Positions 1-64,000 of a stretch of DNA of 64,000 bases are shown here, piece after piece. The translations under genes were made by a program, and so were the position numbers. The notes beneath the pieces are model-generated. The model worked only from the letters and a program-made list of their open reading frames with translations. It did not search any database and had not been told where the DNA came from. Location: assembly GCA_051531975.1 (NCBI GenBank), contig JAOPTT010000010.1, positions 96,001-160,000 on the forward strand, in the 5' to 3' direction. The stretch is from Spirochaetaceae bacterium. Its GTDB lineage: Bacteria; Spirochaetota; Spirochaetia; DSM-2461. How positions within the stretch are numbered: position 1 is the first letter of the stretch; every line of letters starts with the position of its first letter.

Positions 1-345
1 ACAGAGGATATGGATGATTTTAAAGATAAATCATACGACTGGGTGACATCAATAAATGTTATGCATTTCATTGATATGTCTAATAGATTACCTGTGATTG
101 AAAATATGATAAGAATAGCAAAAAAAGGGGTTTTTATTACACAGGTTATGATTGAATCTACTCCATTATCAAGATCTGCCAATCCATTAATGGGTCTATT
201 ATGGAATGATTTTACTGGATTTTTTTATAAAAATGAAATTGACAATATAAATAGATATTTGCAAAGTAAATTTTTAGACCACTCATTTAAAGTTGAAAAA
301 ATTATGCATGGTAATAGCTCAATTTTAATAATCGAAAAAAAATAG
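1..345 (+). CDS. Class I SAM-dependent methyltransferase, C-terminal part (5'-truncated by the window edge)
   Basis: Frame is open from base 1. 'DKSYDWVTSINVMHF' resembles the post-motif II/III region of class I methyltransferases. Stop is followed by a GAGGA RBS for the next gene. Confidence 0.6.
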   Translation, partial: TEDMDDFKDKSYDWVTSINVMHFIDMSNRLPVIENMIRIAKKGVFITQVMIESTPLSRSANPLMGLLWNDFTGFFYKNEIDNINRYLQSKFLDHSFKVEKIMHGNSSILIIEKK

Positions 346-355
346 TGAGGACTAT

Positions 356-1789
356 ATGTTTTTAGATAATATTATAAATCTTGGAATAGAAAAATCTGAT
401 GAGGTTAATACCGTTAGATATAAAAGACAGATTAATGGACTTAATCTTTTTTATACAGCAATTGCGTTAAGTGTTGGACTTATTTCATTTATTTTATTAA
501 ATAAATCCCGAGTTGGATTATTTCTAGGATATGTACAAATTTTAGCCACGCTTATGTATGCTGGTAATTTATATAATAATAGAATTAAATTCAAAAAATA
601 TGTAAATCATCTGACTATTTTAGCTTTTGAATTGCATCTGTTTTTATGTGCACTATTAACTGGATTATTTGATAGTCCCGTTGCTATTGTTATTGTTTTA
701 TTCCCGTTATTAGCTGCTTTAGTTGAAGTATCAATATTTCTCCATCTCTTTATTGGTCTATTCCAATTTATGTTATTAATTATGTTTCATTTTATTTTTC
801 CTGAGTTGGAAAACAGTATTAATACATATCTGGGTATTACTGAAAGTTCTACTGTTATTCTTAGAATAATGGGATTAGGTTATTTTCCTATAATGTCAGC
901 TGGAATAATTAATATTATATTTGCTGAAAATTTATCTGCAAGAAAAAAACAGAAAGTGATGATAAAAGAACTAAGTAGGATGCATCATAAATTAAAAATT
1001 TATGCTGACGCATTAAAAGATGAATCTATAAGGTTAAAAGCCGAAGTGAATATTGCCAAAGATATACAGGCGATGGTACTGCCAGATGATAATGATTTAT
1101 CAGATTTAAGTGATCAGGAAGTATCCTGTATAATGCGTCCCGCCGATGAAGTTGGTGGTGATTATTACGATGTTATTCAATCTGATGGAAAGCTTGTATT
1201 TGGTATAGGAGATGTGACAGGTCATGGACTAGCATCGGGAATTATTATGTTAATGGCTCAAACTGCTATTAAAACTATAGTAGAGACAAAGTCAGCTAAG
1301 TATGAAGAGTATCTACCAATTGTTAATAAGGTTCTTTTTGATAATATAAATAGAATAAATGCAAATAGAAATATGACTCTTGCTCTTTTTAATTACCTTG
1401 GAAATGGTAGATATATAGCAACAGGACAACATGAATATTTTATAATATATAGAGCTAAAACAAAACAGATAGAGATTAACGATACAATGGACGATGGTTT
1501 TTTTATAGGAATGATAGAATCTGTAACTGAATTTTCAAATTTAAACGATTTTGTATTATACAAAGATGATATTCTATTACTTTTTTCAGATGGTGTAACA
1601 GAAGCAGAGGATATGGATAGCAACCAATTTGGTTTAGAACGACTTGTACAATATCTTGAACAATATGCAGAACTTCCACCAAGTAAAATAAAACAGAAAA
1701 TCATGCAGAAAATATATAATTACATAGGAGACAGAGATATTCTAGATGATATTTCACTATTAATAATAAAACAAAAGGAGTGTTTATGA
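356..1789 (+). CDS. Membrane-bound PP2C/SpoIIE (RsbU-like) phosphatase
   Basis: Several N-terminal TM helices and a coiled coil, then AKDIQ, VGGDYYD, GDVTGHG, FSDGVTEA and DDISL motifs. Confidence 0.92.
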   Translation: MFLDNIINLGIEKSDEVNTVRYKRQINGLNLFYTAIALSVGLISFILLNKSRVGLFLGYVQILATLMYAGNLYNNRIKFKKYVNHLTILAFELHLFLCALLTGLFDSPVAIVIVLFPLLAALVEVSIFLHLFIGLFQFMLLIMFHFIFPELENSINTYLGITESSTVILRIMGLGYFPIMSAGIINIIFAENLSARKKQKVMIKELSRMHHKLKIYADALKDESIRLKAEVNIAKDIQAMVLPDDNDLSDLSDQEVSCIMRPADEVGGDYYDVIQSDGKLVFGIGDVTGHGLASGIIMLMAQTAIKTIVETKSAKYEEYLPIVNKVLFDNINRINANRNMTLALFNYLGNGRYIATGQHEYFIIYRAKTKQIEINDTMDDGFFIGMIESVTEFSNLNDFVLYKDDILLLFSDGVTEAEDMDSNQFGLERLVQYLEQYAELPPSKIKQKIMQKIYNYIGDRDILDDISLLIIKQKECL

Positions 1790-2346
1790 ACAAAGCGCTA
1801 ATTAAAAGAACTGTATTTTTTTCAAATGAAGACAATATATCCAATATGGTTCACATAACCCTTCTACCTAAAGATCTTGCATTGTACTGGCAGCGATGTG
1901 GATTAACTGCTGATTTTGGTGCATCCTTTGCATCATTTTGTTTTCCAAAAATATCTGAAGCTAAAAATTCATTATCTGTAATATTAAATGAACTTGTTGA
2001 AAATGCAGTAAAATACAGCTCAGAGAGTAGTAAAAGAATAAAAATAACACTTTGTGATAATGATGGTTTCCTATATTTTGAGGTTGAAAACTATATATCT
2101 GATGAACAAAAAAAGTTATTTATTGATTTCATTGAAAAATTAGAAAGTGCTGAAGATATAAATGACTTTTATACGGAAGCTATGGAAAAGGCTATGACTG
2201 GTGAGGGTTCCGGACTTGGACTATTGACTATTTTAAATGATTATAATGTCGGAATGTCATTTACTTTTAGCAAAAAGCAAGATTTTCCTTCATTCCATAT
2301 AGTAAAACTTCAGGTCAGAATTAATCCGGAGGGCATAATATGTTAA
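1786..2346 (+). CDS. ATP-binding anti-sigma-type kinase (slr1658-like / HATPase_c)
   Basis: NELVENAVKY N-box and GSGLGL G-box. ATG at 1786 overlaps the upstream TGA (ATGA) and follows AAGGAG. Confidence 0.8.
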   Translation: MNKALIKRTVFFSNEDNISNMVHITLLPKDLALYWQRCGLTADFGASFASFCFPKISEAKNSLSVILNELVENAVKYSSESSKRIKITLCDNDGFLYFEVENYISDEQKKLFIDFIEKLESAEDINDFYTEAMEKAMTGEGSGLGLLTILNDYNVGMSFTFSKKQDFPSFHIVKLQVRINPEGIIC

Positions 2347-2687
2347 AAATTGAAGGTGATATCTATTTAGTATGGTATAAAGATAACGACCATATTATAC
2401 ATTTTGAGGGTTCATTAAGGTTATGGGACCCTGGAGAATATGGCAGAATAAAACAGTATATGCTTGATATATATGAACTTGATACTAAAACCCTTTCTAT
2501 AGATTTAACAAAATTAGAGTTTTTAAACAGTTCAGGAATAAGTATGTTGTGCAAATTTGTATTTGATATTAAAAAAGGTAACCAGCTTCCAATAATTATA
2601 ATTGGTAAAAAAGATATATTATGGCAAAGAAAATCTCTGCATAATCTAAAAAAATTATGGGATAAAATTGAGTTAAAGTTAATATAA
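2340..2687 (+). CDS. STAS-like anti-anti-sigma protein (slr1659-like)
   Basis: IDLTKLEFLNSSGI phosphoacceptor motif and WQRKSL. Overlaps the kinase gene. Confidence 0.8.
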   Translation: MLKIEGDIYLVWYKDNDHIIHFEGSLRLWDPGEYGRIKQYMLDIYELDTKTLSIDLTKLEFLNSSGISMLCKFVFDIKKGNQLPIIIIGKKDILWQRKSLHNLKKLWDKIELKLI

Positions 2688-2733
2688 TAAAACTTTAATA
2701 CAATATTATCACCATCAGTATTTTATAAAAATT

Positions 2734-4497
2734 TTATGGTAAAGCTGTAAAAAAGTCTGCAGAAACTATATCTCTGTTAATATTTTTAATTAATATATTT
2801 ACAGTTTTACCACTATCAGAAAATATCAATTGCCTATCTGTACCAGAAGGAGTTGTCTGATTAGTAATAATATTGTCTCGTATAGTATCAGATATAATTA
2901 TTCCAGAAATTGTTAGCTTTAATATATCAGTCTCAGCAAGTCTATTAAAATCCCATATAATATCGGTGCTTGAAGATCCAGCATCATCAATTTCAAATAC
3001 AAAAGTATCATCACCATCTAGTCCAAATAGGTCGTCATCTCCACCTTGTCCATCAATTATATCATTTCCTGAACCAACACCATCTAAAGTACCAATCTGG
3101 GAACTAAAAATATTTGATAAGACACCATTAACATAGTCATATAACAGTCCTGAGGAATCTTCCCAAAGTAAAAAATCTGTAGTTCCATCTGTACCATCAC
3201 CACCTTGTCCGTAGCCTCCACTAGCCATATTGTATAATGGTGTACTTATATTTATAGGTTGATTTGAACTATTTAGACCGCCAAAACCGGCACCTCCACC
3301 AGCTCCAAAAGCATTATTTCCAGTTCCACCTAGAGATTGTTCAGTAAAATAACCTGATCCATTATTATATGGAATAGCACTATGCCCACCCCACATTTTA
3401 TCATTTGAAGCAGTTCCACCAATAGGTTTACTTGTAACACCACCATCAAAACCACCAAATAAAGAAGTTCCAGCAGTAGTACTCGATTGAGCACCTCCTC
3501 CACCAGCAAGAAGCCCCCCAATACCACCATTACCTTGTGGGGATGCATTAGAACCGCCGCCACCGCCACCGCCTCCGAAGCCTCCATTAGCTCCATTATA
3601 ATCACCTACACCAAGACCAGAAGTACCATTAAATCCATCACCAAATATTATATCGTTTCCGCTACCACCAAAAATGATATCAGAACCAGAACCTGCTGTT
3701 CCACCAGGAGAGACACGATATTGCTCACCGCCTCCACCTCCACCACTTCCATCTCCGAATATTACATCGTTTCCAGAACTAGCAGTAATAACATCGTCAC
3801 TTCCACCACCATTACCACCAGCGGCATCGCTGCTGTAGTCTGTACTATAATCTCCAGAACCACCACTTCCACTTCCATCACCAGCATAATATCCTATTGC
3901 TGTTCCCCAAATTGAATATAAAATGATGTTATTAGCCGGCATTAAAAATGGTGGTGTTATAACACTCCCATCAGAAGTCAGGGACCAACCACTAAAAAAG
4001 TGACCAGTAAAAGCTATACCTGATCCATCATTTAAAGTTATTTCGGCACCTTCTAAATATGCTGTACTATCAACTGGTAAACTTCCAGTTCCACCATTTA
4101 GATCATATGTAATGCTATATGTATCTATTTCTATAGCTATAGCTGAAACATTAATAATGACATTATTACTTCCAGTACTTATATCAACTGTAGTTTCACC
4201 AGTGTATAACAATACGGATCTATCTAAATTATATAAATTCAATACAAATTTTCGATCAGTTCCTAATAAAACATCTACAGAAATGAACTCAACCTGAGTA
4301 GTTATTGTAATATCATCAAAATCTGATGCAGAAACTATTAATTCATATAAATAAGCATCGTCGGTTATAGCTCTAGATGATGGTAACGTTAAGTTTATAG
4401 TAGAAAATTTAGAATTATTATCAGATGAAAAAAGTTCACAACCTGCTATTAATAATATAAATATTAAAGATACAAAAAAAATCTTTTTCATAATCAC
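2734..4497 (-). CDS. Surface lipoprotein with InlB B-repeat-like domain and Gly-rich RTX-like Ca-binding repeats
   Basis: Lipobox LIAGC. YSITYDLNGGTG...FSGWS...LYSIW repeat unit. GNDVIFGDG, GNDIIFGDG, GNDIIDGQGGDDDLFGLDGDDTFVF nonapeptide-like repeats. Confidence 0.7.
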   Translation of the reverse strand: MIMKKIFFVSLIFILLIAGCELFSSDNNSKFSTINLTLPSSRAITDDAYLYELIVSASDFDDITITTQVEFISVDVLLGTDRKFVLNLYNLDRSVLLYTGETTVDISTGSNNVIINVSAIAIEIDTYSITYDLNGGTGSLPVDSTAYLEGAEITLNDGSGIAFTGHFFSGWSLTSDGSVITPPFLMPANNIILYSIWGTAIGYYAGDGSGSGGSGDYSTDYSSDAAGGNGGGSDDVITASSGNDVIFGDGSGGGGGGEQYRVSPGGTAGSGSDIIFGGSGNDIIFGDGFNGTSGLGVGDYNGANGGFGGGGGGGGSNASPQGNGGIGGLLAGGGGAQSSTTAGTSLFGGFDGGVTSKPIGGTASNDKMWGGHSAIPYNNGSGYFTEQSLGGTGNNAFGAGGGAGFGGLNSSNQPINISTPLYNMASGGYGQGGDGTDGTTDFLLWEDSSGLLYDYVNGVLSNIFSSQIGTLDGVGSGNDIIDGQGGDDDLFGLDGDDTFVFEIDDAGSSSTDIIWDFNRLAETDILKLTISGIIISDTIRDNIITNQTTPSGTDRQLIFSDSGKTVNILIKNINRDIVSADFFTALP

Positions 4498-4720
4498 CTC
4501 TTATTGGAATACTAAATTTATTAGTTTATATCAAATAATTATAGATCTTTATAATAGATTGTCTAGTGTTAAGAATGATAATAAGCACTAATACCCCACT
4601 CATAGAGTCTGAATATTAATGTTTAGACAATATTATTAATAAATACATCCTAATATACAGAAATTGATATACTATAATGAATCTTACACATATAATAACA
4701 TGTAATTATTAGGAGATATC

Positions 4721-5422
4721 ATGGATTTCTTTAAGTGTGAACAAGAGATACTTAACAATGCAGAAGAATTCTTAACCCTTGAGAATAAACCGTCTGACGC
4801 ATATACAGATGAGTACCTAAAGTTATATCGTGGTTTTAAGAAGCTATTAAAAGAGTCAAAAAAACTTATCTCATTATCAGATATTACCCATAAACAGTTA
4901 AAAGATAGTGAGGAAAAGTTAACAGAATTATCTATAAGAGATCCATTAACAGGTTTACTAAATAGACGTGGAGTTTATCAGTGGCTTGATGATGAATTGG
5001 TTAGACTTAAACGAAACAATACAACTTTGGCTATTTTTATTATGGATATAGACTTTTTTAAAGATGTAAATGATACATATGGCCATACTGCCGGGGATTA
5101 TGCATTACAGCAACTAGCTAACCTATATCATGACTCTGTAAGAGAACAAGATTGTATTGGTCGTTGGGGTGGAGAAGAGTTTATATTAGTACTTCCTAAT
5201 ACCGATGCCACTGGAGCTTTTAATCTTGGTGAGAAACTTAGAAAAAGAGTGGAAGATTTTATAATCATATATGATAATAAACGTATAGAATTAAAGATAT
5301 CATTAGGTGGTTGTAGTTTAGATGAAAATACAACTCTAGATGACTGTCTAAAGTGTGCTGATAATGCACTTTATAAAAGTAAAGCGGAGGGAAGAAATAA
5401 GGTGACTATGCATGAATCTTGA
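4721..5422 (+). CDS. Diguanylate cyclase, SiaD-like (coiled coil + GGDEF)
   Basis: DPLTGLLNRR, DIDFFKDVNDTYGH, RxxD I-site (REQD) and GGEEF. AGGAG RBS. Adjacent to siaB/siaC/siaA-like genes. Confidence 0.9.
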   Translation: MDFFKCEQEILNNAEEFLTLENKPSDAYTDEYLKLYRGFKKLLKESKKLISLSDITHKQLKDSEEKLTELSIRDPLTGLLNRRGVYQWLDDELVRLKRNNTTLAIFIMDIDFFKDVNDTYGHTAGDYALQQLANLYHDSVREQDCIGRWGGEEFILVLPNTDATGAFNLGEKLRKRVEDFIIIYDNKRIELKISLGGCSLDENTTLDDCLKCADNALYKSKAEGRNKVTMHES

Positions 5423-5960
5423 AAGTTTATCCAATATCTATCAACTATTAAATGAAGATGGAATAATAATTAGTTATCAGGGTGTTTTTCATCAAGAAAT
5501 TATTGAAGAGATTACTTCTATAATTAATCTTAAGCTTTCTTCTGATCCCGGAACAAAAAATAAGCATAAATATCTTACAATGTTTGTTGAATTATCCCAG
5601 AATATTTTAAGATACTCATCAGATTCTCTATTGAACAGTGAAGGGAAACAGATTAGTACAGGTATTATACTAGTTGGAACTAAAGATGATAAAATATTTG
5701 TTATTAGTGGGAATCCTATTAGTCCAGAATATAGAGATGATATTGATGAAAAGTTAAAAACACTAACAACCTTATCTGTAGAAGATCTGAATATGGTATA
5801 TAAACAGCAACTAAAAACAAAAGACCGACATAACTTTAATAAAAGTGCAGGTTTAGGATTGGTAGATATTATAAGAAAAGCGGATAAATCCGAATATAAT
5901 ATACATGACCAATCCCCTGGAAAACCTTTTTTAACAATAAAAGTAGAGTATAAGCTTTAA
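5412..5960 (+). CDS. siaB: SiaB family protein kinase
   Basis: YQGVFHQEII, FVELSQNILRYS, ISGNPI and SAGLGLVDIIRK motifs. Confidence 0.85.
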   Translation: MNLESLSNIYQLLNEDGIIISYQGVFHQEIIEEITSIINLKLSSDPGTKNKHKYLTMFVELSQNILRYSSDSLLNSEGKQISTGIILVGTKDDKIFVISGNPISPEYRDDIDEKLKTLTTLSVEDLNMVYKQQLKTKDRHNFNKSAGLGLVDIIRKADKSEYNIHDQSPGKPFLTIKVEYKL

Positions 5961-5969
5961 TCTATAAAT

Positions 5970-6341
5970 TTAATCTATAACTTTAATATTATAGGGGAAT
6001 TGGAAATCTTCCAGTAGATCTTCCCCTGTCTCTTTTGCTACTTCGTTATCAGCATTATATAACCAGTTTACAGATACTTTTTTACCTTTTTTAAAAGCCT
6101 CTTCTAATATATCAAAAAGATAAAACATAGCTTTAGTACTACTAGTATTAAGATACAATAACCGGACATTCAGTTCAAAAATTATACCTTCCTTCTCTAA
6201 ATATTCCTCTACCCAGGTTATTACTGGTTCATAAAAATTACTTGAGTTTTCTGGATATGATTGTCCATCAATAGTAAACAGTCTGTTTTCTTCGTCAAAA
6301 AGTATTCGTGGTGTCGATTTTCCTACTGCTATATCTATCAT
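5970..6341 (-). CDS. siaC: SiaC family (DUF1987) STAS-like phosphoprotein
   Basis: TPRILFD, GQSYPENSSNFYEP, YLNTSSTK (phospho-Thr motif) and VNWLY. Confidence 0.9.
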   Translation of the reverse strand: MIDIAVGKSTPRILFDEENRLFTIDGQSYPENSSNFYEPVITWVEEYLEKEGIIFELNVRLLYLNTSSTKAMFYLFDILEEAFKKGKKVSVNWLYNADNEVAKETGEDLLEDFQFPYNIKVID

Positions 6342-8374
6342 TTGTCTTCCTTCAATTTAAACCCCATAAGAGTAATATCATCTCTCTGACTATAGCCATC
6401 TTGAAAGTCTGCTAAATCTTTTTGGAGGGTATCTAAGTAACTATTCATGTTTTTACCAGTAGCTTTTTTAAGAGCTGCTAAATATCTTTTCCACCCAAAA
6501 CTAAACTCCTTTTCTCCACCACTTTGGTCTATATAACCATCAGTAGTAAAGTGAAAAGACATTCCCCTCTGGATATCTATTTGTTGTGTTGTATATACAT
6601 AATCATACTTTGATCTTTTATAACCAACACCTTGTTTGTCACCTTTATATTCAACTATGTCCCCATTTAAAAGGGTAAATAGTCTAATTTTTGATCCTGA
6701 GAATTGTAGAGATTTTGTATCACTATTATAGATACAAAGCCCAATATCAAGACCATCATCTTTTATTTCATATATATTATCCTGGGACAGTACTTGTTTA
6801 AGTAGTCTATTAAGATTAGATAATATAACACCTGGATCATCACTATTTATATGCTGTACAATTCTCTCTAACTGAGATTTTGCAGACATTGTTAATAGCG
6901 CCCCTGGTACACCATGACCAGTACAATCTATAACAGCGGCAATAAAACCATTATCTTTTTTCATTATCCAGTAAAAATCACCACCTACAACATCTTTTGG
7001 TTTCCAGTCAAGATAATGATCAAAAAATATCTCATCTAGTTGTGCCTTAGATGGTAAGATAGAGTTCTGAATCAAAGCAGCATACTCTATACTCTGCATT
7101 ACTTCCCTGTTCTTAACTTTTAACTCTTTAGTACGATCTTCAACTTTATGTTCCAAAGTTTCATTTAGTTCAAGGTTCACACTATAAGATTTTTCTAAAG
7201 AGGTATGAGTCTGGGCAAAACGTTTACCTAATATTACAGTAAAAGTTATAACCAAGAGGAAAAAACCTTCACCAATAAACGGTGATTTAGCTAATATACC
7301 CATGAAACATAACATACTGTATACAAAAGAAACTGACAGTAAAAGAATACCCACAAGCATAGTTTTTGAGTAAAAAAACTTAAGTTTAATAGCTCTAATT
7401 GAGACAAAAACGAGGTAAAATACTACTAAGATGTAGCTAAAGTTGAAACCATTATATAAATATTTACCAAAATTAAAAATTTGACCTGTAAAGAGATATT
7501 CAACTAAAATGAAAGAAGTCATGAACAAATATAATCCAATAAATATTTTTGCTCCAAGTTTTAGTTTTAGGTTATAAAACGAATGGATGAATAAAATAGG
7601 GAACATATACATATTTACTCCACCAACAAATGTTATAACCCAATATCCCCATGCTTTATCAATTAAATAATAGGCTAGACCATAATATCCAATGGTAAAT
7701 AATGCTACAGATAAACTGAAACCTGAGATGTATAGGTTGTATCGTTCTTGTTTTCTATATAAATACATTATAAAGAAATATAGAGCAAGGAAAAGACTAA
7801 CAAATGAGATAGCTGAATTTTTAATAACATATATTATCCAGTTTTGCTGTAATTCTTTATAATTACCTATCTTAACAAAACCACTAAAACCACCAACAGA
7901 ACTAAAACTACCAGCTTTAATTAATAGTGAATTTTCTCCAGTGTTTATAAGGCTATTACTAAGTTTTAAAGCTATAGGTTTGTGACCAAATTTATTATAT
8001 CCATTATATATTAAATTGTTATTAAGGTATAACTCATATCCTCCATAACTTAATGGAATGTATACCCCAAGTTCTTCATTTATTACATCAGGACTAAGGA
8101 TAAAAGAAATTTGATACCATGCATCCCCATAATGAGTTGCTAATTCTGGAATTGAATACTTCCATGGACTTGCTGTGGATATAGAAAACCAGTCATCATA
8201 GTTTATATTATCCATTTCATTATATTCTTTATCTTCTATTGAGAAGTTCCACTCAGTATTTAAACTGTAGACTTTATTATAGTCATCAACTAGTAGTGGT
8301 TTTACACTTTCTGCATATGTAGACAATGAGCATAAAGTTATTAGTAATATTATAACATGATTTCTGATTTTCAT
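6338..8374 (-). CDS. SiaA-like sensor phosphatase: extracellular jelly-roll + 7TM-DISM-like + PP2C/SpoIIE
   Basis: Signal peptide, SLNTEWNF...GDAWYQISF beta domain and about 7 TM helices. SIEYAALIQNSILP, PKDVVGGDFYW, DCTGHGVPGA, TDGYIDQ and QRDDIT motifs. Confidence 0.88.
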   Translation of the reverse strand: MKIRNHVIILLITLCSLSTYAESVKPLLVDDYNKVYSLNTEWNFSIEDKEYNEMDNINYDDWFSISTASPWKYSIPELATHYGDAWYQISFILSPDVINEELGVYIPLSYGGYELYLNNNLIYNGYNKFGHKPIALKLSNSLINTGENSLLIKAGSFSSVGGFSGFVKIGNYKELQQNWIIYVIKNSAISFVSLFLALYFFIMYLYRKQERYNLYISGFSLSVALFTIGYYGLAYYLIDKAWGYWVITFVGGVNMYMFPILFIHSFYNLKLKLGAKIFIGLYLFMTSFILVEYLFTGQIFNFGKYLYNGFNFSYILVVFYLVFVSIRAIKLKFFYSKTMLVGILLLSVSFVYSMLCFMGILAKSPFIGEGFFLLVITFTVILGKRFAQTHTSLEKSYSVNLELNETLEHKVEDRTKELKVKNREVMQSIEYAALIQNSILPSKAQLDEIFFDHYLDWKPKDVVGGDFYWIMKKDNGFIAAVIDCTGHGVPGALLTMSAKSQLERIVQHINSDDPGVILSNLNRLLKQVLSQDNIYEIKDDGLDIGLCIYNSDTKSLQFSGSKIRLFTLLNGDIVEYKGDKQGVGYKRSKYDYVYTTQQIDIQRGMSFHFTTDGYIDQSGGEKEFSFGWKRYLAALKKATGKNMNSYLDTLQKDLADFQDGYSQRDDITLMGFKLKEDK

Positions 8375-8390
8375 TGTAACTTCCTATTTT

Positions 8391-8597
8391 TTAGTAATAA
8401 AACCCTATTTTTGTAGTCTTCATATCTTCTTTGTTATCTACAAGTTTTTTACTATCATCTTCAGAGACATCATAACCTTTATCCTGAAACCAAGATGCAA
8501 CTGTTTTGTGGTCACTACTATCAACAACTTTGAGTAATTCTTCACCAATAGTGGTGTCTTTTGCAGCATCTGCAATAAAATCAATAAAATTTTTCAT
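8391..8597 (-). CDS. Putative RiPP precursor 1, Nif11-like leader, C-terminus KIGFYY
   Basis: 68 aa with GAAGGA RBS and its own promoter. Paralogous to 9235..9441. Helical F-x-x-x-x-x-x-D/N leader pattern and GY[D/S][V/I] motif resemble Nif11-type leaders. Confidence 0.7.
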   Translation of the reverse strand: MKNFIDFIADAAKDTTIGEELLKVVDSSDHKTVASWFQDKGYDVSEDDSKKLVDNKEDMKTTKIGFYY

Positions 8598-8634
8598 TCA
8601 AATTCCTTCATTTTTGATTTAATACGGTTTTTTA

Positions 8635-8663
8635 ATTTTAAGAGATATTAGACTTACTGTCAA
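8635..8663 (-). promoter_or_regulatory. Sigma70-type promoter of precursor 1 - siaA - siaC
   Basis: Minus strand TTGACA (8663-8658), 17-nt spacer, TAAAAT (8640-8635). Confidence 0.75.
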
Positions 8664-8682
8664 ACTTTTAATTGAATACTTA

Positions 8683-9207
8683 TTATTTGATATATATCCC
8701 ATACATTATGAAATCAACTGAAGAATTACCATAGGATATCCATGCAAAACCTTTTATCCCCCACAACCTACCCCATGAGTTTTTAATAAGCCATGCCTGC
8801 TTTTCATCATCATACCCAATTACTGTTACCGCATGACCACCAAATGATTTTCCAAATCTATGTCTGTATATACCTTTTCTATAAAATATTAGATCTAATC
8901 TGAAGTTCAGTATGGATAATAATGGACCTTTGCTATCAAGCCACTCTTTCATTTTTATCTGTTTATCCAGAGCTGTATAATCTGTTATTATTTTTTTATC
9001 CTTTAATAAAGTAAGAGTCTGATAGATATTATTTGCACTAGTAGGATATTTTTTAAGAAACTGTCTTTCCGATATTAGGCAGTATTTACCTGTTTTTTTA
9101 AATTTTAAAATCTCAAGGTTTGCTAAAACTGCATAGACTATACATACAGATCTGAAGCCTTGATTTTTTATTGGTAGATCTGGAAATTTATTATTAAGAA
9201 TAGGCAT
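8683..9207 (-). CDS. Minimal papain-like (C1A) cysteine peptidase
   Basis: NQGFRSVC (Gln/Cys), GGHAV (His) and KNSWG (Asn). No signal peptide or propeptide. Confidence 0.8.
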
Positions 9208-9234
9208 AGTAAACTCCCAGATTTATATTTTGGA

Positions 9235-9441
9235 TTAGTAATATAACCCTATTTTTTGTGATGCTATAGAGTCTTTATTCATCATGATCTTTTCACACTC
9301 ATCTTGGTTGATTGAATAACCCTGATTCTCAAACCATGTTGAAATCTCTGTGATGTTTGAACCCACAATCTTGTTGTTTAATTCTGTTGCCATACTCTCG
9401 TTTTTTGCTGCGTCTGCAACAAAATCAATAAAATTTTTCAT
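9235..9441 (-). CDS. Putative RiPP precursor 2, Nif11-like leader, C-terminus KIGLYY
   Basis: 68 aa with AAGGAG RBS. Starts MKNFIDFVADAAK and ends KIGLYY, like 8391..8597. Confidence 0.7.
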   Translation of the reverse strand: MKNFIDFVADAAKNESMATELNNKIVGSNITEISTWFENQGYSINQDECEKIMMNKDSIASQKIGLYY

Positions 9442-9470
9442 ATTTACTCCTTTGTTATTTTTCTTCTATG

Positions 9471-9499
9471 ATATTAGTGTTGTAACTCTTTACTGTCAA
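9471..9499 (-). promoter_or_regulatory. Sigma70-type promoter of precursor 2 - peptidase
   Basis: Minus strand TTGACA (9499-9494), 17-nt spacer, TAATAT (9476-9471). Confidence 0.7.
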
Positions 9500-9516
9500 G
9501 GAATTTAAAATAGTTG

Positions 9517-9552
9517 ATAACCCTATAACCCTATAACCCTATAACCCTATAA
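9517..9552. repeat. 8-bp tandem repeat (ATAACCCT) x4.5
   Basis: Four perfect units at 9517-9548 plus ATAA, in the divergent intergenic region. Confidence 0.95.
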
Positions 9553-9606
9553 TTATACACATAAAAGTCTAAAATTAGTGTCTTAATAAAAAAAAATTCT
9601 TTTTCA

Positions 9607-9635
9607 TTGTCAAATATATTTTAATACTCTAACAT
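9607..9635 (+). promoter_or_regulatory. Putative promoter of the radical SAM operon (probably leaderless mRNA)
   Basis: TTGTCA, 17-nt spacer, TAACAT. ATG lies 7 nt downstream and there is no SD. Confidence 0.5.
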
Positions 9636-9642
9636 TCTAACA

Positions 9643-10656
9643 ATGTTATCTATAGAAGTAACAACAAAATGTAATTTACGATGTATTAATTGTTTTGCCC
9701 ATGATTCCTCCCATGTATTTGAACATCTTGGACTTAAGAAAGCAGAAGAGATAGCTCTTGAGGGTCGAGTTTTAGGTTATAAATCTATCAGTCTTACAGG
9801 TGGTGAGACCTTTTTGTGGCCTTATATACTCGGTTTTTTAACTTACCTTAAAAGTATTGGATATGAAACAATATTGATAAATAGTAACTTACACCTATTA
9901 ACTGAAGAGTTATGTAACAAACTGTCTAAATTTACTGATCTGTTGACCATTAGTTGTAGTATTAATGGATTTAAAGATGAACACGAAATTGTTAGAGGGA
10001 TTGGAAGTTACGATAAAGTAATTACAGGATTAAAAAATGCTATAACGTACGGTTTAAAAATGATTGTATATACAGTCGTTAATAGAAGAAACTTATATGA
10101 TATTCCTAAATTTACTGAGTGGTTATTTAAACAGTTCCCAGAAATTATAGATCTAGTTTTTATACAGTTAAGAGGAATAGACGACGGTTACTACCAGGTA
10201 GAAGACCTTAAACTAGAACCAAAAGATTTAATTGAGTTTGTTAAAATGATCAGCTATTTAAGTCTTGGTGGATATAATGTAAGCATATTAGAGAACTCAT
10301 TATCTACTGTTGTTGCAGAGATGCTTGGTTTTAAGTGGTATCCTAAGAGTCCAGAGATATCTAGAGATGGCAAAATAGTTGTAATGCAAACTGGGGTTAT
10401 TACAGATAATCACTCCAGTTTAGAAATATTAGGGAACTATAACAATCAATCCCTTAAAGATGTATTAGAATCAAAAGAATATAGAGAATTATGTGTAGAC
10501 GAGTCTAAATTATGTATAGGTTGTAAATTTATTTCAATATGTAGAAAGTCCGGTAAAGTGAGACCATCAGATATGTATCATAATACTGGAGACAGTGATT
10601 ATTACTACTGTCAAAAAGTATTAAGTCAGATAACCCAAGGAGTTATAAATGAATGA
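9643..10656 (+). CDS. Radical SAM enzyme with partial SPASM-like C-terminus
   Basis: CNLRCINC (CX3CX2C), LTGGE and C-terminal CIGCKFISIC...YYYC. Confidence 0.88.
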   Translation: MLSIEVTTKCNLRCINCFAHDSSHVFEHLGLKKAEEIALEGRVLGYKSISLTGGETFLWPYILGFLTYLKSIGYETILINSNLHLLTEELCNKLSKFTDLLTISCSINGFKDEHEIVRGIGSYDKVITGLKNAITYGLKMIVYTVVNRRNLYDIPKFTEWLFKQFPEIIDLVFIQLRGIDDGYYQVEDLKLEPKDLIEFVKMISYLSLGGYNVSILENSLSTVVAEMLGFKWYPKSPEISRDGKIVVMQTGVITDNHSSLEILGNYNNQSLKDVLESKEYRELCVDESKLCIGCKFISICRKSGKVRPSDMYHNTGDSDYYYCQKVLSQITQGVINE

Positions 10657-12397
10657 TTTATTGTTAATTGTACCACCCTTTTTTTCCCCTGAATTACAGT
10701 CATTAGGACTACACAATTTACAGGCATGCGCTAGAAAAGAGGGATTCAGTACAGATATAAAATATGTTAACTTTGAATTAGCTAGACGTTTAGGAGATAA
10801 CTTTAAAAACTTCTGTGTTATGAACTATTTCCAATTAGGAGAGAGGATTTTTGCAAAAGCCGCTTGGGGGGATCTAGTTGGTGAGCAATTTTATGACGGA
10901 TTATATGATTTTTCTGACATATTTGACTGGGATAGGAATCCTGTTAAATTCTTTGATGAACAGAATCAATTAACAATAGCAGAGCTAAAAAAGTGTGAAA
11001 AAATAGCTACGTCCTGGCTTTTAGACCTTGAAGAACAATTTAAAGATCTACCTTACAAATATGTTGGTATTTCTAGCTCCTATGAACAGATAAATGCTGG
11101 CATAGCTTTATTTAAAATAATTAAACGGTTAAACCCAGAAATTATAACCTTTATTGGGGGATTTAACTGTGAAGAAGAGATGGCTAAAGGCATAGCATCT
11201 TTAGATAGTGATAGACAGTATATAGATTACATCTTCAGTGGAGAGAGCGAGATAAGCCTAATCAACTTTTTAAAAGATGGTGGATCAAAAAATAGAATTA
11301 TTCGAAGTGAACTTTTACAAGATATGAATATAATCCCGGATCTAGACTACTCAGACTATTTTAACCAGCTAAATTTTAAGACAGAGCATAAATTATTGGT
11401 TATGGAGCATAGCCGTGGCTGCTGGTGGGGAGAAAAAACCCAATGCAAATTCTGTGGAGTTGGACGTCTACAATTTAGAAAAAAGAATTTTGATCGGATT
11501 AAAACAGAGTTAGAAAATGCTAAAAAGTGGGGTATTAAGAGATTGCATATGGCAGATTTAGCTATGCCTGATTCACATTTAACAGACCTTCTTCCCCACC
11601 TCATAGATGAGGATTATGGCTGGGAGATATATTTTGAACAGAAGGTATCCCTTAACTATGAGCAGTTAAAACTCTTAAAGAAATCTGGAGTAAATGAAAT
11701 TCAACCTGGAATCGAAACCCTTAGCGACAATGTATTAAAAAAGATGTCTAAGGGTACTTCAATGAGACAAAATTTAACATTTCTACGTGATGGAACATCT
11801 CTGGGGTTAGAAGTCTTATGGAATATAGTGTGGGGAATTCCTGGAGAGACAATAGAAGATTATAGAGAGATGAATAAATTAATACCTCTACTAGTCCATC
11901 TTATGCCACCTGTAGGGATATTCCATATGACGTTGGTACGTTTTAGTCCATATTTTAATAATCCGAAACAGTATGGGATAACAAATATTAAACCTATAAA
12001 ATCATATTACGATGTATATCCAGATTTTGTAGATATAGACAATTTGGCTATGATATTTAAGTGTGAACATAACGAAGAAAACCTAAATGATAAAACAGAG
12101 TTAATAAAATTTTTAGAACTATTGGAGAGTTGGAACTCAAGGTGGGAGAATAACCTATTTACTCCAAAACTTGAGATAACTAAACTAGGTGATGGCACTG
12201 TAATACTGCTTGATACTCGGGGAATAGAGGGTTGTGAAGTTAAGAGAGAACTAAGTCCAGTAGAAATAGAATTATTATTATATCCTGCTATTTATACTAA
12301 TAGCGATATGGAGAATATGTTTATAGAAAACAAAGTAGCCATACTAGATGATGGATTTTTTATACCACTTGTTATAATTACAGAGGAGATGAGATAA
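10649..12397 (+). CDS. RiPP maturation radical SAM protein (B12-binding class B C-methyltransferase type, TIGR03975/PoyC-like)
   Basis: N-terminal LIVPPF...SLGLHNLQA and GGFNCE cobalamin-type domain. SRGCWWGEKTQCKFC (CX7CX2C), IQPGIETLS, WNIVWGIPGET and LVRFSPYF. Confidence 0.88.
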   Translation: MNDLLLIVPPFFSPELQSLGLHNLQACARKEGFSTDIKYVNFELARRLGDNFKNFCVMNYFQLGERIFAKAAWGDLVGEQFYDGLYDFSDIFDWDRNPVKFFDEQNQLTIAELKKCEKIATSWLLDLEEQFKDLPYKYVGISSSYEQINAGIALFKIIKRLNPEIITFIGGFNCEEEMAKGIASLDSDRQYIDYIFSGESEISLINFLKDGGSKNRIIRSELLQDMNIIPDLDYSDYFNQLNFKTEHKLLVMEHSRGCWWGEKTQCKFCGVGRLQFRKKNFDRIKTELENAKKWGIKRLHMADLAMPDSHLTDLLPHLIDEDYGWEIYFEQKVSLNYEQLKLLKKSGVNEIQPGIETLSDNVLKKMSKGTSMRQNLTFLRDGTSLGLEVLWNIVWGIPGETIEDYREMNKLIPLLVHLMPPVGIFHMTLVRFSPYFNNPKQYGITNIKPIKSYYDVYPDFVDIDNLAMIFKCEHNEENLNDKTELIKFLELLESWNSRWENNLFTPKLEITKLGDGTVILLDTRGIEGCEVKRELSPVEIELLLYPAIYTNSDMENMFIENKVAILDDGFFIPLVIITEEMR

Positions 12398-13056
12398 TGG
12401 AAAAAGTTGTAAATGATAAAAAAATATGGGATGAGATATACGAAAAAGAGAACTTTACACCTGGATGGGGAAGCCCAGGTTTGGATAATAATATAGTTAC
12501 CTATGTAAAAGCTTATATAAATGAGTACAAACTTAAATCATTGTCCATATTAGATATTGGTTGTGGTAATGGTAGAAATTCCTTTGTAAAAGAGGAGCTG
12601 GAGAAAGATGGAGTTATTGTAGATTATACAGGTGCTGATTTTTCAGAGAAAGCTCTGACATACTGTAGGGAAACTTATACAGATAAAGAGTTTATACATC
12701 TTGATATTACTGATAATAACCTTCCTTTAAAAGAGAGTTATGATGTTATTATTGACTGTGGTTGTTTCCACGCTATTCCACCTGAAGTTCGTATTAAATA
12801 CATAGATAATGTAAAAAAACATTGCTCAGATAGTAGTTTATTAATTATTGGTGCATGGTACCGGGAAGAGAAACATACAGAAGTAGATAAACCTTCATAC
12901 TTTCCCTACCTCTATTTAGACGAATGGTTTCTTAATAGAAGTGATATGACCCAGATATTTAATAATAAGTTTAATGTTATATCTGAGCTTGTTGATAACA
13001 GGATATATGAAGGTTTAAACAAAGGCTTCGCATATTTTAGATTAAGACTTTGTTAA
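12397..13056 (+). CDS. Class I SAM-dependent methyltransferase
   Basis: ILDIGCGNGRN, GADFS and YDVIIDCGCFH. Translationally coupled (TAATG) to the rSAM gene. Confidence 0.9.
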   Translation: MEKVVNDKKIWDEIYEKENFTPGWGSPGLDNNIVTYVKAYINEYKLKSLSILDIGCGNGRNSFVKEELEKDGVIVDYTGADFSEKALTYCRETYTDKEFIHLDITDNNLPLKESYDVIIDCGCFHAIPPEVRIKYIDNVKKHCSDSSLLIIGAWYREEKHTEVDKPSYFPYLYLDEWFLNRSDMTQIFNNKFNVISELVDNRIYEGLNKGFAYFRLRLC

Positions 13057-13947
13057 TGGTGGTATAACTCCGGTTATACCCCACATCTCAGAATCTACAC
13101 CACACTCTCCATACTTAATCCAGAAGTAACCACTCTCTCCCCAGCTTTCACCCCAGGAGTTTTTACATAACCAAGCCTCTTTATCATCTGAATAACCAAC
13201 TATAGTTATGCAGTGACCTCCAAGTTCTGGTCCTAATATAGGGCTATAGATTCCTTCTCCATAAAAAAGAAAGTCCGCTCTTAAACTCATAGCACCGATA
13301 AGTGGGCCATTAGTAAATATCCAGCTTTTCATTTCCTCTTCAGTAGTTAGTGTTTTATAACCTTTTATTTTTGTAACCCTATTCTGCCATCCCGTCGACA
13401 GAGCTTTATCCTTATCGTCAGTATCGTAGGGAAACTCTTTTTCAGTTACAACTCCAGTATTAACTAGATAGTTTAGAGCATCTTCCACAGGCCAACCTGT
13501 TTTACAGTTATGGGTACTCGGTGTATCTTCTGGAGAAAACCCAGGGCTCTTAAAAAACAACTGACCTTCAGAGAGATTTATATCCACATTATGTTCAATT
13601 TTTGCCATACTCTCTGTAACTGCTAATGAACCAAAGGCTGCACAGGAACTGCAAAACCCCTGGTTTTTAACAGTTGCCATATAATTTTTACCCTTTTTAT
13701 TTAACCAGTTAAAACTTTTAGGGTAGTCTACTGTAATTATTTTAGTATCCTTCAGATGTTTAATATGGTTTTCCCTAGAAATTTCTACCCTTTCATCTAA
13801 TGATAACGTACTTTCTGTGGTTCTAAATCCAGCTAAACTCTTTAACTCTTCAAAAAGTATACCTGTAAAAAGGTTTAATGAAGGTGTCCACTGGGGTTTC
13901 TCTAACTTTGATAATTCTTTAAAAAATAACTCGTCTAATATACTCAT
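13042..13947 (-). CDS. Papain-like (C1A) cysteine peptidase, cytoplasmic
   Basis: VKNQGFCSSCAAF, NLSEGQL, GGHCITIVGY and KNSWGESWGESGYFWIKYG. No signal peptide. Confidence 0.92.
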   Translation of the reverse strand: MSILDELFFKELSKLEKPQWTPSLNLFTGILFEELKSLAGFRTTESTLSLDERVEISRENHIKHLKDTKIITVDYPKSFNWLNKKGKNYMATVKNQGFCSSCAAFGSLAVTESMAKIEHNVDINLSEGQLFFKSPGFSPEDTPSTHNCKTGWPVEDALNYLVNTGVVTEKEFPYDTDDKDKALSTGWQNRVTKIKGYKTLTTEEEMKSWIFTNGPLIGAMSLRADFLFYGEGIYSPILGPELGGHCITIVGYSDDKEAWLCKNSWGESWGESGYFWIKYGECGVDSEMWGITGVIPPLTKS

Positions 13948-14028
13948 GCTGGGATTATACTACGGTTATTAATAATCTAGGTATAATTTTATGGGTAATC
14001 GATTTATGTTTGTATTATAATATTAATT

Positions 14029-14868
14029 ATGAAGAAATATATAATAATATTGTCACTATTAATTACACTTTTTTCATGTTCCAAATTTAGTAAACAACTG
14101 TATCAAGAACATGAAATGGTATTGGTTGAACCTGGTTCCTTTATTATGGGCTCAGATTCTGGGAAAGAGAACGAAAAGCCAGCCCACAAAGTTAAAATAA
14201 CAAGAGCATATTATATAGGTGTTTATGAAGTCACCTTTAATCAGTACGATGCTTATACACTGGAAACTAAAAGGAAATCTGCAGACCCAACTATTAAAGA
14301 TAGAGGGCAAAGACCTGTAATGAGTGTGGACTGGATACAAGCTGTAACCTACTGTAACTGGTTAAGTAAAAAAGAGGGATTCACCCCTTGTTATATAGTA
14401 AAAGGTGTAAAAACAACATGTAATTTTGAAGCCGATGGTTATAGATTACCAACTGAAGCAGAGTGGGAATTTGCAGCCTCTGGGGGGAATAAAAGCAAAG
14501 GATTTATATATTCCGGAAGCAATAATGTTGATGAAGTAGGATGGTATGAAAAAAACTCAAATAACGATTTTTATAATATAGGACTTAAGAAACCTAACGA
14601 ATTAGGACTGTACGATATGTCAGGGAACATGTGGGAATGGTGTTGGGATTATTGGGATAAAGATTATTATAAATATTCACCATCCATAGATCCAACAGGG
14701 CCATTAACAATACCGAAACAGGACATGGCATATAATGTGGAAAAATCCAGGCGTAGCTCCAGATGGTTAAATACAGAATTTTATCTGAGAGTTTTTAACC
14801 GTTCAGCAGACTTCATAAATTATGAGGGAGATAATGGAATACGTCTTGTAAGAAGTAAAGTTAATTAA
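14029..14868 (+). CDS. FGE-sulfatase (SUMF1-fold) domain lipoprotein
   Basis: Lipobox LFSC. GSFIMGS, YEVTFNQY, YRLPTEAEWEFAA and NELGLYDMSGNMWEWCWD. Confidence 0.88.
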   Translation: MKKYIIILSLLITLFSCSKFSKQLYQEHEMVLVEPGSFIMGSDSGKENEKPAHKVKITRAYYIGVYEVTFNQYDAYTLETKRKSADPTIKDRGQRPVMSVDWIQAVTYCNWLSKKEGFTPCYIVKGVKTTCNFEADGYRLPTEAEWEFAASGGNKSKGFIYSGSNNVDEVGWYEKNSNNDFYNIGLKKPNELGLYDMSGNMWEWCWDYWDKDYYKYSPSIDPTGPLTIPKQDMAYNVEKSRRSSRWLNTEFYLRVFNRSADFINYEGDNGIRLVRSKVN

Positions 14869-14983
14869 CAATTTATATAATATCCTTTATAGATATAATT
14901 AGATTAATGAAATACAATTCATCTTGGATATCTCACTTAAGATGCTCCGGTTTTGCCTAGTAATTAATATTAACGGAGAAATA

Positions 14984-16174
14984 ATGAAAAATAGAAATTT
15001 ATGGTTCTTAATAGCTACACAATGCTTTTTTATGAGTGCTAATATGATGTTTACAACACTTGCACCAATGTTAGGAAAATCGCTACTAATAAATGTTAGT
15101 TATGCTACCCTGCCCATGGCTATGAGTATGTTATCAATGCTTATTTTCTCTTTCCCCGTAAGTATATGGATGGGGAAAAAAGGACGGGGACCAGCTTTTA
15201 AAACAGGCTTACTATCTAATATGTTAGCCGCAGTTATATTTTTTATAGCACTCCAGTCTAATCAATTTTATCTATTATTAATAGGTTCTGTTTTTTTTGG
15301 ATTCTCAATATCCACTGCAAATTTCTATAGATTTGCAGCTATGGAACTAGTACCTGAAAAAGATCAATCTAAAGCTATATCCATGGTTATGTCTGTTGGA
15401 ATAGTTGCTGCTTTAGTCGGCCCCAATTTAGGTTCTGTTACTAAAAATCTAATTTTTGATATTGATTTCTCCGCATCAGTACTTACTTTTATTCCACTAT
15501 CATTAATGAGTCTAATAATGGTTTCAAATGTAAAATGGCCGGCAATAAAAGAATTAAAAAAAGAAAACGATGATATAACCACCTTAATTGCTCCCCTTGA
15601 TATATGGAAATCTGGAACTTGGAAGCCAATTTTTGGGGCCATGGTATCATTTGGAATAATGGTTTTAATTATGAGTGCTACACCCCTACATATGTCAGCT
15701 TCTAAATATGCATTTTCTGATACTGCTTGGGTAATTCAATGGCATGTATTAGGTATGTTTGCCCCATCTTTTTTCCTTGGTTGGATAATAAAGAAGATAG
15801 GTTTAAATAGACTGCTTATATTAGGAGTAATATTTTTAATCCTCTCTATAGCTGTTAATTTAATTTCTGATAGTAGAGCCCTTTTAACTATTGGATTATT
15901 ATTCTTAGGCATAGGTTGGAACTTCCTATTTCTTGGTTCTAGTAAGTGGTTAATGAATTGTATAATACACTTAAATGTAAAGGAAAGATCTAGAGTTCAA
16001 GGTATAAACGAAGTATTAGTATACGGCTTATCATCTGCTGCAACTCTTAGTTCCGGCTGGATAATAAATAAACTAGGGTGGCAAGTACTAAATATAGTTG
16101 CACTTCCTATTTTAATACTATTATTAGGTGTATTAATTCTAAATACTTTGAAAACCAAAAAGTTAATCTTATAA
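14984..16174 (+). CDS. MFS transporter
   Basis: About 12 TM segments with NFYRFAAME and IQWHVLGMFAPSFF. ATG at 14984 follows GGAG. Confidence 0.88.
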   Translation: MKNRNLWFLIATQCFFMSANMMFTTLAPMLGKSLLINVSYATLPMAMSMLSMLIFSFPVSIWMGKKGRGPAFKTGLLSNMLAAVIFFIALQSNQFYLLLIGSVFFGFSISTANFYRFAAMELVPEKDQSKAISMVMSVGIVAALVGPNLGSVTKNLIFDIDFSASVLTFIPLSLMSLIMVSNVKWPAIKELKKENDDITTLIAPLDIWKSGTWKPIFGAMVSFGIMVLIMSATPLHMSASKYAFSDTAWVIQWHVLGMFAPSFFLGWIIKKIGLNRLLILGVIFLILSIAVNLISDSRALLTIGLLFLGIGWNFLFLGSSKWLMNCIIHLNVKERSRVQGINEVLVYGLSSAATLSSGWIINKLGWQVLNIVALPILILLLGVLILNTLKTKKLIL

Positions 16175-16250
16175 AATTATTCCCATATAAATTAGCAACT
16201 TTAAGTAAAATGATTGTTTTCCCTATAGATTGAACCTAAACTTTTTATAT

Positions 16251-16580
16251 ATGGACAGTGAAATAGATGAAATTCTGGAAGTTGAAAGAAAAGCAAAATC
16301 AATAATAGATGATGCAAGAGCGAAATCCCTCAAAATCAGGTCTAAAGACGATATAGAGATTAGTAACAGAACAAAAAGTATTAAAGATGAAATTAATAGT
16401 TATCTGAAAACAGAATCAAAAAATGCAAAAATAGAAAGTTCCAAGGAACATCAATTAAAAATAGAAGAGGTTGAATCCACTATTCTATTTGATACAGTAC
16501 CTAAAAAAATAAAAGATAAATTAATAAATGATATAATATCTATAATTCTTGATACCACATTTAAGATGGTGGAGAGATGA
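16251..16580 (+). CDS. V/A-type ATPase peripheral stalk subunit G/H-like
   Basis: Charged coiled coil (EILEVERKAKSIIDDAR). First gene of the ATPase operon. Start is uncertain. Confidence 0.6.
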   Translation: MDSEIDEILEVERKAKSIIDDARAKSLKIRSKDDIEISNRTKSIKDEINSYLKTESKNAKIESSKEHQLKIEEVESTILFDTVPKKIKDKLINDIISIILDTTFKMVER

Positions 16581-17608
16581 TAAATAGTAAATTTATTAAT
16601 TCAAAACTAAAAGCAAAAATGAGCCTTATGTTAACAAAGGAATTTTTTAATATATTAAGCCGTTCCAACTCCTTAGAAGAAGGTATCCAGATGTTAAGGG
16701 GAACAGACTTTGACATCTTAACCAGGAATTATATGCTTACAGGTGATCTTAAAATGGGAGAACTGGAACTCTTTAAAAAACAGATAAAGTTTTATACAGA
16801 ACTTGAACCATTTTACCCTACAAGTTTTAAACCTCTAGTACATGCACTACTTCTAAAATATGAGATTGATGTCTTAAAATCTGTATTCAGATTGTGGTTT
16901 GATAAAAATATTAGAAAACGTGATATAGGTGGACGATTAGGTTATATATATAGAAACAGTATAATAAATAAAATACCAATAGATGAAATCTTAAACTGTT
17001 CTAGTTTAGAGAAGATAGCGCAACTTTTTGAAGATTCACCATACTATTCTCTAGTTGTTTTAGAATCTGGGAACATATTAAAATATCAATCCCTATTTTT
17101 ATTTGAAACCAGTCTGGATATTTTATACTTCAGAGAAATATTTTCAGCTATAAATAGATTAAAAAGAGAGAACAAAAAAATTGCTTTAACATATTATAAC
17201 TATGTAGTTGATGTAGAAAATATAAAATGGGCAAATAGGTTTAGAGAGTTTGATGTTTATAAAGATATAGATTTTGGTGCAATATACATCCCCTATGGGT
17301 TAATAAACAAACAGTTATATAAAAGACTTTTAAAATCTGAAGATTCTGAGTTCCTAGAACAGTTAAAAAAAAGATATAAGAAGATTAATATAAACAGAGA
17401 TGAACAGTTCCCAGTAGATAAGACAATTTACGAAATGGAACTATCTATCCAGCTTAAAATACAAAAGTTATTACATGGAGATCCATTTTCAATAGGAACC
17501 TTAATAGCATATTTTTATAAAAAACAGCTGGAAATTAGTAAAATAATTACTGTATTAAATGCAATATCCTATGAATTATCTGAAAAAAGAATAAGGGAGT
17601 TAATATGA
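16577..17608 (+). CDS. atpC: V/A-type ATPase subunit C
   Basis: NSKLKAKMS..., FETSLDILYF, VDVENIKW and DPFSIGTLIAYF. Operon position. Confidence 0.8.
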   Translation: MINSKFINSKLKAKMSLMLTKEFFNILSRSNSLEEGIQMLRGTDFDILTRNYMLTGDLKMGELELFKKQIKFYTELEPFYPTSFKPLVHALLLKYEIDVLKSVFRLWFDKNIRKRDIGGRLGYIYRNSIINKIPIDEILNCSSLEKIAQLFEDSPYYSLVVLESGNILKYQSLFLFETSLDILYFREIFSAINRLKRENKKIALTYYNYVVDVENIKWANRFREFDVYKDIDFGAIYIPYGLINKQLYKRLLKSEDSEFLEQLKKRYKKININRDEQFPVDKTIYEMELSIQLKIQKLLHGDPFSIGTLIAYFYKKQLEISKIITVLNAISYELSEKRIRELI

Positions 17609-19290
17609 TATTCCCCTTAAAAATGAGAAAAATTACAGCTATATTATTAAAAGAATATGGTGATGATATGGCAAAATCCCTTTTGGATATTGGTGTTATA
17701 GATTTTATTAACCCAGAAAATATGGAAACAAAGGATAATCTAAAATCTCTAGAATTATTAAAAGATCGAATAGATATATTTCTAAATATGATTCCTGGAA
17801 ACAAAGACAGCAAAAACTTAAGTATGGAAGATCTAACTATAATAGATTCTCCAATGGTTATTAAGTTTCTAGATACTCTAAATGATAAATTAAAACATAT
17901 TAGAAAAGAGCAAAAACAGATACAGGAAAAGATTTTATCCCTAGAAGAGATAGAGAGACAAACCAAACTAATACCTGGGGATATACCCTCTGATGCCTCA
18001 TCAGATATTGAAGAGTTAAGACAGAATCAGTTAATATTAAATGACAAAACATTAGAAACTGTAGAATCACATAAAGATGAATTATTAAAAATATCAAGGG
18101 AACTAAAGACTAATATTATATATATTCAGATTCAAACTAGTTTTGTACAAACCGATAGTACATTTATCTTTTCTGGGTGGATACCTGAGATTAATATAAA
18201 AAAACTTGAAAATAGATTAAACGACATTACATCTAATAACTACTATTTAAAATTATCAGACGAGATAGAGGACATACCTGTTGAACTCTCCTCCCCAGGT
18301 ATACTTAATCCATTTAAAAAAATAGTGGAGAACTACTCGCTTCCAGATTATGGAACCATAGATCCTACAATATTTACAGCCTTCACCTACATGATAATGT
18401 TTGGATTAATGTTTGCAGATGCAGGACATGGTTTTGTTATATTAACAATAGGTTTATTAGGAATAAAATTTATTAAAGGTAAATATAATCATATATATCA
18501 GTTAATGATCTGGTGTGGATTTTCAGCAATAATATTTGGAATACTTTTTGGATCATATTTTGGTATGAAATGGTTTAATCCTATCTGGTTTGATTACCAC
18601 GGAATTATCTCGGGAGAGTCCCATGGTGATTCAGAAATAAACACTATTTTTGGTGTACTTGGAGTAACCGTCTATTTTGGCATATTTGTTATATATCTTG
18701 GTCTTGTAATGAACTGGGTAAATCTATTTATTCAAAAGAGATGGATCAGACTGTTTTTTGCTAAAGAGGGAATCCTTGGTGGCTGGATATATGGAGCAGG
18801 AATATATACAGCACGTTTTTTTATAATAAATGATTACAAATCCCTACCAGATCCGGTTTTACTGTTTTTTATTATTATGTTACCTACACTTCTGCTATTT
18901 GTGAAAGCACCTCTTGAATCTAGAGATGAAAAGTTTTCAGCTAGCCTAATTACAGATTTTATAATGGACGGGATTGTACAAGTCCTTGAAATGTTTACAG
19001 GCTACCTCTCAAACACCCTATCTTTTATGAGGATTGCAGGCCTTGGAATAGCACATATAAGTCTCATGATCGCATTTTTTCAGATTGCCCAGTCAGTAAA
19101 CAATACCTTTATATCAATAATCATCCTTATATTAGGAAATGCCTTAGTAATAACACTGGAAGGACTATCAGCTGGAATACAGTCATTAAGGTTAAATTAT
19201 TATGAATTTTACTCAAAATATTTTAATGGGAAAGGTCGGGGTTTTAATCCGCTATCCCTAGGTTATATAAAAAAGAAGGAGTCAATATGA
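17605..19290 (+). CDS. atpI: V/A-type ATPase subunit I (a)
   Basis: YSLPDYGTIDPT, FGLMFADAGHG, LSNTLSFMRIAGL and IQSLRLNYYEFYSKYF. Confidence 0.93.
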   Translation: MIFPLKMRKITAILLKEYGDDMAKSLLDIGVIDFINPENMETKDNLKSLELLKDRIDIFLNMIPGNKDSKNLSMEDLTIIDSPMVIKFLDTLNDKLKHIRKEQKQIQEKILSLEEIERQTKLIPGDIPSDASSDIEELRQNQLILNDKTLETVESHKDELLKISRELKTNIIYIQIQTSFVQTDSTFIFSGWIPEINIKKLENRLNDITSNNYYLKLSDEIEDIPVELSSPGILNPFKKIVENYSLPDYGTIDPTIFTAFTYMIMFGLMFADAGHGFVILTIGLLGIKFIKGKYNHIYQLMIWCGFSAIIFGILFGSYFGMKWFNPIWFDYHGIISGESHGDSEINTIFGVLGVTVYFGIFVIYLGLVMNWVNLFIQKRWIRLFFAKEGILGGWIYGAGIYTARFFIINDYKSLPDPVLLFFIIMLPTLLLFVKAPLESRDEKFSASLITDFIMDGIVQVLEMFTGYLSNTLSFMRIAGLGIAHISLMIAFFQIAQSVNNTFISIIILILGNALVITLEGLSAGIQSLRLNYYEFYSKYFNGKGRGFNPLSLGYIKKKESI

Positions 19291-19655
19291 ATATAAAATC
19301 ATTTAAGAAGAGAGTTAGTATTAGCTTTTTTATTACAGCAGGATTTATGATAGTTTTTTCATTTTTAACACCAACTCCAGTTTCAGCAGAAACCAGTGAA
19401 AAGAGTGTTGTAGTAGCTAATGAACAAGTGGAAAATGTTATGGCAAAAAAATGGGCATTTATATCAGCAGCTATTGCTTTTGGTTTAGGTGCTATTGGTG
19501 CAGCTATTGCAATATCCAACGTTGGAGCTGCAGCTATGGGTGCCATGAGTGAAAAGCCTGAAATAGGTTCCCAGGCACTTATTTTTATAGCATTAGCCGA
19601 AGGTCTGGTTGTATTTGGATTTATTACCGCTTTAATGATACTGAGCAGGATTTAA
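19287..19655 (+). CDS. atpK: V/A-type ATPase proteolipid subunit K (c)
   Basis: Signal-like N-terminus and a single hairpin GAIGAAIAI...EKPE...ALAEGLVVFG. Confidence 0.9.
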   Translation: MNIKSFKKRVSISFFITAGFMIVFSFLTPTPVSAETSEKSVVVANEQVENVMAKKWAFISAAIAFGLGAIGAAIAISNVGAAAMGAMSEKPEIGSQALIFIALAEGLVVFGFITALMILSRI

Positions 19656-19656
19656 C

Positions 19657-19962
19657 ATGAAATATTTTGTTATTGGAGATGATGATACAGTACTTGGTTT
19701 CTCTTTAGTTGGTGTTGAAGGTATAACAGCAAAAACATCTGCCGAAGTAAAAGATGCATTTAACAGAGCTTTAAGTAATAGTAATTATGGAATAATCATT
19801 ATTACAGATAGGTGTGCTGAATTAATAAGAGAAGAGGTAAATAACTTTCTTTTTACACAAACATTTCCATTAATATTAGAAATTCAAGATAAAAACGGTC
19901 CTATTACTGGTAAACCTAGTCTAAAAGAGATTGTAGACCAGGCTATTGGAATTAAACTATGA
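19657..19962 (+). CDS. atpF: V/A-type ATPase subunit F
   Basis: VIGDDDTVLGFSLVGV, PLILEI and QAIGIKL. Confidence 0.92.
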   Translation: MKYFVIGDDDTVLGFSLVGVEGITAKTSAEVKDAFNRALSNSNYGIIIITDRCAELIREEVNNFLFTQTFPLILEIQDKNGPITGKPSLKEIVDQAIGIKL

Positions 19963-20591
19963 CAAAAGAAGAACTATCTGCAGGTATAATTGAAAAAGCT
20001 CGTATAGAAGCAGATGAAATTATATTAACTGCTGAAAAATCCTCTGGGATTAAAATAGAGAACAATGAAAAGAGATTAAACCGGCAGTTTAACGATGCAA
20101 AATTAAAAGCAGAGAAAGTTAAAAAAATCACATATTCTAAACAAGAAAAACTGACATCAATGTATATTAACCGTTACAAACTTAAGGATAGAGAAGATTT
20201 TATTGATAAAATAACTAAGGTCGTTATTGATAAAATAAATGACAAAATTCGATCCCCTGAATATATAATGCATCTGGAAAATCTAATTTTAGAGGGAGCT
20301 CTTGGACTTAATAGATCTAAAATGTATCTAAATAGTTCTAAAGAGGAGTTAAATCTTTTGTCATCTGAATCACTTAAAAATATAGGTAATAAAGCTTCTG
20401 GGATTCTTGGAGTAGATGTAGAAATATTACTTTCAAAAGATAAACCTCTGTCTACTAAAGGAATTATATTAATAAGTGAAGATGGCAGAGTCTCATACAA
20501 TAATCTTATAAAAAGTAGAATTAAGCGTAAACAGGAAATTATAAATGAGCTAATAGCAAGATCATTGGATATGGTGAACAACCATGAATGA
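19959..20591 (+). CDS. atpE: V/A-type ATPase subunit E
   Basis: N-terminal coiled coil and GIILISEDGRVSYNN. Operon position. Confidence 0.85.
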   Translation: MTKEELSAGIIEKARIEADEIILTAEKSSGIKIENNEKRLNRQFNDAKLKAEKVKKITYSKQEKLTSMYINRYKLKDREDFIDKITKVVIDKINDKIRSPEYIMHLENLILEGALGLNRSKMYLNSSKEELNLLSSESLKNIGNKASGILGVDVEILLSKDKPLSTKGIILISEDGRVSYNNLIKSRIKRKQEIINELIARSLDMVNNHE

Positions 20592-22353
20592 TAAAATAAT
20601 TGGAGTAATTAAGAGGGTAAACGGCCCTGTTATTACAGCTGAGTCTGTTACAGATGCCATGATGCTTGAACATATACAAGCTGGTGAAAATAGATTAATA
20701 GGTGAAATTGTAAAACTATCAGGGGACGAAGCATTAATTCAGATATATGAAGATACAACAGGTTTATCACCTGGAGATTTTATCTACGGTTCATCTACCC
20801 CGCTTTCAGTAGAACTTGGCCCTGGACTTTTAGGCTCCATCTTTGATGGTATACAGAGACCACTACAAGGTGAAGAAAAAAACACAAGTGACTACATAGA
20901 AAAAGGTGTGGTAATACCTCCCCTACCTAGAAAAAAGCTTTGGCACTTTATTCCAACTGTTAAACCCGGGGATAACATTTCTGAAGGTATGATAATTGGA
21001 ACTGTTAGAGAGTCTAAAAGTATAGATCATAAAATATTAATCCCCCCTTTTATAAAAGGAAAACTTATATGGCTAGTAGAAGAAGGAGATTATCACATAG
21101 AAGATGTTATTGGTCAGGTTGATAATGGTAGTGATAAAATATCAATTTTTATGAAACATAACTGGTCCATTAGAAAACCCCGTCCTGTTTCAAATAGATT
21201 AGCTTTGGAAACCCCATTAATTACTGGTCAGAGGGTAATAGATACTCTATATCCTTTAGCAAAAGGTGGAACAGTTGCAATCCCAGGTGGTTTTGGAACT
21301 GGAAAAACCATGGTTCAGCATTCTATAGCTAAAAATTGTGATGCAGATATTATAATCTATATAGGTTGTGGAGAGAGAGGAAACGAGATGACCGATGTTT
21401 TAACAAGTTTCCCTAAACTCATTGACCCTAAAACAGGTAACCCATTAATGGATAGGACAATATTAATTGCAAATACATCTAATATGCCAGTCTCAGCCAG
21501 AGAGGCAAGTATATACACAGGGGTTACAATAGCAGAATATTATAGGGATCAGGGGTTTCATGTAGCAGTTATGGCGGATTCTACTTCTAGATGGGCTGAA
21601 GCTTTAAGAGAGTTATCAGGTAGAATGGAAGAGATGCCTGCAGAAGAGGGATTCCCAGCCTATCTTCCTACAAAAATTGCACAATTTTACGAGAGAGCAG
21701 GATATATGGCAACACTATGTGGTAAGACAGGTTCTGTTACTATAATAGGTGCTGTTTCCCCTCCTGGAGGTGACTTCTCAGAGCCTGTAACACAACATAC
21801 AAAACGGTTTGTAAGATGTTTCTGGAGCCTTGATAAACAGTTGGCTTATTCAAGACACTACCCTGCAATATCCTGGCTTGATAGTTATAGTGAATATGTT
21901 AGTGAAATTACAGGATGGTGGGTAGAGAAAGCCGGAAATGGCTGGACAGATAATAGAACCACCATATTAGAACTATTAAGAAAAGAGGTAAAACTTAAAC
22001 AGATAGTAAAACTTGTAGGACCAGATGCACTACCGGACAGTCAAAGGTTTATAATAGAGGTATGTACACTGTTTAAAAATGCATTTCTTCAGCAGAATAT
22101 TTTTGATGATATAGATAGATATACCACAGTAGAGAAACAGATGAGAATGTTAGAGATTATCCTGCTTTATAATAAAAGAGGATCAGAGATAATAAAAAAA
22201 GGTATACCAATAGTTAAGATTAGAAAAATTAAAATACTTCAGGATATTATGAAGATGAGATTTACTGTGGAAAATAGTGATCTGGCCTCCCTTGATAAGA
22301 TAGAGATGCGTTTAATACGGGCTTTTGATAGGTTGGAGGGAATTCATGGATGA
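20584..22353 (+). CDS. atpA: V/A-type ATPase subunit A
   Basis: Walker [31 protein letters not shown] and [10 protein letters not shown]. Confidence 0.97.
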
Positions 22354-23755
22354 TAAACTAAAAGGTTTATTAAAAGAACTTAAAAAAGGTCGGGAATATA
22401 TAGGTGTTTCCAAAATTGACGGCCCTCTGATTTTTGTGGAAAAAACTGACCCTGTTGGATATCGAGAGTTGGTTGAAGTTATAGACCGTGAAGGTAATCT
22501 TCGTAAAGGAATGGTATTAGAAACATCAAAAGATATTGTTGTTGTACAGGTCTTTGATGGAACCTCTGGTTTAACAATAAACCAGACAAATGTACGGTTT
22601 ATGGGGGAGCCATTAAGTATTAAAGTCTCGGATGAGATGTTAGGACGTGTATTTAATGGTTTAGGAATCCCAAGGGACGGAGGTCCTATTCCAACAAAGG
22701 GTGAAAAAACTGATATTAACGGCCGTGCAATTAATCCTGTTTCCAGGTTATACCCAAGAAACTTTATACAGACAGGAATATCTGTTATCGACGGTATGAA
22801 TACGTTAATAAGAGGACAAAAACTTCCTATATTTTCCGGAAACGGTTTACCACATAATGAAGTTGCAGCCCAGATAGCAAGACAGGCTACCCTATTACAG
22901 GATAATGATGACTTTGTTATAGTTTTTGCAGCCATGGGTGTAAAACATGATGTTGCACGATATTTTGTAAACTCATTTGAAGAGTCTGGTGTTATAAACA
23001 AGGTTGCACTTTTTTTATCCCTTGCAGATGACCCGTCTATTGAGAGATTAATTACTCCAAGGTCAGCGTTAACCCTGGCTGAACACCTGGCTTTTAAACA
23101 GGGTAAACACGTATTGGTAATAATGACAGATATGACAAACTACTGTGAATCATTAAGGGAGATATCTACATTAAGAGGTGAAATCCCATCAAGAAAGGGA
23201 TACCCCGGATATTTATACTCAGATTTAGCAGAACTTTATGAGAGGTCAGGAATGATTAAAGGTATTCCAGGTTCAATTACCCAGATACCAATACTCTCTA
23301 TGCCAAACGATGATATATCCCACCCTATTCCGGATTTAACTGGATATATAACAGAAGGCCAGATAGTTTTTCAGCGGGAACTATTTGGTAGAAGTATCTA
23401 TCCACCAATTGCTGGTCTTCCATCCCTATCTAGATTAATGAAGGATGGAATTGGAGAGGATTTAACAAGAAGTGATCATAACCATTTAGCAAGCCAGCTG
23501 TTTGCATCTTACAGTTACGTAAATGAAGTTAGAAACTTAGCATCTGTAATTGGAATTGAAGAGTTAACTGAACTGGATAGACAGTATATAGAATTTGGAG
23601 AAGAGTTTGAGAGAAGGTTTGTATCCCAGGGTCAAAATGAGAACAGAACTATTATTCAGACCTTAGATCTTGCATGGGAGTTATTATCAATCCTGCCAAT
23701 TGAGGAGTTAACTAGAGTCTCTACTGAGGAACTGGAAGAGTATTATGGACAGTAA
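22346..23755 (+). CDS. atpB: V/A-type ATPase subunit B
   Basis: [33 protein letters not shown] and [18 protein letters not shown] at 22346 follows GGAGGG. Confidence 0.97.
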
Positions 23756-24374
23756 TACAGCTCCTACAAAAAGTAATCTCTTAAGATTAAAGGACGAACT
23801 AAAATTTGCAAATGTTGGTTTTGATCTATTGGATCAGAAAAAAAAGATATTAATTAATGAAATGTTAAGCCTAATAGATTCAGCTATTGAATACGAGGAC
23901 AAGGTGAACGAATCTTTAAGTAAGGCATATTTTTCACTACAGGAGGCTGTATTAAAAATGGGCAGATTAAAAGTTTCACATTTAGCCAGTGTTATTAATG
24001 TACAATCAGAGATAAAACTGGATTCTAGAAAAGTTATGGGAGTCAGGTTACCGGTTGTTAATACTGAATTTGAGAATCATGGGCCATATTTTAGTCCATT
24101 TGGTACAGAGTGGTGGATTGATAGTTCATTAGAGATTTTTAAAGAGACTTTAAGTTATTTAGGACAACTATCAGAGCTAAAAATATCTATAATGAAACTT
24201 GCAGGGGAAGTAAAAAAAACAATTAGAAAAGTTAATGCACTTGAAAAAATTGCTATTCCTGATCTTTCAAAATCTGTACATCAGATTGAAAATAGGCTGG
24301 AAGAGAATGAGAGAGAAAATTTTATAATCATGAAAATGATAAAAGATAAATTACAATCGGAGAAGGGATTATGA
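23745..24374 (+). CDS. atpD: V/A-type ATPase subunit D
   Basis: [18 protein letters not shown] and [15 protein letters not shown]. Confidence 0.95.
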
Positions 24375-24859
24375 GTGAACCGATTAAAAATATTATGGTA
24401 TATCTTGATGGAACTGAGCAATCAATTACAGCAGTACAATATGCAATAATATTATCAAAGGAAACGGGCGCAGAATTAACAGGTATATATGTTGTAAATA
24501 CCAGAGCATTAAACGATCTGGTAAAATCACACATATTTATTAAATCAGAGCAGGATGAATATCATTCTGATTTAGATTCAGATGCTGATAAATATCTGGA
24601 TTATTTTAAAGAGTTGGCTACTAATAAAAACCTTAGTGTAAAAACTATTAAAGAGAGTGGTTCTGTTTTAACTGTAGTAAAGGATATAATTAAAAAGGAA
24701 AAAATTGATCTTTTAATTATTGGAGAGCTTTCAAGAATTAGAAGTCGACGGGACGAGTTTTTTTCCGATACTGAAAAACTTATGAGACAGGCGACCTGTT
24801 CTGTTTTAATTGTAAAAGATGAAGATTTAGTCGATGATATATATGAAGCAACAAAATAG
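24371..24859 (+). CDS. Universal stress protein (Usp)
   Basis: IKNIMVYLDGTEQS, DLLIIG and ATCSVLIVK. Confidence 0.9.
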   Translation: MSEPIKNIMVYLDGTEQSITAVQYAIILSKETGAELTGIYVVNTRALNDLVKSHIFIKSEQDEYHSDLDSDADKYLDYFKELATNKNLSVKTIKESGSVLTVVKDIIKKEKIDLLIIGELSRIRSRRDEFFSDTEKLMRQATCSVLIVKDEDLVDDIYEATK

Positions 24860-24868
24860 GATGAAAAA

Positions 24869-25318
24869 ATGGCACTACTTGAATTAATTGATAATAAAAT
24901 AGTAAAGACCCCACTGGTTTCTGATAATAAAATTGATGTAATAAAAGAACTGTTAACTATATTAGTAGATGCTGGTAAGTTAACAGATATTGATACCGCT
25001 GTAGAAGCTATTCTTGAAAGAGAGGATTTAGGTAGTACCGGTTTAACAGATGGTATTGCAATCCCCCATGCAAAAACAAACGTAGTAGATTCGTTAACTA
25101 TTGCAATAGGACTCTCACCAGAGGGTATAGATTTTGAAGCACTGGATGAAAACCCATCAACAATGTTTTTTTTAATACTTGCTCCACCTGATCAGTCTGG
25201 ACCACACCTTCAGGCTCTTACAGAAATTGCTAATGTTGTAAGAAGTAAAGCTTTCTGCAGACTTTTATTAGCATCAACATCCGCTGAAGAAGTGGTGGAA
25301 CTATTTAAGGAAGATTAG
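24869..25318 (+). CDS. PTS EIIA (Ntr/Fru-type) protein
   Basis: EREDLGSTGLTDGIAIPHAK and HLQAL. Confidence 0.92.
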   Translation: MALLELIDNKIVKTPLVSDNKIDVIKELLTILVDAGKLTDIDTAVEAILEREDLGSTGLTDGIAIPHAKTNVVDSLTIAIGLSPEGIDFEALDENPSTMFFLILAPPDQSGPHLQALTEIANVVRSKAFCRLLLASTSAEEVVELFKED

Positions 25319-25329
25319 ATATAAAATAA

Positions 25330-26007
25330 TTAACTACTACTTCTAAGTTTCTCTACTCTACCATTTATCTTTTTTAGAGATATCTTATAAATTAACGACT
25401 TTATTACATTAACCTTGTTATTGTATTTATCTGTTTTGTAAAAGTCCCATGGGTTATCCCACAAACCTAGATCCTCTGTTACTGCATCCATTTGAACAAA
25501 CTTCTCTGTTTCCAAATTAAAACCTGCACTTGATTCCCCACTATCACAGGAAACAGAATAACCTGTAGTCCACCCTTTTTCTGATAGTTTCTTCTTTCCT
25601 GCATTATAGAAGAATATATCGTTAATAAAAGAGTCTATTTTTATCCACCTGTCTTTAACTTTTACCTCTAACCAACTATGTGATATCTCTCTTGGCATAA
25701 GTTTATATATAAAACCAGTAAACAGTCCCTTTTGAATCTCTCTTTTTATATTTGAAAAATGTATTTTTGCTTCAATATCTACAGCTTTGCACATATATAG
25801 AAACAGCGTACTTTTATTATTACATTGCCCAACTTTCCTATTAAGAGTCTCTTCCGGTGTAATAAAATCTCCTTCTTTACAGAAACCAAATTTTATTTCA
25901 TCTCTAACATAATAAAAAAGAGCTTCTAACTTTTTTTCAGTAGTTTTTTGATTTTTAGTTAACTTTAATGCGGTTTCTTTAACTTGATCTTTCACTTTGT
26001 CTTTCAT
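25330..26007 (-). CDS. Transglutaminase-like protein
   Basis: YYVRDEIKFG, GQCNNKS (Cys), HSWLEV (His) and KIDS (Asp). Confidence 0.85.
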   Translation of the reverse strand: MKDKVKDQVKETALKLTKNQKTTEKKLEALFYYVRDEIKFGFCKEGDFITPEETLNRKVGQCNNKSTLFLYMCKAVDIEAKIHFSNIKREIQKGLFTGFIYKLMPREISHSWLEVKVKDRWIKIDSFINDIFFYNAGKKKLSEKGWTTGYSVSCDSGESSAGFNLETEKFVQMDAVTEDLGLWDNPWDFYKTDKYNNKVNVIKSLIYKISLKKINGRVEKLRSSS

Positions 26008-26047
26008 ATTAGATTCTCCTTACTGTTAAGTTATATTAACAAGTAAT

Positions 26048-26782
26048 CTAAGAGAAGAATTGAATAAACTGGCTATGTTTTATAATTTTAGAGCTGTTTA
26101 ATCCAAAATTTGATTTAAATGTCCGGGATAAGTGGGCAGAATCAGAGAATCCTGTTTCGTAAGCAGCATATGTTAAATCTTTTCCAGTACATATAAGTTT
26201 TATAGCATCCTTTAATCTTAACCAGAGCAGATATTTTCTTAAAGGAAGACCTACTTCTTCCTTAAAAAGATGTATAAGTCTACCCTCTGATAGTCCTACT
26301 TCTTTAGAAAGAACAGAAATAGATATCTTCTTTTCTAGACTTTTATCAATTATCTTTAAAGCTGTAATTATTCTTGAATCTTTAGTAGAACAAATACAAC
26401 TTTTAGGAATAGAAATAACCTGTAATATCCCACTAATAAATGTTTTTGCACTGTTTATATCCTTAACAGCCGGTAGATGAGCTTCTTTTTCCAGACTTTT
26501 AAAGGCTGAACCTTCTAATATTTTTTGAGAGATATGCCCAGATATACTTGATTCGTTATCAATTAAAAAGGTGACTAATTTATTAGCTGAAAATTCTACA
26601 GAGTGTTCTACATTACTATTAACAATTAAAAACGAACTAATTATTGTCTGATTATTTACTTTGAATTTAACTGGTTTATTACATATAAAAAACTGTATTG
26701 CATTGTGGCTATGACTTTTAACAGGACCTAACACTCCCTGTAACAACATATAATAGTCATATATAAATATAAAGTTCTTCAT
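26048..26782 (-). CDS. AraC family transcriptional regulator
   Basis: LSEGRLIHLFKEEVG and AAYETGFSDSAHLSRTFK. N-terminal HSHNAIQ. Confidence 0.92.
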   Translation of the reverse strand: MKNFIFIYDYYMLLQGVLGPVKSHSHNAIQFFICNKPVKFKVNNQTIISSFLIVNSNVEHSVEFSANKLVTFLIDNESSISGHISQKILEGSAFKSLEKEAHLPAVKDINSAKTFISGILQVISIPKSCICSTKDSRIITALKIIDKSLEKKISISVLSKEVGLSEGRLIHLFKEEVGLPLRKYLLWLRLKDAIKLICTGKDLTYAAYETGFSDSAHLSRTFKSNFGLNSSKIIKHSQFIQFFS

Positions 26783-26851
26783 TAAATAATTTCCACCTAT
26801 TACAGTATAATAATATATAATAGGTTAATAATAAAATAAAAAGGAAATAAA

Positions 26852-27871
26852 ATGAAAGTATTATTTATAGGTGGAACTGGAACTATTAGTACAGAGATCT
26901 CAAAACAATTAATAGAGTTGGGTACTGATCTGTATATTATAAACAGAGGAAATAGAAATGACATTTTAGGTACAGATGCAGTTAAATATTTAACATGTGA
27001 TATCAACGATGAAGATGTTGTTTCAGGTTTAATTAAGGATTTAACCTTTGATGTGGTTGCAGATTTTATAGCATTTGAACAATCTGCTCTAGAGAGAGAT
27101 TATAGGTTGTTTAAAGATAAAACCAAACAATTTATATTTATAAGTTCCGCCTCTGTTTATCAGAAACCACTTTCAGATTATAGAATTACAGAAGGCACTC
27201 CACTTTCTAATCCATATTGGCAGTATGCACAAAATAAAATAACCTGCGAGGATTATCTAATAAAAATGTATAGAGAAGAAGGTTTTCCTATAACTATAAT
27301 TAGACCAAGCCATACCTACGATGAGAGGTCAATACCCATAGGAGTCCATGGCAACAGTGGCAGCTGGCAGATAGCAAAACGGATGTTAGAAGGTAAACAG
27401 GTGATCATCCATGGGGATGGGACATCTTTATGGACTATGACATCAAATATTGATTTTGCAAATGGTTTTATAGGTTTAATGGGTAATCTACATGCTATTG
27501 GTGAAGCCGTTCAGATAACATCAGATGAATCTTTAACTTGGAACCAGATATATAGATCAATTGCAGATGCTCTAGGTGTAGAGTTAAAACCATATTATGT
27601 TCCATCGGACTTTTTAGATGAAGTTGGTCCCTACGATTTTAAAGGTGGATTAATTGGTGACAAAGCAAATACAGTTGTATTTGATAATAGTAAATTAAAA
27701 CGTCTTGTCCCAGATTTTATTCCAACTATAAGATATGACCAAGGAATTAAAAAGACAATACACCACATACTTAATAACCCAAAACTACAACTCCTAGATC
27801 CAGAATTTGATAGTTGGTGTGATAAAATTATTGAGGTTATGGAAAATGCTAAAAAAAGTATAATAGGTTAA
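26852..27871 (+). CDS. NAD-dependent epimerase/dehydratase (atypical SDR)
   Basis: FIGGTGTIS, ISSASVY, YAQNK and IRPSHTY. Confidence 0.9.
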   Translation: MKVLFIGGTGTISTEISKQLIELGTDLYIINRGNRNDILGTDAVKYLTCDINDEDVVSGLIKDLTFDVVADFIAFEQSALERDYRLFKDKTKQFIFISSASVYQKPLSDYRITEGTPLSNPYWQYAQNKITCEDYLIKMYREEGFPITIIRPSHTYDERSIPIGVHGNSGSWQIAKRMLEGKQVIIHGDGTSLWTMTSNIDFANGFIGLMGNLHAIGEAVQITSDESLTWNQIYRSIADALGVELKPYYVPSDFLDEVGPYDFKGGLIGDKANTVVFDNSKLKRLVPDFIPTIRYDQGIKKTIHHILNNPKLQLLDPEFDSWCDKIIEVMENAKKSIIG

Positions 27872-27874
27872 ATA

Positions 27875-28474
27875 GTGATATTTTCTATAATTTATATACA
27901 CGGATTTGCATCGGTTGGAGACTCTTCTAAAGGTCTGTTATTAAAAAAATCAATTAAAAACCACAATGTATTTTCTCCAACTCTTTCCCCTGATTCAAAA
28001 GTAGCTATAAAACAGATAAAAGAGCTAATATCAAGTAAGGAAAACCCTATATTAATAGGCTCTAGTCTTGGTGGATTTTACGTAGATTATTTTAACACCA
28101 TTTATGGCATACCAGCTATATTAATCAACCCACTAGTAGATTCTACTAAAATTAAAGTTTATATAGGAGAGAATAAAAACCTATATACAGATGAAAGTTT
28201 TGAGTTTACTTTAGAAAGTTATAATTATTTACAGGACCTTAAAACCCAGAAAGAACAATCATCTAATTACAGTGATAGGAAGGCCAATATGTTTATTATG
28301 TTGGCAAAAGATGATGATGTAATAGATTATAAAACAGCTGAGCTTGAATACAACAGTAAAAAACAGACTGTTTATACATATGATACAGGGGGACACCGAT
28401 TTATAAATGATGATGAGGTAATATCTAAAGTAGAAAAGTTAATATCTTATGTTAGAAGTTCTAAAGCTTTTTGA
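27875..28474 (+). CDS. YqiA/YcfP family alpha/beta hydrolase (esterase)
   Basis: YIHGFAS, GSSLGG, LINP, DDVID and GGHRF. Confidence 0.88.
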   Translation: MIFSIIYIHGFASVGDSSKGLLLKKSIKNHNVFSPTLSPDSKVAIKQIKELISSKENPILIGSSLGGFYVDYFNTIYGIPAILINPLVDSTKIKVYIGENKNLYTDESFEFTLESYNYLQDLKTQKEQSSNYSDRKANMFIMLAKDDDVIDYKTAELEYNSKKQTVYTYDTGGHRFINDDEVISKVEKLISYVRSSKAF

Positions 28475-29004
28475 TATTTATTAAGTTCATGTTCATATAC
28501 TATCTTAAGTTCTTCATCATAAACTCCATCGGCTATGGTAAAGTTATTATTAAATCTAGGTAGTATAAAACTTGCAACAATGTTTCCACCCATATGAGGG
28601 AAATATGATTTGGCTTGATTAAATACAGCTTCTCCACCTCTATGTCCAGGAGCTGTGGATAATAAAAACATCGGCTTATTGTCCCAAAGCTTTCTCTTTG
28701 ACGTTGATGCCCAATCAAGAATATTTTTAAATGCAGCAGTATAGGATCCATTATGTTCTGCAAGGGAAATTATAATCCCATCGGACTCTTCTATCATGTG
28801 AACAAAATCTAAGGCTTTTTGTGGAATACCATCTTCTGACTCTTTATCAACACTATAAAGAGGTAGTTCAAAATCTATTATTTTTAACTCTTTAGTGCTT
28901 ACGTTTTGTAACTTCTTTCCTGTATACCTAGCAAGCTCAGCATTAATAGATCTTCGACTACTACTTCCACCAATAACTAATATTCTTTTTATTAATTTAT
29001 TCAT
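28447..29004 (-). CDS. NADPH-dependent FMN reductase
   Basis: GSSSRRSIN, EHNGSYTAAFKNILDW and STAPGHRGG. Confidence 0.9.
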   Translation of the reverse strand: MNKLIKRILVIGGSSSRRSINAELARYTGKKLQNVSTKELKIIDFELPLYSVDKESEDGIPQKALDFVHMIEESDGIIISLAEHNGSYTAAFKNILDWASTSKRKLWDNKPMFLLSTAPGHRGGEAVFNQAKSYFPHMGGNIVASFILPRFNNNFTIADGVYDEELKIVYEHELNKYQKALELLT

Positions 29005-29029
29005 AGTCTTCCCCTTAAAACATACCTAA

Positions 29030-29058
29030 ACTTTAGTGGCAATAATTACTGCTGTCAA
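29030..29058 (-). promoter_or_regulatory. Sigma70-type promoter of the FMN reductase gene with palindromic spacer
   Basis: TTGACA (29058-29053), 17 nt, TAAAGT (29035-29030). Near-palindrome GCAATAATTACTGC at 29039-29052. Confidence 0.6.
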
Positions 29059-29076
29059 CAAGGGGAAGATTATAAG

Positions 29077-29532
29077 TTATTTAGCTAATATTTTAATTAC
29101 TAATTTTTTAACCTGTGAAGGTTCTTCCTGGCTTAGTTTAGGACCATGGTATTCCCCGGGCATTACCATTGCAAAAACTCCTGGTTCTAATGGAAAATTG
29201 ATACCATCTACTAAAGTAAATAGTTTAACATCCTTTTCAGGGTTATACTCCTTAGTAACCTTTGGCTCAACTGCTGGACAGGCTCTAAAATACTCTTTAC
29301 CACTTAATACAAGCTGAATATCAATATATTTCTCATGGGTCTCACCAAAACCAACTGAGTGATCAATTGGAGCATATTCTGCATACATTACATATACATT
29401 TTCCCCATCTATATCATTTTTTCCAATAGATAGAGTTTTACTATCTAAGCTTTCTAAGAAGTCGATGGCAGTATCTATATTTTTAGATAGACCTCTGTAT
29501 TTTTTAGCATTTTCAATTTTATCGTATATCAT
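29077..29532 (-). CDS. YhcH/YjgK/YiaL (DUF386) family protein
   Basis: MIYDKI, ETHEKYIDIQ, YNPEKDV, MPGEYHGP and KKLVIKI. Confidence 0.9.
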   Translation of the reverse strand: MIYDKIENAKKYRGLSKNIDTAIDFLESLDSKTLSIGKNDIDGENVYVMYAEYAPIDHSVGFGETHEKYIDIQLVLSGKEYFRACPAVEPKVTKEYNPEKDVKLFTLVDGINFPLEPGVFAMVMPGEYHGPKLSQEEPSQVKKLVIKILAK

Positions 29533-29546
29533 TCAGATATTATAAC

Positions 29547-30341
29547 TTAAGTTAAATCCTTATTCCAGTCTTGGATACCAACTTTAACTGATCTACGCAT
29601 CTCTTTAGTAAAAGTCGCACCGGTTTTATTTAAATAGTATAATTGCCCAATATTATCTGCACCTTTTCTTTTATAGACAGTATCATCTGAAAATCGCTCT
29701 TCTTTTAACTGTTTAAACATATCTTCAAAACCATTTGAATCGATTCTTTTATAACTATTTTTAAAGTGTATATACTCTTTAGGAAACCTAGAAGTTAATT
29801 TTTTATTTCCACTACCCTCTTTTTTATATCCATAACATAACATAGCTACTGGAAATACTTTATCAGGAAGGTTAAACATCTCTCTGTGTATCTCAATGTT
29901 TTCGATTATATCCCCAATATAGCAGGAACCTATACCTAAAGCCTCAGCTGCAATAACCGTATTTTGTGCTGCAATAATTGCATCTGAACTTGCAAGGATT
30001 AGATCTGACTCCTTAGGGCCCTCAAAATCTGTTCCATTTTTTTTACATAGCTCTCTAACACCACTATGTTCAAAATAGTCGTACCACCTTTGCATATCTG
30101 CTAAAAATATTAAAACTAAAGGGGACTTAGCAATAAAAGGTTGATCATCGCAGGTTTTCACTAATTTATCTTTATCTTCCTGTTTATCAACCTCAAGTAT
30201 GGAATATAACATCATATTTCCCGCTGTTGGAGCTCTAAATGCGGACTCTAAAATAATCTCTTTATCATCATTTGAAATTGCTTTATTTAAAAATCCTCTT
30301 TCAGATTTTCTTTTCATTATTAGATCAATTGTTTCATTCAT
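29547..30341 (-). CDS. Nitroreductase (NfrA-like)
   Basis: RKSERGF, APTAGNMMLYS and AQNTVIAAEALGIGSCYIG. Confidence 0.9.
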   Translation of the reverse strand: MNETIDLIMKRKSERGFLNKAISNDDKEIILESAFRAPTAGNMMLYSILEVDKQEDKDKLVKTCDDQPFIAKSPLVLIFLADMQRWYDYFEHSGVRELCKKNGTDFEGPKESDLILASSDAIIAAQNTVIAAEALGIGSCYIGDIIENIEIHREMFNLPDKVFPVAMLCYGYKKEGSGNKKLTSRFPKEYIHFKNSYKRIDSNGFEDMFKQLKEERFSDDTVYKRKGADNIGQLYYLNKTGATFTKEMRRSVKVGIQDWNKDLT

Positions 30342-30350
30342 GTAATTATC

Positions 30351-32339
30351 CTAACTATTCATTTTTTTTAGAAGTTCTAATGCTTCAGATGCGGGTACAG
30401 GTTTTGAATAATAGAACCCCTGTATAATATCACAACCCATAGAACTAATATGTTGCATTTGTTCTTTTGTCTCTACACCTTCTGCAACAACCTTAAAACC
30501 CATTGCATGAGCCATATTCACGATTGAGGATAAAAAGACATCGGGCTCCCCAAGTTTTATAGAATTAATAAATGACTTATCTACTTTTAATGTCTGTATT
30601 GGTAATCGTCTAAGATAACTTAGAGATGAATAACCTGTACCAAAATCATCTAAAGCTATAGATACATTATGGTCAGAGATTTCATGTAAAATCCGAGTTA
30701 CTTCATCAAAATCATCGATCATTAAACTTTCAGTTATTTCAACTTCAAGATAATGGGGTAAAATACCATTTATTTTGAGAGTTTGTTTTATTTTTTCAAC
30801 AATATTGTCTTTTGCAAACTGTACTGGAGATATATTTACAGCCATTGTAATATCGTCAAATCCTGCCTGATTAAACTTACTTAGTTCCATTAGTGTTCGA
30901 TTTAACATAATTTCGCCATAATGCACTATTAAACCAGTATCTTCCATTAGTGGTATAAATTTGTTTGGAGATACAACTCCCCATTTAGGGGATATCCACC
31001 TGGCTAAGCCTTCAAAACCTATAATTCTCTCTGTTTTTACATCAATTTTAGCTTGAAAGTATGGTTGAATCTCACCAAGGTGCATTGAATCCCTTAGATC
31101 CCGTTCCATCTCAGCTCTCTCCAATACAACCTTCTTCATATCTCCATGGAATATGATAAACTGTTTTTTCCCACGCCATTTTGCTTCAGTCATAGCCGTA
31201 TCAGCATTTTTTAGTAACTCTTTATAGGTTGTACCATCTTCCGGGTATACTGTTGCTCCAATACTACAAGAGACATAGTGGGGAATTGTATCTACAACAA
31301 TATCTTTTAGAACTATGTTTTGGATTTTATTTCCTCTTTCAAGAATCTCTTTATTACTAAAATTACCCTTATACACTATTGCAAACTCATCCCCAGCCAT
31401 TCTTGCAACAAGATCTGCTCTGATTAACCTCTCATTAAGTCTTCGCCCTAATTCATAGATAATTTCATCCCCAAGAGAGTGACCTAACAGATCATTTATT
31501 TTTTTAAAATCATCTAGGTCTAAATAATAGATAACAAAACCAGACTCTTCTTCTGGAGTATCTAGGATTAAAGATGTTATATGTTTCTTAAAATTCTCTC
31601 TGTTAGGAAGGTCAGTTAGATTATCAAAATATATTAGATGTCTTATAGTTTTTTCTCTATCTATTAATAGCCTATTCTGCTCACTCAAATCGTTTTTTGC
31701 ATTAGTTAATTTAATATTTGATCTATTTATTTCAATATTTTTCTGAGATAGAGTTAACATAGAACACGCCATAAAATTTGTAATTCGCCTAATACTTACT
31801 GTAACAACTCCACCTAATAGTGCAAAGCCTGCAACTGTGGTAGCCCATGCACTTGGGTCGTAGAACAGTGTTACTATATCAAAGTCAAATTTAATGATTC
31901 CAAATACAACTAAAATAGCAATTATTAAAACATAAAAAACACTGGAGAAAAAGAATATATTAGTTATTTTTTTATTAAAAAAGAGAGGAACTAATGCACA
32001 AGCAGTGAATAGAGATAATGGACCTAGACTTAACATACCAACACTTAAAAAATCTGCTAAAGATAAGATAACAAGGGAGGATATTAATACTATTACTTTA
32101 ATATTAGTAGTTACTTTTTTTCTAAATATATAAAGTAAAATCATTAAAATAAAAAGAATAAATGTTGTTACAATAACGTAACTAAATCCAACAATTTTTA
32201 TCATAAATATAGAGCTAATAACAACAGGTGCTATAAATACCAATGTGGCTATAAGTATATCGTTAACAATTTGTTCTTTAATTTCATCTAAGTTCGTATT
32301 AAATTTGCATTCACCGTCTAGATTCTTATTTAAGTCCAC
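30351..32339 (-). CDS. Membrane GGDEF-EAL protein (c-di-GMP metabolism)
   Basis: N-terminal TM helices, AGDEF variant, FEGLARW, EITES, DDFGTGYSSL and AEGVET. Confidence 0.92.
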   Translation of the reverse strand: MDLNKNLDGECKFNTNLDEIKEQIVNDILIATLVFIAPVVISSIFMIKIVGFSYVIVTTFILFILMILLYIFRKKVTTNIKVIVLISSLVILSLADFLSVGMLSLGPLSLFTACALVPLFFNKKITNIFFFSSVFYVLIIAILVVFGIIKFDFDIVTLFYDPSAWATTVAGFALLGGVVTVSIRRITNFMACSMLTLSQKNIEINRSNIKLTNAKNDLSEQNRLLIDREKTIRHLIYFDNLTDLPNRENFKKHITSLILDTPEEESGFVIYYLDLDDFKKINDLLGHSLGDEIIYELGRRLNERLIRADLVARMAGDEFAIVYKGNFSNKEILERGNKIQNIVLKDIVVDTIPHYVSCSIGATVYPEDGTTYKELLKNADTAMTEAKWRGKKQFIIFHGDMKKVVLERAEMERDLRDSMHLGEIQPYFQAKIDVKTERIIGFEGLARWISPKWGVVSPNKFIPLMEDTGLIVHYGEIMLNRTLMELSKFNQAGFDDITMAVNISPVQFAKDNIVEKIKQTLKINGILPHYLEVEITESLMIDDFDEVTRILHEISDHNVSIALDDFGTGYSSLSYLRRLPIQTLKVDKSFINSIKLGEPDVFLSSIVNMAHAMGFKVVAEGVETKEQMQHISSMGCDIIQGFYYSKPVPASEALELLKKMNS

Positions 32340-32546
32340 AATATTGTTCCTTTTCTAAGAGTTTAGTTCAATTAAAGTATATTTCATTTAATTATGTTTG
32401 TCATCTTTTGTTATCAAAATTAAATATTCAACTTTGAATAAGATTTTAATATAAGACCATATCTATAAAGTTGTAATCATAATTATTTTGCAATTTACCA
32501 TTGAATTATATAATTACTCTATTACACTTTAAGTAGAGGTATATTT

Positions 32547-33386
32547 ATGATTATAACTTTTGAATTAGAAAATATTTCTGATTTAGATAAAAACACGATA
32601 ATTGATAAAATAAAACAAGATAAAATAGATTTTGAGACATACTTTAGCAAGATTGGGTTACAAGTAATAAATGACCCTTTTGAATATGAAATTATAATTA
32701 GAGATAAGATATTTGGATTCATTAACGAAGGTTTTATGATCCCAGAAACAAAGCAGATAATTTTTTATGGTTTAGAGGATCTAAATATAATATCCCATGA
32801 ATGGACTCACGCTGCATTTCCTAATAGTGGGTGTGAAAGACACTCAGAAGGTTTAGCTATATATATCCAGATGCAATTAGGAAAGTTTCATTTTGATGGA
32901 TTTACAAACCCATTGCAACTTGTTAACTCTTATATGTTCTCCCCTAATAAAGAAAAAGTTGAAGATTGGTTAAATTATATAAAAAACAGTCAAAATTTTT
33001 ATGATTCTAGGTGGGGCAGAATGTTAATGTCCAGGGCATTAAGCACAGAGTTTGTTAATTTTTTAATTAAAAAACATGGTATAGAGAGATACTTAACCGG
33101 TTTTTATAACAAACTCAGACATAATAGTGATTTTAACTGGTTAGAGGATTTAGAATTTGTTAATTTTTTACAATCATTACCAAAATCTTCTCCAACATTA
33201 ATGGAACCATTTTTTGAATTAAAAGCGGGATTTATTAAAAGTTATGCAAATCACTTTATCCCTAAAACAGGATCTGTATTGCAATATTTAATAGTTAATA
33301 AAAACAGAATAGATCCTAAAGAGTATAACTACTTACAAAATGTTGCTGTGGAAGATTTAAGAACTACTCTATATTTTTATTCGTAG
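32547..33386 (+). CDS. Hypothetical protein with gluzincin-like HEXXH motif
   Basis: ISHEWTH followed by SEGLA. GAGGT RBS. Confidence 0.55.
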   Translation: MIITFELENISDLDKNTIIDKIKQDKIDFETYFSKIGLQVINDPFEYEIIIRDKIFGFINEGFMIPETKQIIFYGLEDLNIISHEWTHAAFPNSGCERHSEGLAIYIQMQLGKFHFDGFTNPLQLVNSYMFSPNKEKVEDWLNYIKNSQNFYDSRWGRMLMSRALSTEFVNFLIKKHGIERYLTGFYNKLRHNSDFNWLEDLEFVNFLQSLPKSSPTLMEPFFELKAGFIKSYANHFIPKTGSVLQYLIVNKNRIDPKEYNYLQNVAVEDLRTTLYFYS

Positions 33387-34185
33387 TAAGTGGGATTGTA
33401 ATCAGATATTTAACACCATTAGTTAATGTAGTATTAAACTCAATTTTACCTTTCAATTTTTTAGTAATTATTGAATGAATAAGGTTTAGTCCTAAACCTC
33501 CACATCTATTTTTTATATCAGTATTAAAAAAAGGTTTATATAAATTATCGTGGAACTCTTTTGCTATACCTTTTCCAGAATCAGAATATAAAATTATTAG
33601 ATTATTATTTTTTTTATTAATATCTATATCTATTATTCCTGGTTCTTTTGAATTAAATCCGTGTTTTAGTGAGTTCATAATAAGATTAGTAAAAATAGTA
33701 GAATATGCACTAGGAAAGCTTAATATATTAATATCTTCTGTGTGGTTAAAAGTTATTTTATGTGGTGTATTTTTATATTCATTATGTAAAGATAAAATTA
33801 TTGAGTCACAATATTTACAAATATTAAATACACTGGCTGATTTTAAGTTCTGCCCTGCTGAGATCTCTTTAAAACTTAAAACCATCTTGGAGGCTCTATC
33901 TAGGTTATTAGTTAAGAGTTCTGTGGTATCTTCTATACAGGTTATATAATCCATTAAATCTTTTTTACCAAGTTTGTTTGATTCTAATAATCTTCTGATA
34001 TTTCGATTTTTATCGGCTAATAAAGATGTTGCTGTTATAGTAATCCCAAGTGGAGTATTTATCTCATGGGTTACTCCCGGAACTAACGCACCAATGGTTG
34101 CTAACTTCTCTTTTTCAAGAAGTCTTGCTAGAAGTGATTCTTTGTCCATATTTGTAATATTATCCAATATCAACCTCCCCACCAA
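33364..34185 (-). CDS. Sensor-less histidine kinase
   Basis: EKLATIGALVPGVTHEINTP H-box, NLIMNSLKHG, DSGKGI and GGLGL. Start is uncertain. Confidence 0.85.
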   Translation of the reverse strand: MVGRLILDNITNMDKESLLARLLEKEKLATIGALVPGVTHEINTPLGITITATSLLADKNRNIRRLLESNKLGKKDLMDYITCIEDTTELLTNNLDRASKMVLSFKEISAGQNLKSASVFNICKYCDSIILSLHNEYKNTPHKITFNHTEDINILSFPSAYSTIFTNLIMNSLKHGFNSKEPGIIDIDINKKNNNLIILYSDSGKGIAKEFHDNLYKPFFNTDIKNRCGGLGLNLIHSIITKKLKGKIEFNTTLTNGVKYLITIPLTTNKNIE

Positions 34186-34247
34186 TTAAATTATCGGTAT
34201 ATTTCTAGGGGATATCAATATAAAACAGGTAATATTGGCTTATTTGC

Positions 34248-35414
34248 TCAAATATTTACTTTTTTACTATAAATAAAATTGAGAATTGCAAGGATCATGA
34301 AAAATAAACCTATTGATAAATATATTATTGAATTCCCGTCATCTCTAGCTAAAAGTGCAAATAATGGGCCTGTAATAACAAAAGAGACCCTCATGAACAT
34401 ACTCTGAACCGATAAAACAGTGGCTCTATTTTGGCTATTTACCTCTTGGTGTATAAGGTTCCTCTCCAAAGGACCTTTTAGCCCCCGAATAATATAAAAA
34501 CTTAAAAAACCTATTATTATCCAGAACCCAGGTAAAAATATCAGACTAAAATATGAAAGGCTTAATACAAATGGTATAAATCGTAATATTTTAAGTGGTT
34601 CTTTTTTAGAAAATATTTTATGACTTAGATTTGAACAGATACCAACAACAACATTTAGTCCAGCCCATATTCCTCCAAAAAGTACAAGGGGGAACTCTCT
34701 TGACGCAAGTTCAGGTTGTATATACCAAAGTGCTAAAAATGTACCTAAACCGGAAAAAGCACCGTATGTAACTAGGTATAAAGTTTTACTATTACTAAAA
34801 GTTGACTTTATATCTTTAATAAAGTGGCTAAATGTTAGTGATGATGTCCCCTCTCTTTTTATTTTTGGTTCAATTAAGAAAAATGCTAATATAAATGCAA
34901 TTGCTTCTAATGTTCCCTCTATATAAAAATTCATCTTCATGGAATAAACGGCTATAATACCACCAATTATACTTGCTATACCTTCGGAATAACTAGCTAT
35001 GGACATATAAAGTCCTTCGGTTTTATAGTGATTTTTTTCATCTTTTAGCTCTAATAATGTATCATATAACAGAGATGAATCTGTTCCTGATAAAAAACTA
35101 GAACCTATTCCTAACAGAACCTCTGCTAAAATAAAATTCCAAAAACCAGGAGCTAAACCAAATAGATACATACCAATTGTAGAGAATAATAGGCCTACAA
35201 TAATTGTAATTTTTCTACCAATTTTATCACTAAAATATCCTGAAGGTATCTCAAATAGAAACATACTTAAGGAAAATGAAGCTTGAACAACCATAACTTG
35301 AAATAGTGATAATCCATTCTCTTGGAAAAACAGTACTATCGTTGGCATTATCATCAAAAACCATCTAAAAATCTGCATGGCAAAAAGCAGAGGTATATTT
35401 CGTGCTATTTTCAT
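34248..35414 (-). CDS. MFS transporter
   Basis: FEIPSGYFSDKIGRK, SGTDSSLLYD and RATVLS. Confidence 0.9.
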   Translation of the reverse strand: MKIARNIPLLFAMQIFRWFLMIMPTIVLFFQENGLSLFQVMVVQASFSLSMFLFEIPSGYFSDKIGRKITIIVGLLFSTIGMYLFGLAPGFWNFILAEVLLGIGSSFLSGTDSSLLYDTLLELKDEKNHYKTEGLYMSIASYSEGIASIIGGIIAVYSMKMNFYIEGTLEAIAFILAFFLIEPKIKREGTSSLTFSHFIKDIKSTFSNSKTLYLVTYGAFSGLGTFLALWYIQPELASREFPLVLFGGIWAGLNVVVGICSNLSHKIFSKKEPLKILRFIPFVLSLSYFSLIFLPGFWIIIGFLSFYIIRGLKGPLERNLIHQEVNSQNRATVLSVQSMFMRVSFVITGPLFALLARDDGNSIIYLSIGLFFMILAILNFIYSKKVNI

Positions 35415-36559
35415 GATGATATAACTTTATTCATTAACTTTTGAAACTTTCTAATAATTGGAAAGCAACCATATGGTAGTAGTTGAAGCATAAGTACAGC
35501 AGTTAGTCTGTTTTTAGGGTCTATACACAACCATGTAGTTGCCATTCCATCCCAACCCCACTCTCCTATTGGACTACCTGTTTCAGATCTTTCTAGATCT
35601 ATTAAGGTTCTAACACCTAATCCGTATCCATATCCGGCTTTCATATCGGTTTGAAATCTTTCTAAGATGTCTCCTGCAATGTGATTTTTTGACATAAACT
35701 CAACTGTAGATGAATCTAAGATTTTAATATTATTAATAGTTCCTTTGTTTAATAACAGTTCACAAAATATTGACATATCTTTTATTGTAGAATAATAGCC
35801 ACCACCAGGCATTTCAAAAAGTTCTGGAGCCATATCTACTTTGTTTAAACTTTTATCTTTCCATTCATATATTGATGAAACTCTACTCTCTTTTCCTTTA
35901 GGATCTAAAAATGTATCAACCATATTTAGAGGTTCTAAGATTCGTTCCTGTATAAATTCTGAATATTTCTGTTCACTTATAACTTCTATCAATCTACCAA
36001 TAACATCGATTGAAAAGCTATATAAATAGTCACTTCCTGGTTCAAAAGATAGGGGTAAATCTGCTATTAGATCAACAAAACTACCTAGGCTAACTTCATC
36101 CCCTGATTTCTCTTTAATTTTAAACTGTTCTCGATATAATTTATCAATTTCATTATCGTGAAAGCCATAACTTATTCCTGATGTCATAGTAAAAAGTTGA
36201 GCTATTGTAATATCAGTATCTGAATCCTTAGTTTTAAGTTCACCATCTTTATAACTAGTTATTACTTTTGGATTTTCAAAGGATGGTATATATTTTTTAA
36301 TTTTATCTTCAAGTGAAAACCGTCCCTCTTGGTATAAAATTAATGCAGCTGTTACAGTTATAACTTTAGACATTGAATAAATCCTAAAGATTGTATCATC
36401 TTTTATTGGAGCTTTTGACTCTAGATCTGAATAGCCAAAATTCTCTTGGTATAATGTTTCACCATCCTGTTTAATAATAGCGCTTATTCCAGCAATCTTT
36501 TTTTGATCAATGTACTTTTGGCACATTTTATTAATATCTATAAATTTTGTTTTATTCAC
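35411..36559 (-). CDS. Serine hydrolase, beta-lactamase family
   Basis: FRIYSMSK (SxxK), FEPGSDYLYS and WGWDG. Confidence 0.9.
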   Translation of the reverse strand: MNKTKFIDINKMCQKYIDQKKIAGISAIIKQDGETLYQENFGYSDLESKAPIKDDTIFRIYSMSKVITVTAALILYQEGRFSLEDKIKKYIPSFENPKVITSYKDGELKTKDSDTDITIAQLFTMTSGISYGFHDNEIDKLYREQFKIKEKSGDEVSLGSFVDLIADLPLSFEPGSDYLYSFSIDVIGRLIEVISEQKYSEFIQERILEPLNMVDTFLDPKGKESRVSSIYEWKDKSLNKVDMAPELFEMPGGGYYSTIKDMSIFCELLLNKGTINNIKILDSSTVEFMSKNHIAGDILERFQTDMKAGYGYGLGVRTLIDLERSETGSPIGEWGWDGMATTWLCIDPKNRLTAVLMLQLLPYGCFPIIRKFQKLMNKVISS

Positions 36560-36562
36560 TTT

Positions 36563-37687
36563 TTATCCTATAGCTTCTACGGTTTCTTTTAACTGTTTTA
36601 TTATCTTTATCTTTTGTGGGCATTTTGGTTCACACTCCCCACATTCTGTACATTCTGAAGCATTTTTACCTTTTAGCCAATCAACTTTTCCAATTTCTTT
36701 ATATTGGGATTTTGCATGTTCAGTTAATCCATATATTTTATGATGATTCATTAAACTAAAATTAAGAGGAATATTTACACCACTTGGGCAGGGCATACAG
36801 TAGTTACAACCGGTACAATAAAGATCAGCAAGCCTTTTATTCTCTTCTAAAGATTCTGATATTGCCTTTAGTTCAGTCTGTGATAGTTTATCAGTTCGAC
36901 TTGTTGTTTTTGTATTTTCATTAACCATGTCTATATTGCCCATACCGGAAAGTGCACAATCTACATTAGGATTTGATAATACAAATCGCATTGCTAATTC
37001 AGGGTTTGAAACAGTTTTATTAGGTAATAAGTCCTGAATAACCTTAGATGGAAAACCTAATCTTCCTCCACCTACAGGCCCCATAACAATAACACCCATG
37101 CCTTTTTCTTTTGCCCTAATCATACCAGCTTCGTTACTTCTATCTAGTAGATTATATTGGCATAACAGTGTTTCAAAATTACCAGTATCTATAATTTTAA
37201 GCATATTTTCTGCATCATCATGAAAACTAAAAGACAGATGTCTAATTATACCCTCTTCTTTAGCTTTTAATGCCATTTCTAGTGGTCCACCTGGAACATC
37301 TATAGACTCTGTATAAGATTTCCAGCTAATACCCCACATATGATAAAAATCTATATAATCCGTATCGAGCTTTGTTAGAGAGCTCTCTAATCGTTTCAAG
37401 AAGTCAGAACCTGATGCATTTTCTATAGGATTTTTTGTTGAAAGATATACCTTATCCCTCCGGCCCTTTAGTGCCATCCCAACTATAACTTCACTCTCTT
37501 TTTCACAATAATATGGTGCAGTATCTACATAGTTCCCACCAAGGTCTAAATAATCATTAATTAATTTAGCTCCTGCTTCATGATCAAACTGATCTTTACC
37601 ATTAACTTTAAGAGTTGGTAACCTCATAGCACCAAATCCTAATGTAGAAATATTTATTCCTGTATTTCCTAGTGGTCTATATAACAT
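36563..37687 (-). CDS. Aldo/keto reductase with C-terminal 4Fe-4S dicluster
   Basis: LGFGAMRLP, DTAPYY, CTGCNYCMPCP and CTECGECEPKCP. Confidence 0.92.
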   Translation of the reverse strand: MLYRPLGNTGINISTLGFGAMRLPTLKVNGKDQFDHEAGAKLINDYLDLGGNYVDTAPYYCEKESEVIVGMALKGRRDKVYLSTKNPIENASGSDFLKRLESSLTKLDTDYIDFYHMWGISWKSYTESIDVPGGPLEMALKAKEEGIIRHLSFSFHDDAENMLKIIDTGNFETLLCQYNLLDRSNEAGMIRAKEKGMGVIVMGPVGGGRLGFPSKVIQDLLPNKTVSNPELAMRFVLSNPNVDCALSGMGNIDMVNENTKTTSRTDKLSQTELKAISESLEENKRLADLYCTGCNYCMPCPSGVNIPLNFSLMNHHKIYGLTEHAKSQYKEIGKVDWLKGKNASECTECGECEPKCPQKIKIIKQLKETVEAIG

Positions 37688-37696
37688 CTATGCCTC

Positions 37697-38287
37697 CTAT
37701 ATTTTGTTTAGAAATTCTACTTCAGAGAAATCTTTATATAAGTTAATTTTTGAAACTGAGCCTCTGTTTAATTTAAATGTCCAAAAATGTTTTAAGTCGA
37801 GAGCAAGCAGATCTAATAAGAGAATCGAAAGTGGTCCTTTGTGTGAAACGATTATAATATTGTAACTTTTATTATCTGCTACAAGTCTGTTTATATCTGG
37901 AAAACTACTTAAAACCCTGGTTTTTAAATCAATTAAAGTTTCACCATTTGGTGGTCTATTATTTATTGGGTCATTAATCCATTTTGTATATTTTTCTGAG
38001 GATTGATTATTTATATCTGAAAAAGAGAGACCTTCCCAATCTCCAAAATCGATCTCTTCTAGACCAATAACAGGAGTTGCTTTTAACCCTATCTGTTTTG
38101 ATAGAATATCAGATGTTAATACTGATCTTTTCATTGGGGAAGTATAAAAGTAGTCTACATTTTTTATATTATCTATTTTTTTTATCTGTTCTGTTCCAAA
38201 ATCGGTTAATAATACATCGGAACCACGGCCAATGTATGTTCCATTCCCTTCACATTCACCATGTCTTATTAAATATAAATTAACCAT
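37697..38287 (-). CDS. Histidine phosphatase family protein (CobC/GpmB-like)
   Basis: LIRHGE, SPMKRS, EIDFGDWEG and VSHKG. Confidence 0.9.
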   Translation of the reverse strand: MVNLYLIRHGECEGNGTYIGRGSDVLLTDFGTEQIKKIDNIKNVDYFYTSPMKRSVLTSDILSKQIGLKATPVIGLEEIDFGDWEGLSFSDINNQSSEKYTKWINDPINNRPPNGETLIDLKTRVLSSFPDINRLVADNKSYNIIIVSHKGPLSILLLDLLALDLKHFWTFKLNRGSVSKINLYKDFSEVEFLNKI

Positions 38288-38395
38288 ATAATATTTTATC
38301 CTGTTTCCCTAAAATTGTTAAATAAAGACTAACTTCGTGGCTACATTGTATCAGGTTTTTCTTAATAGTCTTTAAAGAGTTTAAGAAATATAAAT

Positions 38396-40738
38396 TTATT
38401 CAGTTTTAAATTGTCTTATTTCTGTTTTTAAAGTTTTTGTAGTTCTATCAAGTATTTTATTATCTTCTATAACTTGATCTACAATCTCACTTATATTTTC
38501 AGATGACTGGGTTATATAACCAATAGCTGCAGAGACTTCATTTGATTTAAGGGTTGCTTGATTCATAGCTTTTTGCATTAGTTTTGATCTACCTTTCATG
38601 GAACTAGAGCTACTTTGTACTTCTTTAGCAATACGATTTAGTGTATTTAAAGCTTCTAAAATCTCCTTTCCACCATTAGCTAACTCATTTGTAGATTCTG
38701 TGATCTCTTCTAGACCACTTGAAACATCTGCTACCTCAGTATCTATTAAATTAAAACTATCTTTTACATTTCTACTATGATTAACACTTGCTTCAATTTT
38801 ATTAGAAACTTCATTTATTAAATCTGTGATTAAAGTTGTACTATTTGCTGAATTTTCTGCTAATTTTCTAATCTCGTCGGCAACAACAGCAAATCCTTTT
38901 CCATATTCCCCAGCATGAGCAGCCTCTATTGCAGCATTCATTGCTAATAAATTGGTTTCAGACGATATCTGAGTAATAATATCTGTAATACTTTTTATCT
39001 CTTCTACTTTACTAAATACAGCTTCTATTGATTCAGTGCTAAGATCTACATACTCGGCCCCATTCTTAGTATTTTGGGCTAGAGACATTACGGCTCTATT
39101 TTTATCTGCAGTAATACTAGAAACACTGTTTATTGACTCTACCATAATATCAATCGCCGAGGATGATTGTTCTATTGCAACACTCTCGTTTATGACTGTT
39201 CTATCTAGAATATTTATATTATTTATAATTTCGCTGATATCCAAATCTGCTCTTAGAATATTATCGTTTAGAGCTTCGATGTTTCCTGTTATATCTATAA
39301 TTTTACTGTTTATATCTGAGGCTTCCGAGGACATACTCTCTGTATGAACAATTAAATCTTCTTTTACATTTTCAGTTTCAATACTAGCGTTTCTAATATT
39401 AACAACTATTTTTATAAGTTTACCTACAAAATTATTAAACTGTTTTGATAAAAAACCAACCTCATCATTAGTCCTGGTACTTAGTCTTTTAGTAAGATCC
39501 CCTTCTCCTTTGGACATCTCTTCTAATAATTTACCTGCGTTATCTAATGGCTTAACTAAATTCCCAACATAGAGTGAAGTAATAATAATTAAAATTATAC
39601 TTAGAATAATAGCAATTATAAGAGTTAAACCATTTAGTAGAGCTAAATTCTCCTCAACCTTTAGTGTTCTTTCTTCAACAAGTTTTTCTATGTCGTCAAT
39701 ATAAAATCCAGTACCAATAATCCAGCCCCACTCTTTAATTCCTTCAACAAAGGATAACTTATGAACCTCAGGGCCACCTGGAGTTTTGGGCCATAGATAC
39801 TCTACATATCCCTTTTGATCTTTATTAACAACTTGAACCATTGTTTTAAATATATTTTCATCTGTTCCTATAGTTTTGTTATATTTGGCATCGTCGAGCT
39901 TCTTTCCATCAAGAGTTGGAGATACAGGGTGCATTACCATATTTGGAATAGGAGTTTGCATATCGTTTACCCAAAAATATCCTACCCCATCGCTATACTT
40001 CATTGATTTTATTATATCTAAAGCTTCCTGTTTTGCTTCTTTAATTGCATCATCAATATAGATACCAGAACCTATAACCCAATCAAACTCAGGAATCAAT
40101 TTAACATATGAAAGTTTAGGTACACCTTCTTCTAAACCTGTAGGTGTAGGTTTTGACCAAACATAGTCTACAAATCCTTCCCCATCTTTTAAAGCAACTT
40201 CAACAAAAGCTTGAAATAAATTCTGGTTTTTACCTAGTGCTACCTCATATTTTTTATTATCTAAAACCTGGTTATTTAGTGTTGGGGATATTGGATGCAT
40301 TACCATTTTAGGATATGGAAGTCCAGTATCGTTAATCCATATATAACCACTATTATTATCAAATCGAATAGTTTCAATATCAGCTGCGGCTTGCCTTTTA
40401 GCCTGGTCTAAACTAAGTCTGCCACTTTTATACAGATCTACCTTTGTTCTAATAATAGATTCTGATGCATCAATTATATTTTTTAGTTCTTTCCCATATT
40501 TTTCAATAAGTTTATTATTATCTGTTGAGGCAAATATTTTCTCATGAATTGTTTGAGTTGCTATATCTGTGTAGTTTTTAAGGGCAGACTCAGCTTTTTT
40601 ATATTCAGCCTCTCGAATCTCAGCTATATCTATACGATTAACTCTGTCTAGATCTATATTAACGACTAAAAGAACTGACCCACCCATAGCTACAATTACT
40701 GAAATTACTAATAATTTAATTTTCAAACTTATCTTCAT
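38396..40738 (-). CDS. Methyl-accepting chemotaxis protein with tandem Cache domains
   Basis: Two repeated GY[I/F]W.ND...MVMHP..PTL...Y.W.K...KLS[Y/F]V units, HAMP and [35 protein letters not shown]. Confidence 0.95.
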
Positions 40739-40813
40739 ACCTACATTATCGTACGGAAATACGTATTTGTTAATAAAATTCTATTTAAAACCATATTCAA
40801 TTTACTTATAAAC

Positions 40814-40861
40814 TTGACACTTTATTTATACCTGATACCATTAAAGGTGAGTCGTGACTCA
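40814..40861 (+). promoter_or_regulatory. Promoter plus palindromic operator (candidate TetR site)
   Basis: TTGACA at 40814-40819, extended -10 TGaTACCAT at 40833-40841 and inverted repeat TGAGTC-gt-GACTCA at 40848-40861. Confidence 0.65.
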
Positions 40862-40894
40862 TTATTAATAAAATTTTCAATTTAAGGTCGTAAT

Positions 40895-42361
40895 ATGAAC
40901 GGATTTTCAATTTCAGAGTACCATGATACAAAAGAGATATATAAAAAACTATATGAACTATTAGATCAGCCAATAAGAACAATAAAAAAAAGTGCATTAG
41001 ATGGTTATTTAAAAAATTATTTCGATAAAAAATGTACTAAATCAAAGGAAATGACTAATAAAGCCATGGAATATATTCCAGGTGGCGTTCAGCATAACTT
41101 AGCGTTTAACTACCCATTCCCCTTAGTATTTACTAAAGCTGACGGGGCTTATTTAGAGGATTTAGATGGAAATAGTTATATTGATTTTTTACAAGCTGGT
41201 GGGCCAACTGTTTTGGGAAGTAACGATAAAGAAATTAGAGGAAAACTAATAGAACTATTAAATACGACTGGTCCCTCCACAGGTCTATTCCACGAATATG
41301 AGTTAAAACTAGCCAAGATAATTACAGAATTTATACCCTCTGTTGATATGTTTAGAATGTTAGGCTCAGGTACTGAAGCGGATATGGCATCAATAAGAAT
41401 TGCTAGGCTTGCAACTAAAAATATGAACATAGTTAAAATGGGTGGAGCATACCATGGGTGGAGTGATCAACTAGCATACGGTATTCGTATTCCTGGTACT
41501 ATGCATTTAGAAGCACACGGTGTTCCAAGGCATATATTCAAACATACACAGGAGTTTTTTCCTAACGACTTAAAATCCCTAGAGAGAGTCTTAAAACGTA
41601 ATAAGTTTAGAGGTGGTACAGCAGCTGTATTAATTGAGCCTATTGGACCTGAAAGTGGGACAAGACCACTTGATAAAGATTTTAATGCTGGAGTTAGAAA
41701 GTTATGTGATAAATATGGAGCACTTTTAATATTTGATGAAGTTGTAACAGCATTTAGAATTGGTATGAGTGGTGCCCAGGGTTATTTTGGAGTTGAACCA
41801 GATTTAACAGTTTTTGGTAAGGTTATAGCTGGAGGATATCCGTCGGCTGGTGGTATTGGTGGCAAAAAAAAATATATGGACTACCTCGGAGCTGGTATTC
41901 AGGCTGGACATAAAAAAGCACTAGTTGGCGGAACAATGGCTGCTAACCCTCTCTCCTGTGCAGCTGGTTATTATACCCTTAAAAAAATGGCAGAAACTAA
42001 TGCCTGTGAGAAAGCTGGTAAGGCAGGGGACAGATTAACAAAAGGTCTGCAAACTTTAATAAAAAAATATGATCTACCATTTGTTGCGTTTAACCAAGGA
42101 TCTATATGTCATTTAGAAACAGTTGGTACAATGTTATTACATGTAGATCTAAAAGAGTTTTGGAAGATAAAATCTACAATTAAAGAAGCAAAAACTAGAA
42201 AAGTAGCAATGGAAGAGATGGGTGCTGCTTGTATGGCCGAAGGTATTGTTACCCTTGCAGGTAGTAGATTATATACATCAGCTGCCCAAACTGATGGTAT
42301 AATAGACGAGGCCTTAATTAGGTTTGAAAGAGTTTTTAAAAATATGCAGGGGGTAGAATAG
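40895..42361 (+). CDS. Class III PLP aminotransferase (GSA aminomutase-like)
   Basis: IPGGVQHN, SGTEADM, AYHGWSD, LIFDEVVTAFR, VFGKVIAGG and GGTMAANPL. Confidence 0.88.
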   Translation: MNGFSISEYHDTKEIYKKLYELLDQPIRTIKKSALDGYLKNYFDKKCTKSKEMTNKAMEYIPGGVQHNLAFNYPFPLVFTKADGAYLEDLDGNSYIDFLQAGGPTVLGSNDKEIRGKLIELLNTTGPSTGLFHEYELKLAKIITEFIPSVDMFRMLGSGTEADMASIRIARLATKNMNIVKMGGAYHGWSDQLAYGIRIPGTMHLEAHGVPRHIFKHTQEFFPNDLKSLERVLKRNKFRGGTAAVLIEPIGPESGTRPLDKDFNAGVRKLCDKYGALLIFDEVVTAFRIGMSGAQGYFGVEPDLTVFGKVIAGGYPSAGGIGGKKKYMDYLGAGIQAGHKKALVGGTMAANPLSCAAGYYTLKKMAETNACEKAGKAGDRLTKGLQTLIKKYDLPFVAFNQGSICHLETVGTMLLHVDLKEFWKIKSTIKEAKTRKVAMEEMGAACMAEGIVTLAGSRLYTSAAQTDGIIDEALIRFERVFKNMQGVE

Positions 42362-43443
42362 TGGTTATAGATAACTTACCAATGCGAGAAGAGTTATGCC
42401 AAACTGGGGTTGCACTATCAAACCAGGGTTTAGTTGCAAGAACTTGGGGTAACTTAAGCATTAGAATTACAAGTGATAAATTTATTATCAGTCCATCAGG
42501 TATATTTTACCAAGACACAGAACCAAAACATCTATCATTAGTTAATATAAGTGATGGAAAGTGGGTTGGGGATTTTAAACCTAGTTCAGAAAAAAGTTTA
42601 CATGCATGTATTTATGCACAGGATAACAATATTTCAGCAATAATTCATACTCACCAGATAGCAGCTAGTGCCGTCGCTGCTGCAAGAGTGACAATTGGTA
42701 ACAATATAACACTTGCAAAATATGCACTACCAACAACAGGGACTTTAGCTAAATATGGTTCAAAGGCATTTTCTCTATCTAAACCGTTTATAAAAGGTTC
42801 ATCGGCTAGAGCAGTACTTTTAGCAAATCATGGAACAATAATAGCAGCAAACAGTATGAAAGAAGCTTTTGACGCTGCAATAGAATTAGAAAAAATTGCT
42901 ACTGAGTTTGTTAAATCTAAGTTTGTATCTACAGGTAGTCTACTTTCTAAAGCATATAAAAGTGCCCAGGTAGCTAATTTTGAAAGTAAACTCTATAAAC
43001 GATTAGATACTAATAGACCTAAATTAATAGATGAATTATTTAATACTAGGGAGGATCTGAATTTCATTCTTCACTCTAAGGAACCAAATACTTACGCACT
43101 ATCCGAGACTGGATTAACATTAAAACCACTTTTGGATGACTTAGCACAACTAATTGGAACAAAAGTTGGGTCTGTAAATGTCTCTTTAGATTCCCATCTT
43201 CCTAAAAATGAACCTGGAAGTAGAAATGCCTTTTTTTTAAAGGGCAATGGAGCACTTTGTTTTGCGGAGACAAAACTTGATGTATACGCAGTACAATTAG
43301 TTCTAGAAAAGGGCTCTAGGAGTTTAATAGACTCTGAAATATTAGGTGGTGGGCATAGAATCTCATTATTAGAGTCCTTTTTAATGAGATTTATTTACAA
43401 AAAGAAATATAGTAAAATGAGTTTGAATACAAAAGAGGAGTAA
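42361..43443 (+). CDS. Class II aldolase/adducin family protein
   Basis: TWGNLSIR, ISPSG, PSSEKSLH, IIHTH and LLANHG. The C-terminal half looks like a degenerate second domain. Confidence 0.85.
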   Translation: MVIDNLPMREELCQTGVALSNQGLVARTWGNLSIRITSDKFIISPSGIFYQDTEPKHLSLVNISDGKWVGDFKPSSEKSLHACIYAQDNNISAIIHTHQIAASAVAAARVTIGNNITLAKYALPTTGTLAKYGSKAFSLSKPFIKGSSARAVLLANHGTIIAANSMKEAFDAAIELEKIATEFVKSKFVSTGSLLSKAYKSAQVANFESKLYKRLDTNRPKLIDELFNTREDLNFILHSKEPNTYALSETGLTLKPLLDDLAQLIGTKVGSVNVSLDSHLPKNEPGSRNAFFLKGNGALCFAETKLDVYAVQLVLEKGSRSLIDSEILGGGHRISLLESFLMRFIYKKKYSKMSLNTKEE

Positions 43444-43446
43444 TTT

Positions 43447-44103
43447 ATGGGAAAGTATCATAACGACATTTTTGACAGAATACCTCAGGATAAAAAAAAG
43501 CTTATTTACAAAGTAGCTACTAGTGAATTTTCAGCTGCTGGATACTCAGGTGCAAATATAAATACTATTGCAGATAAAATAGGCATTAGCGTAGGAAGTT
43601 TATATAAATATTTTAGCACCAAAGAAAACCTATTTTTATCTACTGTAGAACTTGGTAGGGAATCTTTAAAACAGGCATTTAACTACCTTTCGACCCTTGA
43701 AGGTGGTCTATTTTTTAAAATTGACGAAGTTATACAAATTATACAGGAACACTCTAAAGAACACCCTGATATGATTATTTTATATAATGAATTAACAACT
43801 GTTGGTTATGCCGATCTTACAAAAAAATTATCAAATCAGATGGAAACAATATCAGCTGATTATTATTCTGGGCTTATAGAAGATGCACAAAACAGTGGAG
43901 AAATACTTAATAAATCCGATGCCAAATCCCTAGCACTTTTTATTGATAACCTTCTTCTAAATCTACAATTTAGCTATTCTAATGAATATTATAAAGAGAG
44001 AATGAGTATATATTTAGGGGAAAAAACAGTAAATGATAAGCAGATAAGAGAAGATTTATTAACTTTTATAAAAAATGCTCTGATTGAAGGTGATAATGGA
44101 TAA
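43447..44103 (+). CDS. TetR/AcrR family regulator
   Basis: EFSAAGYSGANINTIADKIGISVGSLYKYFSTKENLF. Confidence 0.92.
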   Translation: MGKYHNDIFDRIPQDKKKLIYKVATSEFSAAGYSGANINTIADKIGISVGSLYKYFSTKENLFLSTVELGRESLKQAFNYLSTLEGGLFFKIDEVIQIIQEHSKEHPDMIILYNELTTVGYADLTKKLSNQMETISADYYSGLIEDAQNSGEILNKSDAKSLALFIDNLLLNLQFSYSNEYYKERMSIYLGEKTVNDKQIREDLLTFIKNALIEGDNG

Positions 44104-45691
44104 ATATATTCTTAGCTACGATGTTGGTACCACGAGTACTAAAACATGTATCTATAGCTTTAATGGAACACTAAAACTAGAAAGCAGTGCTGGTGCAGAA
44201 TATAGTTTATATATATCAAAAGGTGGTATTGCAGAACAGAACCCAAAAGACTGGGTTGATGCCCTGGCAATGACTACTAAAAAAATACTGTATGAACTTG
44301 ATATTAAACCAACTCAAATAGCTGGAATTAGCTTCTGTTCCCAAATGCAAGGCCTGATTTTAATAGATAAAAATGGGGAGCCAATTAGACCAGCAATGAG
44401 TTATATGGATAACAGAGGTACTAAACAAAAAGATCAGTTTATGAAAGCTGGTCCAAGGGTTATGGACTTAAGAGTAGATGCTGCAATATCTGGGTTAATA
44501 GTTAATGGTGGTGTACCAGCTAGTAGTAAAGATCCTATTTGGAAGTACCTGTGGGTAAAAGAGAACCACCCTAAACAGTTTAAAAAAATAAAATACTGGT
44601 TAGATGTAAAAGAGTACTTAATATATGTTTTAACTGGAAATGCTATTATGACAGAGGATACAGCTTTTGCAACATTTTTATACGATACAAGAAAAAACAG
44701 AGGTTCTTGGAATAAAGGGCTAATAAAAAAATATAAAGTTGAAGCGTCCCATCTGCCTATAGTGATACAAGCTAGTGATATAGCAGGATATACAACAGAA
44801 AGTGCTGCTAATGTCCTAGGTCTTATTCCTGGGATACCTGTATTTGGTAGCGGAGGTGATGCAACGTTAATTCCTCTAGGTTCAGGTACAACAAAACCTG
44901 GGGATACCCACATTTACACAGGCACCTCAGGTTGGGTATCTACAATTGTAGATAAAAGAAAAATCGATATTGATTCAATGATAGCCTCTGTACCAGCTGC
45001 AAACAGTGGTTTTTATAACTTTTTTGCAGAGCAGGAGACTGCAGGTAAATGCCTAGAATGGGTTAAAGACCATCTGGCTTTAGACGAGATAAATGTTTAT
45101 CTATCTAAAAAAACTGTTATAGAAGAGCCTTCTGCCCTGCATAAATCACTTTATAGCTATTTAGTAGATGTTATTTCTAAACAAGCAATCGGTTCTGGTG
45201 GTGTAATATTCACTCCATGGTTACACGGCAACAGATCGCCATTCGAAGACCCAAACTCTAGGGGGATGTTTTTTAATTTATCATTAGAAACTGGTAAGGC
45301 ATCTATGATTCGAGCAGTTTTAGAAGGGATTATTTTTAACCAATTTTGGCTTTTAGAGTCTATAGAAAAAAGTATAACTACCAATAAAAAGTTACGTTTT
45401 GTTGGTGGTGCTGCCCAAAACAAATACATAAGCCAGATGATAGCAGATATTTTTAATAGGACAATAGAAGTTCCAGAGGGCCCACAATATGTAGGGGCTA
45501 ATGGTGCTGCAATAGTTGCTGCCGTTGGTTTAAACTGGATAACAAGCTTTGACAATGTATCAAAATCTATAAAAATTGCTCATGTTTCAAAACCAAATTA
45601 TAATAATCATCTAGAATACAGGAAGAATTATTTAGTTTTTAAGAAATTATATAAGGCCAATAAAAAACTTTTTAATGAATTAAATAATTAA
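44096..45691 (+). CDS. FGGY-family carbohydrate kinase (xylulokinase-like)
   Basis: YDVGTTSTK, AEQNP, YMDNRG, GTSGW, PWLHGNRSP and VGGAAQ. Confidence 0.9.
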   Translation: MDKYILSYDVGTTSTKTCIYSFNGTLKLESSAGAEYSLYISKGGIAEQNPKDWVDALAMTTKKILYELDIKPTQIAGISFCSQMQGLILIDKNGEPIRPAMSYMDNRGTKQKDQFMKAGPRVMDLRVDAAISGLIVNGGVPASSKDPIWKYLWVKENHPKQFKKIKYWLDVKEYLIYVLTGNAIMTEDTAFATFLYDTRKNRGSWNKGLIKKYKVEASHLPIVIQASDIAGYTTESAANVLGLIPGIPVFGSGGDATLIPLGSGTTKPGDTHIYTGTSGWVSTIVDKRKIDIDSMIASVPAANSGFYNFFAEQETAGKCLEWVKDHLALDEINVYLSKKTVIEEPSALHKSLYSYLVDVISKQAIGSGGVIFTPWLHGNRSPFEDPNSRGMFFNLSLETGKASMIRAVLEGIIFNQFWLLESIEKSITTNKKLRFVGGAAQNKYISQMIADIFNRTIEVPEGPQYVGANGAAIVAAVGLNWITSFDNVSKSIKIAHVSKPNYNNHLEYRKNYLVFKKLYKANKKLFNELNN

Positions 45692-45700
45692 TTTTATTAA

Positions 45701-45733
45701 CTGCACACTATCTGCACAAAAGACCACTAAAAT
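45701..45733 (+). promoter_or_regulatory. Tandem direct repeat CTGCACA-N4-CTGCACA (candidate OmpR-family site) with -10 box
   Basis: Repeats at 45701-45707 and 45712-45718 (11-bp period). TAAAAT at 45728-45733. Confidence 0.6.
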
Positions 45734-45752
45734 ATAACTAGGAGTTTATTAT

Positions 45753-47591
45753 ATGATATTTGAAATTTTAGTAGATGGTATGACTTGTGGTGGCTGTGAA
45801 CTGCATGTAGAAAAAGCGGTTTCAGAAATTGATGGTGTAAAAAAGGTTAAGGCCAATAATGCAACTTCAAAAGTTATAATAAACACAGATGACTGGGTGA
45901 CAATAGAAAATAGTCAAGATTTTTTAGATACAGTTAGTAATAAAATTAAAGACTCAGGATATGAGTATAAAGGTAAATATATTAAAAGAAGTAATAACTT
46001 TTCATTGAAACAGTGGGTTGGAATAATCATAATTTTTGCAGCTTTATATTTGGTTGTAAAAGAGACTGGTATTTTAAATAGACTGCCAGTAATAAAAAGT
46101 ACAATGAGTTATGGGTTTATATTTATTATTGGACTCTTAACTTCTGTCCACTGTATAGGAATGTGTGGTGGTATTAACTTATCGGTAAGTATTACAGGTC
46201 TAACTAAGAAGCATAAATTTAATAATGCAATCCTCTATAATTTAGGTAGAGTAATTTCCTACACTATTATTGGTGGAATTGTTGGTGCTATCGGCTCAGT
46301 ATTATCAATTACAGGTAGCATGCAGGGTATTATTGTTGGAATTGCAGGAATATTCATGATTTTAATGGCTATTAAAATGTTTGGGCTATTTCCTATAATT
46401 GATAAAATCATACCAAAACTACCAAAGGTTTTAACAAATAAAATAATTGGTTCAGGTACTGGTAGAGGTCCATTTATTATTGGATTTCTAAATGGTTTTA
46501 TGCCGTGTGGTCCATTACAATCAATCCAAATATACGCTCTAAGCACGGGAAGTGCCTTTTCTGGTGCTCTTTCAATGTTTCTATTTAGTTTAGGAACAGT
46601 TCCTTTAATGTTAGGTTTTGGTTCTATAGCTTCTGTTCTTCCTAAAAAGTTCCATAGTAAGATTCTTAAAATAAGTGCTCTTTTAGTTCTGTTATTAGGA
46701 GCAGGTATGGTTATTAGAGGAATGAATTTAAATGGTGTATCTCTACCAGGATCAAATAGTTCAAACCTTAAATCTGAAAATGTACGAATTGCTAAAATAT
46801 CAGGGGATAAACAGTATGTAACTACGATTATGCACTCTGGTGAATACGAACCATTTATAGTACAAGCTGGTATTCCTGTTGTCTGGACAATAGTTGCAGA
46901 TGAAGATCAACTTAATGGATGTAATAACCCATTAACTGTACCTAAATACGATATAAGATTTCAGATGGAACCAGGGGAAAATATTATAGAGTTCACTCCA
47001 CCAGCAGATGCCACAACTATTACATATACATGTTGGATGGGTATGATAACAAGTGGAATATCAGTTGTAGAGGACTTAAACTCTATAGATTCGTCACAAA
47101 TAGAAGAAGCTGCTGCTCTTTCTGCTGAATCCAGTGGTGGTTGTGGTGGTGGTTGTTGCAGTACTGGTGGCGACACTGGCGACAGTACAGGGAACATTTT
47201 AGAATATACCCTACCCTCAATTAATACAGAAAACATTGGACTAGCTTCTATCCAGGATGAAATTCAGATAGCCACGGTTAATATTACTGGGGATGGTTTT
47301 GAACCTGGAGTTATTGTTCTGCAGAAAGATATTCCGACTACATGGCTAATAAATGGTACACAGTTAGATGAAAAAAACTACCGTTTACTGTTTCCAGCAT
47401 ATAATAATAGGGGTATAGAACTAACAGAAGGTGAAAATGTTATAGAGATAATGCCTCAATTGGATTTCCAATACTATTCATGGAGACAAGACTTTGGTGG
47501 TTATGTTAAAGTTGTAGACGATCTAACGAATATAAACCTAGATGAAATTAAGAAGGATGTAGAAATCTTTAATGATAAATTTAAAAGATAA
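45753..47591 (+). CDS. HMA domain + DsbD_2/TauE-like membrane domain + cupredoxin-like domains (metal homeostasis)
   Basis: GMTCGGC, SVHCIGMCGG, YNLGRVISY, FMPCGPLQ and GCNNP...YTCWMGM. Confidence 0.85.
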   Translation: MIFEILVDGMTCGGCELHVEKAVSEIDGVKKVKANNATSKVIINTDDWVTIENSQDFLDTVSNKIKDSGYEYKGKYIKRSNNFSLKQWVGIIIIFAALYLVVKETGILNRLPVIKSTMSYGFIFIIGLLTSVHCIGMCGGINLSVSITGLTKKHKFNNAILYNLGRVISYTIIGGIVGAIGSVLSITGSMQGIIVGIAGIFMILMAIKMFGLFPIIDKIIPKLPKVLTNKIIGSGTGRGPFIIGFLNGFMPCGPLQSIQIYALSTGSAFSGALSMFLFSLGTVPLMLGFGSIASVLPKKFHSKILKISALLVLLLGAGMVIRGMNLNGVSLPGSNSSNLKSENVRIAKISGDKQYVTTIMHSGEYEPFIVQAGIPVVWTIVADEDQLNGCNNPLTVPKYDIRFQMEPGENIIEFTPPADATTITYTCWMGMITSGISVVEDLNSIDSSQIEEAAALSAESSGGCGGGCCSTGGDTGDSTGNILEYTLPSINTENIGLASIQDEIQIATVNITGDGFEPGVIVLQKDIPTTWLINGTQLDEKNYRLLFPAYNNRGIELTEGENVIEIMPQLDFQYYSWRQDFGGYVKVVDDLTNINLDEIKKDVEIFNDKFKR

Positions 47592-47593
47592 AA

Positions 47594-48277
47594 ATGGCTA
47601 ATATTTTAATAATTGAAGATGAAGTTAAAATTGCAAATGCAATCTCCGCGTATCTAAAAAATAGTGGACATACAGCTTTTATTGAACTTAACGGTAAAAG
47701 TGGATTATCGACATTTTCTAATAGAACCTTCGATCTTATTGTTCTTGATTTAATGTTACCTGATCTAAAAGGTGAAGAGATTTGCTCCTATATTAGGAGC
47801 AGATCCAGGGTTCCAATAATAATGTTAACTGCTAAATCAGATGAAATATCACAAATCCATGGTTTTAGAATTGGTGCTGACGATTTTATTACCAAACCAT
47901 TTAGCCCAAGAGTTTTAATGGTTCGGATCGAAGCACTACTTCGCCGGCATAACCAATCACCATTAGCTCAATTAATTGAGTTTGATTCTGGACGTATAAA
48001 AATAGATACAAAAAATAGTAGCTTAACCAAAGATAAGAGTTCAATTAATTTAACTCCTATAGAATTTAGCATATTAAAAAAACTAATATCTTCTCCAAAT
48101 AGAGTATTTTCAAGAGAAGAGATAATCCATGGTGTTATGGGTCCCGGTTTTGATGGAACAGACAGAACAATAGATTCTCATATAAGAAATTTGCGATATA
48201 AAATTGAAGATGATCCCAAAAATCCATCCTATATTTCTACTAGTAGAGGCAGGGGGTTTTATTTTAATGAAAAATAA
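47594..48277 (+). CDS. OmpR-family response regulator
   Basis: IIEDE, LDLMLP, MLTAK, GADDFITKPF and RTIDSHIRNLR. Confidence 0.95.
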   Translation: MANILIIEDEVKIANAISAYLKNSGHTAFIELNGKSGLSTFSNRTFDLIVLDLMLPDLKGEEICSYIRSRSRVPIIMLTAKSDEISQIHGFRIGADDFITKPFSPRVLMVRIEALLRRHNQSPLAQLIEFDSGRIKIDTKNSSLTKDKSSINLTPIEFSILKKLISSPNRVFSREEIIHGVMGPGFDGTDRTIDSHIRNLRYKIEDDPKNPSYISTSRGRGFYFNEK

Positions 48278-49625
48278 AAAGAGTATCTCGATTGCTCTTA
48301 GAATAACATTCTACTCTGCAACTTCAATTACAATCGCAGTTTTAATTATGGGTCTACTATTTACAATATTTTTGAACAGTCAGTTTAAAGATTATTTACA
48401 TTTAGAAAATAGTAAGATCAGAGATGAAATAGTATATAACTACTCTGTTTACGCAAAAAATAGTACAAAATTGGATCAACATTGGTTAGAACAGTTTAGT
48501 AATTTATATATGAAACAAGGCATGTTTATTAGTTTAACCGATAACTCTGGTGAAACACTTTGGAGTTGTCTGGATAATAATAGTAGTAGTTGTAACATGG
48601 ACATGGTGGAGATGAACTTAGAATCATTAGACTCTTTACAGTCCTCAACCTACAAGGTTCCAACTGGGGACATTAAGATTTCCTACATATCCCCAGAGGA
48701 CTACTCTGTAAACGATAAATCTTTTATATTTGAAACATATAAAATGTTACTACTTTCCATGGTTATATCACTTATAATCTCAGCCATTTCTTCTCTGTTA
48801 TTATCAAGATCTATGAGTAACCCACTTATAACGTTATCAGATTATGCTACAAGGTTAGCAAGTAGAGATTATAAAGCTTCAGATTCTTTTAAAAAAGGGA
48901 CAGTTGAAATTGATAATCTACACAGTGCAATAGAATATTTATCAAAATCTTTGAAAACAGGTGAAGTACTAAGAAAAAGATTAACCTCGGATATATCCCA
49001 CGATTTACGTACACCTCTTACTTCGATACAAAGTTACTTAGAAGCGATGATTGATGGTATATGGCCAGCAACTAAAGAGAGACTACAAGACTGTCACGAT
49101 GAAATAATACGGTTAGCAGGTTTAGTTAATAACCTTGAAGATTTAAACAGTTATGATGATAAAATTGATAAATTAAATTTATCAAAAGTTAAGATAAAAG
49201 ATTCAATTAAAACAGCACTAAAAATGTTTGAAAAGGAATTTCAGGCTTCAAATATACAACTGGATGTAACAGGAGAAGATGTAACAATATTAGTAGATGA
49301 GGATCGGCTAAAGCGAGTCTGGATAAATCTAATATCTAATTCTATAAAATTCATGAAAAATGAGGGCTTTATTAAAGTTAATATAGAAAGTAATACTAAA
49401 GTTGAAGTTACATTTTCTGATAACGGTATAGGTATAGACAAAATGGATATACCCTATATATTTGAACGTTTTTATAAAGTCGATGAATCCAGAAATATAG
49501 AAGGCTCAGGCTTAGGTCTATCAATTGTTAAAGAGATTATAGAACTTCATAAAGGTGATATAAGAGTAGAAAGTAATAAAAATAGTTTAACAACATTTAT
49601 TATTAGTTTGCCTTTAGGAGAATAA
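48267..49625 (+). CDS. Sensor histidine kinase (BaeS-like)
   Basis: 2 TM helices, HAMP, SHDLRTPL, NLISNSIKF, DNGIGI, FERFYK and GSGLGL. Confidence 0.93.
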   Translation: MKNKKSISIALRITFYSATSITIAVLIMGLLFTIFLNSQFKDYLHLENSKIRDEIVYNYSVYAKNSTKLDQHWLEQFSNLYMKQGMFISLTDNSGETLWSCLDNNSSSCNMDMVEMNLESLDSLQSSTYKVPTGDIKISYISPEDYSVNDKSFIFETYKMLLLSMVISLIISAISSLLLSRSMSNPLITLSDYATRLASRDYKASDSFKKGTVEIDNLHSAIEYLSKSLKTGEVLRKRLTSDISHDLRTPLTSIQSYLEAMIDGIWPATKERLQDCHDEIIRLAGLVNNLEDLNSYDDKIDKLNLSKVKIKDSIKTALKMFEKEFQASNIQLDVTGEDVTILVDEDRLKRVWINLISNSIKFMKNEGFIKVNIESNTKVEVTFSDNGIGIDKMDIPYIFERFYKVDESRNIEGSGLGLSIVKEIIELHKGDIRVESNKNSLTTFIISLPLGE

Positions 49626-49628
49626 GAT

Positions 49629-50780
49629 ATGATAAAAAAAGTAGTAAATCGACTTAAATCTAAGTGGTTAGGTTTATTAATATTGTTAATCCTGTTTTTA
49701 TTTATAAATTACAATAATAAAACAACCATTTTTAAGGTTAAAACAGATGATGAGATCATATTAACACAATCTTTTATTAAACAACATTTTCCCAAAATGA
49801 AGAGTTCCACTAATTCTAAAAAATTGAAGGGATGGAATATTATCAAGGATTCAAAAGGTAGAACTTTAGGTTATTATATTGTATCTGAAAATAATAGATG
49901 GAAGGTTACAGGTTATAATGGGAATGTTCCTATTTTTATAAAATTAGATGAAAACCAAAAAATTTCAGGAGTAGAACTACTAGATAACATAGAGACTCCC
50001 AGATTTTTATATAGACTATATTCTTTAAACTTTTTTAAATCTTGGAATGGTTTAACCCTATCGGAAGTAGCAGATTCTAATATTGATACGATAGCTGGTG
50101 TAACACTTACAAGTCAAACAGTAATATCAAATTTATTTGAAGTAATATTAAACACAGAGGCAATAAACGCAAAAAGAAAAGTTGACTATAAAAAAATAGT
50201 TATTATTACATGCCAATACCTTCTTTTACTTTTTGCATTATGTAGTTTTATAATTAAAGATCTAAAAAAATACAGGATCTGGTTCCTTGTATCTAATATA
50301 TTAATATTTGGATTCATTGCAGGTAATTTTATTTCTATGGCTATGTTAAAAGGATTTTTAACCGGGGCAGTACATTTTACTGCTAACCCAGTTTTATGGA
50401 TTACGGTTTTATTATCAGTAATATTACCATTAATTTCTAACAAATCTTTTTACTGCAATTATATTTGCCCATTTGGTGCAGCCCAGGAAATAGTTGGTAA
50501 AGTTAAAATAAAATTAAAAATATCAAAACAGATACATAAAACACTAAACTCTTTTAGACCAATATTGTTTGGAATTTTAACCCTATTAATTTTAATAAAT
50601 TACTCTATAGATCTTTCATTAATAGAACCTTTTGCCGCCTTTTTATACTCTGTTGCAGCACCAATAACAGTTATATTAGCAGTTGTATCACTGATAATAT
50701 CAGTTTTTATTGATAAGCCATGGTGTAAATGGTTTTGCCCAACTGGTCAAATGCTTGAGTATTTACGATCACAAAGTTAA
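49629..50780 (+). CDS. FMN-binding + 4Fe-4S-binding membrane protein (NosR/NirI-like)
   Basis: GYNGNVP, ETPRF, DTIAGVTLTS (flavinylation-type motif), YCNYICPFGAAQE and WCKWFCPTG. Confidence 0.85.
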   Translation: MIKKVVNRLKSKWLGLLILLILFLFINYNNKTTIFKVKTDDEIILTQSFIKQHFPKMKSSTNSKKLKGWNIIKDSKGRTLGYYIVSENNRWKVTGYNGNVPIFIKLDENQKISGVELLDNIETPRFLYRLYSLNFFKSWNGLTLSEVADSNIDTIAGVTLTSQTVISNLFEVILNTEAINAKRKVDYKKIVIITCQYLLLLFALCSFIIKDLKKYRIWFLVSNILIFGFIAGNFISMAMLKGFLTGAVHFTANPVLWITVLLSVILPLISNKSFYCNYICPFGAAQEIVGKVKIKLKISKQIHKTLNSFRPILFGILTLLILINYSIDLSLIEPFAAFLYSVAAPITVILAVVSLIISVFIDKPWCKWFCPTGQMLEYLRSQS

Positions 50781-50789
50781 TATACCAAA

Positions 50790-51965
50790 ATGAATATAAA
50801 AAATGATAATAAGTTCTCTATATATTTTTTCACATTTACAACAAGTATGTTATGGTTTTCTCTATACGCCTATGTTGCAGAACTATCTACTTATGCAAGT
50901 ACTCTAGGTGCAAGTTATAGGTTAATAGGAGTAATAACAGGATCCTATGGTTTAACACAACTAATTTTAAGAATTCCCCTTGGGATATTTTCAGATCTAA
51001 TTAGTAAAAGAAAGATATTTATTATCTTAGGTTTAGGAATAAGTATTTTAAGTTCATTAATTACATTTATATATCCATCCACATTTTCTTTATTAATAAC
51101 AAGATCATTAGCTGGAGTATCAGCATCAACCTGGGTACTTTTTACAGTAATGTTTGCAAGTTATTTTAAGAAAGAGGAAGCTACCAAGGCCATAGGTCTA
51201 ATGAACTCATATAATGCAATTGGACAACTATCTGCAATGGCAATTGGTGGTTTCATATCCTATAAATTTGGAACAAGATACCTATTTTTATTAGCTGCTA
51301 TAGGTGCATTTATAGGGCTGATAACAAGTCTATTTATTCATGAAGCAAAAGCTGCTATCAAAAAAATGCATTTTAGAGATTTTATTAAAGTCGCTAAAAA
51401 CAGGCAACTACAAGTAGTTTCTATATTAGGAATTCTATCCCAGTTAATAACATTTGCTACAGCATTTGGTTTTGTTCCTATACTTGCAAAAAAACTTGGT
51501 GCACAAAACTTTCAGTTAAGTATTTTAGCAGCATTGGCTATTTTACCTGCTATATTTATTTCAAGACTTGCAGGTTCATTTTTCCCTGATCATATAGGAC
51601 GAAAAAATACTATAAACATTGGTTTTATTTTAAGTGCCCTACTCTGTATTGTAATGCCGTTTATAAATAACTTACCCCTGTTATATTTAGCCCAGGTATT
51701 GGGAGGAGTTGGCCGAAGTATGGTCTTTCCACTTCTAATGGGTTTAGGTATAGAACAGATTGATAGCTCTAAACGTGCAACAGCTATGGGGTTTTTCCAA
51801 GCAGTTTATGGTATAGGAATGGTTTTTGGTCCAATATTATTAGGATTTATTGCCCAATCCTATGGTCTAATAATAGGTTTTCTAGTTACAGGACTAATTG
51901 GTTTAACTGGACTAATAATAACCTTAATATTTATAAAAGATAAAAATCCAAATTTTAATTCCTAA
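50790..51965 (+). CDS. MFS transporter
   Basis: GSYGLTQLILRIPLGIFSD and RATAMGFFQAVYGIGM. Confidence 0.9.
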   Translation: MNIKNDNKFSIYFFTFTTSMLWFSLYAYVAELSTYASTLGASYRLIGVITGSYGLTQLILRIPLGIFSDLISKRKIFIILGLGISILSSLITFIYPSTFSLLITRSLAGVSASTWVLFTVMFASYFKKEEATKAIGLMNSYNAIGQLSAMAIGGFISYKFGTRYLFLLAAIGAFIGLITSLFIHEAKAAIKKMHFRDFIKVAKNRQLQVVSILGILSQLITFATAFGFVPILAKKLGAQNFQLSILAALAILPAIFISRLAGSFFPDHIGRKNTINIGFILSALLCIVMPFINNLPLLYLAQVLGGVGRSMVFPLLMGLGIEQIDSSKRATAMGFFQAVYGIGMVFGPILLGFIAQSYGLIIGFLVTGLIGLTGLIITLIFIKDKNPNFNS

Positions 51966-52012
51966 ATTGATACTTGGTTTTAAAATAGCAGTTATAGTGT
52001 TAAACTAAAATT

Positions 52013-52261
52013 ATGGAAGATGATGAAATCAGAGCAGAAGAGATATTAATGCTAGTTCTTGATGCTAAAAAATCAATGTTAAACAAACACCTAAAACCAA
52101 CAAAAGTTATTATGCATTCAAAATTTTATAAAAAACTTAAAATGTATAGGGCAACTTTAGGAGACTATCCAGAAGGTATGGAAGATTACCTAACAACGGA
52201 TAGTATGTTTGGTTTAGATATATGTTTAGACAATAGTTATGGTATTCAGGTAACAGTGTGA
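52013..52261 (+). CDS. Hypothetical protein
   Basis: 82-aa ORF filling the intergenic gap with plausible composition. Confidence 0.6.
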   Translation: MEDDEIRAEEILMLVLDAKKSMLNKHLKPTKVIMHSKFYKKLKMYRATLGDYPEGMEDYLTTDSMFGLDICLDNSYGIQVTV

Positions 52262-52302
52262 CTCCTTGTTAATTTTGCCTTAACTCTATATAATAACTCC
52301 TT

Positions 52303-53985
52303 ATGGACTTAAGTGAATTTAAACCTCTAATAGTACAGGGAGACTCATCTCTCCTGCTAGATGTACATAACCCTGATTTTGAAGCAGCTAGGGGAGATAT
52401 AGCACCATTTGCAGAACTGGAGAAGTCTCCAGAGCATATGCATACATATAAAATAACACCTCTTTCTCTGTGGAATGCAGCCTCGGCGGGTATTTCACAT
52501 ACTGAAATATCATTAATCCTAGATAACTACTCAAGATTTCCAGTACCAGATAATGTAAAATTTATTGTACGGGATATTATTAGTAGATATGGAAAAATTA
52601 ATTTAGATAAAACAGAAGAAGATTTGATACTTAAACTTACAGTAGAAGATGAAATAACATACATGGAATTTAGTGCCCAAAAATCATTAAAAACAATTTT
52701 AATGCCAATGGGTAACAAAACATTTCATCTTAAACTATTAGATAGAGGTACTGTTAAACAGGAACTACTAAAACTAGGATACCCTGTAAAAGATTTGGCA
52801 CCTTTAAAAGATGGAGAGCCATATAACTTCAAGTTCAGAGATGAAACTCTATCCGGTAGAACTTTTGGTATAAGAGATTATCAAAAAGAAGCTTGTGATG
52901 CATTTGTTGGTAATAATAAACCAGGAACAGGTTTTGGAACATTAGTACTACCCTGTGGTGCTGGTAAAACAATTGTTGGTATGACTGTTATGGAAAAACT
53001 CCAAACAAATACACTAATATTAACTACAAATGTAGCAGCAGTTCACCAATGGATTGATGAAATCGCAGATAAAACAGATATCCCCAAGGAAGAGATTGGT
53101 GAATATACTGGAGATAGAAAAGTAATTAAACCAATTACAGTTGCAACATACCAAATATTAGTTTGGAGAAAAAACAAAGAAAGTGATTTCCCCCACTTTG
53201 ATATATTTAGAACTGGAAATTGGGGATTAATAGTATACGATGAAGTACACCTACTTCCAGCGCCAGTATTTAAGGTAACTGCTGAAATTCAAGCAGTGAG
53301 AAGAGTTGGATTAACAGCTACACTAATACGTGAAGATGGAGCCGAAGGAGATGTTTTTACTCTTGTTGGTCCTAAAAGATACGATGTACCCTGGAAACAG
53401 CTAGAAGAAAAAGGTTGGATAGCTACAGCATATTGCCACGAAATTAGAGTAGATTTATACGAAGACTTAAAAATTAAATATGCAGTTGCAGATAAAAGAG
53501 CAAAGTTTAGAATTGCAAGTGAAAACCCATGGAAAGTTTCAATAATTAAAAAACTTCTAATACAACACAAGGATGACCAAACATTAGTTATTGGCCAGTA
53601 TGTTGACCAGTTAGTAGAGATTGCGAAAATAATTAATGCTCCACTAATTACTGGAAAAACTCCTAACCCAGAACGAGAAGTTATATTTGATAAGTTCAAA
53701 CGAGGTGAAGTTAAAGTTATTGTTGTTTCTAAAGTAGCTAACTTCGCCATAAATCTACCTGACGCATCTGTTGCTATACAGGTATCAGGAACTTTTGGTT
53801 CTAGACAGGAAGAAGCCCAAAGATTAGGTCGTATATTACGACCTAAACAGAGAGATTCTAATTTTTATTCTGTGGTAACTAGACATACAACAGAAGAAAC
53901 ATTTGCAGCGAATAGACAAAAATTTTTAACAGAGCAAGGTTATAAATACAATATTGAAATATGGAATACAAAGGATCTTATGTAA
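52303..53985 (+). CDS. XPB/Rad25-like SF2 DNA helicase
   Basis: PLIVQGD...FAELEKSPEHMHTY N-domain, LPCGAGKT, DEVH, GLTATLIRED and GSRQEEAQRLGRILRP. Confidence 0.95.
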   Translation: MDLSEFKPLIVQGDSSLLLDVHNPDFEAARGDIAPFAELEKSPEHMHTYKITPLSLWNAASAGISHTEISLILDNYSRFPVPDNVKFIVRDIISRYGKINLDKTEEDLILKLTVEDEITYMEFSAQKSLKTILMPMGNKTFHLKLLDRGTVKQELLKLGYPVKDLAPLKDGEPYNFKFRDETLSGRTFGIRDYQKEACDAFVGNNKPGTGFGTLVLPCGAGKTIVGMTVMEKLQTNTLILTTNVAAVHQWIDEIADKTDIPKEEIGEYTGDRKVIKPITVATYQILVWRKNKESDFPHFDIFRTGNWGLIVYDEVHLLPAPVFKVTAEIQAVRRVGLTATLIREDGAEGDVFTLVGPKRYDVPWKQLEEKGWIATAYCHEIRVDLYEDLKIKYAVADKRAKFRIASENPWKVSIIKKLLIQHKDDQTLVIGQYVDQLVEIAKIINAPLITGKTPNPEREVIFDKFKRGEVKVIVVSKVANFAINLPDASVAIQVSGTFGSRQEEAQRLGRILRPKQRDSNFYSVVTRHTTEETFAANRQKFLTEQGYKYNIEIWNTKDLM

Positions 53986-55946
53986 TGGATAACTCAGAAC
54001 AATGGAAACATATAATGTTAACCCTACCGGATAACTACTTTTTTGAATTAATGAAGAATTATTTAGGTCGGATAGAGACCCCTTTTAACAAACATGATCT
54101 TGTTAATAACCTCTCTAGTTTTCTTGTAAAAAACAATGCAGAAGAGAAGATTCTAAAAAACTTAGATGAAAAAGAGATTCTTCTATTAACATCTGTAGAA
54201 TTTATAGAAAACCCTACTGCAAAATCTATTTATGAGTTCTTTTTAGGAGATATTCCATTTATAGAAATGTGTGATATTTTAAAAACTCTAGAAGAAAAAC
54301 TAATAATATATAGTGAAAAAAGTATAATATTTATTTCACCTCTTTTTGGAAAAGAAGTAAGAAGTAAAATAGTAAATCCAGGATTATTATATAAAAGTGA
54401 AGAGATTCAACCAACACCTGGTAAAATGTTGTGGTTATCAGACTCCCTTATACTTAGTTTTTTATCTTTTTTAATACACCAAAAAGATCTTTTAAAATCT
54501 AGTGGAGCTTTTAAAAAGAGAGCATATAACCAGATAGAGGAACTATTTCCAACTCTTTTTCTAGAAGAAGAAGGGAAAAGACGATTAGAGCTAGTTAGAC
54601 GAGTTATACATAATTTAAACCTTGTGAGAATTGATGGTACATCATTAATTCCCCAAGAAGAGATTTGGAAAGAGTTAATCGAGTTACCTAAAAAGAAATC
54701 TTGGTTATATATGATTGCAGCTGGTACAACAGAAAGTTCCCATGATCTTGGAGATCGTGTTGCTACAGTAAAAAGAATAATAGATACAATACCTACAACT
54801 AGAAGTTTTTACCCAGATAATCTTAAAAAATTAATTAAGGCGTTAAGTTCAGATACTCATTTAACAAATAACTGTTCAGTTACAGAATTAATAGACGATT
54901 TAGTAACTCTTAATGTGCTTGAAACATTAGAAAATGGTACTATTACTAAAAACCCTCTACTTGATTTAGATAACCTTAATCATGATTATGGTGACAAAAA
55001 AACTATAATTTTACAGCCTAATTTTGATATAACATATAAGCCATGGATTAATCTAAAAGATGGTTATTTAATTGCTATTTTTTGTAACTTAAAAAAAATG
55101 GATATCTATACTGAATTAGCATTAACAAAAGAGAGCTTTATTAGGGGTTTAACGCTAGATAGCCTAGAAAATTTTGTTGATATAATAACTCAGATCACAG
55201 GAGTTCCAGTTCCAGATAATATACTGTTAACTTTAAAAGAGTGGGAAAAGGAATCAACAAAAGCTACACACTATGAAGCTTCTGTTCTATTACTAGATAA
55301 AGACAAAGAGTTTATATTAAAAGAGACTGGTGTTATAGATCACTTAATATTGTTAAATCCTGCTGACGGAGTATATTTAATTAAACAGGAGAATTATAAA
55401 CATGCTAAACAACTTTTAGAAAGTGTTGATATTGTGCCTGTAGATAAAAACCACTCTGTACCGTTAGAACAAGTATCACTACCTACTTATTACAGTAATT
55501 TACCTTTGACAATTAACTGGGAAGTAAAAGAGATTGATAAAAAGGATTCTACTACAAAATCAAGTTTAGAAAGTTTTATTAGGGATATATCAGCATCTGC
55601 TGAAGAGAAAGATGATCTTAGAAAGAGAGTATCTAGGGGAATTATATTTACTAAAGAGCAGATAAAACCTGGTATAAGTAAAACTGATTTCTCTGAAGCT
55701 AAAGGTATAAATTATCAGGCAAAATTAAGACTTATTGAAGTTAGTTTAAAATCATCTAACGATAGACTAGAGATAAATTTTGTTGAAGACTTCCAGATAA
55801 AAAAGGAATTAATATTACCAGAAAAGATAGAGAAAGATGGTGATTTAAGAATTCTTGTTGGGCAAAAGTTACCACAAGAAGAGGAATTTTCAATCGATAT
55901 AAGTAAAATTAGTCTTGTTAAAAGAATACAAACAACTCTATTTTAG
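53985..55946 (+). CDS. XPB partner: helicase-associated domain protein with WYL-like C-terminus
   Basis: TAATG-coupled to XPB. ILQPNFDI...LTKESFIRG...VPDNILLTLKEW helicase-associated pattern. C-terminal FSIDISKI. Confidence 0.65.
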   Translation: MDNSEQWKHIMLTLPDNYFFELMKNYLGRIETPFNKHDLVNNLSSFLVKNNAEEKILKNLDEKEILLLTSVEFIENPTAKSIYEFFLGDIPFIEMCDILKTLEEKLIIYSEKSIIFISPLFGKEVRSKIVNPGLLYKSEEIQPTPGKMLWLSDSLILSFLSFLIHQKDLLKSSGAFKKRAYNQIEELFPTLFLEEEGKRRLELVRRVIHNLNLVRIDGTSLIPQEEIWKELIELPKKKSWLYMIAAGTTESSHDLGDRVATVKRIIDTIPTTRSFYPDNLKKLIKALSSDTHLTNNCSVTELIDDLVTLNVLETLENGTITKNPLLDLDNLNHDYGDKKTIILQPNFDITYKPWINLKDGYLIAIFCNLKKMDIYTELALTKESFIRGLTLDSLENFVDIITQITGVPVPDNILLTLKEWEKESTKATHYEASVLLLDKDKEFILKETGVIDHLILLNPADGVYLIKQENYKHAKQLLESVDIVPVDKNHSVPLEQVSLPTYYSNLPLTINWEVKEIDKKDSTTKSSLESFIRDISASAEEKDDLRKRVSRGIIFTKEQIKPGISKTDFSEAKGINYQAKLRLIEVSLKSSNDRLEINFVEDFQIKKELILPEKIEKDGDLRILVGQKLPQEEEFSIDISKISLVKRIQTTLF

Positions 55947-57388
55947 TCTATAGGGTAGTCTAAACCAGTAAACAGTTTATACTGCCTGTAGCCTTGTTCT
56001 TTTAACATATCCATTCCATTTAAAATATTACACCCAGCTTGTTTACCTCGGTCTAAAAACTTAGTAACTGCTGGTGTGTATATAATATCATATAGAAACT
56101 CTGTTCCATTAAAGTTATAAAATTCTAATGGATCAATCTCTTCTAATGGGTGCATACCGGCATTTGTTGTCTGAATAATAATATCACTACTTTTTTTTAT
56201 TAAATGTACAGAGCTTGAATTAAGTGGAGCATAGGATGAGGAGAACTGCCCAGCTAAATCTGCAGCTTTCTCTAAAGTCCGATTAACAACTAAGACTTCA
56301 ACATTCTCTTCTTTTAATGCATATAAAGCAGCTTTTGTAGAGCCTCCAGCACCAATTATAGTGGCTTTTTTACCAGCTAATGTTCCAACAGCTTCTAATA
56401 ATGGATTAATAAAACCAATATAATCTGTATTTTCCCCAATCCAACTTTCACCTATTTTAGTGACTGTATTACATGCACCAATCATTTTTACACTATCAGT
56501 AAAACTTGTAACAAGGGGGATTATATCAGTCTTAAATGGCACAGTTACCGAAAATCCATCAATATTTAACAGATTCGCTATTTTTAAAAATGATTCTAAA
56601 TCATCTGTTTCAAATGGAACATATACAGAATTTAGTCCTTGTTTTTTATAACCATCATTGTGGATAACTGGGGATTTTGTATGCATAACTGGATTACCAA
56701 TTATACCCATAATTTTAGTCTCAAAATTAATCTCTTTAAATCTATAAACATTGTTTAATACTTCTGGACTGGCATGACCAGGGGCAGCAGAACTGCCCTC
56801 TTTAGAACAAAAAGTTAATATGGATCCAAATTTACCAGCAAGAATCCTAGTATTAAAACCAACGTTGCCCATACCAAGTAGAATCTTATCTTCTGATTTA
56901 ATGGATAAAGCTTGTGTATAAAATTCAAGCAGATCTTTTGTTGTATTAATCATCACCGCAGCTTTTGGAATTTCATCTGGTGATTTTTTACACCCAGTTA
57001 ACCTTTTAGCTAAGTTTTTAGGAACTCCATTAAAGTCATGAAATGAACGAATAATTTTAACAGAATTTTCCCCAGCTATCTCTTCAAGATGAGGGGCATC
57101 TAAATCCTCTTCTAAATCAACATAAGAGAAGACACCACTTTTTATTCCCATATTTAAAATCTGAATTCTATAATTTTCATCACCATCAAATAGACCACCA
57201 TCACATGTTTTTCTAAATGTTAAAATAACAGGGATGTCTTGTCTAAACTCTCCAAGCATTAACTGGTCAGAAACATCAAGATAATCGACTCGTAATTCTA
57301 TAAGGTCTATTGGTTCAGTTATCCCTTTTAGTACGTTATAACAGTCATCTAGTCTTCTCTCAGTTAACGTTAAACATAGCTTACTCAT
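55943..57388 (-). CDS. aroE: Bifunctional type I 3-dehydroquinate dehydratase / shikimate dehydrogenase
   Basis: IELRVD, RSFHDF and AAPGH (AroD). GNPVMHTKSP, SVTVPFK, GACNT, NTDYIG, GAGG and DIIYTP (AroE). Confidence 0.93.
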   Translation of the reverse strand: MSKLCLTLTERRLDDCYNVLKGITEPIDLIELRVDYLDVSDQLMLGEFRQDIPVILTFRKTCDGGLFDGDENYRIQILNMGIKSGVFSYVDLEEDLDAPHLEEIAGENSVKIIRSFHDFNGVPKNLAKRLTGCKKSPDEIPKAAVMINTTKDLLEFYTQALSIKSEDKILLGMGNVGFNTRILAGKFGSILTFCSKEGSSAAPGHASPEVLNNVYRFKEINFETKIMGIIGNPVMHTKSPVIHNDGYKKQGLNSVYVPFETDDLESFLKIANLLNIDGFSVTVPFKTDIIPLVTSFTDSVKMIGACNTVTKIGESWIGENTDYIGFINPLLEAVGTLAGKKATIIGAGGSTKAALYALKEENVEVLVVNRTLEKAADLAGQFSSSYAPLNSSSVHLIKKSSDIIIQTTNAGMHPLEEIDPLEFYNFNGTEFLYDIIYTPAVTKFLDRGKQAGCNILNGMDMLKEQGYRQYKLFTGLDYPID

Positions 57389-57819
57389 TAATAGTCTCCT
57401 CTATACAGATAAATATCATCCAATATATCATTAGAAAAATATAACCTTAAATAACGATGAAATCCCTGATCAGGAAGTTTATATATTATTGAATTTTCAA
57501 TAACCTTAATTGGTTCTCCTAATGTTTCAATAACCTGTTTTTTAGTATTACCAATTTCGATATCACCAATAGGTTCACTATATTTATTATCGACCCTTAC
57601 CTGCCACACTCTGTTATTATTAAAATATAGATATATTCTATTCTTATAAAAGAATACAACATCATCCTCTTTTGGAGTCTCACCTCTCTCTGTATAACAA
57701 AACTCTGGAGAACCAAGGATATTTATAGCAATTTCTGGAGTAATTCCTAAATGATCCTCAATAGAATAGATATTTGTAATGTTATATATAAACAGTAGTA
57801 ATATAGTTAATTTTCTCAT
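57388..57819 (-). CDS. Hypothetical exported protein
   Basis: Signal-like N-terminus. Coupled to aroDE. Confidence 0.65.
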   Translation of the reverse strand: MRKLTILLLFIYNITNIYSIEDHLGITPEIAINILGSPEFCYTERGETPKEDDVVFFYKNRIYLYFNNNRVWQVRVDNKYSEPIGDIEIGNTKKQVIETLGEPIKVIENSIIYKLPDQGFHRYLRLYFSNDILDDIYLYRGDY

Positions 57820-57828
57820 GACTTTAGA

Positions 57829-58602
57829 TTATACATTTTCTAGAAACTGGTCAAACTCTCTTATGTTTTTAATATTAATTGCATTGTATTTTGCTATACC
57901 TTTAAAGCCGATACCATATGCAATAGGTTTTTGCTCTTTAAATGCAAATTTAATAGAGTGTTCACTTCCACCACCGGCTTGTGATTCAATAACAAAAAGT
58001 CCATTTGAAAGACCTGTTATAATTCTATTTCTATTTATACATCTAAACTTTTTTATACATGTATATGGAGGATACTCAGATAAGATGAGACCATTATCTA
58101 ATACCCAGGGAGCTATATTTTCATTATAACCCATGGGAATTACGGCAATAGTTTTACCAAACAATTCAACTGTGGTTTTATGGGCTAAAGAATCACAACC
58201 ATTTGCCAAACCACTAACAATTATCCAACTGTTTTTAACCGCCCTGGTTACAATTCTCTTGCCAATATTACAACCTCTAGCACAAGGGGTTCTAGTACCA
58301 ACTACAGCAAGTAGTTTTTTGCTATTTAATAAGTTTTGCTCACCTTTAATATAAAAGAGAAGTGGCGAATCTATTATATTAGAAAATTCACAGGGTATAA
58401 TCTTCATACCTAATTTAAAGCAGTTCTCTTTTATCCTTTTTACTTCATCCATATACGAACAATAACTGTTTCCAGTCTCTTTTTTTATGAGATAATAAAA
58501 AAAATCAGTATCAGACATAAAGTTTCTGTTATCAAATATAAATTTTTTAATACGAACTAAGCCAAAGCCTGGTATAGCCTGCAGTAGTAATATTTTATCC
58601 AT
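57829..58602 (-). CDS. dprA: DNA processing protein DprA (short form)
   Basis: AVVGTR, IVSGLANGCDSLAH, LSEYPP and RNRIITGLS. Confidence 0.9.
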   Translation of the reverse strand: MDKILLLQAIPGFGLVRIKKFIFDNRNFMSDTDFFYYLIKKETGNSYCSYMDEVKRIKENCFKLGMKIIPCEFSNIIDSPLLFYIKGEQNLLNSKKLLAVVGTRTPCARGCNIGKRIVTRAVKNSWIIVSGLANGCDSLAHKTTVELFGKTIAVIPMGYNENIAPWVLDNGLILSEYPPYTCIKKFRCINRNRIITGLSNGLFVIESQAGGGSEHSIKFAFKEQKPIAYGIGFKGIAKYNAINIKNIREFDQFLENV

Positions 58603-58640
58603 ATCTATTATATAACTAAAAAAAATGGTAAAATTTGATT

Positions 58641-59273
58641 ATGTTTAATTTAAATACAGACTTATTAGTAATTGATTTAGAAGCCACAGCTGGTGTAGAT
58701 GAAAATGGAAATCAGACAAATAATTATATTATAGACTTAGGTGCAGTTCTGCTAAATAGAGATCTGGAAATTGTATCTACATTTGAGTCATTGGTTAAAC
58801 CAGAAGAAGAAATTTCTGAATTTATAACTAAATTAACCCATATAGATAACAGTATGGTCAAAAATGAGGATCTTTTTCCCCTAGTATCAGAAAAGTTTTA
58901 TGCGTGGTTAATTGATAATTTAGAAGGTAGAAGCATTAAAAAAGTACGATTATGTGCTTGGGGTACTTATTTTGATATCCCACTACTAAGAAAAATATAT
59001 AGTAAATACAATCTAAATTTTCCTTTTTCTGGAACAGCATTTGACATAAAAACCATGGCTTTAATGTGGCATAGTCTAAGTGGTAGAAAGACAGATAAAT
59101 TACAAGTTTCCACAGTTGCAAAAGAGATGAAAATAAAAGCTGAGGGACAATATCACAGAGCTATTACAGATGCTATTGTAGAAGCAAAAATATTACAAAG
59201 AGTTTGGGCTGACCTCCAGGGAATATTTATAGATGGGAAAAAAGGTGTAGAACATTTTAACCTCACAATATAA
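58641..59273 (+). CDS. DEDDh 3'-5' exonuclease
   Basis: IDLEAT, LTHI, WGTYFD and HRAITDA. Confidence 0.88.
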   Translation: MFNLNTDLLVIDLEATAGVDENGNQTNNYIIDLGAVLLNRDLEIVSTFESLVKPEEEISEFITKLTHIDNSMVKNEDLFPLVSEKFYAWLIDNLEGRSIKKVRLCAWGTYFDIPLLRKIYSKYNLNFPFSGTAFDIKTMALMWHSLSGRKTDKLQVSTVAKEMKIKAEGQYHRAITDAIVEAKILQRVWADLQGIFIDGKKGVEHFNLTI

Positions 59274-59287
59274 CTTATAAAATAAAA

Positions 59288-59307
59288 AACCGCCTAAATA
59301 GGCGGTT
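59288..59307 (-). terminator. Intrinsic terminator between convergent genes
   Basis: Inverted repeat AACCGCCTA-aa-TAGGCGGTT, with a U-rich tail on the minus strand. Confidence 0.8.
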
Positions 59308-59330
59308 ATATAATTATGTTTTAATCTAGT

Positions 59331-59816
59331 TTATAATCCAATTCTTGTTTTAAGACCCATTGTTAATAACCCACCCTCAGCAACATCAGCTTCAGTTGTT
59401 GTTGCACCAGCAGCAATAGTTGATCCATTAGATGCATACCAATTTAGATAAATACCTAAAGAAGTAAAAAAACCTTTCTTTTTAGTAAAGAAGTCATAAC
59501 CTAGCCCTGCACCAAAACCTAATAAATCCCCAACTTGACCTGTGTACATAGTTATTGTTGTATCTTTAACAGGAGTATAAGATATATTTACAGTATTAAT
59601 AGAGATATCCCCAACTTTCGTAAATGTAAATCCCCCACCAATTGTTTCGTTAAATGAGTATGAAAACCCAACTAAACTAGAACCTGCAATCTCACCATCA
59701 CCAACTTCTAAAGAAGCTCCTGATCCAATTTCAAAAGCAAAATAATCTGGTACCTCAGCAAAACTACTAATGATTGCAATCGTTACTACAATTAATGATA
59801 ATACTAGTTTTTTCAT
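59331..59816 (-). CDS. Small exported protein, probable outer-membrane beta-barrel
   Basis: Signal peptide, alternating Gly/aromatic beta-strands and C-terminal GLKTRIGL. AGGAG RBS. Confidence 0.6.
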   Translation of the reverse strand: MKKLVLSLIVVTIAIISSFAEVPDYFAFEIGSGASLEVGDGEIAGSSLVGFSYSFNETIGGGFTFTKVGDISINTVNISYTPVKDTTITMYTGQVGDLLGFGAGLGYDFFTKKKGFFTSLGIYLNWYASNGSTIAAGATTTEADVAEGGLLTMGLKTRIGL

Positions 59817-59883
59817 TTTTAAAATCTCCTAGGTATTTTTTGTATTCTAATTAAGTGCCTAAATAAATTCAAGTAGAAAATAA

Positions 59884-61077
59884 TTACATATTTTTTATTA
59901 TTAGCTGGGCATACTCTTTAGTTCCTAAAGTTACAGGGGATCCACTCATCATAGAAGCTAAATCTCCAGTTACATTTTTAGATTTTATAGTTTTACTAAC
60001 ACCACTTTCTAATAGATCTGCAACTTCTTGCCATCCCATATACTCAAACATCATTTTACCAGATAAAATTACAGAAGATGGATTTGCCATATTTTTACCT
60101 GCAATATCAGGTGCAGTTCCATGGGTAGCCTCAAATATAGCAACACCTGTGTGATAATTAATATTTGCACCAGGAGAAATACCAATACCACCAACTTGAG
60201 CAGCTAAAGCATCTGAACAATAATCACCATTTAGGTTAAGAGTTGCAACAACATCGTAAGCTTCAGGTTTTAAAAGAATATTTTGTAAAAAAGCATCTGC
60301 AATACAGTCGTTAATTAATATTTTATCAGTTTCTGTAGGATCTTTAGTTACTTGGTCTGCATACTCTCTTAATGCTACCTCATAACCCCATGTCATAAAA
60401 GCACCTTCTGTAAACTTCATGATATTACCTTTATGAACAAGAGTAACAACTTTTCTGTCATTTTTAATAGCATAATCAACAGCAGCTAATACAAGTCTCT
60501 CTGTAGACTCTTTACTCATTGGTTTAAGTCCTAAACCAGTTTCACCTTTTATATTCCAGCCCATCTCTTTTTTTAAGAAAGCTTTTAACTTATCTACTCT
60601 AGGATCATCTGCTGCAACTTCAAAACCAGCATATACATCCTCTGTATTCTCTCTGTAAACAACAATGTCAACTTTTTCTGGCGCTTTTACTGGAGTTTCG
60701 ATACCTGTGTAATATGATATAGGTCGTTGACATACAAATAGATCTAAATTCTGTCTTAAAGTTACATTTAAACTTCTTATTCCACCGCCAACAGGTGTCA
60801 TTAAAGGACCTTTTATACCAATTAAATAATCTCTAAATGAATCCTCAGTCTCCTGGGGTAACCATTCACCGGTTTTTTCAAAAGCTTTTCCACCAGCAAA
60901 AACTTCTAACCAATTAACTTTTTTATTACCACTGTATGCTTTTTCTATTGCAGCATCAAAAACACCCTGTGCCGCCTGCCATATATCTGCTCCAATTCCA
61001 TCACCTTCTATAAAAGGAATTGTAGGATTATCAGGAACAACTAACTTCCCATCGATCATTTTAACTATGTTATTCAT
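59884..61077 (-). CDS. icd: NADP-dependent isocitrate dehydrogenase
   Basis: [52 protein letters not shown] and EATHGTAP. Confidence 0.97.
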
Positions 61078-61153
61078 ATAAACTCCTTACCTGAATATTA
61101 CTAAATTAGAACAAACTTGCAAAGAGCTATATCACTATGATAGAATCAGCCAT

Positions 61154-62233
61154 ATGAAAATTATCCAGACCATTTTTATAATAGGTTTAACTTTTACAAT
61201 AGTATCCTGTAATAAAAGTGATTATTCCCATTATATAGACAGTAATAATCCCAATAAAGCTGAGTTAGAAAACTTATTTCCACTATTGGAAACCTTTACC
61301 GATTATTCAGAAAATAGATTTACTGTTATGAGTGAAATAATAACAAAAATGTTAATTCAAGAGTCCCCTGGTAAACTTAATTTGCTAATTACAAGCTATG
61401 TATATGATAATCCAGATGATAAATATAACTCATATTATCTATTAAACCTTGCATCTTATTACCTTAAAAACAGTCAAAATGATTTTGCTATCCCATATCT
61501 ACATAGAGTAATAATGGACTATTATGATCTAACTATTCGAGGTGACTCTACACATTTTAAAGCTCTCGAAATTTTAGTTAAGATCTCAGATGATTCTACA
61601 AGAAAGGTCTTTTATTATAAAAAACTCATAAGAGATCACAAAGAAAGAATAGAAAAGAGGGACATATACCCAGGTGGTATAGGTGAGATATATTATTATC
61701 TAGCAGAAACTTTAGAACAAAATGAGAGATGGGAAGAATCTATTGAAGCATATGAAGGTTATCTAGAGAGTCCTGATACAGTCATTCCAAGTAACCCTGA
61801 AGCGAGACTGGATACCGTAAAAAAAGTTGGGTTTTTTAAGTCTGATAAAAAATGGGTAGAGAAAGAGTTAGAGACATTAGTTAGCCGTGTAAAATACGCA
61901 CTTTCTACAAGAAACTCTATAATGTTAGATAAATATAGAGCATTTGATTTTTTTATTATTAACTGGAACTCTAATTATTCAAGTTTAGAAAGTAAAGAGC
62001 ACCTTGAATCATATGTTTTAACAAATATGAAAATATCACCAGCACGAAATTTAGATGCAATGTCAAACGAGAGCGAAGCATTTCTATCTGTTAGTGGTAA
62101 CCCATGGAGTAATTCTATATGGTATGTATATCCAACATGGTATTTTTATTTTAAGAAGGTGGACTTTCCACAAGATCCTGAAATTCATGGAGGTTGGGAA
62201 TGGGCCGGAATATTCCTTGGAGAAAAGCTTTAA
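61154..62233 (+). CDS. TPR-containing lipoprotein
   Basis: Lipobox IVSC, TPR-like YYYLAETLE...AYEGYL and C-terminal GGWEWAGIFLGE. Confidence 0.7.
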   Translation: MKIIQTIFIIGLTFTIVSCNKSDYSHYIDSNNPNKAELENLFPLLETFTDYSENRFTVMSEIITKMLIQESPGKLNLLITSYVYDNPDDKYNSYYLLNLASYYLKNSQNDFAIPYLHRVIMDYYDLTIRGDSTHFKALEILVKISDDSTRKVFYYKKLIRDHKERIEKRDIYPGGIGEIYYYLAETLEQNERWEESIEAYEGYLESPDTVIPSNPEARLDTVKKVGFFKSDKKWVEKELETLVSRVKYALSTRNSIMLDKYRAFDFFIINWNSNYSSLESKEHLESYVLTNMKISPARNLDAMSNESEAFLSVSGNPWSNSIWYVYPTWYFYFKKVDFPQDPEIHGGWEWAGIFLGEKL

Positions 62234-63489
62234 TTATTAGCTTATCTCTTTTATCTTTTAATATTCATTCAGAACCAATTTTAGGGAAGATACATCAGAA
62301 ATTCTTAAAAAACGAAAGTAACTACCCTACTTCAACATATAAAACTCAAAATATTTACAAACAGTTAAAAATTTATAATTTTAATATAGATATCCCAAGG
62401 GTTATTAAACAATATGAAAAAAACAGCCCTAAAATTTGGGAAAAATATCTGAATATAACCTATAACAGATTTTTACCATATCGTGATTATATAATAAAAG
62501 AAGCTGAAAAACAAAATATACCCTACGAATTGATCTATCTGCCAATAATTGAATCTGGAGCATCGTCAATGGCTACAAGTAGACGGGGGGCAACAGGGCT
62601 TTGGCAGTTTATGGCAAATAGTAGTGGTGCTTATAACATGAAAACAACTGATTGGTTAGACGAAAGAAGAGATTTTACAAAGTCTACAATTGGGGCTTTA
62701 TCAAAGTTGAAATATAATTATAAAGTAACTGGTGATTGGTTATTGGCTCTTGCGGCATATAATTGTGGTCTAAGTAGAGTAAAAAAAGTCGTTAAAAAAA
62801 CTGGTATATCAGATTTCTGGGAGTTAGCAGAAAAAAATCTACTACCCAGGGAGACTATCAATTATATTCCTAAATTTCTATTAATAAGTTCTCTATTACA
62901 AGAAAAAAATAGATTTAATATCCCAATTAATTGGGAGCAAAAGAGTTGGTCAGAAGTAGATTTATCAAGGGCTGTTGATATTCGACTTTTAGCTAACAAA
63001 GCTGATATTCCTTTTAAAATACTAAAAGAAGCAAATAGCGAGTTGATATATAATGTTACACCACCAATAAATACAAACTATAAACTGAAAGTTCCATCAG
63101 AATATACCGATAAGATATTAGGTGCTCTACAAAGCCAAGAGAAACTAATGGAATTTTATAGATATAAAGTTAAATCTGGAGATACATTATCAGAAATAGG
63201 ATATCATTATGGTATTTCTACTCGAAACTTAATTAGTTATAATCCTGGTGTATCTGCAAGAAATTTAAGAATTGGAAAAACTATAATTATTCCTGCAATA
63301 AAAGAAGTAGAGCCTATGGAGAAATATAAAAGTAAAGGCCCTTTTAAAAATGATTACATAGTTAAAGATGGTGATACATTATGGGGAATTTCTTTAATGT
63401 TTGATACAACAGTAGAGGAGATCGCAATAAACAGCGGTTTTGGTATTAATAGTTATATAAAAGAAGGCATGAGTCTAAAGGTTCCATAA
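62200..63489 (+). CDS. mltD: Lytic transglycosylase with LysM domains (MltD-like)
   Basis: LPIIES, ATGLWQFM, LALAAYNCG, ETINYIPK and two LysM repeats (YKVKSGDTLS, YIVKDGDTLW). Confidence 0.9.
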   Translation: MGRNIPWRKALIISLSLLSFNIHSEPILGKIHQKFLKNESNYPTSTYKTQNIYKQLKIYNFNIDIPRVIKQYEKNSPKIWEKYLNITYNRFLPYRDYIIKEAEKQNIPYELIYLPIIESGASSMATSRRGATGLWQFMANSSGAYNMKTTDWLDERRDFTKSTIGALSKLKYNYKVTGDWLLALAAYNCGLSRVKKVVKKTGISDFWELAEKNLLPRETINYIPKFLLISSLLQEKNRFNIPINWEQKSWSEVDLSRAVDIRLLANKADIPFKILKEANSELIYNVTPPINTNYKLKVPSEYTDKILGALQSQEKLMEFYRYKVKSGDTLSEIGYHYGISTRNLISYNPGVSARNLRIGKTIIIPAIKEVEPMEKYKSKGPFKNDYIVKDGDTLWGISLMFDTTVEEIAINSGFGINSYIKEGMSLKVP

Positions 63490-64000
63490 ATGAATATAAA
63501 ACTTTCTATTATTTTATTATTTTTAAATTTCATAGCTTTTGCATCGGAAGATCCAAATGCTGCTATATGGAATAAAACAATTAATTGGGAAAAAAACAGA
63601 ATAGACATTCACATAAAAACTCCATTAAAAAACAGTGAATCAACATTGGCTTATAAAAGACTTAAAGCAGAAAACTGGATTAATGATAATCTTACAGATA
63701 TATTTTTTAAAAACATATTAGATATACAGATCAATTCATTGGACACCGTTTCTGAAATAATAAATAAAAAACCTGAAATATATTTTAAACTAGATAACCT
63801 TGGAGAAAGTATAGAATCAAAAACTAATGTTTTATCTACTAATCTTGAATATTTGGATTCAGTATATTCTTTTTCTATTTATCCAGATTTTGTAAATGTA
63901 TTTTATACTAACTCTAACCATAATAAAGTTCCAAAAAAACTTGACCATTTAGATTATGGAGATTTTTCAGGATTAATTATATATGTTCCAGAGGGTATCC
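63490..64000 (+). CDS. Exported hypothetical protein (3'-truncated; absent from the ORF track)
   Basis: ATG directly after the mltD stop. Open frame MNIKLSIILLFLNFIAFASED... runs to the window end. Confidence 0.7.
   Translation, partial: MNIKLSIILLFLNFIAFASEDPNAAIWNKTINWEKNRIDIHIKTPLKNSESTLAYKRLKAENWINDNLTDIFFKNILDIQINSLDTVSEIINKKPEIYFKLDNLGESIESKTNVLSTNLEYLDSVYSFSIYPDFVNVFYTNSNHNKVPKKLDHLDYGDFSGLIIYVPEGI

Follow-up and report, generated by a model that had tools for sequence, protein, structure and literature searches.

A candidate peptide signal encoded with a 7TMR-DISM receptor and a Sia partner switch in a Spirochaetaceae bacterium: a possible analogue of ComQXPA

In ComQXPA of Bacillus subtilis, a short ribosomal precursor gives rise to a pheromone that consists of its C-terminal few residues, including an invariant aromatic residue (an internal Trp) in a hypervariable core. 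The precursor gene is followed directly by the gene for a multi-pass membrane receptor, the histidine kinase ComP, which is paired with ComA, and it adjoins the gene for a modifying enzyme with a polyprenyl synthase fold; this enzyme, ComQ, is of the trans-polyprenyl diphosphate synthase type. The comparison made below is one of these known features. Mycofactocin is derived from a ribosomal precursor (MftA) with a C-terminal Tyr, its radical SAM enzyme (MftC) has C-terminal auxiliary Fe-S Cys residues, and the very small product, which stems from the last residues of the precursor, is a cofactor. Long Nif11-type leaders are usual for RiPPs. The sia genes of Pseudomonas aeruginosa form one co-directional operon. 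Its SiaA protein has two membrane-spanning regions and a HAMP domain (PMC7647112). Streptococcal radical SAM-modified RiPPs of the streptide and WgkB type are described in reviews as a quorum-sensing output under Rgg/SHP and do not themselves serve as the signal.

We analysed a 64,000-nucleotide stretch of DNA (hereafter the window) from a Spirochaetaceae bacterium, a free-living spirochaete. All open reading frames listed by a previous sequence-only reading of this DNA are present where it had placed them, and each carries the domains claimed for it (Pfam, NCBIfam). The features are as follows.

4721..5422, plus strand: SiaD-like diguanylate cyclase, 233 aa (Pfam GGDEF, E 7.8e-43; best NCBIfam match SiaD)
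5412..5960, plus strand: SiaB-family protein kinase (DUF6272), 182 aa (NF038262 SiaB_fam_kinase, 135.2 bits, cut-off 85; Pfam DUF6272)
5970..6341, minus strand: SiaC phosphoprotein, 123 aa (Pfam SiaC, 133 bits)
6338..8374, minus strand: sensor phosphatase, 678 aa, with signal peptide, ectodomain, 7TMR-DISM 7TM region and SiaA-like PP2C (Pfam 7TMR-DISM_7TM and SpoIIE)
8391..8597, minus strand: precursor 1, 68 aa, with C-terminus KIGFYY, separated by 16 nt from the sensor gene downstream
8635..8663, minus strand: promoter-like site upstream of precursor 1, TTGACA-17-TAAAAT (11 of 12 positions; a consensus match only)
8683..9207, minus strand: short papain-family (C1) peptidase, 174 aa (Pfam Peptidase_C1, E 7.7e-18)
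9235..9441, minus strand: precursor 2, 68 aa, ending KIGLYY, with its own promoter-like site at 9499..9471
9643..10656, plus strand: radical SAM maturase, twitch/SPASM-like, 337 aa, with a single auxiliary-cluster motif in its C-terminal part (Pfam Radical_SAM)
10649..12397, plus strand: B12-binding radical SAM C-methyltransferase (TIGR03975), 582 aa (430.3 bits, cut-off 281.85)
12397..13056, plus strand: SAM-dependent methyltransferase, 219 aa (Pfam Methyltransf_25, _31, _12 and _11)
13042..13947, minus strand: papain-family (C1) peptidase without signal peptide, 301 aa (Pfam Peptidase_C1, E 6.3e-42)
14029..14868, plus strand: FGE-sulfatase-fold lipoprotein with lipobox-like N-terminus, 279 aa (Pfam FGE-sulfatase; membership doubtful)
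14924..16174, plus strand: MFS transporter, 416 aa (Pfam MFS_1; membership doubtful)

The window encodes the same four protein families as the SiaABCD system of P. aeruginosa, and judged by sequence its Sia module appears intact. The window's SiaC matches the P. aeruginosa protein of solved structure (6kko, 6k4f; E 5e-25), and the RLLYLNTSS motif around the phospho-Thr is identical; Thr66 is aligned with the sole Thr of this motif, which is invariant across five family SiaC orthologues. None of the four Sia proteins of the window reached its NCBI equivalog cut-off: the cyclase scored 190.9 bits against the SiaD model (cut-off 290), and the sensor aligned only with positions 384-657 of the SiaA model NF038263 (241.8 bits, cut-off 700), so that its C-terminal part matches the PP2C region of SiaA. 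Its sensory part is an ectodomain with weak likeness to a Glyco_hydro_2_N jelly roll (E 0.0011), followed by the 7TMR-DISM 7TM region, and differs from the two membrane-spanning regions and HAMP domain of P. aeruginosa SiaA. The sensor and siaC genes, both on the minus strand, overlap, the start of one with the end of the other, and converge on siaD-siaB as had been read from the sequence; the window thus has two convergent pairs, in contrast to the co-directional operon of P. aeruginosa, and its siaA-siaC unit begins with a peptide precursor gene.

The spacing of this unit is operon-like. The distance from the stop of precursor 1 to the start of the sensor gene is 16 nt, as claimed earlier, and no terminator-like site was found between the two genes. 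The promoter proposed previously is indeed the best promoter-like match in the interval 4400-16400 and lies just upstream of precursor 1, but by itself it is weak evidence because the scan as a whole yields fewer sites than shuffled sequence. All 8 family precursors have a TTGAC(A) box ahead of the ATG, at a similar distance of about 55-75 nt as judged by eye. Precursors 1 and 2 are 41% identical, and their Nif11 Pfam scores (19.5 and 14.4 bits) are below the gathering score of 23.8. When 1.84 billion cluster representatives were searched with a precursor profile, 362 clusters matched; among the best 150 of these, 146 are at most 95 aa long, and of the 146, 138 have a C-terminal Tyr and 2 a C-terminal Trp. 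In these relatives no core position besides the terminal Tyr is conserved, and in 46 family-type relatives, which have a conserved leader, the 2-3 residues that separate the conserved Gly from the final Tyr are hypervariable.

As in ComQXPA, a short precursor with a hypervariable core and an invariant aromatic residue is encoded directly upstream of a multi-pass receptor gene. The differences are that the aromatic residue that stays invariant is Tyr at the C-terminus rather than Trp at an internal position, that a Nif11-like leader and an additional radical SAM/SPASM-like enzyme are present, and that a 7TMR-DISM protein with PP2C output serves as receptor, instead of ComP with ComA, in a diderm spirochaete. 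The long Nif11-like leader and the TIGR03975 enzyme scoring above its cut-off are also found in RiPPs of the proteusin type with Nif11/NHLP leaders. Compared with these, the window core has only 2-6 residues, the Nif11 Pfam match is below cut-off, a Gly-Gly site and a C39 peptidase/ABC exporter are missing from the interval, and the cluster is coupled to a receptor.

The radical SAM maturase contains a CX3CX2C motif (C10, C14, C17) and four further cysteines (C291, C294, C300, C323), all invariant in 18 orthologues, and is weakly similar to many SPASM maturases. Its homologues were found near Tyr-terminal precursors at 15/20 and 10/20 phylum loci in two sets of 20. The CX7CX2C motif of the B12 radical SAM enzyme (CWWGEKTQCKFC, residues 258-269) is kept in 7/7 orthologues, and among 25 family genomes searched full-length orthologues occurred only in the 7 that are precursor-positive. 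The methyltransferase gene follows that of the B12 enzyme in the window and at four other family loci (L002, L013, L014 and L015).

Such an arrangement could in principle reflect a RiPP cluster and sia genes that are mere neighbours, brought together by chance or by a recent insertion and functionally unlinked. An eight-gene block, consisting of siaD, siaB, siaC, the siaA-like sensor, the precursor, the radical SAM/SPASM-like enzyme, the TIGR03975 enzyme and the methyltransferase, is however kept in three other genomes from two genera, with flanking genes that differ in every genome and a rearranged internal order. At L013 the precursor-siaA-siaC unit faces siaD-siaB and is accompanied by the three enzyme genes, in the same order as in the window; at L014 and L015 the enzyme genes are on the opposite side, and the block also includes a C1 peptidase gene. 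At all three loci siaD adjoins siaB, which is kept in 4/4 complete family loci, and there, as at L016, the sensor orthologue is immediately preceded by a relative of precursor 1. L016, L017 and L002 have partial blocks on short contigs. The precursor was found in 7 of 38 family genomes (E <= 3e-31), leaving out two further weak matches with in-frame stops. SiaC is present in 6 of these 7 genomes and in none of the 31 others, counts that, owing to the relatedness of genomes within a family, are not independent events; in the seventh genome, which is 74% complete, the contig breaks off at the precursor.

What does suit mere adjacency is the edge of the interval, where the FGE and MFS genes are not conserved neighbours. 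Both had been proposed as members of the system and are absent from L013-L015, the three other complete family loci, the MFS gene being specific to the window. Several paralogues of the FGE protein are present in the genome designated G000. As a separate observation, Leptospira-type loci repeatedly have an FGE protein next to a second receptor of the 7TMR-DISM-PP2C kind. The C1 peptidases, also counted as members before, were not found in a 96% complete family genome (G001) and are missing from the non-family precursor loci, and no peptidase is conserved across loci. The 174-aa copy, 32% identical to the 301-aa copy, is shortened yet retains its Cys, His and Asn motifs, and is absent from some family loci. 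The 301-aa peptidase (motifs QGFCSSC, GGHCITIVGY and KNSWG), with orthologues adjoining the cassette at L014 and L015, is a candidate leader peptidase.

The linkage extends beyond the family. Of the 40 best non-family precursor loci, analysed in two batches of 20, 37 (18/20 and 19/20) have a Tyr-terminal precursor immediately before a 7TMR-DISM receptor on the same strand. With ORFs as called, 15 of the 17 non-family loci measured have gaps between -41 and 154 nt. Gaps of 346 and 572 nt were rejected as ORF-calling artefacts, because the tblastn match of the receptor begins much nearer the precursor. Receptor outputs vary (direct PP2C, HK-REC-PP2C and HK-REC-LytS-type) and are usually PP2C; the common element is the N-terminal sensor part, the pattern expected of a ligand and its receptor. 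Mere adjacency is thus already contradicted by the comparative data, and we regard it as highly improbable. Precursor homologues unlinked to sia or PP2C sensor genes elsewhere would have refuted the sequence-only reading; instead the linkage is conserved both in the family and across the phylum, so that a functional coupling of peptide and sensor, as suggested by that reading, is strongly supported by these comparisons; what did not hold of that system as a whole is the inclusion of FGE, MFS and C1 peptidase genes as conserved members. The conserved unit is precursor, 7TMR-DISM receptor (mostly with PP2C output) and radical SAM enzyme. The Sia partner switch, the B12 enzyme and the methyltransferase are additions observed in the window's family only, the Sia part being a probable lineage-specific output of the larger precursor-receptor system.

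In the wider set, a protein family without a Pfam match above cut-off adjoins the radical SAM gene in 15/27 loci. Its DDHLxD and DDxQDxxxD motifs are invariant, and the best matches of an AF2 model (pLDDT 89.3) are all trans-polyprenyl diphosphate synthases (TM up to 0.67), as for ComQ. This ComQ-like gene occurs in 60/401 phylum genomes, and by list comparison 36 of the 60 are among the 47 precursor-positive genomes. The other 24 gave no match to the family-only precursor profile; in 7 of 10 of these examined, a divergent precursor-like ORF was nearby. The six of these ORFs that come from Leptospira-type loci have a C-terminus other than Tyr and no radical SAM gene alongside. The window has the B12 enzyme and the methyltransferase and no ComQ-like gene, and therefore the analogy with ComQXPA rests on its relatives. 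A dedicated exporter or peptidase is found in neither system.

Apart from a mere 2-6 variable residues, the precursor consists mostly of a conserved Nif11-like domain that is possibly folded, and it may therefore act as a protein. It would then stay in the cell as a small partner or regulator of the receptor, for example at the PP2C domain or the cytoplasmic face of the 7TM region, and the radical SAM enzyme would modify its Tyr tail in place, giving a switch at the protein level. Leader-like conserved sequence with the sub-threshold Nif11 match makes up about 60 of the 68 residues, neither an exporter nor a leader peptidase is conserved across loci (no transporter family recurs in the 27 clustered loci), and the tight gene pairing suits a protein partner as well as a ligand. 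An extracellular specificity pair is nevertheless the better fit for hypervariable residues beside an invariant terminal Tyr combined with a receptor whose ectodomain evolves fastest (mean pairwise identity 0.30 in five family receptors, versus 0.44-0.52 for 7TM, linker and PP2C), the latter a weak argument because ectodomains commonly outpace cytoplasmic domains in evolution. Moreover, several loci have 2-3 tandem precursors ahead of a single receptor, which is typical of secreted peptide families, long leaders of this type are normal in RiPPs, and the tailoring enzymes (prenyl synthase fold, B12 C-methylase, methyltransferases and FAD monooxygenases) suit small lipophilic products. We consider an unreleased precursor fairly unlikely.

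The peptide might also have another role, as an antimicrobial, a mycofactocin-like cofactor or a metal/redox agent, while the receptor senses something else and only co-regulates or responds to its production. The C-terminal Tyr together with a radical SAM enzyme having C-terminal auxiliary Fe-S cysteines recalls mycofactocin. The best NCBIfam match of the maturase is WgkB, and the small streptococcal peptides modified by radical SAM enzymes are described in reviews as tied to quorum sensing without being its signal. Both scores are far below cut-off (MftC 46 bits versus 265; WgkB 66 bits versus 650), homologues of MftB, D, E and F were not seen, and the streptococcal receptor is the cytoplasmic Rgg regulator instead of a membrane protein paired with the precursor. 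A cofactor should have an invariant core, whereas the spirochaete core is hypervariable, and the cluster is linked to a receptor rather than to dehydrogenases; neither recurring dehydrogenase partners nor immunity genes were found in the 27 clustered loci. Furthermore, the receptor outputs are PP2C, partner-switch and c-di-GMP modules, not transcription factors able to drive biosynthetic genes, and the receptor transcription unit invariably begins with the precursor gene, whereas the enzymes may be kilobases away or on the opposite side. This explanation seems to us unlikely.

From this analysis, we consider it moderately probable that the locus specifies a RiPP-derived autoinducer that, by analogy with ComQXPA, is perceived by the receptor transcribed together with it and that gates c-di-GMP in this Spirochaetaceae bacterium. 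A Nif11-like precursor of about 70 aa with an invariant C-terminal Tyr would be co-transcribed with the 7TMR-DISM membrane receptor, and the radical SAM/SPASM-like enzyme would modify its last few residues, at or around the terminal Tyr. In the window's family the TIGR03975 enzyme may add C-methylation and the SAM methyltransferase may methylate further, while in most other families a ComQ-like enzyme would take their place. The long leader would be removed near the conserved [LVI]-Gly, in the window's family probably by the cytoplasmic papain-type peptidases, and the small hydrophobic product would exit the cell to be sensed by the ectodomain or the 7TM part of the receptor. Ligand binding would, via the SiaA-like PP2C and opposing the SiaB kinase, shift SiaC phosphorylation at the conserved Thr; unphosphorylated SiaC would activate the SiaD cyclase and c-di-GMP would rise, the presumed sign of the regulation.

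Literature searches did not find a published description of this peptide-receptor/Sia coupling. On the explanation that we consider best, the cassette of the window is one lineage's version of a spirochaete-wide cassette of peptide signal and receptor, and the recurrence of the precursor-sensor pairing across the phylum suggests an as yet undescribed system of peptide signalling between spirochaete cells.

Nearly all the genes that concern us lie between 4721 and 16174 of the AT-rich window (G+C ~30%), which comes from a 5.46 Mb genome of the phylum Spirochaetota. Every ORF listed in the sequence-only reading was found at the position claimed for it, and the following features were assigned:

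4721-5422, plus strand: GGDEF protein, best NCBIfam match SiaD (Pfam, NCBIfam)
5412-5960, plus strand: SiaB-family kinase (NCBIfam, 135 bits against a cut-off of 85)
5970-6341, minus strand: SiaC (Pfam, NCBIfam)
6338-8374, minus strand: sensor of 678 aa with a 7TMR-DISM 7TM region and a PP2C domain (Pfam, NCBIfam)
8391-8597, minus strand: precursor 1, 68 aa, C-terminus KIGFYY
8683-9207 and 13042-13947, both minus strand: two papain-family peptidases (Pfam/NCBIfam)
9235-9441, minus strand: precursor 2, 68 aa, C-terminus KIGLYY
9643-10656, plus strand: radical SAM (rSAM) enzyme (Pfam/NCBIfam)
10649-12397, plus strand: B12 radical SAM C-methyltransferase, TIGR03975 (430.3 bits against a cut-off of 281.85)
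12397-13056, plus strand: methyltransferase (Pfam/NCBIfam)
14029-14868, plus strand: FGE-fold lipoprotein (Pfam/NCBIfam)
14924-16174, plus strand: MFS transporter (Pfam/NCBIfam)

A V-type ATPase operon (Pfam) starts at ~16230 and marks the end of the interval. The two precursors are 41% identical to each other. The gap of 16 nt reported between the end of precursor 1 and the start of the sensor gene was measured again with the same result, and a scan of this gap revealed no terminator-like site. As proposed, a promoter-like site precedes precursor 1: the top-scoring one of the region (consensus match) is located directly upstream of the gene, and a second promoter-like site, also a consensus match, precedes precursor 2. 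Between this second site and the divergent rSAM gene, the 8-nt unit ATAACCCT (minus-strand reading AGGGTTAT) is tandemly repeated 4.5 times without a mismatch (9517-9552); this repeat is unique in the window and resembles the IGLY codons at the end of precursor 2. The repeat was considered as a conserved operator and rejected, as it is missing upstream of the precursors in other family loci.

A search of 25 family genomes identified full-length orthologues of the B12 rSAM enzyme (39-58% identity) in six other genomes representing three genera, and their neighbourhoods were compared with the window by tblastn. One locus (L013) has the arrangement of the window, i.e., siaD-siaB, convergent siaC-siaA-precursor and then divergent rSAM-B12 rSAM-methyltransferase. 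At two loci from another genus (L014 and L015), precursor-siaA-siaC faces siaB-siaD, followed by a C1 peptidase, with methyltransferase-B12 rSAM-rSAM on the opposite strand. The remaining loci (L016, L017 and L002) are short contigs that each carry part of the same gene set. The gap from precursor to sensor is 9-62 nt in the family loci. The flanks of the block differ from genome to genome: a sugar ABC transporter with a GntR regulator on one side and SBP, PII and Amt on the other (L013), an EAL-GGDEF protein and a PNPOx with a glycyl-radical enzyme (L014), or a Flg_new repeat protein and DctP with a histidine kinase (L015). A precursor profile matched 7 of 38 family genomes at E <= 3e-31; two further matches (E ~0.005) with stop codons were left out of the count. 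SiaC is present in six of these seven genomes and in none of the other 31, and the seventh genome is 74% complete, with a contig that stops at the precursor. The family genomes are related, so these co-occurrences are not independent events. Sequence comparison nevertheless argues strongly that the eight genes (precursor, receptor, siaC, siaB, siaD, rSAM, B12 rSAM and methyltransferase) form one functional unit, since they are co-inherited despite rearranged order and changed flanks.

Not all genes of the interval belong to this unit. The FGE lipoprotein and the MFS transporter, listed next to the operon in the sequence-only reading, have no homologues in L013-L015 according to tblastn and were rejected as core parts because they are not conserved in the other complete family loci. 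The proposed co-occurrence of the precursor with its enzymes held in the family loci for the rSAM and sia genes but not for the C1 peptidase, which was not found anywhere in the 96% complete genome that carries L013 (G001). L013 itself has a clostripain-family (C11) peptidase at 15408-16595 (minus strand), ~3 kb beyond the methyltransferase gene, which could be an alternative leader peptidase. On a short contig of another family genome (G014:C504:975-2709), a second, partial B12 rSAM (35% identity, C-terminal part) adjoins a C1 peptidase gene, which hints at a second cassette in that genome.

The pairing of precursor and receptor extends beyond the family. When 401 genomes sampled from the phylum were searched with a family-only precursor profile, 47 gave a match, in six cases a weak one inside a long ORF. 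The best 20 loci from other families were fetched, followed by 20 more, and the precursor lies on the same strand and directly upstream of a receptor-like gene in 18 of the first and 19 of the second set, so that the link to sensor genes predicted from the window recurs in the family loci and in 37/40 loci from other families. In the first set, the similarity of the receptor genes is to the N-terminal sensor part of the receptor in the window. The pairing was not seen in L071 (truncated by a contig end) and L073 of the first set, nor in L095 of the second. Measured in 17 non-family loci, the distance to the receptor ORF as called ranges from -41 to 154 nt in 15; the apparent values of 346 and 572 nt in the remaining two were rejected as ORF-calling artefacts because the tblastn match of the receptor begins much nearer to the precursor. 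Chance adjacency, in which the RiPP cluster and the sia genes would be neighbours without a functional relation, is excluded for practical purposes. Two of the exceptional loci and one other carry a separate Nif11-like subtype (L095:6050-6367, L073:9972-10142 and L088:7626-7892) that ends in MEEAIP[FY]LFLT[RH]; it is never linked to a receptor, and no 7TMR-DISM receptor follows it. Named relatives that carry the precursor are Spirochaeta isovalerica and Thiospirochaeta perfilievii.

The ectodomain and the 7TMR-DISM region are common to the receptors of these loci, and the outputs vary. Loci of the Leptospira type have a direct PP2C output, with OmpL1 porin genes nearby, most other loci have a HisKA-HATPase-REC-PP2C hybrid receptor, and the receptors of L059 and L069 are of the HK-REC type with a LytS-type kinase domain. 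No homologues of SiaC, SiaB or TIGR03975 were found in the first 20 non-family loci. A homologue of the window's rSAM enzyme lies inside the fetched stretch in 15/20 loci of the first set (31-41% identity) and 10/20 of the second. Further tailoring genes in some loci encode FAD monooxygenases, CMAS-like methyltransferases and other B12-domain proteins.

The two short peptide ORFs described as Nif11-type precursors are present, but their assignment to Nif11 falls below the Pfam cut-off (PF07862; 19.5 and 14.4 bits against 23.8). No curated NCBIfam family matched them above cut-off, and orthologues in UniRef are named either 'hypothetical protein' or 'Nif11 domain/family protein'. A profile built from 22 precursors was searched against 1.84 billion cluster representatives and matched 362 clusters with E <= 0.001, of which 114 also pass E <= 1e-10. 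Among the best 150 clusters, 146 representatives are at most 95 aa long, and of these 138 end in Tyr and two in Trp. No other core position is conserved among these 140 Tyr/Trp-ending representatives, and a [LVIM]-G-x(1-3) motif before the C-terminus occurs in 28 of them. A fixed Lys/Arg-Tyr crosslink is unlikely as the universal modification, because K or R is found within four residues of the terminal Tyr/Trp in just 68/140. Relatives of the family type (46 found, 38 retrieved) end in Tyr (36), in Trp (one) or are truncated (one). They have a well-conserved leader ahead of a variable core, [KNRST]-[LVI]-G-x-x-(P)-Y/W, in which x is hypervariable (FIY, WTY, LYPY, YGY, VIW and others) and the only conserved Gly is placed 2-4 residues before the C-terminus. 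The last residue of receptor-linked precursors is Tyr throughout, with Trp in a few of the window's family type. Two representatives (P0153 and P0179) end in a repeated AYTAYTAY motif, which suggests multi-core or iterative variants. Multiple stretches matching the precursor-leader profile were found in the giant proteins P0071 (3487 aa; 13 stretches), P0072 (2027 aa; nine), P0190 and P0210 (five each); the leader-like domain therefore also exists as a tandem repeat in large proteins.

Precursors of Nif11-leader RiPPs have a cleavage site of the Gly-Gly type together with a C39 peptidase/ABC exporter. The window's system shares the TIGR03975 partner with these RiPPs but differs in that the precursors have no GG motif and that the ORFs of 4721-16174 encode no C39 or ABC exporter domain according to Pfam and NCBIfam. 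The main rival explanation has the Nif11-like protein remain in the cell and act on the receptor from within. The lack of a conserved exporter or peptidase and the fact that most of the molecule consists of conserved 'leader' are in its favour; the invariance of a single residue among hypervariable neighbours is among our reasons for preferring a released autoinducer, and we regard an inside-acting protein as unlikely.

The B12 rSAM enzyme had been described as a Nif11/NHLP-leader type with a CX7CX2C motif; it exceeds the TIGR03975 cut-off (430.3 against 281.85 bits), and the motif was located at residues 258-269 and is conserved in 7/7 orthologues. In the other rSAM enzyme, CX3CX2C is invariant in 18 orthologues. 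SPASM domains have a seven-Cys motif for two auxiliary clusters. The Pfam SPASM match of the rSAM enzyme is weak (E 0.0069), and exactly four Cys in its C-terminus are invariant in the 18 orthologues (C291, C294, C300 and C323; CX2CX5C...C), a number sufficient for one auxiliary cluster. The enzyme stays below the cut-off of every curated NCBIfam model (best WgkB, 66 bits against 650). It is not of the MftC type known from mycofactocin (TIGR03962, 46 bits against 265). A word-based protein search returned 24 matches, all close relatives, a PDB sequence search returned viperins only, over the rSAM core and silent on the chemistry, and the ESM Atlas returned radical SAM clusters of a generic kind, including one with most of its members in Thermodesulfobacteriota. 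Given the conservation of the peptide end and the rSAM motif data, the terminal Tyr itself is most likely the target of modification. Candidate reactions are oxidative decarboxylation as by MftC, crosslinking, and a step that prepares Tyr for alkylation.

When the ORFs of 27 loci were clustered, a third family was found to recur, with proteins of ~300-335 aa in 15/27 loci and no Pfam match above cut-off. Its alignment shows invariant LHSxDDHLxD and WRLLDDxQDxxxD motifs, and 4 of the 15 members have weak polyprenyl_synt matches (best E 0.0015). An AlphaFold2 model (mean pLDDT 89.3) gave 23 matches in PDB at E <= 0.001, of which the best are all trans-polyprenyl diphosphate synthases (TM <= 0.67), and the modelled structure thus confirmed a trans-polyprenyl diphosphate synthase fold. 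An enzyme of the same type is ComQ of Bacillus subtilis, by which the pheromone ComX is prenylated. The ComQ-like family occurs in 60/401 genomes of the phylum, and comparison of the lists showed that 36 of the 60 are also precursor-positive. Of the 24 ComQ-like-positive genomes without a match to the narrow precursor profile, ten were inspected with a broader local profile, and in seven of them a precursor-like ORF lies nearby. Six of these seven are reduced loci of the Leptospira type, with FGE, a 7TMR-DISM-PP2C receptor and the ComQ-like gene and without rSAM, and their precursor-like ORF does not end in Tyr. The reduced module, with a divergent precursor-like ORF (LRTFLDFIH...), was seen in L078, L079, L082, L086 and L087, and also in L065 and L070, where it stands back to back with a Tyr-type precursor, receptor and rSAM gene. 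Neither tblastn nor HMM searches identified a ComQ-like gene in the window's own genome; one family member, L017, has both a ComQ-like gene and a B12 rSAM.

ComQXPA is the closest analogue in logic. In both systems the precursor gene lies directly upstream of, and co-oriented with, the gene of a membrane receptor. ComQXPA signals through a histidine kinase receptor and its cognate response regulator, whereas the window's receptor has a direct PP2C output, unlike the HK-REC-PP2C hybrids of many relatives. The two systems are not homologous except for the ComQ-like fold, which is itself missing from the window and present in its relatives (15/27 loci).

All four protein families of the proposed SiaABCD switch were recognized, but none of the four proteins reached its NCBI equivalog cut-off. 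SiaC scored 133.2 bits with the Pfam SiaC model (cut-off 24.5) and 131.3 bits with equivalog NF038265 (cut-off 150). It matches the solved SiaC of P. aeruginosa (6kko/6k4f) with E 5e-25 and an identical RLLYLNTSS motif, of which the single Thr (Thr66 in the window) aligns with the position of the phospho-acceptor Thr and is invariant among five family orthologues. SiaB exceeds the cut-off of subfamily NF038262 (135.2 against 85 bits) and not that of equivalog NF038264 (70.7 against 225), and SiaD, with a GGDEF domain, has NF038266 as top match at 190.9 bits (equivalog cut-off 290). The sensor scored 241.8 bits with SiaA model NF038263 (cut-off 700), and this match is limited to model positions 384-657 and to the C-terminal 270 residues of the sensor, the N-terminal part of which consists of the ectodomain and the 7TMR-DISM_7TM region. 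SiaA of P. aeruginosa has two membrane-spanning regions, a HAMP domain and PP2C (PMC7647112); in the window, PP2C is joined to an ectodomain and a 7TMR-DISM region instead.

The ectodomain, which is weakly similar to a sugar-binding jelly roll, is the most divergent part of five family receptors (mean pairwise identity 0.30; 7TM region 0.44, linker 0.52, PP2C 0.45). A complex prediction with ectodomain residues 22-180 and the precursor scored 0.28 against a mark of 0.32, which counts neither way. It is quite improbable that the product has some other role and that the receptor senses something else; the constant position of the precursor as first gene of the receptor's unit speaks for a cognate pair.

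Several related genes were observed around the cassette and elsewhere in the window's own genome. Just upstream of the cassette, on the plus strand (356-2687), is a second partner-switch-like trio consisting of a 477-aa PP2C/SpoIIE protein (356-1789), a 188-aa DUF6272/HATPase_c SiaB-like kinase (1780-2346) and a 115-aa protein (2340-2687) with a weak STAS match (E 4.5e-4). A 587-aa protein with Flg_new (Listeria-Bacteroides) and RTX nonapeptide repeats (2734-4497, minus strand) adjoins siaD, and L015 likewise has a Flg_new/Big_5 repeat protein next to its cassette (227-2527, minus strand), which makes 2/4 complete loci in all; the protein may be located at the cell surface and controlled by c-di-GMP. 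An orphan SiaC paralogue (C12:61524-61892, 57% identity) is flanked by ABC-transporter genes and a LacI-type gene, and neither siaA nor siaB lies in its vicinity. A second 7TMR-DISM-PP2C protein (C2:555356-557440, 32% identity) has no precursor upstream.

Taken together, we slightly favour the reading that the precursor gives rise to a peptide-derived autoinducer and that the sensor is its cognate receptor, because the receptor's unit always begins with the precursor gene, because one residue is invariant and its neighbours are hypervariable, because the shared sensor part carries interchangeable outputs, and because enzymes of the accompanying kinds yield small lipophilic compounds. In this reading the peptide is a Nif11-leader RiPP whose invariant C-terminal Tyr is enzymatically modified and whose core is diversified in a pherotype-like manner, and it would be acted on by the rSAM enzyme and then prenylated or C-methylated, depending on the lineage. 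The mature peptide is predicted to be exported and to bind the 7TMR-DISM receptor as its cognate ligand, and in the window's lineage the signal would pass straight into the SiaABCD-type partner switch, through which cell density or kin recognition may set the c-di-GMP level and aggregation. The system would then probably, if by no means certainly, be a RiPP pheromone with a co-encoded membrane receptor, built from different parts and feeding a Sia-type c-di-GMP switch. That modified Nif11-leader RiPPs act as 7TMR-DISM ligands in a quorum-sensing-like class found throughout the spirochaetes, with the window's lineage wired to a SiaABCD-type switch, is a more tentative proposal that we hold at somewhat below even chances.

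Quorum sensing by peptides is seen chiefly as a trait of Gram-positive bacteria, and we know of no RiPP pheromone with a co-encoded membrane receptor in Spirochaetota. To our knowledge, little is established about which ligands 7TMR-DISM receptors bind or about what naturally feeds into SiaABCD. The titles and abstracts searched, mostly of open-access literature, contained no description of a peptide-receptor-Sia coupling, of which an earlier account may exist elsewhere, nor of a peptide ligand of 7TMR-DISM receptors. The hard-wired peptide-receptor pair thus offers a concrete candidate ligand for a 7TMR-DISM receptor and for the SiaABCD switch. If true, 7TMR-DISM sensors would gain their first genetically assigned ligand class, and Spirochaetota, a diderm phylum, its first peptide autoinducer family. 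The pair also points to a predicted new small RiPP chemistry on a C-terminal Tyr, performed by an rSAM enzyme with one auxiliary cluster and either a B12 C-methylase or a ComQ-like enzyme of the prenyl-synthase fold. With named relatives among the matches, the hypothesis may be suited to bench testing if the strains are culturable. The findings suggest that free-living spirochaetes and some of the Leptospira type use secreted peptide-derived signals, which may target c-di-GMP, aggregation or other PP2C-gated outputs.

Follow-up and report, generated by a model that had tools for sequence, protein, structure and literature searches.

Genes and Features of the Locus

Two short genes lie on the minus strand of the window (the whole 64,000-nucleotide stretch of DNA analyzed here), amid genes for a membrane receptor, papain-type peptidases, putative tailoring enzymes and a cyclic di-GMP module (Table 1). 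The original prediction described them as twin precursors of 68 residues; both open reading frames are real, and their shared ends and motifs were verified. The encoded peptides (hereafter A1 and A2) begin with MKNFIDF[I/V]ADAAK, share a WF-x3-GY motif and end in KIGFYY and KIGLYY, respectively. Their gapless alignment has 28 of 68 residues identical (41%) and 74% positives (BLASTP, E = 4e-23), a resemblance far beyond chance because both are members of a conserved family. The predicted lack of a double-glycine motif was borne out in both, the tail holding a single Gly preceded by Ile, and a Shine-Dalgarno-like GAAGGA or AAGGAG can be read 7-8 nt 5' of each ATG.

A relative of A1 (P0002) is 81% identical and ends in KIGFFY, while a relative of A2 (P0004) is 72% identical and ends in KVGFPY. 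As to the suggested pair of signal dialects, the second precursor and the small peptidase encoded with it were seen in this genome only, each of six other genomes of the same family having one precursor copy, and A1 and A2 have one adjacent receptor, not two. Promoter-like sites precede both genes. The region as a whole shows no enrichment of sites of this kind (18 observed against 24.9 expected). The tandem repeat in the divergent intergenic region, of unit ATAACCCT, is a candidate regulator-binding site.

Table 1. Coordinates and principal properties of the features of the locus within the window.
Feature	Position	Strand	Properties
SiaD-like diguanylate cyclase (GGDEF)	4721..5422	plus	233 aa; GGDEF 146.5 bits
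SiaB-like kinase (DUF6272)	5412..5960	plus	182 aa; PF19788 99.8 bits
SiaC-family regulatory phosphoprotein	5970..6341	minus	123 aa; PF09345 SiaC 133 bits
Receptor, SiaA-like	6338..8374	minus	678 aa; signal peptide, ectodomain (~22-190), 7TMR-DISM 7TM, PP2C/SpoIIE phosphatase
Precursor A1	8391..8597	minus	68-aa ORF; C-terminus TKIGFYY; 16 nt upstream of receptor gene
Promoter-like site TTGACA-17-TAAAAT	8635..8663	minus	before A1; 11/12 consensus match only
Mini papain-type (C1) cysteine peptidase	8683..9207	minus	174 aa; Peptidase_C1 65.8 bits (cut-off 20.7)
Precursor A2	9235..9441	minus	68-aa ORF; C-terminus QKIGLYY; opens minus-strand operon
Promoter-like site TTGACA-17-TAATAT	9471..9499	minus	before A2; consensus match only
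Perfect 8-bp tandem repeat ATAACCCT x 4.5	9517..9552		divergent intergenic region; 100% matches, score 72
Radical-SAM enzyme	9643..10656	plus	337 aa; Radical_SAM 64.7 bits; family-wide maturase candidate
B12-binding radical-SAM C-methyltransferase	10649..12397	plus	582 aa; TIGR03975
Class I SAM-dependent methyltransferase	12397..13056	plus	219 aa; Methyltransf_25, _31, _12 and _11 match
Papain-type (C1) cysteine peptidase	13042..13947	minus	301 aa; Peptidase_C1 144.6 bits (cut-off 20.7)
MFS transporter	14924..16174	plus	416 aa; MFS_1 77.6 bits; possible exporter, weakly linked

A Peptide Family Ending in Tyrosine

Word-index protein searches returned one relative per precursor, and the family emerged with a full HMMER search. 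A profile search of 1.84 billion representative sequences yielded at least 174 family proteins at E <= 1e-3, counted as cluster representatives. Among the best 150 of these 174 matches, 145 are 55-100 residues long, and these short members end in Tyr in 136 cases and in Trp in three (139/145), against a background of 30 Tyr- or Trp-ended proteins among 612 open reading frames of at least 150 residues (4.9%). The ending is independent of the profile itself, since a profile of the leader only (columns 1-58) still passes 144 of the 145 and 138 of those 144 end in Tyr or Trp. A conserved terminal Tyr-Tyr had been claimed; the homologue collection upholds the last Tyr as the family hallmark but not the pair, the penultimate residue being Y, F, P, A, V or others and in some members Gly or Pro. 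The tail in the window's clade has the form [IVL]-G-x(1-3)-Y (hereafter G-type loci), tails only one or two residues past the Gly are common in the family, and one member ends in G-V-Y.

Of 401 genomes sampled from the phylum, 64 carry the family, including that of Leptospira perolatii. It is previously unnamed; Pfam and NCBIfam hold no model for it, and its members are annotated just as "hypothetical protein." The literature searched gave no description of the precursor-receptor system, no publication combining "7TMR-DISM" with "radical SAM," and none tying SiaC, Leptospira or 7TMR-DISM to RiPP maturation.

The general architecture that had been proposed for these peptides is sound: a helical leader is kept across the family and is followed by a very short, variable C-terminal tail. 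The assignment of the leader to Nif11 fell short of the curated thresholds, A1 scoring 19.5 and A2 14.4 bits against a PF07862 cut-off of 23.8; with TIGR03798 (cut-off 32.3) A1 reached 15.5 bits and A2 gave no score. Nif11 was matched at E <= 0.01 by 17 of 114 family members, and the top Atlas clusters for the precursor are Nif11 (score 0.80), a lead only. The Nif11 domain is itself known from non-RiPP proteins too. Structure prediction gave a four-helix leader, the AlphaFold model of A1 having helices at 4-13, 15-27, 30-40 and 46-63 with the last five residues as coil (mean pLDDT 72.7), but a Foldseek comparison of the model with the PDB returned nothing at E <= 0.001. Cleavage of the Nif11 type also finds no site here, as the single Gly comes without Gly-Gly or Gly-Ala, and the scanned window ORFs include no C39 peptidase/ABC exporter.

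The Receptor Beside the Precursor

The idea that the peptides are signals gains strong support from their neighbor. In all 24 related loci with enough flanking sequence, a 7TMR-DISM receptor gene comes immediately after the precursor; a locus was counted where a Tyr- or Trp-ended family gene was followed within 700 nt by a same-strand gene homologous to residues 1-400 of the window receptor. Homology to the sensor half has E <= 2e-19 throughout, and the ectodomain is matched in 23 of the 24. This synteny comes from one phylum, whose related genomes are not independent of one another. In some genomes more than one precursor-receptor pair is present; L047, for instance, has two.

The window receptor scores 65 bits for SpoIIE and 38.1 bits for 7TMR-DISM_7TM. 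Receptor outputs differ between loci, from PP2C alone to HisKA-HATPase-REC-PP2C to HisKA_3 with a LuxR-type regulator, and therefore the sensor rather than the pathway is the constant partner of the precursor. The ectodomain is the most divergent part of the receptor: its identity is 26-39%, and that of the two remaining parts 39-55%. Fast evolution of an ectodomain often has causes other than ligand matching.

Tailoring Enzymes and Tail Types

Modifying enzymes had been predicted alongside the precursors, and three are present: a radical-SAM enzyme, a B12-binding radical-SAM C-methyltransferase of the TIGR03975 family and a class I methyltransferase. The first of these (hereafter the 337-aa enzyme) has a CxxxCxxC motif plus C291, C294, C300 and C323, enough for one auxiliary cluster, and scores 17.1 bits for SPASM against a cut-off of 21.5. 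The four-Cys C-terminal motif suggests one such cluster, and all 16 homologues compared retain C10, C14, C17, C291, C294, C300 and C323. None of the NCBIfam models was reached by the enzyme (best 66 bits against a cut-off of 650), and a sequence search of the PDB gave generic relatives only, namely viperin (5e-10) and SkfB (7e-5). With no curated equivalog matched, its action on the C-terminal Tyr may be new chemistry. An MftC-like Val-Tyr cross-link was rejected, since some family members have Gly or Pro at the penultimate position.

The 582-residue enzyme matches TIGR03975, "RiPP maturation radical SAM C-methyltransferase," over residues 5-544 with 430.3 bits against a cut-off of 281.85. Its PDB relatives are likewise generic, with CysS at 4e-5, and a literature search for TIGR03975 returned metagenome surveys only. 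Pfam scans recognized no RRE leader-binding domain in the cluster enzymes.

Across loci, homologues of the 337-aa enzyme occur in six of seven G-type loci and 16 of 21 others (22/28); in the remaining six none was found in the fetched stretch, some of these stretches being short. The B12 radical-SAM enzyme is present in all seven loci with the [IVL]-G tail and in none of the 21 others, and the class I methyltransferase in six of the seven. A protein with two DDxxD motifs (prenyl-fold family, A3) has the converse distribution, being found in 17 of the 21 other loci and in none of the seven. The two tailoring sets are mutually exclusive and follow the type of tail. The predicted structure of the two-DDxxD protein (pLDDT 91.5) has trans-prenyl diphosphate synthases as all of its best Foldseek matches (122 at E <= 1e-3), the fold class to which ComQ also belongs. 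This family is absent from the window locus, and no match at E <= 1 was found in the whole 98.5%-complete genome.

Peptidases and Export

Both peptidases belong to family C1 by score and by catalytic residues, with GGH and NSWG motifs. In the mini-peptidase, the Cys of KNQGfrsvC aligns with the active-site Cys of cathepsin K and the motifs read GGHAV and KNSWG. With residues 194-291 of the 301-aa peptidase it shares 46% identity, and no blastp match to the mini-peptidase was found at E <= 1e-10 in 27 related loci. The best PDB relatives of the 301-aa peptidase are dipeptidyl peptidase I and cathepsins H and B. It is present in four of seven G-type loci, had no match in a 96%-complete genome of the same genus (G401), and loci without the [IVL]-G tail contain no clustered peptidase.

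If the product acts outside the cell, how does it get there? No signal peptide was found on the precursors or on either C1 peptidase, which would leave the product to pass the membrane by itself or via an unlinked transporter. The MFS transporter was set aside as a core part, having no blastp homologue in any related locus, and its membership is doubtful for that reason. An FGE-like lipoprotein was likewise set aside, this protein being exported. No conserved exporter or immunity gene was found across the related loci.

A SiaABCD-Like Module

Downstream of the receptor gene, the SiaC-family protein matches PDB 6kko_C at E = 5e-25 and keeps the threonine of the LNTSS motif, and the SiaB-like kinase matches 6kko_A, the partner chain of SiaC in 6kko, at E = 3.8e-10. 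A GGDEF gene stands at the matching position in L005, L006, L066 and L067. Judged by these similarities, the SiaABCD-like set is complete and the window receptor is its SiaA-type phosphatase.

Proposed Route and Alternatives

A1 and A2 are probably the source of very small modified peptides that act as signals to switch a second-messenger pathway of the biofilm type. That they are precursors of a ComX-like modified-peptide signal with a cognate receptor has, in our judgment, an even chance of being right. The sequences themselves establish the genes, their family with its invariant last Tyr, the synteny, the families of the enzymes and the complete Sia module; each chemical step, the cleavage site, export and receptor binding in the following route are what we infer. 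A helical Nif11-like leader (residues 1 to ~60) would offer the tail, [I/V/L]-Gly plus one to three residues with Tyr last, to cytoplasmic enzymes. The 337-aa enzyme would act on the invariant C-terminal Tyr and, in the window's clade, the TIGR03975 enzyme would C-methylate while the class I methyltransferase contributed one more methyl. The papain-type peptidases could then cleave on the C-terminal side of Gly, with a hydrophobic residue at P2, to yield a modified tripeptide from FYY or LYY. This small hydrophobic product would exit the cell, and the 7TMR-DISM receptor co-transcribed with the precursor would sense it through its ectodomain or its 7TM bundle. The receptor's PP2C domain would dephosphorylate SiaC, rendering the GGDEF cyclase active and raising c-di-GMP, with the SiaB-like kinase opposing.

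The modified peptide might instead stay in the cell, as a cytoplasmic partner of the 7TMR-DISM receptor or a source of its prosthetic group. The absence of a conserved exporter and of signal peptides on precursors and peptidases would fit such a role, as would the tight precursor-receptor coupling (a 16-nt gap here, the same arrangement in 24/24 loci) and the lack of a clustered peptidase in non-G loci, with none found in G401 either. We nevertheless consider it unlikely, because the receptor still has its signal peptide, along with an ectodomain conserved alongside the peptide in 23 of 24 loci, the tail is hypervariable save for its last residue, as is typical for diffusible pheromones, and lipophilic groups from prenyl-fold or methyl enzymes would favor passage through a membrane. 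Alternatively, the product might be a bioactive small RiPP comparable to cittilin or crocagin, such as an antibiotic or an inhibitor of an enzyme, with a sensor beside it that is merely regulatory or unrelated; no immunity gene or dedicated export gene is conserved here. The tiny, aromatic, C-terminal core and its methyltransferases do recall cittilin, and TIGR03975 enzymes are typical of natural-product RiPPs. However, a sensor half that is constant in all 24 loci while outputs vary is more in keeping with a ligand and its receptor than with the regulation of a single pathway, and tails of one or two residues past the Gly are common, which makes a bioactive role decidedly unlikely.

With its C-terminal Tyr, its peptidase and a radical-SAM enzyme that bears an auxiliary-cluster motif, the locus calls MftA, MftC and MftE to mind, and one family member ends in G-V-Y; the peptide might then serve as scaffold for a redox cofactor built from Tyr, of the mycofactocin or PQQ kind. 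This is very improbable: TIGR03962, the model for the mycofactocin maturase, gave 46 bits where 265 are required, no MftB-like/RRE protein or cofactor-dependent dehydrogenases turned up when the window or 12 loci were scanned with Pfam, and the penultimate residue is unconstrained, with Gly or Pro possible. There is a similarly slight chance that A1 and A2 are unmodified small helical proteins of unrelated function with enzymes adjacent incidentally, as the presence of Nif11 domains in non-RiPP proteins might allow. A terminal residue that stays invariant behind a variable tail argues against this, as do a radical-SAM enzyme in 22 of 28 loci and tailoring sets that correlate with tail type.

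To our knowledge, the ligands of 7TMR-DISM receptors are largely unknown. The locus places a receptor of this class next to the genes for a candidate ligand and for the enzymes that would mature it, and the sensing question therefore becomes testable with few genes. A broader proposal is made tentatively, with somewhat less than even confidence. Tyr-ended, radical-SAM-matured peptides would be the long-sought cognate ligands of a clade of 7TMR-DISM receptors, serving cell-cell signaling throughout the spirochaete phylum, Leptospira included, in prenylated and methylated dialects. Here they would be the unknown input of SiaABCD, and the modification of the C-terminal Tyr would be a new radical-SAM reaction.

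Comparison With Known Systems

The window's peptides resemble RiPPs with Nif11/NHLP leaders (proteusin type) in their long helical leader, weak Nif11 similarity and a TIGR03975 enzyme above its cut-off. They differ in that the leader stays under both curated cut-offs, there is no Gly-Gly and no C39/ABC among the window ORFs scanned, and the core would be one to four residues, not tens. In mycofactocin the C-terminal Tyr of a small peptide is the substrate, the radical-SAM enzyme has an auxiliary cluster and a peptidase frees a tiny C-terminal product; a C-terminal Tyr, a radical-SAM enzyme and a peptidase are shared with the system described here. Set against this are the low TIGR03962 score, the lack of an RRE or PqqD-like partner in the cluster, a free penultimate residue, and neighbors that are sensors rather than dehydrogenases.

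Cittilin biosynthesis involves a methyltransferase. Cittilins, biarylitides and crocagins have C-terminal cores of three to four residues rich in Tyr or Trp, and cittilin itself is described as a tetrapeptide of three Tyr and one Ile (bioRxiv 10.1101/2020.05.25.114512). Their chemistry is that of cytochrome P450s or dioxygenases, and none of these products is known to be tied to a receptor gene; no P450 is encoded among the window ORFs scanned. The output side is comparable to SiaABCD of Pseudomonas aeruginosa, where a PP2C phosphatase, a SiaB-like kinase, a SiaC with the LNTSS Thr and a GGDEF cyclase are likewise encoded adjacently, and for which the published account describes the activating signal of SiaA as unknown (PMC7278518). 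In contrast to P. aeruginosa SiaA, the protein in the window adds a signal peptide, an ectodomain and a 7TMR-DISM bundle; its gene appears to be co-transcribed with a peptide precursor, and the module forms two convergent gene pairs instead of a single operon.

The organization of the locus is most readily likened to ComQXP(A) of Bacillus, in which a small precursor gene also lies beside a multi-pass membrane sensor and ComX has a variable tail behind a conserved leader (PMC4008528; PMC5331326). A lipophilic group is attached near the C-terminus of the short ComX peptide, to which the product proposed here would be similar (PMC4008528; PMC5331326), and a published census found comQXPA-like loci in Firmicutes only (PMC4008528). 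The adjacent membrane sensor is present in 24 of 24 loci, whereas a ComQ-type prenyltransferase beside the precursor is not found at the window; the wider precursor family does have an enzyme of prenyl-diphosphate-synthase fold with two DDxxD motifs, as ComQ has. Unlike in ComX, the invariant residue is the very last Tyr and not a Trp, the constant maturase is a radical-SAM enzyme, and the receptor is a 7TMR-DISM protein with no homology to ComP. In place of a prenyl-fold protein, the window's clade has a B12 radical-SAM methylase and a methyltransferase.

Twin precursors and their family

The two precursor peptides of the original prediction, A1 and A2, are both present as 68-aa ORFs at the predicted positions on the minus strand. 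They share, as described, the N-terminal 13 residues and the WF-x3-GY motif, and in a gapless alignment 28/68 residues are identical (41%, E = 4e-23). Read from the sequence, a Shine-Dalgarno-like element precedes each ATG by 7-8 nt, and upstream of each ORF lies a TTGACA-17 nt-TA(A/T)(A/T)AT site that matches the consensus, such sites not being enriched in the region. Just upstream of the promoter-like site of A2, in the divergent intergenic region before the radical-SAM operon, lies a perfect 8-bp tandem repeat (ATAACCCT x 4.5), which may be a regulator-binding array.

Word-index searches returned one relative per precursor, ending KIGFFY and KVGFPY. A HMMER profile of A1, A2 and these two relatives recovered 174 proteins at E <= 1e-3 (40 at <= 1e-10) from a library of 1.84 billion representatives. 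Among the best 150 of the 174, 145 are 55-100 aa long, and these short members end in Tyr (136) or Trp (three) with few exceptions. A control profile restricted to columns 1-58, at the same library size, still passed 144 of the 145, with Tyr or Trp terminal in 138/144, and the terminal residue is thus no artefact of the profile. The background, among ordinary ORFs of at least 150 aa in the same loci, is 30/612 (4.9%). Conservation in homologues is limited to this final residue, so that the conserved Tyr-Tyr pair once proposed is not borne out. The similarity to Nif11 is real but the score sub-threshold. In the AlphaFold model (mean pLDDT 72.7) the leader forms four helices and the tail is unstructured; the model gave no significant PDB match. 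Database names for family members are 'hypothetical protein' only, and there is very little doubt that genes and family are real. The terminal Tyr is missing from four paralogues of the family, which end ...GLAI, ...EFAV or ...FLFLT[RQ]; the one in L056 is followed by a WYL/WCX-domain protein, with no receptor next, and that in L054 by a 325-aa ORF without match to the receptor.

The minus-strand gene order of the window is A2, a 174-aa mini papain-type peptidase, A1, the receptor and SiaC. A precursor occurs in 6/24 other genomes of the organism's family, in single copy each, and G401, a genome of the same genus, has the window's layout with one precursor only, ending NLGLLY. Neither A2 nor the mini-peptidase was found in G401, nor any C1 peptidase genome-wide. 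Because G401 lacks both, the relatives are single-copy and the mini-peptidase shares 46% identity with the C-terminal portion of a 301-aa peptidase, A2 and the mini-peptidase look like an add-on module of the window genome. An A2-like peptide, 72% identical, is present elsewhere. Products derived from FYY and from LYY may be two dialects or may feed as two inputs into a single receptor.

Coordinates of features in the window and in related loci (L-numbers)
Locus	Feature	Positions	Strand
Window	Cytoplasmic SpoIIE/PP2C protein (477 aa), weaker DUF6272 (188 aa), 115-aa ORF without Pfam match	356-2687	
Window	Gly-rich 587-aa protein, Listeria-Bacteroides and RTX repeats	2734-4497	minus
Window	Receptor, 678 aa: signal peptide, ectodomain, 7TMR-DISM bundle, PP2C/SpoIIE		minus
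Window	A1, ends KIGFYY	8391-8597	minus
Window	A2, ends KIGLYY	9235-9441	minus
Window	8-bp tandem repeat	9517-9552	
Window	FGE-sulfatase-domain lipoprotein (LFSC lipobox)	14029-14868	plus
Window	V-type ATPase operon	16230-24371	
Window	GGDEF-EAL protein	30351-32336	
L005	7TMR-DISM-GGDEF fusion, 575 aa	2462-4189	
L006	766-aa protein, Listeria-Bacteroides repeat and Big_5 domain	227-2527	minus
L009	FGE-sulfatase-domain protein	3561-4565	
L009	FAD-dependent monooxygenase-like	8628-9830	
L040	FAD-dependent monooxygenase-like	10342-11520	
L040	FGE-sulfatase-domain protein	18997-19896	
L042	Prenyl-fold protein	14528-15514	
L045	FGE-sulfatase-domain protein	4046-4975	
L045	Tyr-less paralogue	9507-9746	
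L048	FAD-dependent monooxygenase-like	10327-11457	
L050	FGE-sulfatase-domain protein	2998-3903	
L050	Tyr-less paralogue	8471-8686	
L054	Tyr-less paralogue	7618-7944	
L056	Tyr-less paralogue	7745-7987	

A constant sensor with variable outputs

What accompanies the peptide from locus to locus? The family was found in 64/401 genomes in a phylum-wide search, and all context evidence comes from this one phylum. The 27 further loci examined comprise five from named records, including Leptospira perolatii, 20 stretches from the phylum-wide search, at most 20 kb long and in some cases cut short by contig ends, and two from the window organism's family. Receptor synteny was assessed in 25 loci with 26 Y/W-ended family genes, 24 of which have enough downstream flank. 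In 24/24 a same-strand homologue of receptor residues 1-400, the sensor half, lies <= 700 nt downstream of the precursor (E <= 2e-19), with 23 of them also matching in the ectodomain itself. The outputs differ by Pfam: some receptors have PP2C alone, some a hybrid kinase-REC-PP2C of ~1,100 aa, others a kinase plus a separate REC-PP2C, and others HisKA_3 together with a LuxR-type regulator. It is the sensor that stays constant beside the peptide, as a ligand-receptor pair predicts. Divergence within the receptor is greatest in the ectodomain (26-39% identity against 39-55% for 7TM and PP2C in five relatives), which is compatible with co-diversification but not specific to it. L005, the closest named relative, has next to its C1 peptidase another 7TMR-DISM protein, one joined directly to GGDEF.

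Two sets of predicted tailoring enzymes

Divergent from A2 are genes for a 337-aa radical-SAM enzyme, a TIGR03975 B12 radical-SAM C-methyltransferase (430 bits, cut-off 282) and a class I methyltransferase, followed on the opposite strand by the 301-aa C1 peptidase. The 337-aa enzyme has homologues in 22/28 loci (window counted) and seven invariant Cys, arranged CxxxCxxC and CxxCx5C...C; it reaches no curated NCBIfam model. The companions follow the precursor tail. Loci with [IVL]-G-x(1-3)-[YW] tails (n=7, the window and six genomes) carry the B12 radical-SAM in 7/7, the methyltransferase in 6/7, the C1 peptidase in 4/7 and a prenyl-fold protein in 0/7; in the 21 other-tail loci the first three are each 0/21 and the prenyl-fold protein 17/21. 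The latter lies beside the radical-SAM gene, is unannotated and 300-350 aa long, and has two invariant Asp-rich (DDxxD) motifs; the L042 protein and 10 homologues (alignment A3) have no Pfam match at E <= 1e-5. Its model (pLDDT 91.5) has 122 Foldseek matches at E <= 1e-3, the best all trans-prenyl diphosphate synthases. A search of the window's genome (98.5% complete) found no homologue. Both predicted tailoring sets would add lipophilic groups. The radical-SAM enzyme probably modifies the terminal Tyr in RiPP fashion. In L009, L040 and L048 a FAD-dependent monooxygenase-like gene, which may encode a further tailoring enzyme, separates precursor and radical-SAM genes.

In 27/31 members with an [IVLM]-G tail, the Gly is followed by two or three residues, of which the first is usually hydrophobic or aromatic. 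Papain-family enzymes classically prefer a hydrophobic P2 residue, and cleavage after Gly is therefore a reasonable but unproven inference. Several points weaken the proposed mechanism: the C1 peptidases are cytoplasmic and not universal among the loci; no conserved exporter was found across related loci, and no leader-binding domain is recognisable in the cluster enzymes. On balance, release of a tiny C-terminal product is slightly favoured, and the chances that it is the ligand of the adjacent receptor appear evenly divided.

A SiaABCD-like module and flanking genes

The plus strand carries a GGDEF cyclase gene and one for a DUF6272 protein, both convergent on the minus-strand genes. The SiaC homologue matches the solved Pseudomonas aeruginosa SiaC (5e-25) and keeps the LNTSS threonine, and the DUF6272 protein has its match in that entry's partner chain (3.8e-10); with the PP2C and GGDEF genes, these make the SiaABCD-like set in the window complete. 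In P. aeruginosa, SiaA, which "is activated by an unknown signal", dephosphorylates SiaC, which then activates the cyclase SiaD (PMC7278518).

Upstream of this module is a second partner-switch-like set, and next to the GGDEF gene a Listeria-Bacteroides-repeat protein, which may be a surface protein under control of the module; another such protein adjoins the precursor in L006. The V-type ATPase operon forms the right boundary of the cluster, with the GGDEF-EAL protein beyond it. A protein with an FGE-sulfatase domain is met repeatedly close to the cassette, followed in L009 (Leptospira perolatii), L040 (which encodes a Leptospira OmpL1-type porin), L045 and L050 by a second SpoIIE protein without 7TMR-DISM match.

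Comparison with known systems

Within the library searched, no paper joins 7TMR-DISM with radical SAM. Among the papers listed, none links SiaC to RiPP or radical SAM, Leptospira to RiPP, or 7TMR-DISM to RiPP, a precursor or a pheromone; one sponge review combines Nif11 with 'C-terminal tyrosine' and 'radical SAM'. The locus is a candidate peptide-pheromone and receptor cassette, in which precursor family, maturase and receptor class would all be new. The trans-prenyl diphosphate synthase fold is the fold class of ComQ, which prenylates the ComX pheromone. A published ComQXPA census found such loci only in Firmicutes (PMC4008528).
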